In this document: positions 1-64,000 of the stretch, in pieces
Layout: every line of letters begins with the position of its first letter
Numbering within the stretch: position 1 is the stretch's first letter
Source of the DNA: Octopus vulgaris
Taxonomy: Eukaryota
Reading direction: 5' to 3'
Length of the DNA: 64,000 nucleotides
NCBI GenBank assembly: GCA_951406725.2
Contig: OX597821.1
Location: 15,934,001 to 15,998,000, forward strand
The notes under the pieces: model-generated
Seen by the model: the letters and a program-made list of their open reading frames with translations, nothing else
The model's database searches: none
Told to the model about the DNA's origin: nothing
Position numbers and translations under genes: made by a program

Positions 1-410
1 TTTGTCACCGGGGCATGCTATGTCGATAATCATACATGTTCTTACTTTTTTATTCACCACATCTCCGATGTTTGGTCTGGTGATCGGACTGGACCATTGC
101 ATCCCACTGGATTTTCCAGTTCTTGTTTTCGATGATTCCTTCGGCTGTTTGCTCATAGCACGTCTTTGCTCTTTCTAGGCCGTGATTTCCACAAAGCTCC
201 CAATGGATCATTCTTGCAACATTGTCATGACATTTTTGTATCAACTTATGTCAATTTCGGGCATTCTCTAACGATGTGCCATACAGTTTGAATCCTCTCA
301 CCAATCATTCTGCGTTTGTTACTATCGGTAGTGTTGTCTATTCTGCACTTCAAATAGTTGGTCCTTAACGCTTGTTCCTGAGCTGCGCATATGAGTGCTT
401 CTGCCCCCAT
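1..410 (-). mobile_element. Dong/R4-type (RLE) non-LTR retrotransposon fragment, degenerate; zinc-knuckle/restriction-like endonuclease region
   Basis: Minus-strand translation gives EALICAAQEQALRTNY...TVWHIVRECPKL..HDNVARMIHWELC...WKIQWD...CMIIDIACPGDK, the R4/Dong C-terminal signature; contains stops and frameshifts. Confidence 0.8.
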
Positions 411-425
411 TGGTATTATTATTAT

Positions 426-580
426 TTACGTTCTGAGTTAAAATTCCGCAGGGGTCGACTATGCCTTTTATCCTTTCGGGGTTGATAAAATAAGTACCAA
501 TCGAGCACTGAGTGAATGCAATCGACTTACTCCTCCCCTTATAATCGACTTACTCCTCCCCTTGTGGAAAATTTGAAGCC
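426..580 (+). mobile_element. SINE fragment, family 2 (Nin/Deu-like core)
   Basis: ttctgagttaaaattccgc...gcctttatcctttcggggttgataaaataagtacca core; recurs at 2195, 5141, 38946, 48368, 59525. Confidence 0.7.
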
Positions 581-599
581 AGTATTATTTATATATACA

Positions 600-925
600 T
601 TATTATTAGTAGTAGTAATTTTACACTAGGCACATGCATTACAACCATATGTGCGTGATATATTGATCTCATATCAAGACAAACAGCTTGTGACCTTGCG
701 GTGTTTGTTTATTTTACAGGATATTTATGGTAGAGATTCTGTTTCACATTTTATATATTACCTTATTTGGATTCTACAATTGAACTGAAAGTGACTTGTG
801 TAGGAACTGGGCTGTTCCTAGCAGTTCTAAGTTTTGGATAGTGCGTGGTATTCACGGATAGGTGTAGTTTCCACTTTATTTTCGTAAGTTTTTTATCATA
901 CCCAATGCTCGAAATATTACTCGAA

Positions 926-930
<5 letters not shown>
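600..930 (-). mobile_element. Dong/R4-type LINE 3' terminal fragment flanked by (TAA)-rich tracts
   Basis: Minus strand reads IFRALGMIKN...LLGTAQFLHKSLS, matching the Dong C-terminus (GALG.I..LLGTAHILRK); TAA/TAG repeats on both sides. Confidence 0.55.
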
Positions 931-958
<28 letters not shown>

Positions 959-2194
959 CATTATTATTATCATCATGATTAGTATCAATTTATTTCAGTT
1001 CATTTTTTCTGAGCAAATTTATTTGCACCTTTCATTGTCATTTACAATATACTACACGCTAACCATGGAGGAATAGTTGGTTTTCATGAACGCACACCCC
1101 ACATGTTAATGCATGCATTGGTGTATATCTTAATAACTGTCCCACACTTTTACAAATCACCTACTTTTGTAACTCTTTGCGTAGTATTTGAGAAAGATAT
1201 ATCGATTTAATAACATTACTGGAAAATTAACTGCGAGAATTGTTTCTTCGAAAGAAACCGATGCCATAGACTATTTTGAGAATATAACTAAGGCATCAGA
1301 CTTGTATATTGTGTAGTATTATTCAAGGAAATAACTAACAATTGGGTAGAAGTAACTCACTACCTGAAGCAAAGTAAGTAGTCATTTTGATACCTGAGAG
1401 CCCTGCCAATCAATCTTGTCTGAGGTACACTTCATTAAGTGGAAGCATTCAATGGTGTTCCGGCCATCCAATATGTCCCCTACTATATCCATGTTATAAC
1501 CTTGTCTGTGAGATACGTTTCAACAATGTAGCTTTATACGGACCACAAACAGTAGCAATCATTGTAATTCTTTGACAGAACACTGACAATAAAATTACAA
1601 TAAAATTCAACATCTGAAACTCTAGAGAACAATGGTTCTTAAGAAATAAAGTTAAGTGAAGTAAAATAAATTATGTTGGCGAGCTATTTGCCGAGAAGAT
1701 ATTTCTGCAGTTAAGAAATAAATACAAATGTTATCTATTCTTAAAAGTAATCATCAAGCGAGATCTTTCAAATTCGGTGGAGTGTAATGGAATGTTTTGT
1801 ATGGCATTAGTAAATCGGTAAATGTGATCAGTCACCTTCTGAGAAGGCATCGAGTTATTAATCAATCTTTCATCTGTCTTTCATCCTATATATGTTTATA
1901 TGTTTAGTGCCACAATACGTTTCGTGTCTTTCTTTACAGTTACATACTAATATATAACCGAAATATCAGGCATTGAAATTTACGCATTCATCATAATAAT
2001 TAACACAAGTAATGTCTACGATATATATTGAGTATACATGTTTAATTCATCGTATATTAATACACATAACCACACACATACATATCATTGTGATTGTAAT
2101 TTTATATGTTAGACCATTTTACGCTCAAAACATTAAGTCGGCCTCCACTTAACTTTGGCTCTCATTGTCATTCTTTCAGGTTGTCTATGATTGT

Positions 2195-2400
2195 GACATA
2201 GCAGAATCGATAGTGCGTTGGACAAAACGGTTTGCGTTGTTTCAATCGGGTTTTATGCTCTAAGCTCTAATTCTGAAAGGTACAAAATAAGTTTACCTTT
2301 CTGAGGTCACTAAAATAAAGTACCAAAATATGTTGTGGTCGATGGTATTGACATATGTCCTACACTCGAAAGTGCTCGGTTTGTGACTAAATCAGAATCA
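2195..2400 (+). mobile_element. Old SINE copy, family 2
   Basis: gcagaatcgatagtgcgttggacaaaa head and taaaataaagtacca core, diverged relative to 38946-39150. Confidence 0.5.
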
Positions 2401-4072
2401 GATCTCATTAATAAATGTCTTGATTTCGCTCAACGCCTGTATATTCACGCCTGCATTCACAGAACTGGTAAGTACTGGTAATAGTATATTATACTGATGA
2501 GGTCTAATCACATAGAAACATGGTCAGAATAATGCCGAAAAGACAGACTAATTCCAGATATATTTTGCCATTCGTTATGAATAAGTTTAGAAATGTCTAT
2601 TAATTTTTACAAGAATAAGTTATGAATTTGACAAGAATTGGCCTGAAAGATCTATCACCAAGTAAATGCTAAATGTATGATTCCTCTACGTGTAACCCTT
2701 TAAGTAACAGAAGTATGAATACTTTGCGGGGCTAGAGAATGGTTTAAAACTCGGACGAGGTAAGAATGTCTTAAGAGAGTATCTACAATACGTTTGTCAC
2801 CAGCTCCATACTTTCAGCTATATATTTATTGTTTAACACATAATAACTTTGGCAATTTAGAATTATATTAAGCAAAGCTGTTTATAAAACGGCATAATAA
2901 TGAAAAAATGAAACAAAACTGCTAGCGTTCTAGAGGTCGTATCAATGTTGCTGAACCATTTAAAATCCAATGTAATGATTTCATGTATACCTGTAAAACA
3001 TGATGATTCGCATCATTTTCTGCCTATCATGTATTATCTCGTAGCCTGGAGATTTCGTTGATGCGAATGTTTAATTTCAGAAAAGCCTTGAGTAATGGTG
3101 TACTTGGCCGGTGTACTAAAAATAGGGTAGGTTACATGCAAAAAAAATTGAAATAAATGGGAACTTGCAGGAGTTACACGCATTATTTTTTTCGATTATA
3201 TCTTGAAATCTAACCTCATTTCTCGCTACACCCGAATCCCTTCATCTGCAAAAGAACTGTAAACCTATTGATTTTATCTAATTCTAAATCAACACTTAGA
3301 TTCAACTCCCAATCTTGCAGTAGATTTAACGCAAAATCTAATGTTTAGCATTTTGACCAACCTCTATTTGCCATACATGTACGGTTGTATACTACCCACC
3401 GTTTGCTATAAACTTCTGTAGTAATAATTGATCTTTATGTATATCAGTTTCCACTAGTTTAGGCTATAATACAGAAGCTACGGTTAACGCCTCTTCATTC
3501 TCAATTGCGAAATTAAATTAAGAATACAAAATACTCAATAAACATGACCAGGTGCAAGTTAATAACATTTTACTCTAAAGAGTTTTGAATGAAGCAACAA
3601 CTAAAATGGTACTGCAAGCAAAAAGGCGGAAAAGAATCCGATCGCATCAAAGACAAAATAAATTGAAGACACATTAAAATGAAATTTGCTCAAATAATAT
3701 AACATTTCATATCAAAATAGAAATGAGAAATTTCGTTGTAAATTAACAACAAACAAAGAACTCAAAAGCTCTTTGCTATTTAGATATCAAAAGGAAAAAA
3801 AATATAAGAAAAAAGTGATTAAAGGGGAAAAACCCAGCAATAATATTAATGACCCATCAATAACATGAAGGACGACAAAGCTAATGAACAATGTTTCCAG
3901 AAATAAAATTTGCCAGAGAATATTTATTCTAAAAAAAAAAATTGGTATTGGAATTGGATAAAATTTGTTGATCATTTTAATATGCGTACTGAGTTATACT
4001 ATAGAATAGAATTAAACTTGTGAAGGATATTTGCACTAAAATTTATACACCGATTGATTTTGATAGCATTTC

Positions 4073-4225
4073 TTATTATTTACATTATTTACATTTGACG
4101 GATATTTGTTCCTATCTTGTTTGTTATTAACACAACGTTTGGGCAGATATACCCCCCAGCGTTCATCAGGTGTCATGGGAAAATTTCGAGCCTGCGTTCT
4201 CATTTCTAAGGTATTTTTCGATGAT
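4073..4225 (-). mobile_element. Hammerhead-bearing short element (headless copy of the 41313-41618 family)
   Basis: Aligns by eye to 41313-41437; contains a degenerate type I hammerhead at 4129-4174 (-): GACAC CUGAUGA A-CGCUG...CUGCC CAAA CGUU GUGUU. Confidence 0.7.
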
Positions 4226-4470
4226 ATTACATTACAATACATTACAATACAAAATTACAATATATTTTATTATATTACAATACTGAATCACAATACATAT
4301 ATATATGTATGTATTGTAATTTTTTGTGCCCAATATTTTAATGAACTTTTTTATATTTTCCCAAGATGTTTTTAACATGTTCTTATTATTACCAAAGAAT
4401 GTATAGATGTATTACAATATTTTCTGACAACCAGTACCTCACAAGACAAAGCTTTTACATTTTTGACAAT

Positions 4471-4880
4471 AGGCACAGGAGTGGCTGTGTGGTAAGTAGC
4501 TTGCTAACCAACCATATGGTTCCGGGTTCAGTCCCACTGCGTGGTATCTTGGGCAAGTGTCTTCTGCTATAGGCCCGGGCCGACCAATGCCTTGTGAGTG
4601 GATTTGGTAGACGGAAACTGAAAGAAGCCTGTCGTATATATGTATATATATGTATGTATGTGTGTGTGCTTGTGTGTCTGTGTCTGTCCCCCTAGCATTG
4701 CTTGACAACCGATGCTGGTGTGTTTGCGTCCCCGTCACTTAGCGGTTCGGCAAAAAGAGACCGATAGAATAAGTACTGGGCTTACAAAGAATAAGTCCCG
4801 GGGTCGATTTGCTCGACTGAAGGCGGTGCTCCAGCATGGCCGCAGTCAAATGACTGAAACAAGTAAAAGAGTAAAGAGTA
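4471..4880 (+). mobile_element. Full-length tRNA-derived SINE, family 1
   Basis: A-box gtggctgtgtggtaag, B-box gggttcagtccc, internal (TA/TG)n, LINE-like 3' tail ggcggtgctccagcatggcc...gaaac plus a taaaagag repeat; near-identical to 57504-57916. Confidence 0.9.
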
Positions 4881-5077
4881 ATCATTTTTTTAAAACAGTG
4901 AAACCGGTCAAGTGAATACACATCTTTTAAAATTGCATTTTCAAACATTCTTTCATATATATATATATAAGTGTAGTGTCTGTTAACTAAATATTTCCTT
5001 CTCGCTAGATCATTGGTAACAAAGAATTTTTCGATAAATATTTTTGCTACCCTAAGATTGTTTAATTAATGATTGAT

Positions 5078-5140
<63 letters not shown>

Positions 5141-5142
<2 letters not shown>

Positions 5143-5232
5143 TTCTACTCTAGGAACAAGGCCCGAACTTTTTGGTAAGGGGGCCAGTCGATCAGGGAAC
5201 GCAACTGGTACTTAATTTATTGACCCCGAAAT
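5141..5232 (-). mobile_element. SINE family 2, 3' fragment
   Basis: caactggtacttaatttattgaccccgaaa is the reverse complement of the family 2 core. Confidence 0.6.
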
Positions 5233-5325
5233 ACACATACACACACACGAACAAATATATATACATATATATTATATGTATATATACATATATAAAATAT
5301 ATATACATATATATAATATATATAC

Positions 5326-5408
<83 letters not shown>

Positions 5409-6486
5409 CATGTAAGCATGTATGTATGTGTGTGTGTGTCTATATTTATCTATATTTATATATCAAGATAAATATAGTATTTTTCATCTTTATTCATTTT
5501 GCAAAACGTTTGATTGTTCTATTTTAATCTCAACTGATATTTCAGTTATATTTTATAATGGCCTAATATATTGCTAGTACTTTCAAAATGTATGGCATAT
5601 ATATATATAGACAACCACGAATTAATAAATTATCTATTTTAGAAATATCGATTAATTCACTTTAACGGATTAGATATCTCTTGTGCTACACATCTGCCTT
5701 CACGATAATTTTATACCCACACACACGTACGCAAACACACACACACACGCACCAACATAATCGCATATTTCCAAATACCGGTAACTACTATCGTAATTCA
5801 AAATGTCTTGCTTTGTGAACAACTCTCACAAGTAGAACTTAAATCAAACTCAAAAACACTCATACATACAGCGTATGCCGCTTCTGATAAAACCCACTAA
5901 AATATTTATATAGATATTTATATCATGCTTAATTTCACACTAACTATCACATGCACGCAATGAAACAGCAAACAGGCAAGTGGACAGGCACGTGGTGAAA
6001 AAGAGAAATCTACAAACGTCAAAGAGTAGTAATATCAACGGCATTTACTTCATTGAGATAAATGTTAGCCCGCTGTATAGCTGTAAGATTCAACTACCAT
6101 CAACAGATACACACATAAATATATACTGGCTCACACAAATATACTTACGCTCATTGTACACTTACTTTCATTGTACACGTATATCCAAGAGTTGCAGGTT
6201 CAATGAAACATGGGATGAGGGAATAAATAGCTCGTTATATTAAAAATGGTTACAAACGATCTTTAAGAAAATAGTGATTCAAGCCAGAGGAATTTTCGTC
6301 TCGAACGAAATAAAAAAAAAAAACCTTTAGTAGAGTCAAAACCGGCAAGTTTTCAGTGGCTTTGAGTTATGAGGGACGTTTACCTAGTGGATACATTTCC
6401 TACTATAATTTATGCAAACTTGAAAAGTACATATTAAATGACTTCCAAATATCACTATTTGGATTTACTTCACTATTAGAACAATG

Positions 6487-8048
<1,562 letters not shown>

Positions 8049-9224
8049 TGTTACGGTTGGCTAGGTGCATTTCTGGTGACCCACATAGGAATAATGGCAC
8101 CATGATGTCTGGTGAAATGTGACGGGTTCTTTGTCTAATGGAGGACTGATGGGTTTTGGAATGACCTGTGACCTCGTGTGGTTGATTAGAGGGTCAGTGA
8201 GAATGTGAAAGAGGAAGACAGATTAAGGGAATCTAAGAGCAGATGGAGAGGGTATTGACAGTAAGAGAAAAGGGACAGATTAAGGGCTGAGAGCAAATAG
8301 AGATAGGGTATAAGCAGTAGAGGACGGATGGAGAGGCTAAGAGACAGCAGCCGATATAGATAGAGTAAGGAATCAGATAGCAAATAGAAAGGCTAAGAGA
8401 CAGCAGGCGATATAGATAGGGTATAAGGACCAGGGCAGTTAGAAAGGGTAAGAGCGATATAGACAGAGGGAGATGAGGGGAGTGGAAGAAGGACAGAGAC
8501 GAAGTGAGGTCTGGTAGTTCGCGGTTGGTCGTCAAGAAGGGCAGTCGCTGGCCGGTCCTCGAAGAAGACAGACGGACCTTGGATTTAAGGAGCAAGCGTT
8601 GGAATTCTTAGGAGCAAGTTGGATGCGAGAAAGCTTGGCGGCACAGAAGGGAATTAGCAGTATTCAGAGGAATTAGCAGTATTCAGAGGAATGGGACACT
8701 GGCAGATTCAATTAGGAATTGAGGTATGTGTTTGTGCATTGATATGTGTCACGGTGTATTGAACAGTGAAAAGAACAGTCAAGGACTCTGTCGATGTGGT
8801 CGATAAAGGACATTGTGAAGAAGAAGAGTAAAGGACTTGTTGATTGTGATGTTTAGGAAGAGACTTTAAAGAACTGTTGTCTTGGGACGTGTACTCTTGA
8901 ATTGTTACATGATGTTGTATTATGCTTTGAGTTGTACTCTTGAAATGCTGTTGTATTATGTATTGAGTAGTCACGTGCATGCTTTGATGTATCTTGATGT
9001 TGTAACAATTGTAATTGTCGTATAAACTGTTGTTTGAATATAAGCCAGTGTTGCCAGTTGTTGCCTTGCCTCTTTGGGTTGTATCTCGGGTTGTGCCTCT
9101 GTATCTCTGTGCTGTTGAGGTTGTGGCAGTATCTATCTGTATCTCCTCTCTCCGCCTCTTTGGGTTCCGTGGCGGAACTTGTGTGAGCCGTTCGGGACGG
9201 GCGATGACGGGTGATTCCGTAACA
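8049..9224 (+). mobile_element. 5' LTR (~1176 bp) of a Gypsy-type LTR retrotransposon
   Basis: Begins TGTTACG and ends CGTAACA (7-bp terminal inverted repeat); followed 2 nt later by a PBS; internal GA-rich tandem repeats. Confidence 0.85.
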
Positions 9225-9226
9225 AC

Positions 9227-9244
9227 TGGTGTCAGAAGTGGGAT
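9227..9244 (+). promoter_or_regulatory. Primer-binding site complementary to the tRNA-Leu 3' end
   Basis: TGGTGTCAGAAGTGGGAT is the reverse complement of ATCCCACTTCTGACACCA (recalled tRNA-Leu(CAA) 3' end with CCA). Confidence 0.85.
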
Positions 9245-9252
9245 TGTCCTGA

Positions 9253-10480
9253 TTGCTGCGTTTCGATCGGTTCTTTTTCGCTATGGATCTGTCTGGCTGT
9301 CAGACCGGAGACGAGGGGATTTCGCTTGCCCTGATTGTGGAGATGTTAAGGGGCCAGATGGCGCAGACGGATACGTTCATGGAAAGGATGGACGACAGGC
9401 GACAGGGCCTGTGGGCAGATCAGCGGGAGCTTGAGGTTGCGGATGGGTCAGCTTTGGAGGATCGGTGTCGGACCGGGGATAGCGACGGTCCTGTGGGCAG
9501 AGATTGCCCGTCGAACGAAGCATCGAGAGAAGCGGAACCTGTGCTGGTTGCCGAAATTTGTGAAGCTGTACCCAAGAAATCTTGTGATTTGGAATCCGTA
9601 GAGGTTAAGGAATCTGAAAGGCCTGTTGAAGGTGTTATGGCTGATGCTGTTGTTCCGTGTCTGGGGCCCTTGGCATCTCGACCCCTGTCTCTCGGAACTC
9701 GGGACGAAGAGCTGGCGAGGGCTGGGGCGGATGTCGCTGAATCCGAGGTTCCGGCTCTGTGTGTGATGGTCGCGGCAGGTGTTGTGCCGTGTGCGGGTCC
9801 TTTGGTGTCTGGACCCCTGTCTCTTGGGGCCCGGAAGGACTGTATGGTTCCCACTGTGGAGAGGCCACAGGAGTGGATGGACTGGCGGCCGGCGTGTGTG
9901 TTGTGAGGCCTGCGGTACGGAGGCTGGTGAGGAAAAGGACCAAGCCCGTTGACGAGGCAAGACGGCTGCGAGCGGTGGTGGGTCCACTGAGACCAGGAAG
10001 ACTGCTTCAGCGTTGGGTGAGCTTTGTGGTTGATGGTTGCTTGGGGCCGGTGGAGCCCGACAGGCAGTGCATCGTAAAAGCTCAGTTGAGGGTCGGGTGG
10101 ACTCTAGTGGAAGCAGAAGCTGGCTGAGCGCTGGCTGGGTCGGCGGATCTTTTGGAAGTGGCACAGGCGATTTGTGGAAGGCAAATCGAGGAATCGTGCC
10201 AGATGGCGAACCAGTGGTGGGGCCAGTTCTGCCGATACGGCAACGCAGTTGAAGGAGTTGGTGGCCCACTGATGCAGTTGAGGAGGCGGTCCGCAAGGAG
10301 TCGCTGGTGCTTTGTTGGCACTTGGGGGAGCTCTGTATTTGATGGTTGCGTGGGGCCGGTGGAGCCCGACATGCAGTGCGGAGTAAGAGCTCAGTTGAGG
10401 GTCGGCTTGACCCTGGTGAAGGCAGAGTCTGACAGAGCGCTGGTTGGGTCGGCCGAGTTATTGAATTTGGTTCGAATGAA
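9253..10480 (+). pseudogene. Truncated gag-like internal region of the LTR element; no pol and no 3' LTR
   Basis: GC-rich block directly after the PBS; ORF 9253-9906 (ATG ~9283, helical N-terminus); internal duplications (~9640-9700 vs ~9770-9830; ~10030-10110 vs ~10335-10420). Confidence 0.55.
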
Positions 10481-10742
10481 GTAGATTTCCCAGAAAATTA
10501 GTACTCGAAATTTAATACGAATACAGAGGTTCATGCTTTGTTATTTAAGAAACGAAGGATACAATCGTTTCAATCTACAATGTTGTGCTCAATTCAGAAA
10601 CACCAATGATTGGCCGAAAAGGTCCATTACAATGCCATTATGTAATGTACAAGCACTCCCACGCTTGTACATAGATATTATACATACGCACAAACGTATG
10701 GATAAATGAGTTGATATATACGTGCATGCTTTTATATATATG

Positions 10743-10803
<61 letters not shown>

Positions 10804-10834
10804 CTATATATATATGTATATCTATATATGTATA

Positions 10835-10889
<55 letters not shown>

Positions 10890-11316
10890 GTGGGTGTGTA
10901 GGTTCTACCTGAGATGTACCTGCTGGCATGGAGAGGAAGGTGCAGGCTGCCGTTTTGCACATCGGGGAACCTGCCGCAGAGACACGAAACAGATCAGAAA
11001 CAAACTAACAAAAGGAAAAGCGATGGACCACGCACCACCTGCCCCAAAACGGAGGTACGCAGATGTGGTGCGTGCCACAAACGGCCAACATGATGTTGTT
11101 GAAAGGGCAGCAGCTGAAAAAGAATCTTTTTTGTGCATGGCACAAAAGATTATACAGCAGCTAACCTGGTTTCATCAAACCCAAGCTCGCAGATGGGACT
11201 ACCCACAATATACAAGACCACCACAGCAAACAGATCAAGGTGGACACCGCCGGCAACAGCATACACCTCACCTCGATGCTCCTACTGAACATCAGAGGAC
11301 TGCAAACACTCAGTAA
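10890..11316 (+). pseudogene. LINE A ORF1 C-terminal remnant with CCCH zinc finger
   Basis: [22 protein letters not shown]...YADVVR...[13 protein letters not shown], homologous to LINE B ORF1. Confidence 0.8.
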
Positions 11317-14235
11317 CAGGACAAAAATCCCGTTCTTGAGAGACTTTGTTGCATGCAATCAAGCCTTATGCATAGCACTTACGGAAACGCACCTGAAACC
11401 GGACATAGCAGATGCGGAATTACACATACCACAGTATGTTGTACTACGGACCGACAGAAAAGAATGGAGTCATGGAGGAGTCGCTATGTACATCCGTGAG
11501 GACCTCACACCCCACGTCCTTTTGTCATACTCAAACTCGGTGTGCTACACACTAATTGTGCATATAAGGCAACTTGATGTAGTTGTGTGTGCTACATATC
11601 GCCCTCCAGATGCCCCAAGCCATGTAGGCAAGTTTGAAGACTGCCTTATAAAAATAGAATAAGTTCTAATCACATTAGAACAACACATAAGTGTACTTCT
11701 TATGGGAGACTTCAATCTACCCAATGTCAGATGGTCCGTGTGCCTTTCTCTCCCAGGAATGACAAGATGTGAACGAGGACAGGCGAGGTCCCTCCTGAAC
11801 CTCATCAACACCCTGTACATGGAGCAAGTAATACTCCAACCAACCAGGGCAGGTAACACACTGGATCTCTGCTTCACAAATAATATGGATCTCATCCATA
11901 ATGTGAAAGTGACACCGACACTACTCTAAGATCACAACATGGTAGAGCTGACCATGTACGGGCCAAAGGATAGCATGGACATGCAGCCTACAGGAAACCC
12001 TCAGAATCTTTCCAGCTTGAACTTCCATAAGGCAAACTGGAAACAAATTGAAAAGAGATCCTCAAACAAAACTGGCCTGAATGTCTCTCCTCGCCGGACA
12101 TCGACGTGAAACTTCAACAATTCATGTCTGTAATGCAAGCCATATGCTACAAATGTGTCCCAGAGAGAAAGGCCACTGTACACAAGAACAAAATCCCCAG
12201 AGAGAGGGAAATTTTAATGAGACGACGTACAAAAATTTCAAATCGCCTAAACAAACAAATTGAAAGCAGTGAAAAGTCCCGCCTGAAAATAAAACTGTTG
12301 GACATTGAAAAATGTCTGCAACTCTACCATGAAAAGGAGAGAGCAGACAAAGAAGCCTGGGCTATAGACAACATAAAATCTAACCCCAGAGCTTTCTACA
12401 GGTATGCCAAAGAAACAGCTACGGTGCACTGTAGGATAGGGCCACTCCTTGAAAAGGATGGCACACTCACAGGAAAACCAATGAAGGTAAGTGAAATACT
12501 GAATGAGCAATTCAAGAGTGTTTTCACTCCACCCCTTGGGCATTTGCAAATCACCAATCCAACTGACTTCTTTACCACTGCAGATATAAAATCAGAGGCG
12601 GCGACGATAAATTACATCGATATAAAGGAAGACGATGTAATAAAGGCTATAGATGAAATGAAAACAGACTCAGCTACTGGCCCCGATGGATTCCCGGCAA
12701 TCCTCCTAAAAGTATGTAAGAGAATCCTAGCAAGACCACTGCAGTTCCTCTTTCAGAGCTTCCTTGCAGCTGGCAAACTTCCAAGAAAACTGAAGGAAGG
12801 TAAAATATGCCCTATTCATAAAGGAGGTAGCAGAGCGGAGGCCAAGAACTACAGACCTATCTCTCTGACCTCACACATCAGCAAGGTCATGGAACGAATA
12901 GTCAGAAGAAAACTGATCACCTTCCTTGAAGAAAATGACTTGCTGCCTGACACTCAACATGGTTTCCGATCAGGAAGAAGCTCCTTAACTCAGCTCCTAC
13001 AACACTATGACTGGGTGCTGAAACGACTGCTCAACCACTCAAATGCGGAAGTCATATATCTCGACTTTGCAAAGGCCTTTGATAAAGTCGATCATGGAAT
13101 GATATGTCACAAACTGCGTGATCTCAGCATAGTTGGAAAACTGGGAGAATAGCTACATGACTTTCTGAAAGATAGAAGTCAGGTGGTAGCAGCCAATGGG
13201 GCCACTTGCATTAGCACGCAAATAGTGAGCGGTGTTCCACAGGGCACTGTTTTGGGACCACTTCTGTTCATAATGGCCCTCTCAGACATGCCCTCAGCCA
13301 CGCGGAGAGCCACGATCACAAGTTATGCAGATGATACAAAAGTTTCACAGGCAATACAGAACCCTGAAGACACTAGGCACCTGCAATATGAGCTGGACGA
13401 AATATACAAGTGGCCTGAAAAGAATAGCATGCAGTTCAATGCTGAAAAGTTTCAAGCTTTATACTATCAGCATGCAAAACTGAATGCAATACCCAATGAA
13501 TACACTGGACCCGGAGGGATTGCAATCCCAGAGGCACAATCAGTGCGTGACCTGGGTATTCACATGAGTGATGACGCGACCTTTCATGTACATGCTGCTA
13601 AACTGACAATGAAATGTAGACGGCTGGCTGGATGGATTCTTAGAACCTTTAGAACAAGAGAACAAGAAACCATGATGGTCCTCTGGAAGACACTTGTCCT
13701 AAGCCACTTTGATTATTGCTCTCAGCTATGGTCACCATCCAGTGTCAAGTTGATCACAGAACTTGAGGCGATCCAACGAAGCTACACGAAGAAGATAGCC
13801 TCTGTGCAGCATACGAGCTACTGGGAAAGACTCAAGAGATTAAAGCTCTATTCCCTGGAGCGTAGGCGAGAAAGATATGCCATAATATATATCTGGAAGA
13901 TCCTGGAAGGTCTTGTCCCAGACTTTGGCATCGAGAGTCACACAAACGCCAGAACCGGACGCCACTGCCTAGTACCAAGGACTCCAAATTTGCCATCAAG
14001 ATGTAGGACAAGATATTGTGATAGCCTGGGCTTCAGAGGCCCACGGCTCTTCAATATCCTCCCGAAGAACCTGAGGGACCTGCATGGTGTAGATGCGGAT
14101 GTCTTTAAAGTAGGACTGGATCTCTTCCTGTCAGGTGTCCCAAATGAACCAACATCACGGCAGGAGGTGCAGATGAGGGCAGCTGCATCGAACTCTCTCA
14201 TGCATCAGATGGCGTTTGCTAAAAAGCATCCGTGA
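11240..14235 (+). pseudogene. LINE A ORF2 (AP endonuclease + reverse transcriptase), interrupted by stops and frameshifts
   Basis: LLNIRGL, ALTETHL, GDFN, TLDLCF; NYRPISLTS, QHGFR, YLDFAKAFDKV, GVPQGTVLGP, SYADD; ORF pieces 11240-11662, 11702-11929, 12106-13152, 13183-14235. Confidence 0.95.
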
Positions 14236-14326
14236 GGTAAACCCGTGTAGCAAACCAAATGGCGGTGCCCCAGCATGGCCACAGCTCATTAGCTGAAACT
14301 GGAAAAATCAAAATCAAATCAAAATA

Positions 14327-14364
14327 GTATACATATATATATACATATATACATACATATATAC

Positions 14365-14395
<31 letters not shown>

Positions 14396-14722
14396 CATAT
14401 ATATACATATATATATACATATATATACATATATATATACATATATATACATATATATACATATATATACATATATATACATATATACATATATATATAC
14501 ATATATATATATATCTATATACGTATATATATATATATAAATATATATATATGTATATGTATATAAATATACATATATAAATATACATATATATATATAT
14601 ATATAAATATACATATATACATATAAATATACATATATATATATACATACATATATATATATATACATATATATATACATATACATATATATATATATAC
14701 ATATATATATACATATATATAT

Positions 14723-14777
<55 letters not shown>

Positions 14778-14835
14778 CATATATATACATGTATATATAT
14801 GATATATATATATATATACATGTTTATATATAGGA

Positions 14836-14888
<53 letters not shown>
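14327..14888. repeat. Impure (TA)n/TATACA tract directly 3' of LINE A
   Basis: Direct reading. Confidence 0.95.
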
Positions 14889-14890
<2 letters not shown>

Positions 14891-15722
14891 CATCGGCACT
14901 CATGTGTGCGCGTGTTTGTTTGACTTGCATGTGTGCACTCATATTATTGTTGTGATATAATCTAAAATTTACATGTCTGTCTTTATGGATGCGATTATGT
15001 GTTATATCACAATCTTGAGTTCCATCTACTTGAAATTGCTTTTGTTTCAAGCCTAATTTACTCTGCGATAAATATTTTCTCATTACCGTCCAATTTACAA
15101 CAAAGGTCGTCATTCTTTGAACATTAAAACAATTCTGACAAAATTACTCTATCATTAGATATGTTTTATTGTTCTCTGCACAGTTAAAGAAATCAGATTG
15201 AACATCACATATATAAGACACCTACTTATTTGTATGTACACTGATTGAACTACGATTTACTTATTCCAAATTTGTTATGCTTTATCATTTATAAATTATG
15301 ATATATTACAGAATCTGTATATATATATATTACAGAAATCCTACTGATCGAGATTTTCACGTTATATTAAAAAATTACACATTTACTTTTGCATTCAAAT
15401 ATTTTAAATTAAACTCATTATTTTCAATTTTGCATGTGTGTACACTTTTGTCTTTTATTTCTAATTACTATTGAGCATCTCTAATGGCCAATTATTTGGA
15501 GTAAGTGGTTTCATATGTTGCATACGTTTAGACACACAGTATCGCCATGAGTGTGAGAAAATGAAAATATGACAATTGTTTATGCGGTATTTATTTCTAG
15601 TGATTTGGTGCGCCTGAACGAGGACTTTTGAAGATAACCGTGGATGTAATAGGTGGAACACATGCATTTTCGACCTTGTGTTTATCTGACATGGAGTTCG
15701 ACAAATTATATCTTTATATGAC

Positions 15723-15801
15723 GACCTCACTGATGAGCTGCAGATGAATTGTGTACGTAAAATTGCATAATTTATTAACAGTGAAACAAATGTATGGGGT
15801 T
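15723..15801 (+). ncRNA. Type I hammerhead ribozyme with intact catalytic core
   Basis: Stem I GACCUCA/UGGGGUU, CUGAUGA (15730-36), long stem II (GCUG/CAGU plus 12-bp extension), GAAA (15783-86), short stem III, predicted GUA^ cleavage after 15794. Confidence 0.8.
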
Positions 15802-15964
15802 AATCTATATTTTTGTTAGTTTTCATTTGTCTTGCTCGCTTACGTTCATGGTGTGCTAAATTTTCTGGAGAACAATTCTTGGTGGTTGAGACTTATGCGG
15901 ATCTCTTTTTAGCGTAAGGGATTCCACATAGTGGTTCTCTCTCATATTTATGTATAAAATAATA

Positions 15965-16048
<84 letters not shown>

Positions 16049-16081
16049 GAGAGATACATATTTATATACATATACACACAA

Positions 16082-16133
<52 letters not shown>

Positions 16134-16142
16134 CACATGCAA

Positions 16143-16184
<42 letters not shown>

Positions 16185-16900
16185 ATACAAAAATTCATGC
16201 TATATACATACACACATGTATACAAATATGTTTATATAAATATATCTCTGTGATGTACAGAGTTAAAAAAAAATAAGAAATACAAAGAAAGATGATTAAT
16301 GTCAAATGTTCATTGATTAACGATTTTAAAACAAAATTTAAATAAATAGCAAATTATTGATAAATAAATAAAAACAAAAACTTTTGTAGACAGAATAAAA
16401 TAAATTACAAACCGTTCGATTTCCAAACTTCAAAGTAACCAAAATATAATGCTTTAATTGAATTTTCTCAGTGATATTAACAATATCACTTCTGACTAAA
16501 AACAAGGGAGAGCTCAGACCTATTAGATGGTACATGTTTAAACAATAGGTTGCAGTAGTTAATGATTTTGCTAATAGTTACTTATGAAGTTCGAAGTAGA
16601 GTAATAGATAGGTTTATAGGTTATTTCAAGCTATATAGACCTTGCAGTCTTTACCTCGCAATAGTAAACATAATCCGTTCCATGAGATAAGAGTATGTGT
16701 TTTATAATAGCTCATAAACAAAATGTAGAAATAGTCAATTGCAATACATTTTGTAGCCATGGAAACAGTAGTCTGAGATCAAGATCTTATAAAACATACA
16801 TATTTCCTAACATAGGTTAGAGGACTTTCTTTATAAAGGGCGGTTCCAGCCAGTGAAATGTACGCCACAAGATGTCGCTATGTTTACTTTGTTGATATAA

Positions 16901-17107
16901 ATTATTTTCATGTATTTCATATCACACCCTATCCTGTAATTTCTTTCATAGAAGGACGTTTAAGAATCATATGTTAATCCTGACAATGTAAGCCTTAAAA
17001 TGTTTTACTGTATTCCTATAAATAATTCGGAGTATTTATTCCTGTATATTGAATTAAAGTTTGCCCTGTATCGGGATACGGTATGATATGAAATAAATGA
17101 AAATAAT
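16901..17107. repeat. Small fold-back: ~38-bp imperfect inverted repeats with ~130-bp spacer
   Basis: attattttcatgtatttcatatcacaccctatcc vs ggatacggtatgatatgaaataaatgaaaataat. Confidence 0.7.
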
Positions 17108-17735
17108 GTCAGACAAGTCGGTGAACTTTTGAAATGACATATCACCGCAAATTCCACACGGTATAACTTTTAAGAACGAACAAAAATTTCTTCACATATC
17201 TGGACATGCGTTATTGTAATTTAAGACAACTACTGAATATTTTGATGCAGATATGTGACAATGAAAAGAAATAAAACTACACACACATTTATGTATTTAT
17301 ATAGGTTTCAAAAAGGCAATCTTAATATCCAACTAATTATGTGACAAATAGTTCCCGACCGCTATAGTCAGACGAGTCTCCTCAACCAAAGATAGAAGTA
17401 AGAGTGTTTTTTTATGTATCATCCATCCACATGGGTGGGTCTCTGAAGTCGAATACCGCAATATTCGCTTTACTAATGAAATATCCCTGTTAAGTTGGGT
17501 ATAAATATCGCCTTTGGACAATTATACTGCTTCTGTCAGCAATAGTTAATGCTTACCTACATACTCACATGCATTTGTGTGTGCATGTGTGTGTGTGTGT
17601 GTGACTGTATGTATGCATGCTTTTCCTAATTGATCTCTTAGGCACCACTAGTTAAATGCCTGTCTCAGCGTATAATCTTTGAACCTTGCAACATGCCCGG
17701 CCCAGCAGAATTGTACTTTCGATATTCTGCCATCA

Positions 17736-17825
17736 CTTTGTTCTTTTACTTGTTTCATTCATTGGACTGCAACCATGTTCAGACGCACCCTTGAAGGAGT
17801 TAGCCGAATAAATCGATCCCAGTTG
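17736..17825 (-). mobile_element. SINE family 1, 3' tail fragment
   Basis: tcttttacttgtttcattcattggactgcaaccatgttcagacgcacc is a diverged reverse complement of the tail. Confidence 0.6.
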
Positions 17826-18970
17826 TTGTGGTGTCAGTCCGTCTTTGCCTAAGTAAGATGTGATATCTATCAATTGCAAACACAACTGTATATTAGGCAC
17901 AAATTCCGCATACTTATGCGCTGATGTGGAGTAAAAACAGAATGTATACGACCATAAATACTGCCTCATAATTGCATGGTTATGGTCGCAATGTCAAGGT
18001 TCATGTTGGAAGCGTATTCTTCTTTACTTCGAGGTGACACTCGAGGTGCTTAGCAAGATATCACACTCGCACAAACTCGAAAAAAACAAACAAACAAAAA
18101 CACATGATAACATTGACTGCCCGTAAGGTTAAGAGTACAAAATTTTGTGGAGCCCTTAACAAATTACTTTATAAAACAAAGAGTAGATAGTTTCAGTGAT
18201 TGAAAAAGTGAGAGCTCGTTGTTGAAAGCAACGCAGAAGTATAGATCATCATATACTATCTATGACGCAAATATCTTCGCTTCAATGCATGTTATTTCGT
18301 ATAATCATTTGCAAATCATTTATTTTTGCAACCAAACAAGTTTGATATCTGTTTACAAAAATCTAATGCTATCAATGCCAAAGTTCACTTAAACGTATTC
18401 TAAATGCACTACATTTATTTCGGATATTAAATATTTTAGAAATGAAAAAAAAAATCGACGTAATTCAGTTCGTGTTCATTCTTCTACTTTCATGTGAGTA
18501 ATACTGATGAAATAAACTTTGACATTCTCACGCCAAAAAAAAAAAAGAAAAGAAAGAAATGATACTAGATGACTAAATATAACGGTGTGTAGTGAAAACA
18601 GACATTTGTTTATATTAGAGTAAGAATGAGAAAGTCAGACCAAAAGTGATAAAAGGGATTCGGCATGGAACAGGCAGAATTTCTTTCTGCAATCAATTAC
18701 TGCAGCAGCCAAGCTAAATTCAGGTATACATCATGGAACTAACATTTTAGGAAGAGATATTGTGTTGATGTATAAATCATAACAAAAGCAAATTGAATAT
18801 AGCAACAGCATTACACTAGATATTTTATTGGCTGCTGTGAATGCGTGTATACATACATACATACATACATAAATACATACATACACACACATATATATAT
18901 ATATATACACATACATACATACATACATACATACATACATACATACATACATACATACACACACATAAAT

Positions 18971-19774
18971 GTGTACACTTTAACACAATAACACACCCGC
19001 CCAAATATGTGTGTATATACAAACACGTGGAATACGATAGAATAATACAAAGAACGTTTCTTACTAAGCCAGTTAGAAAGGGGGAATGCTTAATTTAGCC
19101 TGATGCCATATGGGAACATAGGAAAACGTTCTGGCTGACTACACTAGAGAAATCAATAAATGGGACGATCATACTGCAAACTATATTTCAAGTGAAATTG
19201 TTAGAAAGCTTATTCATCCCCTATAATACGATTATCCACATATCTGAGTAGAAACAAGAAGTAGAAAAATTACAAGAAAATATAGTCTATAAGGACTTGT
19301 TTTGTTTTTCAGAATGTGTGAAATTTGAGAGAGAATAAAATGAGAATTTCGAAAACAATTCTAATAATTCATTTAATTAGCATATCCTTTTAATATCTAT
19401 ACTAATATCTATACGCATTTGATGTATAAAAATATGGACATATGTATTAATTCCTATAAGGAGTTAATTGTGAAAAATAATATCTCATAAATAGTCACTG
19501 TATCTGCTGACCATTTTATATATTCATATGATAATTGTCAGAACTATTATCATCTTATTTATTGAATACGTTTATATTAAATACTACTGTACCAGACACA
19601 TCATTGTATTGATCATGTGTCTATTTGATAAAGTATTTAGAACTATTGAATACAACTCAATTACGCTAAATTTATACTGGGGCCTTCCCTAGATAACCAT
19701 TATTCTATCCTATTCTACGTGATTATATATACACACATATTTGGGCGGGTGTGGCATTGCGGTTAAGTGTACAC
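18971..19774. mobile_element. Non-autonomous TIR/fold-back element (~800 bp, ~75-bp imperfect terminal inverted repeats)
   Basis: 18971-19043 gtgtacacttta...cacacccgcccaaatatgtgtgtatata...gatagaata matches the reverse complement of 19701-19774. Confidence 0.75.
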
Positions 19775-20166
19775 ACACAACTAGATAACTCCTATAATGA
19801 ACACAGACACATACACACACATATGCACGTACACATTCACGTCTTCTCAATATACACTCGAGTATGTCTATGGGTGTATGTGTATGTGTGTGTGGGTAAG
19901 TGTGTATGTGTGTGCGTGCGTATGAGTGTGTATGCCTGTATGTGTCTGTGTCTGTATGTGTGTGTGCATGTGTATGTGTGTGCGTGTGCTTTTGTGTGTG
20001 AGAAGTCCCCAATGGGTGACTAATCATTGAAATAGATATGTAGTTATAGATTAGACTGAACTATTCATTGTTATCTGATTAACTCAAAATACCATCGCTA
20101 TGTTTCGCATCTCCGGTTTTCAGCAACATCGGACGCTTCCAGTTGCTTCTTACATACACATACAAC

Positions 20167-20201
<35 letters not shown>

Positions 20202-21388
20202 CGTACGTGCGTGCGTTTATGTATATATGATTCGGTAAAATGGCATTAGAAATGGAAGTACTAATTTTCAGTTTGTTCGCATTATCCCGGTCCACATATA
20301 TTTCGCCGTTTTAAAGTGAGCTATCAACACAGAGCTGTGTAGATAATACTTCTTAGCTTACAAGTAGGTGAAATGTTTTTTGCTAGTTGGAAAAATAGTT
20401 AGAAAATATTTTGACAAAAAGTACCCCATGAAATCAAGAAGTGAATATGCCACAGGTACTGGATATCTTGCTTAGAGAAAGCACAGCAGAAAAACTTAGT
20501 ATTTTTTTGCGCTATGCACAGTAGTAAATAATAATTGATATAAGGCTATATTTTAAAAAGTGTAAAGCTTATCATATGATATTGTAAGATAAGAAATACG
20601 CATAATGTTTCCTGACTCTCCAACTTGTAACTGCAAGAACAGATCTGTGAGTGAAGGTATAGGTTAGCAATCATAGTTAGGAACTGCATAATGCATACAC
20701 CTGCCGACACATCATACACACTCACGCAAACACATATACAGAAACATACATACACACACACAGGTACATATATATGTATATATATAAAGAGAGAGATGAT
20801 AGATAGATAGATAAATGATATCATTTATATCAATTAATGGCTTTCGACCTGTCTGCTGCTGGCGCTCATAATATTTACGGTTTTTACCATGAGTACCTGA
20901 GAGAAAGGTACCACGTGTTTCTCTTACGACATTAAAAGGCAAATGTACGCCTAGTGCACACTTCATAAACTCTATGACACTGTTTTAAAGTCAACACTTT
21001 TCAATACACCTTCACCTCTAAGTGGTTACTGAGCATTGATTAAAAGACTTATTTGACAAAATGAGGAGTCAATCAAGGAAAGTGGACGAACATATTTTTA
21101 ATAAGAGATGGAATGTTAAGTAGTAAGAAAGAGCATTGGTTTAGGTAGATACAACATTAGCGTACCAATTATGCCTAATGCTACAAAGAGTTTACTTCAA
21201 TTTTTTACCTTTCTTTTTAGTCTACAATTAAAAGAAATTAGATACACATTTTACATCCCTCATTGGCCTCAAAATTCATGCTGATGTATGCTTTCTCTTT
21301 TTAGGAATACTATTGTTTCAGGGCGTAATTATACAATCAACCAACCATTTTTAATGCGCTATGTTGGTCAGTAGCATAAAATATGAAA

Positions 21389-21438
<50 letters not shown>

Positions 21439-21458
21439 TCATTTATACACACATATTT

Positions 21459-21511
<53 letters not shown>

Positions 21512-23285
21512 CACTTATATATATATAAGTCTTTCAGACTTACAGGCAGCTAATAATCTAAGAAAGTGAACTATTCATAGATTAGGAGTAGAGAAGTATT
21601 AATCCAACTTTCCGGCTATCTTTAAAACAGGGATTACTTGTTGATTAGATAAATCCGTTGTAAAATGAATTAAACTTACCAGATGTGTAATTATTTGACA
21701 ATCTGGCTTTCTAAAACTGTAGTGAAACAGTTTCCAGTGAGTCGTAAATACAAAACTTCAAATCCGATTGCAGTAGAAATAAATTTCAAGAGAATTTGCT
21801 GAATATTTGCTAACAACAACGGAATACTATGATTAAGATCTGAGCAGCAGTAGGGAAACTTTCGTCGCAATTAAAGCAGTTTTGAACTCATTTTTATCAT
21901 GAGTAAAACCCATTTTCACATTCTCATTCACCTAAACGTTTATTTGGTAACCCCATATCATACACAAATGATTTAGACATGTAATTATTAAAACTACACT
22001 TATAGCTAGAGAAAAGACATCAAATTGAACCAAAAGTTGGACCTCTTGTCTGCTGTATTAACAAATCCTTGTACGAAATATTTTGGTTTTCTCAAGCTAC
22101 TACTTCAAACCTTCCTTGGACATGGCGAAACCTTCACTGACTTCATTGACAGAGTGAATGATTTCAACCTATTCATATTTAGAAAAATATATAACTACCC
22201 TTTTTAGCTTAGGTGTTGTTTCTCTATACGCCTCAGTTACAGAAACATCAGCGGTCAGCTAACTAACTCTTTGCCCGCTTTTCTAAAGTTAACTGCTTTG
22301 GTCGCACTCCCACCCCAGCTATACATCTATAATGGAAAACATTGATAAACAGCTCTCTAGACTAACGATGAAGTCAAGCGTATCAGGCCTATTAGCCATC
22401 ACATCGCCATGCATTATAGATTTTATAACTGGAAGGTGTGTTGGCTTTAAAAAAAGTATGTTTTTTGTTTGTGTGTTTGTGTGCGTTTGCGCTTCAAGCA
22501 TTATACAGTATTGCTTATAACAATTCGATAACGATGCACAAATTCTTGAGATCATAAATATATATATTTAATATTATTTTCTTTAACCGAAGTCAAATCG
22601 TATTGCAATTTGTAAAACCTATGGCTTGGAAACAAATTTAGCTGACACAATTATAATTATAATTGCACAAAATTTCGTAACATTTTTTTATTACCTCATT
22701 TCTGAAACACAAACATGGACGATCCGTATTTCTATTCCCTATTTTGCAGCAACATATATATTCTGTTTTGTTTTCGGTATACTGAGTACACGTACACTCA
22801 AGAAATATCCAAACAAACATTAAATAATCTGTATTTGATCCTCTAAAGTTTTCTTCAGATCTTATACTCACGGATATAGGTTTCTTCCTTGAAAACAACT
22901 TCAGTCCATATGATATTTAGTATTAGGATAGACATCAGGTTGATTTCCAGAAATCGGAGTACCGATTCGAAAGACTTGTTAATGTTGCAGTTAAAACCTT
23001 CATGCTATTTTTCTTTCAATTGTTAAAGACATTGCACTACACCCATATTAGGGCAGTACTTTGGAGAGTTTTAACCACATAAATCGACCGATAGTTTACG
23101 AGGACGTAAACGAATCCACACAACTTCTCTAGCGGTGTGGGTAGAAACACAACGACACGCATATACGCACAGATATACCTACACACACAATTCTGCTTTT
23201 TGGATAATTAAGTTTTCCTCGAGATTATGTAAGTTCAACATGTGTGAGTGTGTTTGATAATACACACACCCACGTACACATAAAT

Positions 23286-23345
<60 letters not shown>

Positions 23346-23384
23346 ATGTATATAATGTATGTATATCTGTATATATATATACGA

Positions 23385-23535
23385 GGAGTTCCTACTCATT
23401 TTCGTTGTATACAATTAACTCACAAGGAATTGGTCGGCCCGTAGGATATTAGAAGACAACCAATATGACGTCTAGTGGGCTGAATCCAGAATCCCGTGGC
23501 AGCAAAGCAAGCTTCTTGAAGTCAGAGCCATGCCT
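23385..23535 (-). mobile_element. Old SINE family 1 head fragment
   Basis: ctcacaaggaattggtcggcccgtagg...agaagac...agtgggctgaatccagaatcc. Confidence 0.5.
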
Positions 23536-24613
23536 GAACCATATCAAATACCATGGCACATATCAAAATAAAGAATTTACCTCATTTGACAAACAGGTAC
23601 GCAGTCTGTCTTTCGCCCTCTCTCTCTTTTTCCTTTTAGCTGCCCTCTCCCTGAGATGATTTTGATGCTGTACCCAGTATTTCAAATAAATTATTTTATC
23701 AATGCCAAATTGAAGATTCAAAGATATACATTATTTTAAGCATAAACAAGGCAGAATAATATATTTCGTTTATAACATGTTTATCCAGAGGAAAATATAC
23801 GAAAATAATCGGAACCGCACCACCCATATCATTTCATGTACATTAATCACGTACATTATGGTTATGGTTTGATCGTGTTTTGGCAATTATAGGAGTTATC
23901 TAGTTGTATAAATCTAATTATATTTCTCATTCAGCAACACACACTTAGGCGCACAAGGTAAAAGAAAGCGTCGCCATAATATAACTAGTTAATTCTTAAT
24001 TTCCTTGACTTGAAAAAAGCAATTTCCTTCGCATCTATAAGTATCTAAACATGATTGTTTCGTAGAGTTAAGATGATTATTTAATACGAATGCCTGGTTG
24101 ATTATAATATTAAAAATACACCAAAACTCCCATTTAACGAATTGTTACTTTAAATAAATGCTGTTGTAGTTTCCTATGCAGTCTTATTTCCTATTCATAC
24201 TCAGTGTATGTAGTGTATCCTTGGGTGTATTATGCTTATGTTTGTGTTACTTTGATTTGTTTGTGAAACAGTGAATAAAGGTATGTCTATTTGTTGTTGA
24301 ATATATAAGTATATGTAAGTATGTGCGTGTATGATTCTCTTTGCTTTTCTTTTTGTCTCGATCTTTGGACAGGCGCCCTGTTGAAGGGTAATATTCAAGG
24401 TGATTCAGTCCATTGCATGCAACCGAATAATTTGTCTCGTAGTTATTTCATTATTAACTAAAGGTATGAATTGGAACATGAATATTGGTGTAAAAATGCA
24501 GTTGGCACTAAATAGCGATGGGCAATTCTGATCGAACTACCACTTTACACTTCTAGCTCATGCTCAGACAAACACATATACACACACATATTTGACAGTC
24601 GTGTAATCGGGCG

Positions 24614-24635
<22 letters not shown>

Positions 24636-24705
<70 letters not shown>

Positions 24706-25174
24706 TATACATATATATATACATATATATTTATACATATATACATATATATATACATATATATTTATACATATATACATATATATATACATATATATTT
24801 ATACATATATACATATATATATACATATATATTTATACATATATACATATATATTTATACATATATACATATATATATTTATACATATATATTTATACAT
24901 ATATATATACATATATATTTATACATATATACATACATATATATTTATACATATATATATATATATACATATATATATTTATACATATATATTTATACAT
25001 ATATACATATATATATTTATACATATATATTTATACATATATACATATATATATTTATACATACATATGTACACATATATACATATATATATTTATACAT
25101 ATATATTTATACATATATACATATATATATATATACATATATACATATATATATTTATATATATACATATATAC

Positions 25175-25205
<31 letters not shown>

Positions 25206-25214
25206 CATATATAC

Positions 25215-25277
<63 letters not shown>

Positions 25278-25603
25278 CATATATATATATACACATATAT
25301 ATATATACATATATATATTTATATATATACATATATACATATATATATTTATACATATATACATATATATATTTATACATATATACATAATATATTTATA
25401 CATATATATATATATACATATATATATTTATATATATATACATATATACATATATATATTTATACATATATACATATATATATACATATATACATATATA
25501 TATTTATACATATATATATATACATATACATATATATATATACATATATATATATACATATATACATATATATATTTATACATATATATTTATACATATA
25601 TAC

Positions 25604-25634
<31 letters not shown>

Positions 25635-25635
25635 C

Positions 25636-25666
<31 letters not shown>

Positions 25667-25912
25667 CATATATATACATATATATATATATACATATATA
25701 TATTTATACATATATATTTATACATATATACATATATATATATACATATATATATATATACATATATATACATATTTATTTATACATATACATATACATA
25801 TATATACATATATATACATATATATACATATATATACATATATATACACATACATATATATATATACACATACATATATATATATACACATACATATATA
25901 TATACACATACA

Positions 25913-25948
<36 letters not shown>

Positions 25949-26164
25949 CAAACATACATATATATATACACATACATACATATATATATACACATACATA
26001 CATATATATATATACACATACATACATATATATATACACATACATATATATATACACATACGTATATATATACACATACATATATATATATACATACATA
26101 TATATATATACATATATATATACATACATATATATATACACATACATATATACACATACATATA
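24636..26164. repeat. ~1.5 kb impure (TA)n tract with TTTATACA and TACACATACA variant blocks
   Basis: Direct reading; lies on the 3' side of LINE B, across the gap. Confidence 0.97.
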
Positions 26165-26264
26165 NNNNNNNNNNNNNNNNNNNNNNNNNNNNNNNNNNNN
26201 NNNNNNNNNNNNNNNNNNNNNNNNNNNNNNNNNNNNNNNNNNNNNNNNNNNNNNNNNNNNNNNN
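26165..26264. other. Assembly gap (100 N)
   Basis: N run; hides the 3' end of LINE B. Confidence 1.
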
Positions 26265-28461
26265 TTGTATATGGCATCCAGATCTTGTTGTAAAAGGTCA
26301 GCATCAGCTGGGTTTTTGATTGCCTGTGCTACCTTTGTGTCATCAGCATAGCTAGTGAGGGATGTTGTTTGTGCTACCAAGGGCATGTCAGAGAGCGCCA
26401 CCAAAAACAGCAAGGGTCCCAAGACTGTGCCCTGTGGCACCCCGCTTGCTATTGGTGTCTTTCCCGAGAGGGCTCCATTGGCTGCAACCATCTGGCTTCT
26501 GTCCTTCAGGAAGTCATGTATCCACTCACCTACTTTTCCTGTTATGCCGAGTCTGAGTAATTTGTGACATATCACTCCGTGGTCGACTTTGTCAAAGGCC
26601 TTCGCAAAGTCGAGATATACCACATCCACCTGTGAGCGATCCAGTAGTTGTTTCAGTACCCAGTCGTAGTGTTGTAACAGCTGCGTAAGGCAGCTTCTTC
26701 CTGGGCGAAAGCCATGCTGTGTGTCAGTGAGACGGTTAGTTTCTTCGAGGAACGTGATCAGTTTTTTTCTGATGATTCGTTCCATGACCTTACTTATGTG
26801 TGACGTCAGGGAGACTGGCCTGTAGTTTTTGGCCTCTGCTCTACTCCCTCCTTTGTGGATAGGGCATATGGTGCCTTCTTTTAGCGCCCTGGGCAGTTTA
26901 CCGTTAGCCAAGGAACCACTGAAGAGCTTCTTCAGTGGTCCCGCTAGGGCATGCCTGCATGTTTTTAGGAGGACTGCTGGGAATCCATCTGGTCCAGCAG
27001 CTGAGTTTATTCTCATTTCTTCTATGGCAGATATTACATCCCTCTCTGTTATGTCTATGTGGTCGATGGTTGTTGTTTGGTTTTGGAGTGTTGTGGCATC
27101 AAAGAAAACTTCTGGGTTTGTGATTTGCATGTGCCCCAGAGGGGATGTGAACACACTTTTATACTGTTCCTTTAGTATTTCACTTATCCCTTGGGGGTCC
27201 TCAGTTAGAGAGCCCTTTTTATCAAAGAGTGGGCCAATCTTGCAGTGTACCGAGGTGGTTTCTTTCGCAAATTTAAAGAAGGCTTTAGGGTTTGTTTTAA
27301 TATTCTCTATGGCCCTGGCTTCTCTCTCTGCCCTCTCCTTCTCATAGGAAAGTTTGAGTGCAGTTTCCGTTTCAAAAAGTTTCAGGTGGAGTCCCTCATT
27401 GTTTCTCTGCCGTGCATTCAGTTGCTTCGAGAGCTTAGCTCTTCGCCTCATAAGTATTTTCCTGTCTCTGGGAATAACGTTCCTATGCCCGCTGGCTTTT
27501 TCTCCGGGACAAACTTATGGCATATGTTCTGTATTGTTGTCATGAAATGTTGGAAATGTGTGTTGGTGTCTTGTGTGGTGATGAAGTCACTCCAGTCATG
27601 TTTTCGGATCTCTTCGTTGATCTTCTTCCAGTTTGCCTTATGGAAGTTTAGACTGGATAGGCCTGTGGTATTTTCTAATGGCTGCGTCTCAACTAACTCT
27701 CTCATACCATATATCATTACCTCTACTAAGTTGTGATCTGAGAGAATTGTTGGTGTTACCATTATGTTGTGGATGAGCATCGGGTTGCTTGTGAAACAGA
27801 GGTCCAAGACATTCTCACCTCTTGTTGGCCAAAGCACTGCTTGCTCCATGAAAAACTTGCGTGTGAGAGCCAACAAGGACTCTGTCTGTCTCTGTTCAAG
27901 TGATGTCATTCCAGGGAGGAGATGGCCATCTGGCCATTTGACTTTCGGAAGGTTAAAATCTCCCAGCAGTAGAATGGTGTTACCCTGGTCCAGTTTGTCC
28001 AGGACTTCTTCTATTCTTCTGAGGCTATCTTCAAACACTCCTTCATGACTAGGGGTGTCTGGTGGCCGATATGTGACACATATTACTATTTTCGGTTGTT
28101 TCATGTGTACTATCAGTGTGTCACAGACTGAGTTTGAGTGTGTCAACAGTACTATGGGTGTGACATCTTCACGGACGTACAGGGCAACCCCACCATGAGT
28201 TCTTTCCTTCCTGTCCGACCGAAAAACAGTATACTTCGGTATGTGTATTTCTGCATCTGCTATACTGCTTGACAGGTGCGTTTCAGTCAGCGCTATGCAT
28301 ATTGCATGGTTGCTTGTGCTCAAGTCCCTAAGGTAAGGAATTTTACCCATATTAGTGGGTTTCACCAGACCTCTGACATTCAGCAGAAGCACTGGTGAGA
28401 CACCCGGGGTGTCAATAAAGGCTGACGGTGTGGCACCTGGGCCGGCGTCAGCGGTGGCCAC
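26265..28461 (-). pseudogene. LINE B ORF2 (APE + RT), one frameshift near 27450
   Basis: LLNVRGL, ALTETHL, GDFN, LSDHN; NYRPVSLTS, YLDFAKAFD, GVPQGTVLGP, SYADD. Confidence 0.95.
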
Positions 28462-29314
28462 CCTGGGTCCCTTGATTGTGGTGGTCTTGAGTGCTGTTGT
28501 GAGTGCCCCTGGCTCTGAAGACGATGTATCCAGGCCAGTTGTCCCACAATTTTCTCTGCCATTTCCACAAAATTTCTTTGTTCTGCTGCCGCCGTCTGCA
28601 TTTCCTCTGCAAATGTGCGCCTTCTCCTTGTTGGGGCATTACGCACTATGTCTGCATATTTCTGGGGCAGCTTGTATTTGTTCTGGTTTTGGTTAAGGCA
28701 TTTTGGTCGAGTGGGTTTGATGCAATTTCCATAGGGCCTGGGATGAGCGAACCTGCATCCTTCCCCTGTTTCTCCATGCCAGCAGGTTCCATTCCGGAAG
28801 AATTTGCATGTTATCTGGGTTTTCTTGTCCCCAGTTCCTCTCTGTTTTTCTTCCTCCGTTGGACGGTTGTCCACTGGTTCCTTTCTGCATAGGTCTTTTC
28901 ATCCGGGTGGTTATTTTCTGTTTCCCCATCGCCGCCTATCTGTTGTTTGCCCTGCTTGCCTTCTTCGACTGTGGCAGTGGGCGTGTCATTTTTTGACACT
29001 CTGTGGTTGGTGTTTCCTGTTTCCATCTCTCTCTCTTTGTCTTTGTCCACCTTGAGGACTTGGCTTAGCAAAGCCATGTGTGGTGCAATGAGAGTGTAGG
29101 CCCTTTCGACTTCTCTTTTCTTCCTCTCTACTTGCGCCAACGTCCTCATAAAGCCATGGCTTTTCAGGGTCGCCGCTATGTTTTTAGTTGGTTGCGATCT
29201 GTCGGCCGAGCTCCATCCTCTGATGAAAACTTCCAGCTCTACTTTCGTCCAGTTACGCTGGCTTTTGTTGACGCCAGTGTTTGCATTCACCTCTAATTTT
29301 TGCATGTTGTCCAT
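28380..29314 (-). pseudogene. LINE B ORF1: Myb/SANT-like (trihelix) domain + CCCH zinc finger, split by a frameshift near 28815
   Basis: QRNWTKVELEVFIRGW...NIAATLKSHGFMRTLAQVERKKREVERAY; CKFFRNGTCWHGETGEGCRFAH. Confidence 0.8.
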
Positions 29315-29472
29315 TCCGTTGTAGCGGGGAGAGAGAGAGAAGCTGTGAGGGAAAAAGGGAGAAGGGAGGAGAGAGGAAGAGATTGTGATTGTGAGGAAGG
29401 GAGGAATTATATTATATTATATTATATTAATTTATATTAATCTAATAGTGCAATAGGGGGTAGGGAGAAAGT

Positions 29473-29900
29473 AGAGAAAGGGAGCGTCTATGTACTTAAG
29501 GAGAAATTGGGAGCCGAGAGTAAGAGAGAAGAGGAAGAGGAGAGACTGAGAGCTGAAGGAAGAGAGAGAAAGCGTCTATGTCCTTATATGTATCCGAGAG
29601 AGGAGAGTAAGTTAGAAGAGAAAGGGAGCGTCTATGTACTTAAGGAGAAATTGGGAGCCGAGAGTAAGAGAGAAGAGGAAGAGGAGAGACCGAGAGCTGA
29701 AGGAAGAGAGAGAAAGCGTCTATGTCCTTATATGTATCCGAGAGAGGAGAGTAAGTTAGAAGAGAGAAATGGAGAGACAAGGAGAAGCGGGAGAGAAACT
29801 GAAGAGATAGAAGAGAGTAATGGAGAGACAAGGAGAAGCGGGAGAGAAACTGAAGAGATAGGGAGAGAAGGAAGAAATATAGAGAGAATTTATATATTTG
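29473..29900. repeat. Tandem repeats in the putative LINE B 5' UTR (144-bp x2, then 51-bp x2+)
   Basis: agagaaagggagcgtctatg starts at 29473 and 29617; atggagagacaaggagaagcg at 29769 and 29820. Confidence 0.85.
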
Positions 29901-30192
29901 AAAGAGGGGAGTAAGATAGAATGAGAGCTATGAAGAGACAAGGAGAAGCGTGAGTGAGAGAAACTGAAGAGACAGAAGAGAGAGAGAGAGAGAGGGGAGA
30001 ATTCTAAGCGAAGCTATTTGTACACACACACACACGCGTATACATACATACACATACACACATATACACATGTGTGCACACGCACATATATAAACAGTAG
30101 TACCAAGTGAGTATATAAAGAAACAATAATAATAATAATGAAATAGCTAAAGAAAACAATCCAAGAGATTTTACAGAAATTAAGCATAGAAT

Positions 30193-30796
<604 letters not shown>

Positions 30797-31120
30797 GTGG
30801 ATTAACTGTTGAACTGGACGGACGTCTATTTGTTTCTCTCCCGAGTCAGTAGCAAGCTACACAGCTTCAAAACTAACTGACCTTAAATATATATATATTT
30901 GTAACCACGTGTTTGCCTACAAACCCGTAAGTACGTTTTCATTTAACTACAAATTGTTATATACACCTGTTTTTCTTTTAATATCCTCAAACAACCAAAT
31001 AATCAAAAACTCACACCCTTAAGAGAGAACATTTATATATATATACACTTCTTTAACTCCCAAGAAAGAATATATATATTTTCAAAAATCAAAAGGAAAA
31101 CAAACAAAAGAAAAACAAAC

Positions 31121-32242
31121 ATGACTAACTTGCAGGCCTGCAACAGACGAAATTGGTCTGATAACGAAATTGATGTTTTAATAAACACATGGCTCTCTCT
31201 TTCCCAAACAGAAAATCTAAATGTCTTGTGTTTGAATGAGATTGCCGAAAAAACATCACAAGTGGTCAACACACGATCCGTCAAACAGATTCGTAGCAAG
31301 TTGAAACATATCGAAGTATCTTTCAAACTGATAAGAGGCCATTATGAAAAGCTTCTACATATTTTCACAGTTCAAGAACAACAACAGCTAGAAAATCAGC
31401 AGCCACAACAACAACAACAACAGAATGAGCCACTCCTGGTTCCCAACACAATGGCTGACCCTGTCATCGGTCAGGCACAACAACAACAACAACAGCCACT
31501 GCAACAAGAACAACAACAGCCACTCCTCAACTCTAGCTTACTAGACGATTCACTAAATGCCAGTATCTTTTCACCGCTCTCACAGCAACCACCACAATTA
31601 TCATCATCATCATCACCACCGCTGCCACCATCGTCTTCTATCACCAAAAATACCAACAAAAAACCAAATAAGAAACCACTGCCCTCTTCCCCCACATCAC
31701 CACCTCAATACTACTGCAGTAACAAAAACTTAAAGAAACATAGGAAGCAGAATGCGCCCCCCACGGCACAAACAAGAAATCCCCAAATATGCCGCTATTC
31801 ACTGCGCCAGAGACTCTGCACAAATAGTGACTGCATCTTCACGCATCTACCCGGCACTAGACGCACTACTGGCCAAGGCCAAAGCACGCATCCCACAATA
31901 ACATCAACACCACCAAATAGTAAATCGAAATTCAAAACACACACAACTCGGAGTCCCAAAATCTGCCGGTATTCCCAACGTGAGAGAACATGTCTACTGA
32001 GTGACTGTCCCTTCACTCATCTTCCAGGGACCCGACGCACAAACAGAAACGGGGCCTCAAGCCAACACACAAACCTGAATAACAATAAAAATAGAAACAC
32101 ACCATGCTGCAGTAATGCTGGTCCAGTCTTTTCAGGAAGACACAAAAACAACAACAACAAAAGTGGAAACTACAACCCTATCCAACAGTGCAACCACACC
32201 TCCAGCCAAAAACTGCTCCCTAAGCAGGAAAATTCTTTTTAG
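31121..32242 (+). CDS. LINE C ORF1: Myb/SANT-like N-terminus, polyQ/S/P linker, two CCCH zinc fingers
   Basis: RRNWSDNEIDVLINTW...EIAEKTSQVVNTRSVKQIRSKLKHIEVSF; CRYSLRQRLCTNSDCIFTH and CRYSQRERTCLLSDCPFTH. Confidence 0.88.
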   Translation: MTNLQACNRRNWSDNEIDVLINTWLSLSQTENLNVLCLNEIAEKTSQVVNTRSVKQIRSKLKHIEVSFKLIRGHYEKLLHIFTVQEQQQLENQQPQQQQQQNEPLLVPNTMADPVIGQAQQQQQQPLQQEQQQPLLNSSLLDDSLNASIFSPLSQQPPQLSSSSSPPLPPSSSITKNTNKKPNKKPLPSSPTSPPQYYCSNKNLKKHRKQNAPPTAQTRNPQICRYSLRQRLCTNSDCIFTHLPGTRRTTGQGQSTHPTITSTPPNSKSKFKTHTTRSPKICRYSQRERTCLLSDCPFTHLPGTRRTNRNGASSQHTNLNNNKNRNTPCCSNAGPVFSGRHKNNNNKSGNYNPIQQCNHTSSQKLLPKQENSF

Positions 32243-35200
32243 CCATGTTGAACATGGCAAAAGAGATACACAAAAACATTCTAGCCATCACTCAACACCA
32301 TCCTATGCTATTACCCCAGTGCACCAATTCCCCACATTGCTGCCACTAACACACACAAAAAATCCAAGCCCCCTGCAACAGTCAAAACCAGCCACTACAC
32401 TAACCTCCACATTCCTACTCAATGCACAAGGTGTCAGCCCTTCCATCAATGCACAAAAATGGAAGGTCCAATTCATTGAAGACTGGGTTGGCAACCATTC
32501 ACACCACATCCCTTTCTTCATTCTCACTGAGACCCACCTTGACAACTCCCACTTGGAAGCCGAAGTGAGAGTGAAGAATTTCACAACCATCCGCGCGGAT
32601 CGTATCGGCAGGAGGAAGGGTGGAACTGCCATTTTCCTGCATGATTCATTTACGGCAGATGGAAATAGTATATTCTCCAACGGCTACTGTGAATCAGTCA
32701 CCGTGCACAACAAAGCCAATGATCTGACAGTAATTGGGCTCTATAGGCCGCCCCAAACACCCATACTGTGCTTTAAAGAATGCCTCAACAGCATTAAGTG
32801 CTTTATTCAACAGTGCCATTCTAGCAACATACTCATGATGGGAGACTTCAATCTACCCTGTGTTGACTGGACTACAAACTGTTTGAAACCAAGCACTCCC
32901 GCCTCAACCGCTGACAAAGAAGCAGCAGAGTCACTTTTCGACTTTACGAATGAGTTTTTCTTGTCCCAACTTGTCCTTGCACCAACAAGACATCAGAACA
33001 TTTTGGACCTAGTGTTTAGTAACCACACTAACACTATACATAACGTTACAGTGGAAAAAACCCTTCTTTCAGACCATGACATGGTTCTCTGTAACATGAA
33101 ATTCCACCAGCCGAAAGCTAATCCTAGTGACCTTCCTCCAGCCCACCCATTTGACAACATGGATCTCCATAAAGCCAACTGGGATGCAATCAGGAACGAG
33201 CTATCAAATGTTGACTGGTCCTTTACACATACACACATCTCCACCAACCATAAAACATCTTGGCAGATCTTTGTAGACACCGTCACAGACATATGTGCAA
33301 AACACTCCCCACCAAGACCTGTGAACAAAAAGTGCAGAATCCCCCAAAACAGAAAAACCATTATCAGAAAAATAAAAAGAACAAACAAAAAAATTAACAA
33401 ACTAAAGTACTGCCAACAGCAACACACACATTCGACGGCTATCGCACTGCTTGAATCCAAAAAATATAACCTCCAACAATGCATGAAGTCCCTCATCAAT
33501 AACCAAAGATCAGCTGAGGAGAAGTGGGCCATTGAAAAAATCAAACTCAACCCCAAAGTGTTCTTTTCATTTGCGAGGAAACGCAGGGTCACTGTCTCCA
33601 CTGTAGGCCCTCTAATTGACGAAACTGGCACTCTCCAAGATAATGCCAAATCCATGGCCGAGATACTGCAGAAACAATACTGCTCTGTTTTCAGCAATCC
33701 TGATATGGCCGATCTGGGCTGTATCAGTGATGTCAACCCCCAACACACTATATCGGACATAACGTTTAGTGCCCCTGATGTCTTAGCGGCGATAAACGAA
33801 ATAAAACACAATTCAGCAGTAGGCCCCGATAGGTTCCCTGCTTGTGTCCTGAAGGTGTGTCGACACCAACTTGCATCTCCCCTTGCTAATCTGTGGAGAA
33901 ACTCACTGGATGCTGGCTATATTCCAAAAAACCTTCTGTCCCAGTCTGTTGTCCCAGTTTTCAAAAAGGGAAACAAGTCCCTTGCAGTGAATTACCGTCC
34001 GATCTCACTCACCTCTCATATCATCAAGGTATTTGAGAGGGTGGTGAGATCTCAAATAACCCAATTTCTGGAAAGCAACAGACGGCTGATCTCCAACCAA
34101 CATGGGTTCCGTAATGGAAGGGACTGCCTAACGCAGCTCCTGCATCACTTTGAGGACATTTTGAGAGCTTTGGGAGAGGGCTCCAACACCGATGTCATCT
34201 ACCTTGATTTCAGTAAGGCCTTCGACAGGGTCGATCACAAGATCCTATTGAAAAAACTATCCAACATTGGTGTCTCTGGAAAGTTACTGAAATGGATTAA
34301 GTGTTTCCTGACAGACAGATCTCAACATGTTGTAGTTGAAGGGGTAAAATCAAGCCCAGCCAAAGTCAGTAGTGGCGTTCCGCAAGGCACTGTGCTGGGC
34401 CCACTTCTTTTCATCATTTACATTAATGACATTAATGACATCATCAAGCACAGCAACATAAAAATCTTTGCAGATGACTCCAAGCTACAGAAGGTCATAA
34501 ATGAGGCGAGTGACCGGACATGCCTTCAGTCAGATCTACTGGCTGTTATCCAATGGGCAGAAAAAAACAATATGCTGCTGAACGAGGATAAATTTGAGCT
34601 AATCCACTTTGGAAAAGAGGATGCCCTGAAACTCCCATACTCCCTTCCTTCAGGTGAAACTCTCGCGGCGTCCAACAACATCAGAGACTTGGGAGTAATT
34701 GTGGACAACAACGTAAGCTGGGCCACTCATATAAACACCAAAGTTGACATGGCCCGCAGAATGTGTTCCTGGATTCTCAGAACTTTCCAGTCGAGAGATA
34801 TCCACACCATTATCCTTCTCTTCTCCACTTTTGCCCGACCCCACCTTGAATACTGTTGTCCACTGTGGTCTCCCCACACAATACAAGGTATCAAAAAAGT
34901 CGAAGCACCTCAAAGGGCAATCACAAAAAAGATAGATGGCATGACAGGCCTCGACTATTGGGGTCGACTAGAAAAGCTAAAACTCTATTCTCTCCAACGT
35001 CGTCGTGAGCGCTACATCATCTGCATGATGTGGAAAATATTCCATCAGCATTGCCCAAATGATGTTGGCATCACCTTTAAGGTACATCCAAGGCTTGGGC
35101 CCCGTGCCATCCGCCCAAAACAAAAATCGCACTCTCATCTCATAACAACAATACGGCACAATTATTTCACCTCAATTGGCCCCGCTCTCTTTAACATTAC

Positions 35201-35354
35201 ACCAAAACACATTAAAACAGAAACTGACCCTATAGGGTTCAAGAAGTCTTTGGACAGATTCCTTCAAGAAATCCCGGATAAACCCCCTACACCCGGATAT
35301 GTCTCTGTAAACAATAACTCTCTACTTGAGTGGGCCATAGTGCCCAAATTCTGA
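32115..35354 (+). CDS. LINE C ORF2: AP endonuclease + reverse transcriptase (true start uncertain)
   Basis: 1079-aa open frame; LLNAQG, LTETHL, GDFN, ILDLVF, SDHD; NYRPISLTS, QHGFR, YLDFSKAFDRV, GVPQGTVLGP, IFADD, LYSLQRRRERY. Confidence 0.97.
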   Translation: MLVQSFQEDTKTTTTKVETTTLSNSATTPPAKNCSLSRKILFSHVEHGKRDTQKHSSHHSTPSYAITPVHQFPTLLPLTHTKNPSPLQQSKPATTLTSTFLLNAQGVSPSINAQKWKVQFIEDWVGNHSHHIPFFILTETHLDNSHLEAEVRVKNFTTIRADRIGRRKGGTAIFLHDSFTADGNSIFSNGYCESVTVHNKANDLTVIGLYRPPQTPILCFKECLNSIKCFIQQCHSSNILMMGDFNLPCVDWTTNCLKPSTPASTADKEAAESLFDFTNEFFLSQLVLAPTRHQNILDLVFSNHTNTIHNVTVEKTLLSDHDMVLCNMKFHQPKANPSDLPPAHPFDNMDLHKANWDAIRNELSNVDWSFTHTHISTNHKTSWQIFVDTVTDICAKHSPPRPVNKKCRIPQNRKTIIRKIKRTNKKINKLKYCQQQHTHSTAIALLESKKYNLQQCMKSLINNQRSAEEKWAIEKIKLNPKVFFSFARKRRVTVSTVGPLIDETGTLQDNAKSMAEILQKQYCSVFSNPDMADLGCISDVNPQHTISDITFSAPDVLAAINEIKHNSAVGPDRFPACVLKVCRHQLASPLANLWRNSLDAGYIPKNLLSQSVVPVFKKGNKSLAVNYRPISLTSHIIKVFERVVRSQITQFLESNRRLISNQHGFRNGRDCLTQLLHHFEDILRALGEGSNTDVIYLDFSKAFDRVDHKILLKKLSNIGVSGKLLKWIKCFLTDRSQHVVVEGVKSSPAKVSSGVPQGTVLGPLLFIIYINDINDIIKHSNIKIFADDSKLQKVINEASDRTCLQSDLLAVIQWAEKNNMLLNEDKFELIHFGKEDALKLPYSLPSGETLAASNNIRDLGVIVDNNVSWATHINTKVDMARRMCSWILRTFQSRDIHTIILLFSTFARPHLEYCCPLWSPHTIQGIKKVEAPQRAITKKIDGMTGLDYWGRLEKLKLYSLQRRRERYIICMMWKIFHQHCPNDVGITFKVHPRLGPRAIRPKQKSHSHLITTIRHNYFTSIGPALFNITPKHIKTETDPIGFKKSLDRFLQEIPDKPPTPGYVSVNNNSLLEWAIVPKF

Positions 35355-35446
35355 CTTGAAAGACTTCACCAGGTGGTGCTATTAAGTTAGACATGGCCTG
35401 GGCCAATAATGGCCGAAACCTATCAAAGTATCAAAGTATCAAAGTA

Positions 35447-35459
35447 TATATATATACAC

Positions 35460-35508
<49 letters not shown>

Positions 35509-35818
35509 TATATATATATATATATATATCATATATATATATACACATATATATATATACATATATATACATATATATACATATATATAGATACATATAT
35601 ATATATATATACATATATATAGATACATATATATATATATATACATATATATAGATACATATATATATATATATATACATATATATAGATACATATATAT
35701 ATATATATACATATATATAGATACATATATATATATATATATACATATATATAGATACATATATATATATATATACATATATATAGATACATATATATAT
35801 ATATATACATATATATAG

Positions 35819-35857
<39 letters not shown>

Positions 35858-36069
35858 TATAGATACATATATATATATATATCATATATATATATATATA
35901 TGTATACACATATATATATATACATATATATATATATACATATATATAGATACATATATATATATATACATATATATAGATACATATATATATATATATA
36001 TACATATATATAGATACATATATATAGATACATATATATAGATACATATATATAGATACATATATATAG

Positions 36070-36110
<41 letters not shown>

Positions 36111-36135
36111 TATATATATATATACAAATATATAT
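35447..36135. repeat. Impure (TA)n tract with TAGATACA variant unit, 3' of LINE C
   Basis: Direct reading. Confidence 0.95.
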
Positions 36136-37203
36136 ACGCACATGCGCAGATGCATGCATGGAGACGTGATAAAATATTCCGCATTATCACTACTTGACAT
36201 TGTGCTCGGTCACAATACGTGACAGCCATGCAAGTTATGCAAATCCATACCGTTTTAGATGAATGTACCGCTAATCACCTGTTTCTGGCCGATTAACAAA
36301 ATATCGATCAAGATACTGATTATAGGATGTGGATGAGGAAGAAGTGATATGGAAGTCAGAGATATAAATTATAAACAGCAGGTTATCAAGTCAACACAAA
36401 TTCACTCAAACATTGAGATTATAGGGACATATTATCCTAGTTATTCCCGACGTTAAATCTGTTGTAAACAGCTATAGTCACAGAGCAATGACAGGCGAGG
36501 AAAAATAGTTTATTGCTCATACACCATATAGGAGGAGATACAAAGCTGTAAGCGCAAAAATGTAAAATGAGTTGGCAATATCCTACTATATACTTTGAGA
36601 ATAAGGCCTTTAATAGGGTAATGAAGAAAAGTTTAAAAATAATAATGAGACAAAAATAAGATGAGAGGCATGTGCTTGAGACAAGAAAGGATAAAATAAA
36701 GCTTATAATTATTGTCAGAGAGGCTTGGAAGACTAACAATTGAACCAAATAAAGTGATAGTTTACGTGACAAAATATTAAATGAAGGATTTTCTAGATAT
36801 AGACGTGTTTACATACACTCATTACCTTTAATGCCAAAGTCAACAGGAAAAGTAATGAGGCTACAGATTTCATATCTTAATGCAAAATTTTCGCTACAAG
36901 ATCCAGAGCAACGGTTCAGTAAATACATTAGGACGGTCAATTAGATTTGAATTACATTTGATCTCTAGCGTACAAAGCATAAATTTCAACTCTTGCAATC
37001 TCCAAAGCACAGAGAAACAATGTGTATGGTTGAACACGATGAGCAATAATTAATATATTATATATTGAAGTCCCACTAAATTTCAGTAAATGAAATACTG
37101 AATACTAAATTAGGAAGTAGTAATCACATGATCAAATATTTATTTCCTTATCTACCTTTATATATATACATACATACGTATATATATATATATATATATA
37201 TAG

Positions 37204-37394
37204 AACATGTGACAATTATTCGGTTGCCATGATAAAACTCCGAGTTTTGGATGCCGAGGTGGAAAACCACGCCGCCATCTCATCAGGGACTTTTTTCTGA
37301 TGAGCGGATAGCTGAAGAGATGGCGGCGTGGCTTTCCCCTTCGGCATCCAAAACTCGGAGTTTGATCATGGCTACCGAATAATTGTCACATGTT
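37204..37394. repeat. 83-bp-arm palindrome (25-bp spacer) with hammerhead-like motifs in both arms, between TA tracts
   Basis: Arms 37204-37286 and 37312-37394 differ at 6 positions; CUGA(U/A)GA...AAAA CUCGGAG UU. Confidence 0.85.
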
Positions 37395-37460
37395 ACATTT
37401 ACAAATAAATTCATCTATTTACATAATATCGAGGTCTCTTTCACTCTTTTGTTGTGTTAC

Positions 37461-37520
<60 letters not shown>

Positions 37521-37576
37521 TAAGTAATTAAGAGTTTAGCAACGATTTGCTTCACCACACACCGAATTATTATTGA

Positions 37577-37612
<36 letters not shown>

Positions 37613-37711
37613 TATATGTATACATACATATGTGTGTGTGTGTGTATCGAGAGTACAAATACAGAATACTAATGTGAGTTCTCCCTACTTGGAGAAAATA
37701 TGATTATAATA

Positions 37712-37748
<37 letters not shown>

Positions 37749-38399
37749 GCTAACAGCCTTCTCTTCTCTCTGCGTATTATCAAATCTCAGTGCTCGCTGA
37801 AAACGTCCAGACTATTTCATACCTGAGTAGTCTATTTGCTCTCACTTCAAAATCTATATATTCTATGCAGACGCCAAAACACATTGTCTATGTAGCTTTT
37901 GTGCAGAAACGGTATTTCCATTTGCTGTCTGCTTTGCATCCATACAGCACCTACTAGATAAATCTAGTAGACAAAATATCCACCTCTGTTACTATTTCAA
38001 CAGGTCTCCGTCACAGGCACACGCATGCACTCTTCACAAAAGCATGGTTACTAGTCCTGCTGATTCGTCTCTCCATCTCTCTCAGATAATTTGATTGGGC
38101 ACCAGCACCTATCATAACAAAACTCATAGATGTCACACTTTCACTCTCTCATTCGCACTCTCTCCCTCTCACAAACTCACTTACCCCACCTCTCCCTTTC
38201 CCTGAGTGGCTCTCCTACTTGTTTTCCCAGGATATATTCCGATCATTGTTTGGCATTTTCAAGGGGGCCCCGCTAGCGAGTTATGCTTCTAAAACAAATA
38301 ATAGGGATAACTAATAACAACCTACCTAAACACTTTTGATCTATCTCATTTCTCACCAAAAATCAGTATGTATGACATAGAGCCAAATATACAGTATAT

Positions 38400-39700
38400 C
38401 TTCTTCTTTAGGTTACCCAGTGGTTGGCATGCCACATGAGAAATGTGTGTGTTGTCTACTTCGACTTCACTAAAGCAAAAGCCGTATTTGATAGTCACTG
38501 ACAAGGTAAAACTCCCAGACTATGTCCTTTATCAGTCACTCCTTTATTGTTTCGACAGATTCTTATTCAGTCACGGCATCGTGGCTGTTATTTGAATTCT
38601 CTCCGACATAATGTATCAATTTATCACGGGCTCAGGTTTCGTTTTGTCTTCCATATTGCTGCCCCTATATATTGATCTGAAAACGATTATAAGAAAGAAC
38701 ATCAATCTTTCCTACGCAGATTATAAAACTATTTCTTCTTTAACATGCCGTAATTAACTGCCATCCATTTCTTAACTAGACGTCACACACTAAATGTGTA
38801 TATCTTTCAAGAAGTAATACCTTAAATTTTCAACAATATAAAAAAAAGCTATGCATATTTACAGAAAGTATATGCATCGTATACAGAACATGAGTAGCAC
38901 GTAACTATATCTTGAGAGTTCAGTGCATTATCAATTATGATGTTTAAGTCGGCGAGCTGGAAGAATCGTTAGCATACCAAGCAAATTGCATAACGGCATT
39001 TCGTCCGTCTTTACGTTTTCAGTTCAAATTTCACCGAGGTCCTACTTGCATTTTATCCTCTCGGAGTCAATATATAAGTACGAGTCAATTATTGGGGTCG
39101 ATTTCATCGACTATCATCTAGCCCAAAAAGTTCAGGCCTTGTGCCTAGAGCTCGAAGGAGGACTGTCGTTGCTGATCTTTCTAGCGAATGTGCATCTTCA
39201 ATGCAGCAAATCTGCATCCATGACAGGCCTTTCTCTCAGATCCAGCAAGTATTTCCGCCTTAACAATCACAACATCTCTTTAATGATGAGATGAGATTCA
39301 CAGCTCCTACAGTTGCTGGAGTATTGCTGCTACACATACAGACATCCGGGACGGCATACAAATAAAGGATTAGCAAGACATCACTTAACTACGCACTTTA
39401 ACCACTGATCGACAACTGTGCAATTCTTTTTATTCTGTAGTTCTTACCGTTACTATATAGAGTGATCACTACTCATTGAACGTAGCGCGTTCACGCACGT
39501 ATACTTTACTCGCTAGTGTCCTCTATTCTCATCCCACATATTCTGTTTTTACCAGACCACGTATTCACCAACTATGCCACATCCGTTCTCAATAAATGTC
39601 AAGCCTTAGACGACTCTCCCTATATGTAATTTATAGCCGAAGACTTACAACGGCACAAGGGGAACGGTTAACAATCTGGCACCTCCTTGAGAATTTGGAA
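38400..39700 (+). mobile_element. Very old LINE RT remnant interrupted by a SINE
   Basis: VVYFDFTKA at ~38451 resembles VVYLDFAKAFD; a decayed PQGSVL.P..LYI-like stretch at ~38630. Confidence 0.35.
38946..39150 (+). mobile_element. Full-length SINE family 2 (tRNA head + Nin/Deu-like core)
   Basis: ggcgagctggaagaatcgttagca A-box, agttcaaatt B-box, tttatcctctcggagtcaata core, ggccttgtgcctagag tail. Confidence 0.75.
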
Positions 39701-40931
39701 TGTCTTTGGGTACACTTTCGTCCAGCAGAGAAAATCAATAAAAGAAAAAAAAAACAATAAGAATATTCATAATGATATCAATAAATCATGAATAATTAAC
39801 ACTTTTGTTAATGTGATATCAGTAACTAGCTAAACACAGTAAGTGCACAAGTATTGAACAAATATAGATACGATCATTTTCATTTCCCATTTTTGAAATT
39901 CTGAACTAATAACACCACCAAACTAATTCTGTAACAAATATGTTATATTAGTAATTACAGAGATGCGAATGCACAAAAGCCATTATCTTGGAACTGTATT
40001 CCCCTAAGCTAAAAGTCAATTTACATTTAGTTCTGCTCTCCTCAATCACACATTTCTATTTCCTTGTTCCCTCCGCTGACAGGTAGATACGGAATCAGTC
40101 TCATCATTTTGTTTATGCCAACGTTCCGTCTTATTAATGCCATATGAACACCGACGATATTCCATTTCACCAGAACGACTACAGGTAATTATTAGTTTCT
40201 TTGACAGTTCATAGTAGGAATGATTGGTTGTTTAATTTTGGTACGACTGATATTTCAGACCTCTGAAGGATTTGGATACAGAATTGCAAGTAGGCACCTA
40301 TGAAATCATAATTCAAAAGAAAATGAATTCTCAAATAGGTATTTCAGTGTTTTGGAGTAAACTATATTCACGAATCTAACTGCAGAGAATTATTGAAAAC
40401 ATCTTAAGATAGATAAGAATGCAGTCATTAGATTATAACAAATGAAATATCTAAATGCACATTTTATTCAATAACTATACATGGTGAATGTATATGTAGA
40501 TGATTATACATATATGTATGTAAATTTATACGCGCATACCAATTTATACGCACATCCCAATATATATATATATATACATGTATAATGATTTAAGTACATG
40601 TATGGATAGATATCCATATATAGCTGTATATGTGTGCACATCTATATAAGAACATATATGGATGTGTATATATGTTTATACATGTGAAAATACATGTCAG
40701 TACATAAATATGCATCTAGATCTATGCATACATAAATAAATTAGAAAGGGTAGTGGCATGTATATAATCAAAATAAATAACTACCACAATATATAATATC
40801 ATATACGATAAAGTGTTGCTTTATTGGATGTATCTCCGCTTCCAGGAGTGGAGAAGCTCTCAAATGCCAAATGACAATTGAAACGAACTTTATATAAGTA
40901 AAAGGAATATCTCCCGAATGAAAACTTTCCC

Positions 40932-41250
40932 GTGTGGTAAGTAGCTTGCTTACCAACCACATAGTTCCAGGTTAATTCTCACTGCGTGGCACCTAGGGCA
41001 AGTGTCTTCTACTATAGCCTCGGGCCGATGAAAGCTTTGTGAGTTTATTTGGTAGACGGAAACTGAAAGAAGCCCGTTGTATATATGAATATGTGTGTGT
41101 ACATATGTTTGCGCGTCTCTGTTCCCTCAACATCGCTTGACAACCGATGGGGGTGTGTTTACGTCCCCGTAAAAGACACCGATAGAATAAGTACTAAGCT
41201 TTCAAAGAATAAGTCCTGGGATGATTTGCTCGACTAAAGGCGGTGCGCCA
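40932..41250 (+). mobile_element. SINE family 1, partly truncated
   Basis: Aligns to 4487-4830. Confidence 0.85.
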
Positions 41251-41312
41251 CACACTCAATAGTTTCGTGTACCTAGGACTGTATTTGTATAAAAATGTAT
41301 GTTTGTATGAGG

Positions 41313-41618
41313 CCATTATTTACATTTGACGGATATTTGTCCTCATCTTCTTTGTTGCTTTTCGGCTGATATACCCTGAAGCCCACTTCATGGGAAATTT
41401 CGAACCTGGGTTCTCATTCTTAAGGTATTTTTCGATGTTATTATTATTATTATTATTATTCAGATCACCGCCTGGAATCGAACTCGGAATCTTGGGCTTA
41501 GTAGCCAGTGCCCTTAACCACATTGCCATATGCCCGTGGTCAAATATCCGTCAGATATCGATAATGTAAATAATATAAATAATGTACATAATTCCTCATC
41601 TCTTAAATATAGAACTGT
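41313..41618 (-). mobile_element. tRNA-headed short element with (TAA)n spacer, hammerhead-remnant body and an inverted copy of its tail
   Basis: Minus strand 41535-41461: A-box TGGCAATGTGGTTAAGG, B-box GAGTTCGATTCC; body shared with 4073-4225; caaatatccgtca...atgtaaataat present in both orientations (41314-41340 and 41541-41585). Confidence 0.8.
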
Positions 41619-42944
41619 TTGTATGAGTCGTTGCCCATATGCTTCTGCGAGAGTGAGCATGTAAGTGTGTGCATGTGAGTGTGTGCATGTGAGAGTGTGT
41701 GTGTGTGAGTGTGTAAACGTGTGCACGTGAGCCTGTTATAAGTTAACCTACATAAAATATGTTGGAGAAAACAATGAATGCCTGTATTATTGCAACTTTT
41801 TGTATAATGCTCTTTCGCAGCTTTTCTTAATATCAATATAATTAACACTGCTGTTCTTCAGATTATGTATGCACGTTTTTATGTACATAGTTATATACAT
41901 GCACACACTGACTCACACAAACACATGTAATTATTTGTAGGATTCAGTTGAATCAAAGTATTTGAAAATTCAGGACTCCAAGTGAAGGTTGAAATCTGTA
42001 CATCTATGTATAATCCATATACAAAAACATTAGTACGCATCCATGCACAGACAGACATATCCATGCACTTACAAATAATGTACATATACATGTATGTGTA
42101 ATCATCTGAAGTTACGACATATAAACCGCTTATTTAATCATTTCTCATATCTAATGCATATATTAAATAATATAAATCTGCATACACTAGACCTGGTCAC
42201 AATCAATGTATAGTATTTTCCCCAGAGATTAATAAAACTATTGGATTCACTAAGGCTACAGATACTGCCATTTATAATGACAAGCATCCATCTGGAGGTT
42301 ACAGCAAACAGGGAAATATAAATAAAAACAAAATAAGAATGATAAGAAGTAGATTCTAATATCTTAAATAATGGTCTTATAAATGGCAGTGATAGCAGTA
42401 AGTGATAACAAGGATACAAATAGCAAATCACAAGCTAAGTACTATGGTGAAATTTCGACCTGCGTCACAACCGCAACAGGTAATGGAAGAAATGGGCTTG
42501 CAAATTATAATTATTCGGATATCTCCACTAATTATCGTTACCGTCAATATAATAGCAATAGAAGTCCAGTGATCTATCAAGATGATGACGTAATTTGGTA
42601 CAAACCTCCTTCGAGTTACGTAACCGCTATCTAGCTTTCTGCAAACACTTTTGATTAGTTTGAAAAGAAGTAGCACCAGATATTTATTTAAAGGAATATA
42701 AAATATAAACTCTTATTCTACTTTACTTAACCTTGTGGATATTATGGCATATATTAAATAAGCAAAATGTTACTTTAGCCCGGGAGTATCATCGGAATAA
42801 AATAATTAGAAGTATGAATGCTTGGTGAATTGGTGATACGATTTATACAGCCCTAAATTGTAACGGATATAATAACGAAAATGGTAACGTTGGTCGAAAC
42901 ACATTGGAACTTAACTGCAATAACAGGAACGGTAGTAATTGCAA

Positions 42945-43054
42945 TAATAATGATAATAATAATGATAATAATAATAATGATAATAATAATGATAATAATA
43001 ATAATTATGATAATAATAATAATAATGATAATGATATTAATGGTAATAATAATG

Positions 43055-43086
<32 letters not shown>

Positions 43087-43094
43087 AATGATAC

Positions 43095-43159
<65 letters not shown>

Positions 43160-43160
43160 T
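42945..43160. repeat. (AAT/GAT)n trinucleotide microsatellite
   Basis: Direct reading. Confidence 0.97.
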
Positions 43161-43440
43161 TTGCAATAAGGAGAAGTCTATCGATATCATTGTTACTTCT
43201 ATAAATAATGGCAATAATAGCTCATAGCGATGTCGCACTGATGATTGTCGTAATAACGATAATGGGACTGTTGAATTATGTGTGTGTATGTCTGTGTGTA
43301 AATTTGTAAGTGTATGCGTATGTGAATGTGTGCGCATGTCTATGTAGAGTATATATGTAAGTGTATATGAGTATATATATGTATTTATATTTGTTTGAGT
43401 GTATATATATATATATATGTATATTTGTTTTTGTGTATGT

Positions 43441-43472
<32 letters not shown>

Positions 43473-43868
43473 ATATATATACATAGATGCACACACACAC
43501 ACACACAATACATATATGTGTGTATATGTTTACATACATAAATGCATGTAAAGGAGACTAGTACGAGTGTATGTAAGTATATGTTATTCGAATGTACCCA
43601 TTACATTTGTTACATGAGTCAGTAATGTTTGTCTTTTCGGTTTCTGGACACATATTGACTATATTACGCTGATAACCTTCAATCTAGCCATTTTGTCTCT
43701 TCTCTCAATTTCGTTTTCTCTTTCCTACTCTTATCGTTTACCTCTGACCCTTTATCTGGTCCCATTTAAAGAAATAATTGAATATGACACTAACAGTTGA
43801 TTGTTTTTTACCCCATACTCTTATGAAATTTTTGGCTGCTAAATCTGGCTAACATTCGGTATTGTATT

Positions 43869-44130
43869 ATTCTTTTACTTATTTCAGTCATTTGACTTCG
43901 GCCATGCTGGAGCACCGCATTAAAGAGTTTTAGATGAAGAAATTAACCCCAATATTTATTCTTTGTAAGCCGAGCACTTATTCCATCAAACTATTTTCTC
44001 GAACTGCTAAGTTACGGGGACATAAACACAACTGCATCAGTTGTCAAGCTATGTCTGGCACTTGACCAAGATTCCATGCAGTGGGACTGAACCAAGAAGC
44101 ATCTGGTTTGAAAGCTAACTGTTTAGTACA
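43869..44130 (-). mobile_element. SINE family 1, internally deleted
   Basis: tcttttacttatttcagtcatttgacttcggccatgctggagcaccgc tail; gcagtgggactgaacc B-box region. Confidence 0.75.
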
Positions 44131-45706
44131 CAAATATTTTTATGAATATTTGAATATGTTTACTCGTAACTTTTTGTAAAACCAGTGGTAATTGTGTACG
44201 ATATCATGTATGCAATATTTAGATGTATAATACACTTATATATCCTAAACGTTTAACTATTTATACTTTTACAATCCTGTAAACTCGAATTCTTTTAATT
44301 TTAACCCACGCGATTAATTCATTGTACTTTTCAGGTGTATGTGAATATGTGACTAGATATTCTAACTTGTTCTAAGTCCAACAAATTATATATGTCAATG
44401 TCAAAAATATTACGCAATAATAATACAATGTTTGTTTAAGTGTTTGCAATAGAAATCCTTTGTTTGGATTCAATATATCTTTTGAAATCATCGCACGTAT
44501 CTTCAAATTGCATCATTTATTCAGTATTTTTATAAAGTTAGATAGTCAGTTAAATTCTTTACAAGCCGTAATTGTGAGTTCTGTTCTATTAAATTTAGCT
44601 ATACCTGTACTGTTTATGTATTAACGTAATTTATGCCTAAACATTTGAGCTTGAATATATTTACTTCTATTTTTTTATTTTTAGATTGTATATATTTTTA
44701 ATAAGAAAATTAAGATTTACAATATATGCATAGCGGGTAAATTTAAATGCAGATTATACATTCAGTCCTCATTCCTCGATTTACGCACCTGACACATTTT
44801 TCTTGACATTTTCTAAATATCTTTACACAATTTAGAGTGAGTAAAAACATTTCCGATATGGTATGGTTACAGTAATAGCAGATAATACACGATGTTGATT
44901 CATCTAACTTTTATTTCTATTTCGTTGAGTGATATAACTTAAGTGAGCATTGTATTATTTTTTTATATGTAATACATTAATTCACATTAAAGAATGCCAA
45001 TATCTCCCAAGATACAGGATGTTGCAAGATAATTTTTTGTTGCATCTAAAATGTATTTTTGGTCAGATAACACTACAGTATTTTTAATGTGTTTTGCATT
45101 TGTTTCTTTGTAAAAGAAACAATTTTAATGGAATTTCAAGAAAGAGATGCGAGAAAAGATTCATAGTCGTGAAAAACAAGGTAACACTTCCTTTGCAAAT
45201 ATTTCGTAGTTTAGTGAAAATTCTCTTACTTAAAATCCATTAGAGGATAAAGTTACGCGGGATTTTTTTTTTGTGAAATGAAATTGAATAAAGCATTTAC
45301 TAATTATAATTACAATGATGACAATTATCACTCAAATATTCATGAGCTAATCGAACCACAGAAATATTATTTTTCTAATCTATTAGTTTCTGTGCCGAAA
45401 AAAGATGTCTATCTTGAATAACAAAACAAACGCTATCGGAATAAATAGCGTACTTGGGAAAACGGGAGAGAGAGAGAGAGACTGATTGTGTGTGTGTGTG
45501 TGTATGATTGCAAGATATGCGTGCTTTCTTTGTTTACATTCTGTATTCCACATTCAAGAGTGAATACCTAGAGAAGAAAGATCTTCAAATAAATTTATTG
45601 CTCCTATTTTGTTTTGTGCTATCCCGATAAAATGAATACTTCTAACTGATTGTATAATTACATTGAAAAAATATCTATGTACAAATAACATCTACCTGAA
45701 TAGATT

Positions 45707-45745
<39 letters not shown>

Positions 45746-46833
45746 CGGAATTAAAATCTTAATCAGCTTAGTTCAGTGTAAGAAAGCGGGATAAATAATA
45801 TAAATATCTTGTAAAGGTGAAAAGTCTACCATAATCAGCCATGTCATCAGCTAGTTAACGGTCAGCATATATTTGTCGAGCTACAATATGAAGGAATAAA
45901 ATATAATAATCGAAAAAAATGCTTTCATTTTTATTTCTACTTTTTTTAAAATAAAGTTTTATGGAACATTCCACATTAAACTGTCAAGCAAAACACTTAA
46001 TCTATATATTGGGATATCTAGATATTTTGATTAATAAATCGAAATATTTTATCACTACTAATGTAAATTTAAATATCTGGTATAAAATGAATGCTTTTAG
46101 CGAATCTCCAAAATATACATATGAATAAATTCATACAAATATTACCTCTTATTTGCTCACTTGTATTGTCGATTTTGTATAATATTTAGAATCTTTATGT
46201 CTTCCATGATAATTATATCAGAAATGGCCTTTTTTTATAAAAACATATGCAAACTTGCCAAATATATTAGACTCTATTGATTTCTAAGACATTACCCTTT
46301 GACCATATAATATAAGTTTCGCTATTTTACAATCAAGCAATTATTACTCGAATTACTAACACCTTAACATATTTGACATTACTATCTATACCAATAGAAA
46401 ATTTCAAATGAAAAATGGTGTAATAGGGCTGTAAAGTTTTACCACGTAGCTGAAATATAAATGGTTCGGAGAATAAGCGCGGAAGAAATAAAAAATTATG
46501 TGAAAGTGTTTGGAGCAATGGATGAATATGTAATGAACATAGGATGAGGTCAGTTTGCTATTAAGCAATATTGCAGATACAAGGAAAGGCTGTGAACTGG
46601 TAGTAGAAAAATAGATTAAAATTTCGGCATACGATTTCGAAGAGAGGGTTAGTTGAATCCGTCACTATCTGCAAACCTGACTTATACAATATTTTATCGT
46701 AGGTGAAAAATTGAAATGCCAACGCGTTGGGTTACGCATTCACAATATTAAAAATCAGAAATGCCTCTAAGAAATTTGGCAGATGATGTAAATAACCGTC
46801 CCTGTCCTGCGCCCAGAGAATCAGAGGGATTGT

Positions 46834-46868
<35 letters not shown>

Positions 46869-47685
46869 AAATAATAGTAAAAATAATATATAATTATACT
46901 AACACGAGTATAATAAAAAGTAAAGTTTAAATTATAATAATACAATGAAAAAAGTATAAGAAATAAATATTAACAATTCTTTGCTAATCTGTTTTGATTT
47001 GTAATTACTCTGCATTTAAAAACTATTTTATGCACGCTGCACGGAATGATAACATACACAAACGTTTGGATAATGGAAAATTCTTCATGCGGACACAGCT
47101 TGGATTATAACCCTATCTACATACTATAGGAAGTTTAATTTGTTTCTCCAAAATCTCTGTTAATTAGAATAATAAATACGATTATTATAATGACTGAATT
47201 TCCTTATTAATTAATGTAAAGATATTAGTCATATAATCTTTCCGTTATAATTTTAATATTAGCGTTACAACATCTACTAGTTCTTCGATACTTTTTGAAG
47301 TGTAAACATTTAGGTTTCAATCTAGTATTTTACTCCAGAAGTCATTTTTTATGTCTTTATATTAATTACTGATACTATATGCATCATTCTAAATTGATAA
47401 GTTTCTTTTCATATCCCTTAGAAGCGAAATATAGATGTGTGTGTGTGTGACGTTTTACCTTATTTACATTGAACTGATTTAACAAGTTCTTCCACTTTGA
47501 ACTTTTTTTATTACTTTTTGTCTTAATATATATGTGTTTACCTTTCTTATTGAATCTAACTAAATCCTACTATTCTTCTGTGCCAAAATATAGATAAAAG
47601 AGTATATTTTTTGTCATCTTTCCACAGCCACTTCCCGATACTCCTCTTTCCTTTTCATACACTCTTCTCACATCTCTCTCTCTTG

Positions 47686-47733
<48 letters not shown>

Positions 47734-48367
47734 TACATGCAATTATACATACATACAAATTGCATTCAATCGTTAAATGAAGAGTGTATGTGGGTGATAA
47801 AAACAAAACTTGACCTGAATCCACCTAAACGTTCCGCGACCTGCATCACGTCACCAAATTGAAATATAAATGCAAAACAAATACGTTACATACACTATAC
47901 ATATATATTTGTGTGTGTGGAGAGAGTGAAAGTGAGCTATAGAGATAGAAAATGAAAGAAAGAGAGAGTATTAAAGTAATTGCATTTTTCCATTAAATTT
48001 CGAATAAATCTTTTCTAGAAAAAAAGATTAATTGAAAAAGGTTGATTAAATTCTATTGATTGGAATTCACCTGTTCCAATCTGTTTACCGCAGCGAGTTT
48101 ATGTTTTTAGGCATCCATCTCCATCTATGTATTCTAACCTGTCAACGTGTATATATGTATATGTCTGACCTTTTGTGTTTGTCGATGTGCCAGCACGTCT
48201 ACCAATATATGTATTTTCATCTCTATAAGTTATGATAACTATTTTTGTTTGCTTTTCTTTCATTCATGAATGACATACAGATTGTGTCTTTCGAACTGTG
48301 TACATCAGAAATGCATGCCTTTCTATATTTCTTCTCCACTTTGTAGTACTGTTTCTTTTTCTTTCAT

Positions 48368-48520
48368 ATCGACCCCAGTGCGTAACTGGTAGTTATTTAA
48401 TCGACCCCGAAAGGATGAAAGGCAAAGTCGACCTCAGCGGAATTTGAACTCAGAACGTAGCGGCAGGCGAAATACGGCTACTCATTTCACTCGGCGTGCT
48501 AACGATTCTGCCAATTCGAC
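48368..48520 (-). mobile_element. SINE family 2
   Basis: atcgaccccgaaaggatgaaaggcaaagtcgacctcagcggaatttgaactcagaacg. Confidence 0.8.
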
Positions 48521-50893
48521 GCAGCAACCGATATCAAAATGCTCTTGTGCTTGAGGCATTAGATTTTTTTAGTGTTTGGGTGTGTTTTTTTAGATAGGGA
48601 AATAAAATATTTACCAGAATTACAGTACTTATTTTTTCAAAAATATGTAACAATCTTTAAAATACTGGTCTGAAGTAGACTATAAGAAGGATATTCTTTT
48701 ACCAATGGTTATAACAGGACTGAGGGCCCAAAGTACTTTCAAAATTTAAATAATGAATATTTTGTCCACAAAATTTCTAAAAGAAGGCACATTCAGCATA
48801 AGATTATCTAAGAAGAGAGGCTTCTTATAGGATGGACGAAAACTCCGTTTGTCCTCGCTAAAATTCTTCTCCTGTTCTTTGTTATTCCCGTTGCAATATT
48901 TAAAGTCGGACGTTTCTAAACGGAATTCGCTGAAAGACCTGAGCTACAAAATTTTGTAGCAATATTAAATCTCCATCATACGCGCCTTTATAATTAAATA
49001 ACAAGTGCTATGTAACCTTAAACCGATACAAAGTGATGGAATATTCACTTTTGGAACACGTTTGATTATACTTGTGTTCGATCAATGGTGAACAACATCA
49101 ACTAATCTCTATATTTCCTGATTAAAAGAACACTTCAGTAAATATTGTCGGCAGGTTCAATGAATCTAAATGTTACGAAAGTTTTATCAAGTTTAAATAC
49201 ATATAGATTAAGAATATATATACCTATACATATACATATATATATATATATATATATATGTGATAAAAAGTTTTTAGAATGTTGGATGATTATATATATA
49301 TGTTTTATTATTTACATTCCATTTACACTTTCAGCGCTTTCTTCCGTTATCGGATTTATATATATATATATATATATATATGGTTGTTCATCTTTTAGTC
49401 TACTGAGAAAAAGTTGCATGAAAATTCGATTTATGCATTTGAATCGGTATTTAATTAAATTGGCAATTAATTTAATATTCATATACCAAACAGATTTTCC
49501 TTTTCAGATTTCACTGCAAATTATTATTAGTTGCTGACATGTTATGTACTAGATCTAAAATGTAGGTCAATCCTTACCATTTTGGGATTTTGTTTTGCTT
49601 TCGTAATCGACAGAAGATATCCGTAATGATGGTAAATCCTAACACTTGCCGTAATAAAGATCATGTTGTCAATGGAAAATACGATATTGTTGGGATAACG
49701 TGTGTAATTAACTGGGTTTCGAGTTGTTGAAGGAGACAAAATTTAGAGAGTGCCTTTCTCAACTGTTTCCAATCTGCTTGAAAATTTTGAGTTTCATTTC
49801 GGATATTGATGGGTTGTATCTACAAGAATATCATGGACAGGGGTGAATCAATGGAAATGGGCATACGGGATAAATAAAAAATTAAAGCATTTCTAACAGT
49901 TGAAAGATTATCAACGAGTATCCACTAAAAGATAACACTTAACATTAGAGATGCATAAAGAAATGAAAAAAACAAATAACTATCTGCGAATTGCAGTGAT
50001 ATATGTTATAAATCTGTAAATGAATATGAACTTGAATAAAGGAGGATTAAGATAAACACTCGAACGATACGCTTGAGTGTTTTTCCATTGATGTGTAAAT
50101 AAGAGCTCAGAAGCAAGAGTTTCTAAAACAGCATATCTCATTCGCATTTTCGAATCAGCTCTCACCATTACGCCATATTTGACAGTTGTTATAATAATCC
50201 CGGAATTAACTGTGCATGTAATAATCTATTGTTAGGTAAATTACTAGACTCTAGTACTATCATGCACCAGTAAAACTCGAATCATACTCGTTCGTTACTG
50301 AATAAATCAGACGTCCTTCCGGTTTACCTACGAGGCTGTGAAGTGTGTTTTGGACACCAGTATGGTAAGAAATAAAGCGTAAAACCTCTAACAAAACCTC
50401 AACTTCTAGCCGCAGTCAAACAAGAAGCATTTCCTTTCAGGTTCCCATCTTACTGAAATACACAGCAGGGATTTTAACTGAATGAAGCAAAGTGTTGGGA
50501 TAAGTGCAAAAATGCAAATGTAGCTCTGGCGCCAGTAACCAACAGATTTACTAATGTAATGTGATGTTACAATATCGGTAATGGAAGTAAATATTTCCTG
50601 CAGCCGAACGAATGAAATGACAAATACACTGAACACAAACATTAACATATTGAGTAAGAATATACAGTTGTATTTATATGTAGAGTTATACATACTTAAA
50701 CGTATATAATTAGTGTAATACAATGATCTACTTTCAAATTAATCTGAGAGGTGCTAAGCCTCTTTTGACTATCAATTCAATTAGGTTTCTTTGAATGATG
50801 TTCATATCCTGGCATATTCTAATCGATAGATTATTTCCTTGAACTTGGGATTCTCATATTATATTGACATCAACCTGCTCATGATGAAAGAAA

Positions 50894-51183
50894 TTGTGGC
50901 CGTTACCAGCGCCGCCTCGACTGGCTTCTGTGCCGGTGGCATATAAAAAGCGCCATCCAAACGTGGCCGATGCCAGCTCCGCCTTGGCTGGCTTCCGTGC
51001 CGGTGGCACGTTAAAAGCACCCACTACACTCGTGGAGTGGCTGGTGTTAGGAAGGGCATCCAGCTGTAGAAACTCTGCCAGATCAGACTGGAGCCTGGTG
51101 CAGCCCCTGGCTTCCCAGACCCCGGTCGAACCGTCCAACCCGTGCTAGCGCGGAAAACGGACGTTAAACGATAATGATGATGA
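50894..51183 (+). mobile_element. SINE or LINE 3' part with Meta-like domain, ~67-bp tandem duplication and (TGA)n tail
   Basis: Two gtggccg..ccag..ctggctt..gtgccggtggca units; ggtgttaggaagggcatccagctgtagaaac (recalled Meta-domain-like); ends ggacgttaaacgataatgatgatga. Confidence 0.7.
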
Positions 51184-51682
51184 ATGTTTTCAAAAGTTGC
51201 TTGTAAGAATAGTGTGCATCTTATTTTTAATCATACAGTAAATATTTTGAGATTACGGCAAAATAATTTCATACATATTTTTATTTATATTCATTGTAAA
51301 AAAAACACGGTAATGCAGTTGAACTTACAGACATCTAATTACCTGGCAATATAACATTGTATTCTCAAATCTATATTTATTTAAATTAATTCTCAAATCA
51401 CTTTGGTTTTAATGTATGTGCGAATGTCAGCTATGTACAGCGGTATGAAAGCAATGAAAGAATATAACTATTATAAGTATATATTCATTATCAGAACTTA
51501 TAGATCCTACAAGGGATTAAGTAAAATTAACATGGCTACTGTATATTCTGTTAAGAACGACGTATATTGAGATAGTTTCACAAAGAAATGGGTGATTATT
51601 CAGAGGTTTCGAGCAAACCGCTTCGACGAAGAAAAAAAATGTTTAAATGTGTGTTTCTCTGCTTTCGAAATAGCTATTCCTA

Positions 51683-51755
51683 AATATTTCGGCATCTAGG
51701 GTGCCTTCCACAGGTTCAAAATTACATGTCAGCTAGATGCCGAAATATTGTTCAA
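51683..51755. repeat. 17-bp inverted repeat made of two opposed partial hammerhead motifs
   Basis: aatatttcggcatctag (51683-99) / ctagatgccgaaatatt (51733-49). Confidence 0.75.
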
Positions 51756-51799
51756 CAAATTTCACATGATATGGCACTCTTCTATTTATTTGTTAATAA

Positions 51800-52923
51800 T
51801 AATAGTAATAATATATAAATATACATAAAACCAGAGTTTTAGAGACGGATAAATCTTGTAAATCAATATTTATTCTACGAATATGCCTATAGTTGCTCGA
51901 AAGAAGGTACTGGTAGTATATATTACTTTTCATATATTTATGATTACGCAAAGGAAATATATATAATTTATATATAATGACAATATATAATAACTCCTCT
52001 CATTTATTTATTGTAATTGATATAAAGATTAATCAAAGTAACTAACAAATAATAGACCTGAATTGCAAAGTTTATCTTAGGGAAAACTCAGTAAATTAAA
52101 ATAAATAAAAAACATGGGTGTACGATAATTATAATCTATATTATTTCTTAGATAAAGATATAATCAACTGTAAATAAAAAATATTGTGTACCTAAAAATG
52201 TTTCCCTCATGTCTAAAATATAGCTACTTTATTTATAAATATATAAAATTTGACATACAAGGATAACCTAAACTTTGACATACAAAATAAACTGAGCAAT
52301 TTGGTATTTATTCTAGGAATAATCTTTATGTAAATATGAAATAATTAGATTACTGTAGTTCTTATATATAATTATGTATTTTTGAATAATCGTAAATATA
52401 TCTATTAACAAACTAAGTTCAATAATTTTAATAATTTGTATAATATTGTATACTTTAGAGCTTCTATACATATTGCAATACTCAAATTTTGTTACTTCTG
52501 AAATTTAGATATATATTTAGACATATATTTCTTATTTATAGTATATTATCTCTTTAACTTTAATACAGATTATAATTATCGTACATCCATGTTTTTGTTT
52601 TAATTTACGGAGTTCTACCTTCGATAAACCACCTAAATAAGGGCCATTATTTGCTAGTAACTTTGAATAATCTTTATATCAAAATGAATAAATATATGAG
52701 AGGTGTTATTATATATTATCATTATGTATAATTTATATATTTTTAATGAATAATCATAGATATATGAAAAGTAGAATATATGAATAAATAGTTTGTTGAT
52801 ATACTAGAAATACGTTCTTTCGAACATCTATTGTCATATTTATAGAATAAATATTGATTTACATGATTTATCCTCTCTAAAAGTAAGTAAACCTCTGATA
52901 TTTTATTTATTTATATATTTAGA

Positions 52924-52925
<2 letters not shown>
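51800..52925. repeat. Old fold-back element with ~390-bp diverged inverted arms
   Basis: aacatgggtgtacgataattataatct vs agattataattatcgtacatccatgtt; gtaaatcaatatttattcta vs tagaataaatattgatttac. Confidence 0.8.
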
Positions 52926-52954
<29 letters not shown>

Positions 52955-53540
52955 GCGTTTGCACAGCTTCTAACGCTGGAGATGTACTACAGTGTCAACT
53001 GTTCACTACCAGTGAACTAAGGTAACACCTCTTATTTTTCGAGCATCTTCCGGAGTATACGAGTGGTTCCTAGCAGTGCAGTTTTCTGCAAGTGCTTCAC
53101 CCTTATTGTTCCATGTACCCCTCGAGATTTTTGCTCATTGTTCCCAGGGCTCCAACAATTATTGGTACTACTGTTACCTTTTTCTTCGACCACAACTGCT
53201 TAACTTCCCCAGCTAACCTCTCATAGCTCTCGACTTTTCTTTCTTCCTTATCGCATACCTTGTTGTCAGCTGGGCATGCTATATCTATGATCCATCACAG
53301 TTTGTTTCCTTTCCCATTTAAGACTATGTCTGTCTTCCTATTCTCTGGCTTATGGTCGCACTAAATCATAAAATCCCATAGGATCTTTGAATTTTTATTT
53401 TCGACGATGTCTTCGGGTTTGTGGACGTAAAAATCTTTACTCTGTCAAATCCATACTGGTTGCAGAGTGTCCAATGGACATGATTGGCTATATTATAGTA
53501 GCGTCTCTTATATTACTTCTCGGCTAGTGGCGTACATGTA
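52925..53540 (-). mobile_element. Dong/R4-type LINE 3' end (RLE domain + 3' UTR) ending in (TAA)n
   Basis: Minus strand: KILWDFMI*CDH...WIIDIACPADNKVCDKEERKVESYERLAGEVKQLWSKKKVTVVPIIVGALG...LQKTALLGTTRILRKMLEK*; (TAA)n at 52925-52954. Confidence 0.85.
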
Positions 53541-53669
53541 TTTCAAATGCAAATGTTCACGCTTCTAAACACATCTTGAATCAATATTACGCAATCTGGC
53601 ATTCGTTTTATATGGAATTTCGTCCGTTTTTTTAACTAAGGCCCTGAAGAGATTTCTATGCATAGATAT

Positions 53670-53772
53670 GGGCGACTAGTGTTCTTCTATAAACAACCTT
53701 GCCCGGACTTGTGCCTCGAAGGGTAACTTTCTAGGTGCAATCCCATGGTCAGTCATGACCGAAGGGGGTCTG
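53670..53772 (+). mobile_element. Short interspersed-repeat 3' fragment
   Basis: GC-rich aaacaaccttgcccggacttgtgcctcg...catgaccgaagggggtc, recalled as a cephalopod SINE tail; single copy here. Confidence 0.35.
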
Positions 53773-53774
53773 AG

Positions 53775-53831
<57 letters not shown>

Positions 53832-54574
53832 TATATATGTTTGTATGTATGTATACATAAATTAATATACAAAATTTCACCTAGCATAAAATCCAGATGC
53901 AATATATTACATGTTAATGAATAAATAGTTTTCAGTTTTCACATTTAGGTATTTATCTGCTACTACAATATGCATATCATGCCAAACTATCATTAGCTAT
54001 AAGGTATTTTTAATAAACTCAATTGTTGGTAGATGATTTTTTTCTGCATAAATGACATTACAGATCGCAGAAATCCTGCGTGTTACCAATCATTAAGATA
54101 TTCGATAAAATGTCGCTCATAGTTAAAATACATTGCTTAAAATTGTTTTGTATATCGTATAAAGAAGCCATATATTATTCCGTTACTGATGCAGCCAGTT
54201 TGTCCGCTGATTACTGAACATAGGACTACAACACTTATTGCAGCTCCTCAGTTCACTCTGTTATAGCGTAGCTGCTGCCATCAGATTTTAAATCAGGTAA
54301 TTAATTATTTGCTTCCAGAAAAGAAGGTGGTGGGAAAATGAATGGTGAGTGGAATAAAAAAAATGATGAAATATATTGTGAATTTATGTCTCATTATAAG
54401 ATAAAATTAGGCACAACCGTCAGAAGAGACAAACGTAATAACAGATCGTAATGCATTCAAACGCTCTATAGGCTTCGTCTCTACATAAATTTTACACGTG
54501 TTAAACACACACACACTCACACACAAACACACATGCGCGCGCACGAAATTATGCAAACCACAGCGTTTTTTTTC

Positions 54575-54705
54575 CCTTTCCGTCTATCAAATCCAGCCGG
54601 CCGAAACCTATACTACAATACACCATCCCAATGTGCTACACAGTGGGACTGAACTTGAGACCATGTGGTTAGCAAGCAGCCTTTTTAAGACACACCCATG
54701 GCTAA
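54575..54705 (-). mobile_element. SINE family 1 head fragment
   Basis: cagtgggactgaacttgagaccatgtggttagcaagc. Confidence 0.6.
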
Positions 54706-54854
54706 GGATGCATACATACACACATATACATATCCATATAATGTATATCTGTGTGTGTCTCTCTCTCTGTGAATGTATATATGTGTACATTTATATACAT
54801 GTGTATATATATGTGTGTGTGCACGCGCGCGCGTGTGTGTGTGCATGTATACAC

Positions 54855-55022
54855 TTTTACTCTCTTTTACTTCTCCCGATCCTTTTGACTGCGGCTATGC
54901 TGGAGCACCGCGTTTAGTCGAGCAAATCGACACCAGGACTTATTCTTTGTAAGTCTAGTACACACCAGCATCGGTTGTCAAACGATGTTGGGGGGAGAAA
55001 CACAGACACAATTATACCCCCC

Positions 55023-55059
<37 letters not shown>

Positions 55060-55152
55060 GACGGGTTTCTTTCAGTGTCCGTCTACGAAATCCATTCACA
55101 AAGCTTTGGTCGGCCCGAGGCTATAGTAGAAGACACTTGTTCAAGGTGCCAC
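54855..55152 (-). mobile_element. SINE family 1, 5'-truncated
   Basis: Reverse complement of the family 1 body and tail (tgactgcggctatgctggagcaccg; agtagaagacacttg). Confidence 0.8.
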
Positions 55153-57186
55153 ATTGTCTATACATTAAGGATATGATCATTTAGCTACACCATTTCGGAT
55201 TATGTCGTCGGCGACTAAATCATCAACGTCTAGAGTGAACTAGTACTACAGAATCATTGTGAATAACAGATAAAACCAGCTTATGGTAACACTCAATAAT
55301 CACAGTATTTGCTTTGTTTTAGTATATTTTACAAACGGCGCATGACACCTGCATGATATTGTACTGACCCTGTCTTTTTTATGAATACCTTAGAACTCTT
55401 CATTGCATGTTAATATATATGGTCGCATTAGGTTGTCAAGTATCATTAGATTATCGTTTAGGTGGGTCAAAAGTAGCCGTTTTGCGCTTAACAAGCAATA
55501 TCAATCGGGAGCAAAGCAGCGGCAGCGCAAGTGATACCCAAGGTGTTGTTGTCCTAGAGGTGGTTTATCTTTTCTTCATGCAGACCGTATCCTTACTGCT
55601 TATACCTTATGAAATTGGTAGTTACAACCTATACAGTATTTATGTGATCATAATTATTGTCAACGTATTATATTAAAAATAACATTATACGTAGATATAT
55701 TATTAATTTCTTCTAGTATAAATTCTGTCTTCTTTGTGATTTACTGAATATTTTTAAATGGCATGGAATAAATAAACGCATATACACTAAAACAAGGAAT
55801 TATAAAGAATAGCTGTATTTTCTCTGTTATTTTATTTAATAAATTTACGAACACTCATAAATTACATGCAACATATTATATTACAGTAAATTACTGCATA
55901 AGATATACAAAAAACATTCGTATGTCCAGCTATAATTCATATTTATAGTTTGATATCAATATCTCCCATTATTTTAAGACAATGACATATCCTACTGCTT
56001 GTGAATTTATACATTAATGTTTATATCTGCTCACTAGTATGAACAACAATTATTGAATGTAAAGGAGATACATTAGCTGAATATGTATAAGTATATATCT
56101 AGAAATATTTTGGCTTCAGTAAATATATCTCATACTACGAACCATGTGAATATAGAAGTTTATATCTGCCTCATGAGTGTAATTTGATAATTTCAGTTTA
56201 GGAACAAATCAAAAGAGATTGGTAATAATAGTACCCCAGATAATAAAATAGATTGTTGTTTCCTGTGTAAAAATATTTTTGTCTTCGCTTAGATAAAGAT
56301 CATTTATATTGTAGCTTCGAAACAAAGAAACGTTCCTCTTAATTACACTGAAGGAACCATCACACCATTGAAATCTAAAATTTATTAGATGGATAATGGC
56401 GGATCAATTTAAACTACAGAGAACAGATTCAGCCAAAAACACTGCCTACGCCCATGGACAGACGGAGAGGAGTTATTGTAAACCATTGGCCAAGTACTCT
56501 ATAACAATATCACATTCCACTTAACATTTACAGTAAAAAAAAACAATTTGTAGAATTTTTACATTGAGACCTATATGAAAACAGTTTATATTTTTATTGC
56601 TATATCTACATTAGAATACACTTTAAGCGGCGACATAATAACAAAATCTATATTTCGATATAAAAATATGGTAACAAATAACAATAATAATTATGTTCTA
56701 AAATTTAAACAAAATTCTAAAAAGAATACGAAAAGTATACAAAATAAAATAGACGCATGTATCGTATGTGAGATTCATTTCTCACATACGATATATGCAA
56801 TTGTTTAACTCTGGAAACATTTGCGCTTCAAACATTGAACTTGGCGGCTGGAATTTCGAAATATACTACTACCCAAAGCATGAGAATTAAGTTTAATGTT
56901 TTTAAAATACTCTTATTTTCTTACTCTACAACAAAACGGATGCTGCAGAACTTTCTACTAAATTATTTCGGTATACATTGTTAATAGAGTCATGAGGAAA
57001 CTATTATAGCTAATCACTTCGATAAATACATTATATAAGTTTTATATCAGGGACATCATCAGAAACTATTTAACTAATACATTGCAATTTATTGTTGAAG
57101 GGAAAATAATTTCTTTCCGTTTCATCATCGCACTGTCTGCATACTTGTGAATAACATATATCATATATATGTGTGTGGGTGAGTGA

Positions 57187-57224
<38 letters not shown>

Positions 57225-57503
57225 ATGTCTCTCTCTCACACTCGCTCTCTCACTCATCATATATATATATATATATATATATAGTTCCTACATGCATAGA
57301 AGTCCTAAAGGCATCTAGATGCCCTGGTCATTAGGGAACATATTATTGTATCGGAAAATTATATAACTAGATAGATTAGAGAGTTTCCTGGAGAGCCATT
57401 GTGTAGTATCTATATGCATCTGTAACTTATATCAGTTGGAAAAAGCTTGTAGGAATTTTTATATAAAACTCTGTATATCTTGAGTTATCCTATATATATA
57501 CAT

Positions 57504-57916
57504 AGGCGCAGGAGTGACTGTGTGGTAAGTAGCTTGCTAACCAACCACATGGTTCTGGGTTCAGTCCCACTGCGTGGCATCTTGGGCAAGTGTCTTCTGC
57601 TATAGCCCTGGGCCGACCAATGCCTTGTGAGTGGATTTGGTAGACGGAAACTGAAAGAAGCCTGTCGTATATATGTATATATATATATGTGTGTGTGTGT
57701 TTGTGTGTCTGTCCCCCTAGCATTGCTTGACAACCGATGCTGGTTTGTTTACGTCCCCGTCACCTAGCGGTTCGGCAAAAGAGACCGATAGAATGAGTAC
57801 TGAGCTTACAAAGAATAAGTCCTGGGGTCAAGTTGCTCGATTAAAGGTGGTGCTCCAGCCTGGCCGCAGTGAAATGACTGAAACAAGTAAAAGAGTAAAA
57901 GAGAGTAAAGAGAGAG
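57504..57916 (+). mobile_element. Full-length SINE family 1
   Basis: Near-identical to 4471-4880. Confidence 0.9.
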
Positions 57917-59524
57917 ATATAAACGTATTGTAATAAGGTTCGCAACAGTCATACAGACTATCAGGCAGGCAGATGTTTTGATGTTTTGATAGTTACATAA
58001 GCATAACGAGCAACATTTTATTACATCGAATATGTCAAAAAGAGAACTACATTAAATTGAAATCCAGTATGCTCCAAACTACAATATCACAGTTTGCATT
58101 CTTAACTGTTACGAAATTAAAAGAACTGATTTCTTTAAGAAGAAATAGGTAAAATTGAAAAATAACATCATATGCAATAGAATTTTGAATATGAATGGTA
58201 ACTTGAGAATATAAATTCCAAAAGTTATATTACAAATAATTGACAAAAATTAATTTGGTCTCTGCTCAAAGGAAACATGTAATAATAATAACAGACATAT
58301 CTCAACAATGTGTATATTCAAACACAAGGCACCATTTTAAGTTTGAATACAAAAGCATGCTAAATTTACTTTTCTCTCTTTCTGTTACTCTCCCTCACTC
58401 ACTCACTATCTCCATGCATGCAGATAGATAGGTAGATAAAGATAGATTGATTGATAAATAGATATATACATACATACATACAGATATAAACTTAAAAATA
58501 TATTTAAACCATTAATATTATAGAAACCTATACGTGCATATATATATATATATAAATATATAATACGTATGAAAATTTACACATTTATATATATTTGTGT
58601 GTGTGTATGTGTGTATATCTATATGTATATACATATACACACGCATATTTATGTGTACACATCCATGTATACATATATATATATATATATATTCATAAAT
58701 ATATATGTGTATGTATGTATATTTATATGTGTGGGTGTCTGTAAATACGTTCGTGTATGTGTGTGTGTGTGTATAAAATTCAGGCTATTCAAAATTTCAT
58801 GCTATAATTTCACTTCTTTCCTTGCACCTTGTATAGACTTAACATCAAATATCATGAGTATGCATTGTATGCAGTAAACTAAATAAATGTATGTTGACAA
58901 GATTATAACAATATATTTTGTTAAAATATTTGAAATAGAAATTACTTTCAATATTTGAAACTCTGCTGACATTCACTCCGAATTCCGATTCATATTCTCT
59001 TCGAAATTTCTTGACATATGCATAGATCCATACTTCATAATAACAATAGGCCTTACTAATGCCGCGTGTAATAATTTTGTAGGTTAATTGTCTATTGACG
59101 CTATGAAAATGTGCCTGTCTTCTATCGAATTAAGTCTGGTAGAATATAATCACTTGGATATAAGAAAACTTCGATGACAATAGGAGGCGAAAGGAATTTA
59201 AAATGTATTGTAAATATATTTATTAAGCAAAAACTGGTACGTGTGTAAGCGGTTAATAATCTAAGTAACTAAAATCGCAACCATACATACAAAATATGTT
59301 ATGCATGTTTCTAATCACTCAATATTATTCGAAATATGCAAACCTCTGACATTGCCGATGCAAGAGATTCATGGTGAATGCATTATGCATTTCAATGTAG
59401 AGACTTTATAATTTGTATAACTCTTGTTAAATGGTGTTCTTATAATAATGCATAGTTACTGATGCATTATTTCTAACATATTCTAAGAAACATCTATCAA
59501 AATACAAAACCATTAATACTGGTT

Positions 59525-59700
59525 TTAAGCTTTGGCACATGGCCAGCAACATCCGGGCGATGAAGTACTCAACTGATAGTTATTTTATCAACCCCACAAG
59601 GATAACATGAAAATTTAACCTCGGTTATATTTGAACTCACAACGTAAATACTGCGAAGCAATTTGCCCAGCGTGCGAATGATTCTGCCAGCTAGCAACCT
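59525..59700 (-). mobile_element. Old SINE family 2
   Basis: tttggcacatggccagca...ttttatcaacccc...atttgaactca...gattctgccagct. Confidence 0.6.
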
Positions 59701-60470
59701 TCGAGCCCACTAATATTAACAGGAAAAAGAAAACGATGGAAAAAACATGCAGTAAGACAGAGCGTTATGAAATTTATGATTTAGAAATTTTCTTATATGG
59801 CAAAAATTTCACATGGATTTATTTTAAATGGTTAACATTCTATACATTCATAGAAACAATCACATAGAATTTCGAAAAATAGCTGTATATGTCCTTTGTG
59901 TTTTATTTAACGAATTGATGAATGGGAATTTATCATACAATGCAAGAAAATTATAGTTAAGTAAATTGCACATTCAGCTGCAACAAATTCTCATATTTAT
60001 ATTTTAACGTAGTTCACCACCACCATTTCAAGACAATATCACATTCCACTTTTTCCAAAAGTTTGAATTATTGACTAAATATATTTACCATGCTAAACAA
60101 CAATGACAATTAATATATGGGAATTACATAAGCTAAAAATTATAATTTATAGCGTTAATGTTTCTGATTTCAAAATTTGTCTCTCAAAAACTTAAAATCA
60201 GGAGACGTATGTAACTTCAATGTTGTCTTTCTTTTAGAAAATATATTGCCTCAACTTAGATCCAAATGAAACGAGACTAGTGGTAATTGAGTTGCAGACA
60301 TAAAATTATTTTTAGTGAAATATTATCGACGGGTCTTCGCTACATAAGTATCAATATTTCAGACAGCGAAAATATATAACACAAACTAAAGTACATAATA
60401 ACTTAAAACTTATAATTATATAACTTAAATAGATATCTTCTCATAACTATTCTTTCGTCAATAGTACAAT

Positions 60471-60612
60471 ATTCTTTCCTGTGAACCTAATAATAAAATG
60501 TTCTTTCCTGTAAAACTAATAATAAAATGTTCTTTCCTGTAAAACTAATGATAACATGTTCTTTCCTGTAAACCTAATAATAAAATGTTCTTTCACTTAA
60601 ACCGAATAGAAA
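60471..60612. repeat. 29-bp minisatellite, ~4.5 copies
   Basis: Unit tgttctttcctgtaaaactaataataaaa. Confidence 0.9.
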
Positions 60613-60892
60613 ACAGTTAACTTATATGAGCATAGATCAGAATGACAAAGCTGTATACATTTTAACATGAATATGGCATATATATATATATATATAATCC
60701 AGTAAGTACAACTTCAGGATATGGCATAGAGAGTGTACTATAAGCAAACGAATATAAAATGAATCATCATATTGCTGGAATAATTAAATATATCTTCTAA
60801 ACAGTGTAAACCTAAGCATTGCTACAAGACTTATTGAGAATTTTAAAATATATAACGCAATTTGATTGAAGAACACGGTTACTTTGCATTTC

Positions 60893-60992
60893 NNNNNNNN
60901 NNNNNNNNNNNNNNNNNNNNNNNNNNNNNNNNNNNNNNNNNNNNNNNNNNNNNNNNNNNNNNNNNNNNNNNNNNNNNNNNNNNNNNNNNNNN
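60893..60992. other. Assembly gap (100 N)
   Basis: N run. Confidence 1.
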
Positions 60993-61176
60993 GTTTGTGT
61001 TTGTGTGTGTACCCCTACCATTGCTTGACAACCGATGCTGGTGTGTTTACGTCCACGCTATTTAGCGTTTCGGCAAATTGGACCGATAGACTAAGTACTG
61101 GGCTTACACCGAATAAGTCCTGGGGTCGATTTGCTTGACTAAAGGCGGTGCTCCAGCATGGCCGCAGTCAAATGAC
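60993..61176 (+). mobile_element. SINE family 1, 3' half
   Basis: Aligns to 4670-4856. Confidence 0.85.
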
Positions 61177-61227
61177 AAACATGTAAATGAGATATATATA
61201 TACATATATATATACATATATATATAC

Positions 61228-61259
<32 letters not shown>

Positions 61260-62169
61260 ATACATATACATTTATGCATATATATATATATATATACAGA
61301 TATAGATAGATAGATAGATATACATACATACAAACATGTGTGTGTAAATGAAAAATGTATGGTAAGTAAAGAAACGACATAACGTATACTTATTGTAAAA
61401 ATGAATGGAAGACAAAACAGAAGGTCCGTAATTCTTCATCAATTATGGACCAAAATGTAGTAATCAGTTTCGCACCTTTAACGATAAGACTGAGCGCTTT
61501 CTATTTGGCGGTGACCGCAAAAAAGTTTTCTTGCGGAGGATCAGATACGAGAGAAAACAAAACAAAATAAAGAAAACAACACTACAAGTTGGTAATACTG
61601 AGAACATATTTGAAATGTTTAAATTCAAATTATATAATTAGATATGGTTTAAGTCTTTAGAATTCCGTGCGATTCTTGAAATCTCTCTTTTAAGTATAAA
61701 CCAAACACCTCAGGTCGACAGAAAACCATCCAAAAATTTGATCTTTTAAACATAGAAAAGTTAACAGATATTTCTACATATAACAAATAGCTAAATTGTA
61801 TTTCTGCATTTAATTTTGATTGAATACGAAGCAAAGATTACATATGACCTATCTATAGCAATACGTACCTTAAATGTTACATTGTGATAATGATTTATAT
61901 AAATATACATAGAACTTATAAACGGTACGCACCTGAATACTTGTCGAAGCACACAATTTCATAATGTACACACATACACGAGTCCATTTATGAAATATTT
62001 ACAAAACCCAGTCCTTAGAAACGCTAAACACTAAAATAACGTCAAACAGCTGAATAAAAATTCTAAATATGTGCATAAATTTATTTATTTCTGAAAGTCT
62101 CATCTTCCTTTCCCTCTTTGTAAATTCAAAGAGCTATAATGATGAAACATTGCAGACAGTTCACCTGCA

Positions 62170-62660
62170 TTTCTGCCCCTGTGGAAATCAGGGATTGATT
62201 TTCTATCTCCATTCCTCTGCACCTAAGGGCCGCAATTCGTCACTTATTTTCATCTCAAACCTACCCTATACACTTTCACACACACACACCACCTTTCACT
62301 TACCCTCATCATCCATACAACTGTGCAGTACCGAACGCATCGCCCACGAACAAACATATACGCTCACACACATCTTCACATACACATGCGCGTTTGTCTC
62401 TCTCCCCGCTCGCTCTCCCTCTCCCTGTCTCTCTCCCACTCTCTATTCCTCCAGTTTCGTTTTCTTCTCATCCCTTTCTGTCGAAATACGTAGGCTCGAA
62501 ACGTCAAAGACTTTTCGCTTGTTCTCGATAATTTACCTGTTTGTTTTTCCCTCACTCGTCTCTGACTTTCGTTTTCTGTACATTGCCATGCGGGCAACAT
62601 ATATATTCCTCCCTGTGCCTGCCAAATCTCATGTCCCTGCCGTATGGCTTTATTTCCAGA
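62170..62660 (+). mobile_element. Penelope-like element 3' remnant (GIY-YIG C-terminal tail + pLTR-like segment with variant hammerhead)
   Basis: QGLIFYLHSSAPKGRNS resembles the PLE terminal motif (EQ.LIF.L.T..P.G.N); motif CUUU CUGUCGA...GCUC GAAA CGUC AAAG at 62474-62510. Confidence 0.55.
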
Positions 62661-62957
62661 CACAGCAGCTTAATTTAATACGTTCTTAGTGGAAATACAC
62701 CCATTGATAATATACTGATATTTGTATTCGTGTACCATTTCTTCCTTTTTACCGTCCTTGTTTTCGTATACATTCGCTGCTTTCTTTCAAGGATTCTAGT
62801 GATTTTAACATAGTTTTTACTTGGGATTGGCCAGATTGGAGCAATCTCGAGTATAACCAGTCGAAATTGCAAAGATAATGTGGAGCTCGACTGAGGAAAG
62901 TAAGCTCATAATGACCCGACCTTGTTTTCTTTGTGTCGTCTGTCTGATTTAAATATT

Positions 62958-63010
<53 letters not shown>

Positions 63011-63019
<9 letters not shown>

Positions 63020-63736
63020 TTAGAGATAAAACCACTATTAGGCAAATCAAACAGTGAAAAACATAAGCCAATAAAATTAATTTAAAAATATAAAAGATAA
63101 AAATAAATAAATATTTAAATAATTTAAACTTAAAAATTTTATATATATATATATATACAAACATATATATATATATGTATGCATGTATATTTTTATATTT
63201 ATATATTATTTTATTAATTAATTAATTTATTTATTTAGTTATTTATTTATTTTTTTAAAATATATCAAAAGTATTAAAAGTTTAATAAAAGATAAAGAGT
63301 AAAACACTACGATTGTACCAATTCAAATAACAATAATTTAAATTCAATTAATAATTCGAGTTATGGTTAACGTTATAATCGATTTTGATATAATCATAAT
63401 TGTTAAGTTTTAAGTTTCTAGTTTGATAATAAAGTTTACTATAAGGAAAATTATTATATTATTTATATCTTTAAAATATTGTTTAAATATTTCTGATTAT
63501 TTAAAAAATATTTCAATTAACCTGAAGATTGACTGTAACCATAACTTGAATTATTAATTGAATTTAAGTTATTCTTATTCGAATTGATACAGCCATGAAA
63601 CAATCGTAGTGTTTTACTCTTTATCTTTTATTAAACTTTTAATAATTTTGATATATTTAAAAAAAATTAATTAATTAATTAATAAATAAAATAATATATA
63701 AATATAAATATATACATACATATGTATATATACTTG

Positions 63737-63767
<31 letters not shown>

Positions 63768-63885
63768 TATAAGTTTAAATTATTTAAATATTTTTTATTT
63801 TTATATTTTAAATAAATTTTATGTATTGGCTTATGTTTTTCACTGTTTAATTTGCCTAATAGTGGTTTTATCTCAAATTTAATAT
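63011..63885. repeat. Fold-back element with ~300-bp inverted arms and a degenerate hammerhead at the inner edge of the right arm
   Basis: Arms 63011-63316 and 63600-63885 (gagataaaaccactattaggcaaa / tttgcctaatagtggttttatctc); CUGAAGA 63522-28, GAAA 63597-600, GUA 63606-08. Confidence 0.88.
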
Positions 63886-64000
63886 AATATAATATATTTA
63901 TACTATAAAATTGGATTTACTCCCTAATATTATTATTATATATATATATATATATATACTAAGCAATAAAGGGTTTGGCAACGAATTGCCTTACCACATA

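What the first reader, a model, noticed from the sequence alone, without database searches (positions are those of the whole stretch)
28380..28600. Conserved -1 slippery site joins ORF1 to ORF2 in this LINE family: predicted Myb-CCCH-APE-RT fusion protein
Seen: at the homologous ORF1 position (F-[LV]..MA motif), LINE B has A AAU UUU (28569-28575, -). Its -1 frame is open straight into ORF2 (FCGNGRENCG...KTTTIKGPRVATADAG...LLNVRGL) with no AUG before the first APE motif. LINE A has U UUU UUG (11127-11133); its -1 frame (..KTTTANRSR) aligns to B and joins ORF2 if one lost G near 11240 is restored. LINE C has UCUUUUUAG (one U short of U UUU UUA). In A and C the U-run can pair with a downstream AAAAGA (UCUUUU..GUGC-AUG-GCAC-AAAAGA; UCUUUU..GCCAUGU-UGA-ACAUGGC-AAAAGA). 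Known: X XXY YYZ heptamers drive -1 frameshifting in retroviruses and LTR elements, while the best-studied LINEs (L1, SART1) make ORF2 by reinitiation. Inference: gag-pol-like recoding would tether a DNA-binding domain to the endonuclease.
Basis: partly seen in the sequence, partly recalled or inferred. Interest (0 to 1): 0.88.

Follow-up and report, generated by a model that had tools for sequence, protein, structure and literature searches.

The report
Retrovirus-style frameshift site in LINE clade
A group of jumping genes (LINEs) in this animal genome and in distant relatives keeps a slippery seven-letter sequence just where its two genes start to overlap, so the second gene (the copying enzyme) is likely made fused to the first when ribosomes slip back one base, as in retroviruses.

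Summary
Six LINE families in this genome (A-F) put ORF2 in the -1 frame of ORF1 with an in-phase slippery heptamer at the 5' edge of the overlap. LINE B keeps A_AAU_UUU in 58 of 60 copies. LINE C's common state is U_UUU_UUA (204 copies; the window's 5-U form 99). Of 24 metagenome relatives (30-38% endonuclease identity, same clade) whose contigs hold the junction, 21 have U_UUU_UUA, two a tolerated variant, one none. Other Phe-Leu pairs in these elements use those codons 0 of 101 times. The -1 frame opens a median 5 codons before the heptamer; 18 of 29 junctions have no AUG before the endonuclease. Best reading: programmed -1 frameshifting gives an ORF1-ORF2 fusion (inferred, 0.85). Against: family A has an AUG at the endonuclease start, no shared stimulatory RNA structure was found, and no translation data exist. 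The Myb-like domain is weak and seen only in this genome's families. Ten literature searches found no such report for CR1-group LINEs; Dictyostelium TREs are the nearest precedent. This scan noted similar junctions before on other DNA.

The parts
28569..28575 (-). LINE B slippery heptamer A_AAU_UUU, in ORF1 phase (Asn-Phe)
   Evidence: 58 of 60 loci; kept in 4 of 4 public runs
28380..29314 (-). LINE B ORF1 (311 aa from the first Met in intact copies); this copy has a one-base loss at the A-run near 28849
29018..29257 (-). Three-helix Myb/SANT-like region of ORF1 (weak assignment)
   Evidence: Pfam PF13837 E 0.014 in B, 1.9e-5 in C, below cut-off; model pLDDT about 90; Foldseek MYB and GT-1 hits at E about 1
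28743..28808 (-). CCCH zinc finger of B ORF1
   Evidence: Pfam zf-CCCH E 0.024; profile hit to PDB CCCH fingers E 1e-4
28380..28638 (-). B ORF1/ORF2 overlap: both frames open; ORF1 stop at 28382-28380 overlaps the endonuclease's first motif
26260..28638 (-). B ORF2 (endonuclease and reverse transcriptase); one-base loss near 27501 in this copy; runs into an N gap (lower end approximate)
11127..11133 (+). LINE A heptamer U_UUU_UUG; in other copies the -1 frame opens 4 codons before it
   Evidence: 36 of 42 loci
11123..11151 (+). A hairpin that sequesters the U-run
   Evidence: z -2.9
11235..11241 (+). Place of the one-base loss private to the window's A copy
   Evidence: 29 of 29 other copies have the base
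11276..11288 (+). A: in-frame AUG at the endonuclease start, 10 bases before the family's ORF1 stop (11286-11288)
   Evidence: 30 of 30
31121..32242 (+). LINE C ORF1 (Myb-like, two CCCH-type fingers); stops at the U-run in this five-U copy, runs 36 codons further in six-U copies
32236..32241 (+). C U-run; U_UUU_UUA in most copies, one U short here
32235..32265 (+). C hairpin that sequesters the U-run
   Evidence: z -4.3
32246..32297 (+). C alternative stem starting 4 bases after the heptamer; candidate stimulator (predicted)
   Evidence: z -3.2
32230..35354 (+). C ORF2 (endonuclease, reverse transcriptase, no RNase H hit); no Met before the conserved Asn at 32421 in six-U copies
35421..35444 (+). 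C 3' tail of three 8-base repeats, then (TA)n

Best explanation
These LINEs carry an in-phase slippery heptamer at the start of a long ORF1/ORF2 overlap, and ribosomes translating ORF1 likely slip back one base there at a low rate to make an ORF1-ORF2 fusion. Shown in sequence: the -1 relation, the heptamer (U_UUU_UUA in most, U_UUU_UUG, A_AAU_UUU, G_GAU_UUU or G_UUU_UUA in a few), its place just after the last -1 stop, and a 51-194 codon open linker to the endonuclease. Inferred: unshifted ribosomes make ORF1p ending in an amphipathic helix; shifted ones make a minor product with the ORF1 N-terminal module (Myb-like here, PHD-like in some relatives) and CCCH finger(s), without most of that helix, joined to endonuclease and reverse transcriptase. 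The shift would set the ORF1p to ORF2p ratio as in gag-pol. A local stem probably helps in some lineages; no shared stimulator was found.
For: Clade defined on the endonuclease alone (38 rows, SH-aLRT 96, quick tree): 21 of 24 metagenome loci with the junction have U_UUU_UUA in ORF1 phase, 2 have variants whose XXX (GGA, GUU) are listed as tolerated in PMC3542737, 1 has none. U_UUU_UUA was not found in the other two phases of these leads. Codon control: 26 of 28 Phe-Leu sites read T_TTT_TTR, against 1 of 101 other Phe-Leu pairs in the same elements; the codon before takes 7 amino acids yet always ends in T in those 26. Heptamer lies 1-22 codons (median 5, n 28) after the last -1 stop, whereas the -1 frame upstream has a stop in 455 of 5723 codons and the third frame 149 of 2371 inside the overlap. 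18 of 29 leads have no Met; the next Met is 4-179 codons past the conserved Asn or absent in 300 codons. B moved the heptamer one codon and changed its letters but kept the X_XXY_YYZ form. B and C are young, multi-copy families, so the layout is not decay. Stems starting 3-10 bases downstream beat control places in 20 of 27; folding z peaks just after the heptamer.
Against: No ribosome profiling, peptide or reporter data. 11 of 29 leads contain a Met, and family A has one at the endonuclease start next to the ORF1 stop (30 of 30). U_UUU_UUG (A, E) has Z = G, outside the consensus in PMC3542737; 3 A copies sharing other changes have A_UUU_UUG. No consensus structure in 4 of 5 subgroups; none downstream in A or B (z -0.2, -0.7); the stem test is not corrected for base composition. 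21 of 29 sites end in AG like a splice acceptor. About a third of C copies have a shortened U-run. Loci are related, so counts are not independent events.
Confidence: 0.85

Rival explanations
1. ORF2 is made separately by termination-reinitiation or non-AUG initiation near the ORF1 stop, as described for SART1 and L1; the heptamer is a by-product of a conserved Phe-Leu helix start.
For: In A the AUG sits 10 bases before the ORF1 stop; B has GUG at the same place; in many relatives the ORF1 stop lies close to the endonuclease start. PMC1965478 (passages) says L1 ORF2 tolerates other sense codons at its start. The ORF1-frame helix after the site is conserved.
Against: Does not explain the fixed codons (26 of 28 against 1 of 101), the constant -1 phase, or a -1 frame kept open for 51-194 codons back to the heptamer and no further. 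18 of 29 lack any AUG in the lead.
Confidence: 0.07
2. The U-run plus AG is a splice acceptor that joins an upstream exon or leader to the ORF2 frame.
For: 21 of 29 sites read U-run then AG; an acceptor would also explain why the ORF2 frame opens there.
Against: 8 of 29 lack the AG there yet keep a slippery heptamer, including A, B, D and E. An acceptor needs no fixed phase to ORF1 codons. Spliced RNA would be retrotransposed: 376 copies match the downstream side against 371 with the preceding TAG, and none of the 13 copies (of the first 100 listed) that failed the upstream pattern was spliced: 10 had point or run-length changes, 3 were 5'-truncated. Public contigs span the C and B junctions without a joint at the site (RNA status of those runs is only a guess).
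Confidence: 0.04
3. Polymerase slippage (transcription or reverse transcription) on the U-run adds a base and fuses the frames at RNA level.
For: The C U-run varies from 3 to 9 U among copies while other 5-7 base runs hardly vary; 3 of 23 parsed F copies have 7 U.
Against: Length changes in C are mostly losses (35 of 100) and gains are rare (1 of 100); B has no long run and keeps a tandem-slip heptamer; six U is short for this mechanism (general knowledge).
Confidence: 0.04

Closest known systems
Retroviral gag-pol -1 frameshift (HIV-1 type U_UUU_UUA, recalled; general signal from PMC3542737 passages)
   Same: X_XXY_YYZ heptamer in the upstream ORF's phase at the 5' edge of a -1 overlap; nucleic-acid-binding ORF fused to a reverse transcriptase ORF
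   Different: Non-LTR element with an AP endonuclease; no protease or integrase hit; long overlap in which ORF1 still encodes a helix; no conserved stimulator found; untested
Dictyostelium TRE5-A and TRE3-A (review PMC5911963, figure legend passage)
   Same: APE-type non-LTR elements said to require a -1 frameshift for ORF2
   Different: Amoebal, tRNA-gene-targeting elements with a C-terminal zinc finger; I did not see the primary evidence or a slip site; not compared by sequence here
SART1 (UAAUG stop-start) and mammalian L1 (reinitiation); passages in PMC3708506 and PMC1965478
   Same: One bicistronic RNA, scarce ORF2 product
   Different: They make ORF2p as a separate protein; here the overlap is 32-176 codons long and mostly without an AUG
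Paramecium LINE groups 1-3 (PMC5405496 passages) and Drosophila HeT-A gag (PMC5009743 passage)
   Same: Recoding proposed in non-LTR elements
   Different: +1 shift, reinitiation or read-through in Paramecium; a shift within gag in HeT-A
CR1-group LINEs (PMC4120745, PMC13343379 passages)
   Same: ORF1 plus APE-RT ORF2, no RNase H hit, short-repeat 3' tail, PHD in some ORF1s
   Different: Neither paper's main text contains 'frameshift' or 'CCCH'; this clade is apart from the esterase-ORF1 loci in my tree and has an ORF1, unlike Zenon as described in PMC13343379

Membership tests
-1 programmed ribosomal frameshift signal | X_XXY_YYZ heptamer in the upstream ORF's phase (Y = A or U; Z = A, C or U) | tested here: met
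   B, C, D, F and 21 relatives canonical; 2 with tolerated XXX; A and E have Z = G, off consensus
-1 programmed ribosomal frameshift signal | Downstream ORF in the -1 frame, open from the heptamer on | tested here: met
   29 of 29 scored junctions, leads of 51-194 codons; L163 had no heptamer and a broken ORF1 frame
-1 programmed ribosomal frameshift signal | Conservation at nucleotide level beyond protein need | tested here: met
   26 of 28 against 1 of 101
-1 programmed ribosomal frameshift signal | Stimulatory stem-loop or pseudoknot 5-9 bases downstream | tested here: inconclusive
   Enriched (20 of 27 over controls; 8-10 of 27 with z below -1.5) and clear in C and L168/169/171/174/178, but no shared structure and none in A or B; pseudoknots not searched
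-1 programmed ribosomal frameshift signal | Measured transframe product | not testable with these tools
   Needs reporter, ribosome profiling or mass spectrometry
Termination-reinitiation (SART1, L1) | AUG at or next to the ORF1 stop and upstream of the first endonuclease motif | tested here: not met
   Absent in 18 of 29 including B and C; present in family A
CR1-group LINE | ORF2 with AP endonuclease and reverse transcriptase, no RNase H | tested here: met
   Pfam on full C ORF2: Exo_endo_phos and RVT_1 only, plus one weak unrelated hit
CR1-group LINE | 3' end in short tandem repeats rather than poly-A | tested here: met
   C ends in three 8-base repeats; only C checked; the criterion follows PMC13343379 (poly-A unique to Zenon)
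CR1-group LINE | Reverse transcriptase groups with reference CR1/L2 elements | not testable with these tools
   No Repbase or RTclass1 references held; the label CR1-group is from recalled ORF2 C-terminal motifs
Vertebrate esterase-type CR1 | Esterase ORF1 | tested here: not met
   No GDSL hit in 14 clade ORF1s scanned; esterase loci L187 and L229 lie outside the clade
Myb/SANT-like DNA-binding domain | Profile or fold match above threshold | tested here: inconclusive
   Pfam 25.4 bits against cut-off 27 (C); three confident helices; Foldseek E about 1; Atlas scores 0.85 or less

The most novel reading that the evidence does not exclude
Gag-pol-style -1 frameshifting is the normal way ORF2 is made in a deep, widespread clade of CCCH-ORF1 LINEs, and with other heptamers (U_UUA_AAC plus stop, A_AAA_AAC) across much of the CR1 group. 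The resulting fusion carries a swappable N-terminal reader (Myb-like or PHD-like) onto the endonuclease and so steers insertion, here to (TA)n repeats.
Probability: 0.4. Interest if true: 0.9.

Novelty: new variant of a known kind. Interest (0 to 1): 0.77.

Why it matters
How LINEs translate their second gene is described as unclear (PMC3708506, PMC1965478 passages), and the worked cases make ORF2p as a separate protein. A conserved, short, mutable signal in young and abundant animal LINE families makes the question directly testable with a standard reporter. If right, ORF2 of this clade is annotated with the wrong N-terminus, the true enzyme is an ORF1 fusion, and LINEs share the retroviral way of fixing the ratio of RNA-binding protein to polymerase.

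Tried and rejected
1) A second programmed shift between the Myb-like part and the CCCH finger of B: rejected, a loss in the window's copy. 2) A +1 shifty stop as C's mechanism: five-U copies share variants with six-U copies and form no subfamily, lengths form a ladder, and 3 of 4 public runs show only six U (contigs drop rare variants). 3) Splicing at the U-run: no spliced copy among 13 checked. 4) A shared RNA structure: RNAalifold on ungapped stacks gave none in 4 of 5 subgroups. 5) Expression: no RNA holder listed; no evidence either way. 6) Careful tree not finished after two runs; only the quick tree is used; L192, L202, L212 left out as too short or ambiguous. 7) Protein search with B ORF1 found only 3 proteins; fused single-ORF relatives were not searched. 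8) Atlas and Foldseek gave leads only; the VIA wide search was not obtained. 9) Literature: ten searches found no report of a -1 slippery site in CR1-group LINEs; the library lacks most subscription papers and Repbase Reports, older CR1 sequencing papers were not seen, and no supplements were read. 10) The rough joint probability of all leads being open (10^-95) treats related loci as independent and is not relied on.

Full report
Setting. The window lies in a 2.8 Gb animal genome (G000:C8). The closest protein record to B ORF1 (94% identical) carries the source label Octopus vulgaris; I use that only as a hint of the host group. Three LINEs lie in the window: A (+, junction near 11130), B (-, near 28570), C (+, near 32240). 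ORF2 has AP endonuclease and reverse transcriptase hits and no RNase H hit; ORF1 has weak Myb/SANT-like and CCCH hits.

Checking the observation. All three motifs are at the stated coordinates. B is a young family: 231 candidates, 40 scored, many identical over the junction. In 29 of 30 fetched copies ORF2 is in the -1 frame with no Met between the upstream stop and LLLNVRG. Over 60 B loci from two searches, 58 keep A_AAU_UUU. The window's copy has private one-base losses near 28849 and 27501 (the first also absent from 4 of 4 public runs). In A, 29 of 29 other copies have the base the window lacks near 11235; the -1 frame then opens four codons before U_UUU_UUG, but all 30 copies have a Met four codons before the conserved Asn. 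In C, exact patterns give 204 six-U and 99 five-U copies. Among the first 100 of 351 hits of a gapped pattern I counted 62 six-U, 18 five-U, 10 four-U, 7 three-U, 1 seven-U and 2 substituted. Five-U copies share variants with six-U copies. Six-U copies read U_UUU_UUA, the -1 frame opens just before it, and there is no Met before the endonuclease.

More families in this genome. Protein searches gave D (U_UUU_UUA, 7 of 7 loci), E (U_UUU_UUG, 1 locus) and F (U_UUU_UUA in 19 of 23 parsed loci; 7 of 30 not parsed), all in the -1 relation. D, E and F have a Met somewhere in the lead.

Distant relatives. A quick tree of 77 of them plus the six families gave one clade of 38 rows (SH-aLRT 96; careful search unfinished). 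Of its 32 metagenome rows, 8 begin downstream of the junction. Of the other 24, 21 have U_UUU_UUA in ORF1 phase, L157 has G_GAU_UUU, L160 has G_UUU_UUA and L163 has none with a broken ORF1 frame. Identity to the B endonuclease is 30-38%. The review PMC3542737 (passages) gives the consensus X_XXY_YYZ with Z = A, C or U and names GGA and GUU among tolerated XXX, so the two variants fit and U_UUU_UUG (A, E) is off consensus. The hosts of these contigs are not known.

Chance controls. At the site 26 of 28 Phe-Leu pairs read T_TTT_TTR; elsewhere in the same elements 1 of 101 does (0 of 101 for TTA). The preceding residue is any of seven amino acids but its codon ends in T in all 26. The heptamer lies 1-22 codons (median 5, n 28; L170 has no stop in its contig) after the last -1 stop, and the -1 frame then stays open for 51-194 codons, against stop rates of 8% in the -1 frame upstream and 6% in the third frame of the overlap. 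U_UUU_UUA does not occur in the other two phases of the clade's leads. 18 of 29 leads have no Met, and 3 more have one only 1-2 residues before the Asn. Loci are related, so these are not independent trials.

RNA structure. C has a second, exclusive stem starting four bases after the heptamer (z -3.2); A and B have none. Over 27 junctions the mean z is lowest just after the heptamer (-0.98; 8-10 of 27 below -1.5) and between +0.3 and -0.45 more than 30 bases away. Stems starting 3-10 bases downstream beat control places in 20 of 27 (p 0.002, composition not corrected), but no consensus fold emerged in 4 of 5 subgroups. The stimulator is therefore unresolved.

The predicted product. A model of B ORF1 shows a confident three-helix unit (residues 24-99), a low-confidence CCCH region and a helix at 235-270 that spans the slip site at 248-249. 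Fold hits to MYB and GT-1 domains are weak; the CCCH finger hits PDB fingers at E 1e-4. Of 10 metagenome ORF1s scanned none hit Myb; two had weak PHD and three weak CCCH hits; a CCCH pattern was found in 13 of the 21 U_UUU_UUA loci, several ORF1s being cut. A shifted ribosome would keep the N-terminal module and fingers and replace most of the C-terminal helix by the linker and ORF2 (inference). 'Myb-CCCH-APE-RT' is thus plausible here but not general.

Rivals. Reinitiation fits A (AUG 10 bases before the ORF1 stop) and could run in parallel there, but does not explain codons, phase or the open lead. A splice acceptor fits the AG in 21 of 29 sites but not the other 8, and no spliced copy or contig joint was found. 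Polymerase slippage is suggested by the C U-run ladder, which is site-specific (other runs nearly fixed; the A-run of the same hairpin intact in 100 of 100), but losses dominate. Whether the ladder is real or an assembly error is open: three public runs show six U only, one shows both.

Comparison with what is known. I read passages only, by term search, of PMC5009743, PMC5405496, PMC11835228, PMC5911963, PMC4700185, PMC1965478, PMC4120745, PMC13343379, PMC10294476, PMC3708506, PMC3905857, PMC3542737 and PMC5006619; no supplements. The nearest precedent is a review legend stating that Dictyostelium TRE5-A and TRE3-A need a -1 frameshift. The held part (first 300,000 characters) of the 2016 frameshifting review uses 'non-LTR' once, for HeT-A and TART. 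Two CR1-group surveys contain neither 'frameshift' nor 'CCCH'. Ten searches found no report of this signal; the library is incomplete. The label CR1-group rests on domain content, the repeat tail of C and recalled motifs, not on a reference tree. That the HIV-1 site is U_UUU_UUA is recalled. After my analysis I looked at the scan's notes: four describe similar LINE junctions in other genomes; they are unchecked and are not counted as support.

Verdict. Real feature, strongly conserved, best explained as -1 programmed frameshifting (0.85, inferred). New variant of a known kind; interest 0.77.

Noticed in passing
L187:1250-1275, L206, L229 (outside the clade): U_UUA_AAC followed at once by the ORF1 stop, in phase, 1-5 codons after the last -1 stop; L187 and L229 have an esterase ORF1, the type PMC4120745 assigns to vertebrate CR1/L2.
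   Followed up: partly
L216, L218, L228 (outside the clade): A_AAA_AAC in ORF1 phase within a -1 overlap, 6-23 codons after the -1 stop; may be a third heptamer class or a by-product of a conserved Ser-Lys-Asn motif.
   Followed up: no
window 32236-32240 and genomic C copies: The slip-site U-run is hypervariable (3 to 9 U; 35 of 100 shortened) while other runs are nearly fixed, and 3 of 13 odd copies are 5'-truncated at it: a possible reverse-transcriptase pause and slip site, or an assembly error.
   Followed up: partly
5' flanks of B and C copies (L001-L060, L091-L130): 18 of 23 truncated B copies and 7 of 11 C copies (2 more flanked by N, dropped) abut (TA)-rich DNA, against 158 of 1593 window 40-mers: these LINEs seem to prefer (TA)n sites.
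   Followed up: partly
L168, L169, L171, L174, L178, just after the heptamer: A GC-rich stem begins 3-7 bases downstream in these five sister loci (-7.5 to -17.3 kcal/mol), with different partners in two subgroups; good candidates for a stimulator test.
   Followed up: partly
window 29470-29980 (-): B's 5' region holds a direct duplication of about 150 pyrimidine-rich bases shared by full-length copies.
   Followed up: no
window 8708-10497: An unrelated GC-rich stretch with several overlapping open frames just upstream of LINE A; not examined.
   Followed up: no

Follow-up and report, generated by a model that had tools for sequence, protein, structure and literature searches.

A split minimal-type hammerhead motif with uridine at core position 6 in a miniature head-to-head insertion, probably of Penelope-like origin, from Octopus vulgaris

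Penelope-like elements (PLEs) carry a minimal hammerhead ribozyme, defined by Cervera and de la Pena (2014; PMC4209133) with the consensus CUGANGAH, an extra base between positions 9 and 10.1, a G10.1-C11.1 pair and a palindromic 15.2-16.2 segment. According to that paper, the monomer is inactive, the multimer has low activity, and pairs on opposite strands occur; it lists the GAAA-UAUU form for PLEs of C. remanei and the coelacanth. The general PLE layout is described as an inverted 5'-truncated copy plus a tail, and the ribozymes may merely ride along (PMC8557442). For Adineta Pen2a, pLTRs are described that are inverted head to head, overlap by 15 bp and meet at palindromic junctions (PMC3846280). 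For the Anolis Poseidon element PAc, in vitro work reports that both strands are cut at AT-rich sites and extended, that ends lie at internal RT starts, and that ribozyme cleavage is dispensable, mutants having inserted normally; by the same account, no Anolis RNA-seq reads begin or end at the ribozyme site (Frangieh et al., 2024; PMC11167929). Core position 6 is described as naturally altered in the A6C hammerhead of phage Bcep176, which has low activity in Mg2+ and retains activity in Mn2+ (PMC3088659; PMC7151607). The A6C rate given for one ribozyme in Mg2+ is 3.6e-6 per min at 0.3 mM (PMC7151607).

We analyzed a stretch of 64,000 nucleotides (the window), which is AT-rich, repeat-rich and animal-like and contains several LINE-type RT frames. 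Window positions 51683-51791, 109 bp in total, consist of two pieces of one dispersed repeat, each truncated at its 5' end, that meet head to head. The inverted arm (51683-51732, minus strand) contains the stem I 5' strand, the core CUGUGGA with an extra A, stem II, GAAA and UAUU, and it ends at position 17. The direct arm (51733-51791, plus strand) starts within loop II and runs through UGCC GAAA UAUU and the stem I 3' strand, GUUCAA, into a further 36 bases of the family. Relative to the predicted cut, the family positions covered are -50 to 0 in the inverted arm and -17 to +42 in the direct arm. The opposed arms overlap by 17 nt, and the inverted repeat is exactly 17 bp, extendable neither inward nor outward. 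The repeat family extends upstream of 51732 and goes on past 51791, there with letters that differ from the window.

On the minus strand, UUGAAC (51719-51714) is followed by the core box C3-A9, CUGUGGA (51713-51707), the extra A (51706), stem II (GGCA, 51705-51702, and UGCC, 51694-51691; 4 bp with a 7-nt loop), GAAA (51690-51687) and UAUU (51686-51683), beyond which unrelated flank begins. On the plus strand, CTAGATGCCGAAATATT (51733-51749) is followed by GTTCAA (51750-51755), which complements the stem I 5' strand. An earlier note on this DNA had described a split, inverted motif with these letters, the plus-strand copy supplying GUUCAA, and re-reading both strands bore it out. Its boundary at 51683 also stands, but not its arm lengths: the inverted arm extends as far as 51732, and on the direct side the family match runs to 51791. 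The stem III palindrome had been given as AAUAUU; it is palindromic, but in standard numbering it comprises AUAU (15.1-16.1), and AAUAUU adds A14 and U17. The core letters were correctly given; among them, the departure from the conserved A at position 6 (51710), which is U, went unflagged.

The core box at the locus thus reads CUGUGGA and not CUGANGA, whereas the GAAA box, the A15.1-U16.1 pair and the NUH site are present in both arms (GAAA UAU U), and stem II is closed by G10.1-C11.1 with one unpaired base ahead (A plus GGCA/UGCC). Stem I on one RNA is found in contiguous copies of the family; at the locus, its two strands sit on opposite DNA strands. With A6 missing, the locus is not classed as a canonical hammerhead. 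It is inert, because neither strand encodes a whole ribozyme and a transcript would form a predicted 17-bp hairpin. AUAU is palindromic, yet the predicted dimer fold gave no catalytic arrangement; folding programs do not model the core. For a contiguous copy, the predicted partner of the extended stem I 5' strand (51714-51728, minus strand) is 51750-51768, the pairing being divided into three segments of 5 bp. This modelled 15-bp stem I has a duplex energy of -8.3 kcal/mol, and 2.9% of 2000 shuffles were as good. In the same model, U6 would permit weak 3-bp mispairing with the stem III UAU, which A6 would not. A second loose motif near window position 2493 was rejected, as it has no stem I.

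Assembled contigs from four runs, one per organism label (24 listed), were mapped to 51400-51900 at 80% likeness; 51786-51900 was left out of this mapping as repeat, which concealed the 3' ends of the window family. The contigs matched numbered 142, 164, 86 and 126 per run. Depth over the left flank was flat and single-copy (13.9, 47.5, 5.2 and 10.5), and depth over the arms was about 890 to 18600 in most bins, with the ribozyme-core and direct-arm bins about 170 to 640 times the flank; summed depth is not copy number and is taken as an order of hundreds only. The repeat family is therefore high-copy and dispersed. Judging by the loose ends at 51683, 51684 and 51721, the family apparently comprises two or more subfamilies that are distinct on either side of stem I, the 3' side being about 10 nt shorter and the 5' side different.

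Copies with a contiguous motif, which the earlier note had expected among homologues, are present in all four runs. The 5' ribozyme half lies directly before 51732, ahead of the direct arm, in 30 contigs (9, 9, 6 and 6), with an agreement of 0.62-0.95. These copies also decide whether the motif is a chance hairpin merely resembling a hammerhead. Such a reading could draw on the single core mismatch and on Rfam, which gave no hammerhead match at gathering for the locus, where the motif is split, and three weak snoRNA matches (E 3-8). However, a core of this kind (CUG[A/U]NGA, a 4-bp stem II closed by G-C, GAAA) was found at a single place in the window and in just one of 100 windows resampled by dinucleotides, and the contiguous copies in four runs refute chance resemblance, which has next to no probability left.

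Position 6 is U in the loose-end consensus of all four runs, a call made on the consensus and not on a per-copy count. The loose letters are free to differ from the window, so U6 is a family trait rather than decay at the locus. The table of differences between contigs and window has no entries within the repeat, even for the common C17, and is given no weight as to whether U6 is fixed. Family-specific U6 patterns gave no loci in metagenome, GTDB and viral contigs. A literature search, mainly of freely readable papers and with some supplements outside it, turned up no description of a hammerhead with U6 in nature. What is new here, on its letters, is the U6 core of the family, a putative ribozyme core.

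Further copies in the window family repeat the arrangement of the locus. X5 record 19 is another head-to-head copy; 11 nt separate its arms, each of which extends to 51785 or beyond. In X1 record 2, an inverted and a direct copy are again combined, beside a flank unlike that of the locus. Direct and inverted 5'-truncated end repeats, by which endonuclease-bearing (EN+) PLEs are recognized, are thus found at the locus and in both of these records. A few contigs carry same-orientation joints that go back 37, 38 and 41 bases.

A general pattern of the motif was searched in metagenome contigs and gave at least 120 loci, with 124 motif matches among those listed. These loci belong to look-alike families and not to the window's own. 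Position 6 was A in 122 of the 124 and U in two, one a mutant copy of an A6 family and the other a probable chance match. A stem I of 4 bp or more, which the pattern does not demand, was present in 64 of the 124 listed. [quoted passage not shown] In viral contigs, the general pattern gave 11 loci, none of the window family. One and the same hammerhead-like core, with a GGCAG/CTGCC stem, recurs in five viral contigs (L004, L005, L007, L008 and L011).

Of the 120 related loci listed, 18 have inverted partner copies; among these 18 are L107 and L118, which have no mapping partners, and L110, where the DNA edge lies exactly at the site. In the remaining 15, the inverted arm reaches at least 40 nt beyond the site, and typically one arm ends near +55-65 while its counterpart continues to about +135-175. 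Head-to-head junctions often fall inside the ribozyme (L012, L014, L034, L043 and L082). Two regular 3' ends, an optional tail on one arm, are thus seen in relatives. In the PLE families L012-L131 these ends lie about 90 nt apart (about +60 and +150), and head-to-head pairs usually use one of each; this spacing exceeds the usually described 30-40-bp tail. The Penelope-type head-to-head inversion proposed in the earlier note is accordingly supported, as it recurs in the window family, in these related loci and in published pLTR pairs. The layout is already known, and the locus is a scrap of a known type.

No open reading frame is linked to the window family, and this would suit a repeat other than a PLE, such as a retrozyme, SINE or satellite-type repeat with a hammerhead-like motif that was inverted by another route. 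The same-orientation repeats on single contigs would likewise suit tandem units. However, the hammerheads described for animal retrozymes are canonical type I motifs, minimal ones going with PLEs (PMC7229834), PLE repeats are in any case the source of animal retrozymes according to a preprint (10.64898/2026.07.22.740005), and the head-to-head layout is presented as a PLE hallmark (PMC8557442; PMC3846280). Non-LTR retrozymes consist of tandem 150-400-nt units with canonical type I motifs; the window contains no second unit, and its motif is minimal. A non-PLE origin is therefore very doubtful. The PLE protein of L046 gave no tblastn match in the window at E up to 1, and the GIY-YIG domain was absent from the 20 window ORFs scanned (90 listed). 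The lack of a PLE ORF in the window is expected of arms of 50-60 nt. The locus works like a PLE end repeat and probably derives from one, a PLE identity given by shape and not by a linked gene.

The outer junction (51682/51683) coincides with the predicted cleavage site, after U17. It is spanned by an orthologous contig in all four runs, so the left boundary is real and shared among them. The earlier note took this boundary for the fossil of a self-cleaved RNA end, that is, a PLE-type insertion in which the inverted arm was copied from the 5' cleavage product and ends where the RNA was cut. The family match does halt exactly after U17, and the arms are almost adjacent pieces, as expected from one RNA cut or primed twice. 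PLE hammerheads can also cleave, weakly as multimers (PMC4209133) or with protein help (PMC11167929). Homologous copies speak against it. In 103 listed contigs (30, 36, 19 and 18 per run), the loose letters past 51683/51684 have a consensus that continues the family into the stem I 3' strand, with an agreement of 0.71-0.80 despite an apparent mix of indel subfamilies; this is a consensus of the listed contigs, with 61 further loose-end rows outside the listing, and not a count of single contigs. Position 17 is C in 86 of the 103 and U in 17, and the continuation holds for both groups. Depth downstream of the site compared with the core was 8950 vs. 3010, 18634 vs. 11656, 1015 vs. 1025 and 2292 vs. 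1802. With the consensus continuing past the site and downstream depth at about core level or higher, a large class of copies ending at the site is unlikely; a share of a few percent may be compatible with the data.

If cleaved ends were copied regularly, breakpoints would track the site, and in related families they do not. Two censuses were made, both in families other than the window's and at loci selected for an intact core. The first started from the 124 matches listed and left out 27 without three partners, eight that were edge-limited and three duplicates. None of its 86 usable matches ended at +3 or before, while 40 ended at +46-80 and 31 at +126-199. The second, which included copies without an intact core and retained duplicates, found none of 103 ending within -4 to +3 and one of 94 starting within -3 to +4. 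This one is a related copy in L087 (minus strand, about 832-891) that starts 1-2 bases from the predicted cut site.

Published results point the same way as the censuses, since Anolis RNA-seq reads are reported without starts or ends at the site and inactive ribozymes inserted normally (PMC11167929). The altered position 6 also counts against a fossil cleaved end: the family core carries U6, other changes at this position reduce cleavage, and A6C lowers it in Mg2+. Moreover, by our estimate, chance would already place one end within 1-2 bases of the site in a family that numbers hundreds of copies. Copying of a self-cleaved template is therefore quite unlikely, and the coincidence of arm boundary and predicted cut site is most likely accidental. 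The single coincidence at this locus is nevertheless real and may reflect a rare cleaved-end event. A stronger form, in which the U6 core of a widespread PLE-type family still cleaves (for example with Mn2+ or an element protein) and the locus records reverse transcription on a cut end, is improbable.

The sequence around the junctions bears on how the arms were joined. The single-copy left flank (51666-51682, plus strand) contains CGAAATA, seven letters identical to the ribozyme box, and a 10-nt palindrome, AATAGCTATT, that adjoins the junction. Since the AAUAUU box is able to pair with target DNA that is AT-rich, the actual outer join may lie a few bases inward. The head-to-head inversion junction (51732/51733) has one shared G and an imperfect 4-nt microhomology, with loose ends before and behind 51732; among the contigs listed for the four runs, no orthologous contig spans it. 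On the right, an unrelated foldback element of about 1.15 kb (51794-52943) begins 2 nt past the direct arm and conceals the original right flank. No target-site duplication was found out to 54200, where there were just short chance matches and the right flank is interrupted by other elements.

The missing target-site duplication, the CGAAATA copy and palindrome right at the left junction, and the position of both switch points in short palindromic sequence would all agree with a later host replication or repair rearrangement of one contiguous copy. In this case, a template switch at the AATATT palindrome would be followed by copying back to -50 and a forward switch at -17, with the upstream part lost. 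Against this, head-to-head pairs recur in the window family and in the 18 related loci, where the ribozyme often contains the junction; structures of this sort are thus already produced by a process that the element drives. The left junction is also common to all four runs, and no unrearranged orthologue is present among the contigs listed. A host rearrangement is thus unlikely.

We favor, with a probability of roughly 0.6, a miniature head-to-head insertion of an EN+ PLE or a non-autonomous derivative that comprises only the ribozyme-bearing end repeat. Following known PLE biochemistry, an RT/GIY-YIG protein would nick both strands of AT-rich DNA, and two cDNAs, one per strand, would be primed at internal sites of the RNA. 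One cDNA would start at or beyond +42. The other would start in the AAUAUU box, whose AU-rich letters readily pair with the end of an AT-rich target and which incidentally contains the cut site. Both would halt after 50-60 nt and then be joined through short microhomology. Because AT-rich ends would naturally be primed at this box, an arm that ends in it would need no cleavage. Some findings stand against this insertion model. The inverted arms of relatives end at two regular family ends (about +50-75 and +130-175), so that an end at 0 is atypical; and neither a PLE ORF, in the window or linked to the window family, nor a target-site duplication was found.

Several other elements are present in the window. 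The foldback element beside the direct arm is AT-rich, and its long, diverged inverted arms (51794-52253 and 52482-52943) are 74% alike over 429 aligned bases. Abutting it is the (TAA)n tail of a decayed non-LTR retrotransposon 3' end (52955-53690, minus strand), the translation of which resembles a restriction-like endonuclease C-terminus and which we take to be of the R4/Dong type. An apparently intact LINE (30947-35354, plus strand) has a 431-codon frame with a weak Myb/SANT-like match and an uninterrupted second frame of 1091 codons with endonuclease and RT. LINE-type copies at 25718-28638 (minus strand) and 12052-14235 (plus strand) are broken by a frame change and a stop, respectively. 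At 37180-37418, a MITE-like hairpin of about 240 bp with 107-nt arms (86% complementary) and a 25-nt loop lies between TA microsatellites. A GC-richer, SINE-like stretch at 50890-51180 contains a direct repeat of 59 nt (83%) along with a short tail of ATG repeats, and a perfect 14-bp hairpin with a 6-nt loop is found at 56760-56793.

The locus alone adds little; its value lies in the U6 family and in the census of ends in related families. A high-copy family with U6 is a natural test of the role of the ribozyme. If the U6 core does not cleave, amplification without an active ribozyme would be shown in nature, and if it does, the core would be a new active one. Cleavage by U6 together with priming on cut ends would give direct evidence, from the genome, of PLE hammerheads at work in vivo, and would mean that they occasionally set insertion boundaries. 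The related-family census, with none of 103 copies ending at the site and two regular ends downstream, supports RT start sites, and not the ribozyme, as what sets PLE 3' ends.

LINE-1 5' inversions arise by twin priming. Like the window locus, they have an inverted upstream piece beside a downstream piece, a short duplication and microhomology at the junction; the window locus differs in having no poly(A) tail and in its template, a PLE-type end repeat. Closer in sequence are the minimal hammerheads described in metazoan PLE pseudo-LTRs (PMC4209133), which share with the window family the extra base between 9 and 10.1, G10.1-C11.1, the AUAU palindrome and the lack of a real stem III. Also shared are the NUH site (AUC in most copies there, AUU at the locus), a stem I of 5-6 bp, U-rich and AU-rich flanks, many dispersed truncated copies and opposite-strand pairs. 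In contrast, the published core is CUGANGA, with A6 in every supplement row examined, and that of the window family is CUGUGGA. The window stem II, 4 bp with a 7-nt loop, is at the short end of the range described, and its motif is split between strands.

Adineta Pen2a pairs, as described in PMC3846280 and PMC8557442, match the layout of the locus. They too have a 5'-truncated inverted copy directly upstream of the direct copy, with which it overlaps by a short stretch (15 bp in Pen2a, 17 bp at the locus), and one arm that is shorter at its 3' end. The window locus differs in its size of 109 bp, in having no ORF and no target-site duplication found, and in a short arm that ends at the ribozyme site and not at a regular family end. 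PAc is the source of the mechanism assumed for the window, with both strands cut and internal RT starts (PMC11167929); its core is active with protein help, however, and its ends are reported well downstream of the cut. The Bcep176 A6C hammerhead shares with the window family a natural change at core position 6 (PMC3088659; PMC7151607). There the base is C and not U, the ribozyme is a single one from a phage whose activity has been measured, and the window family is a high-copy animal repeat.
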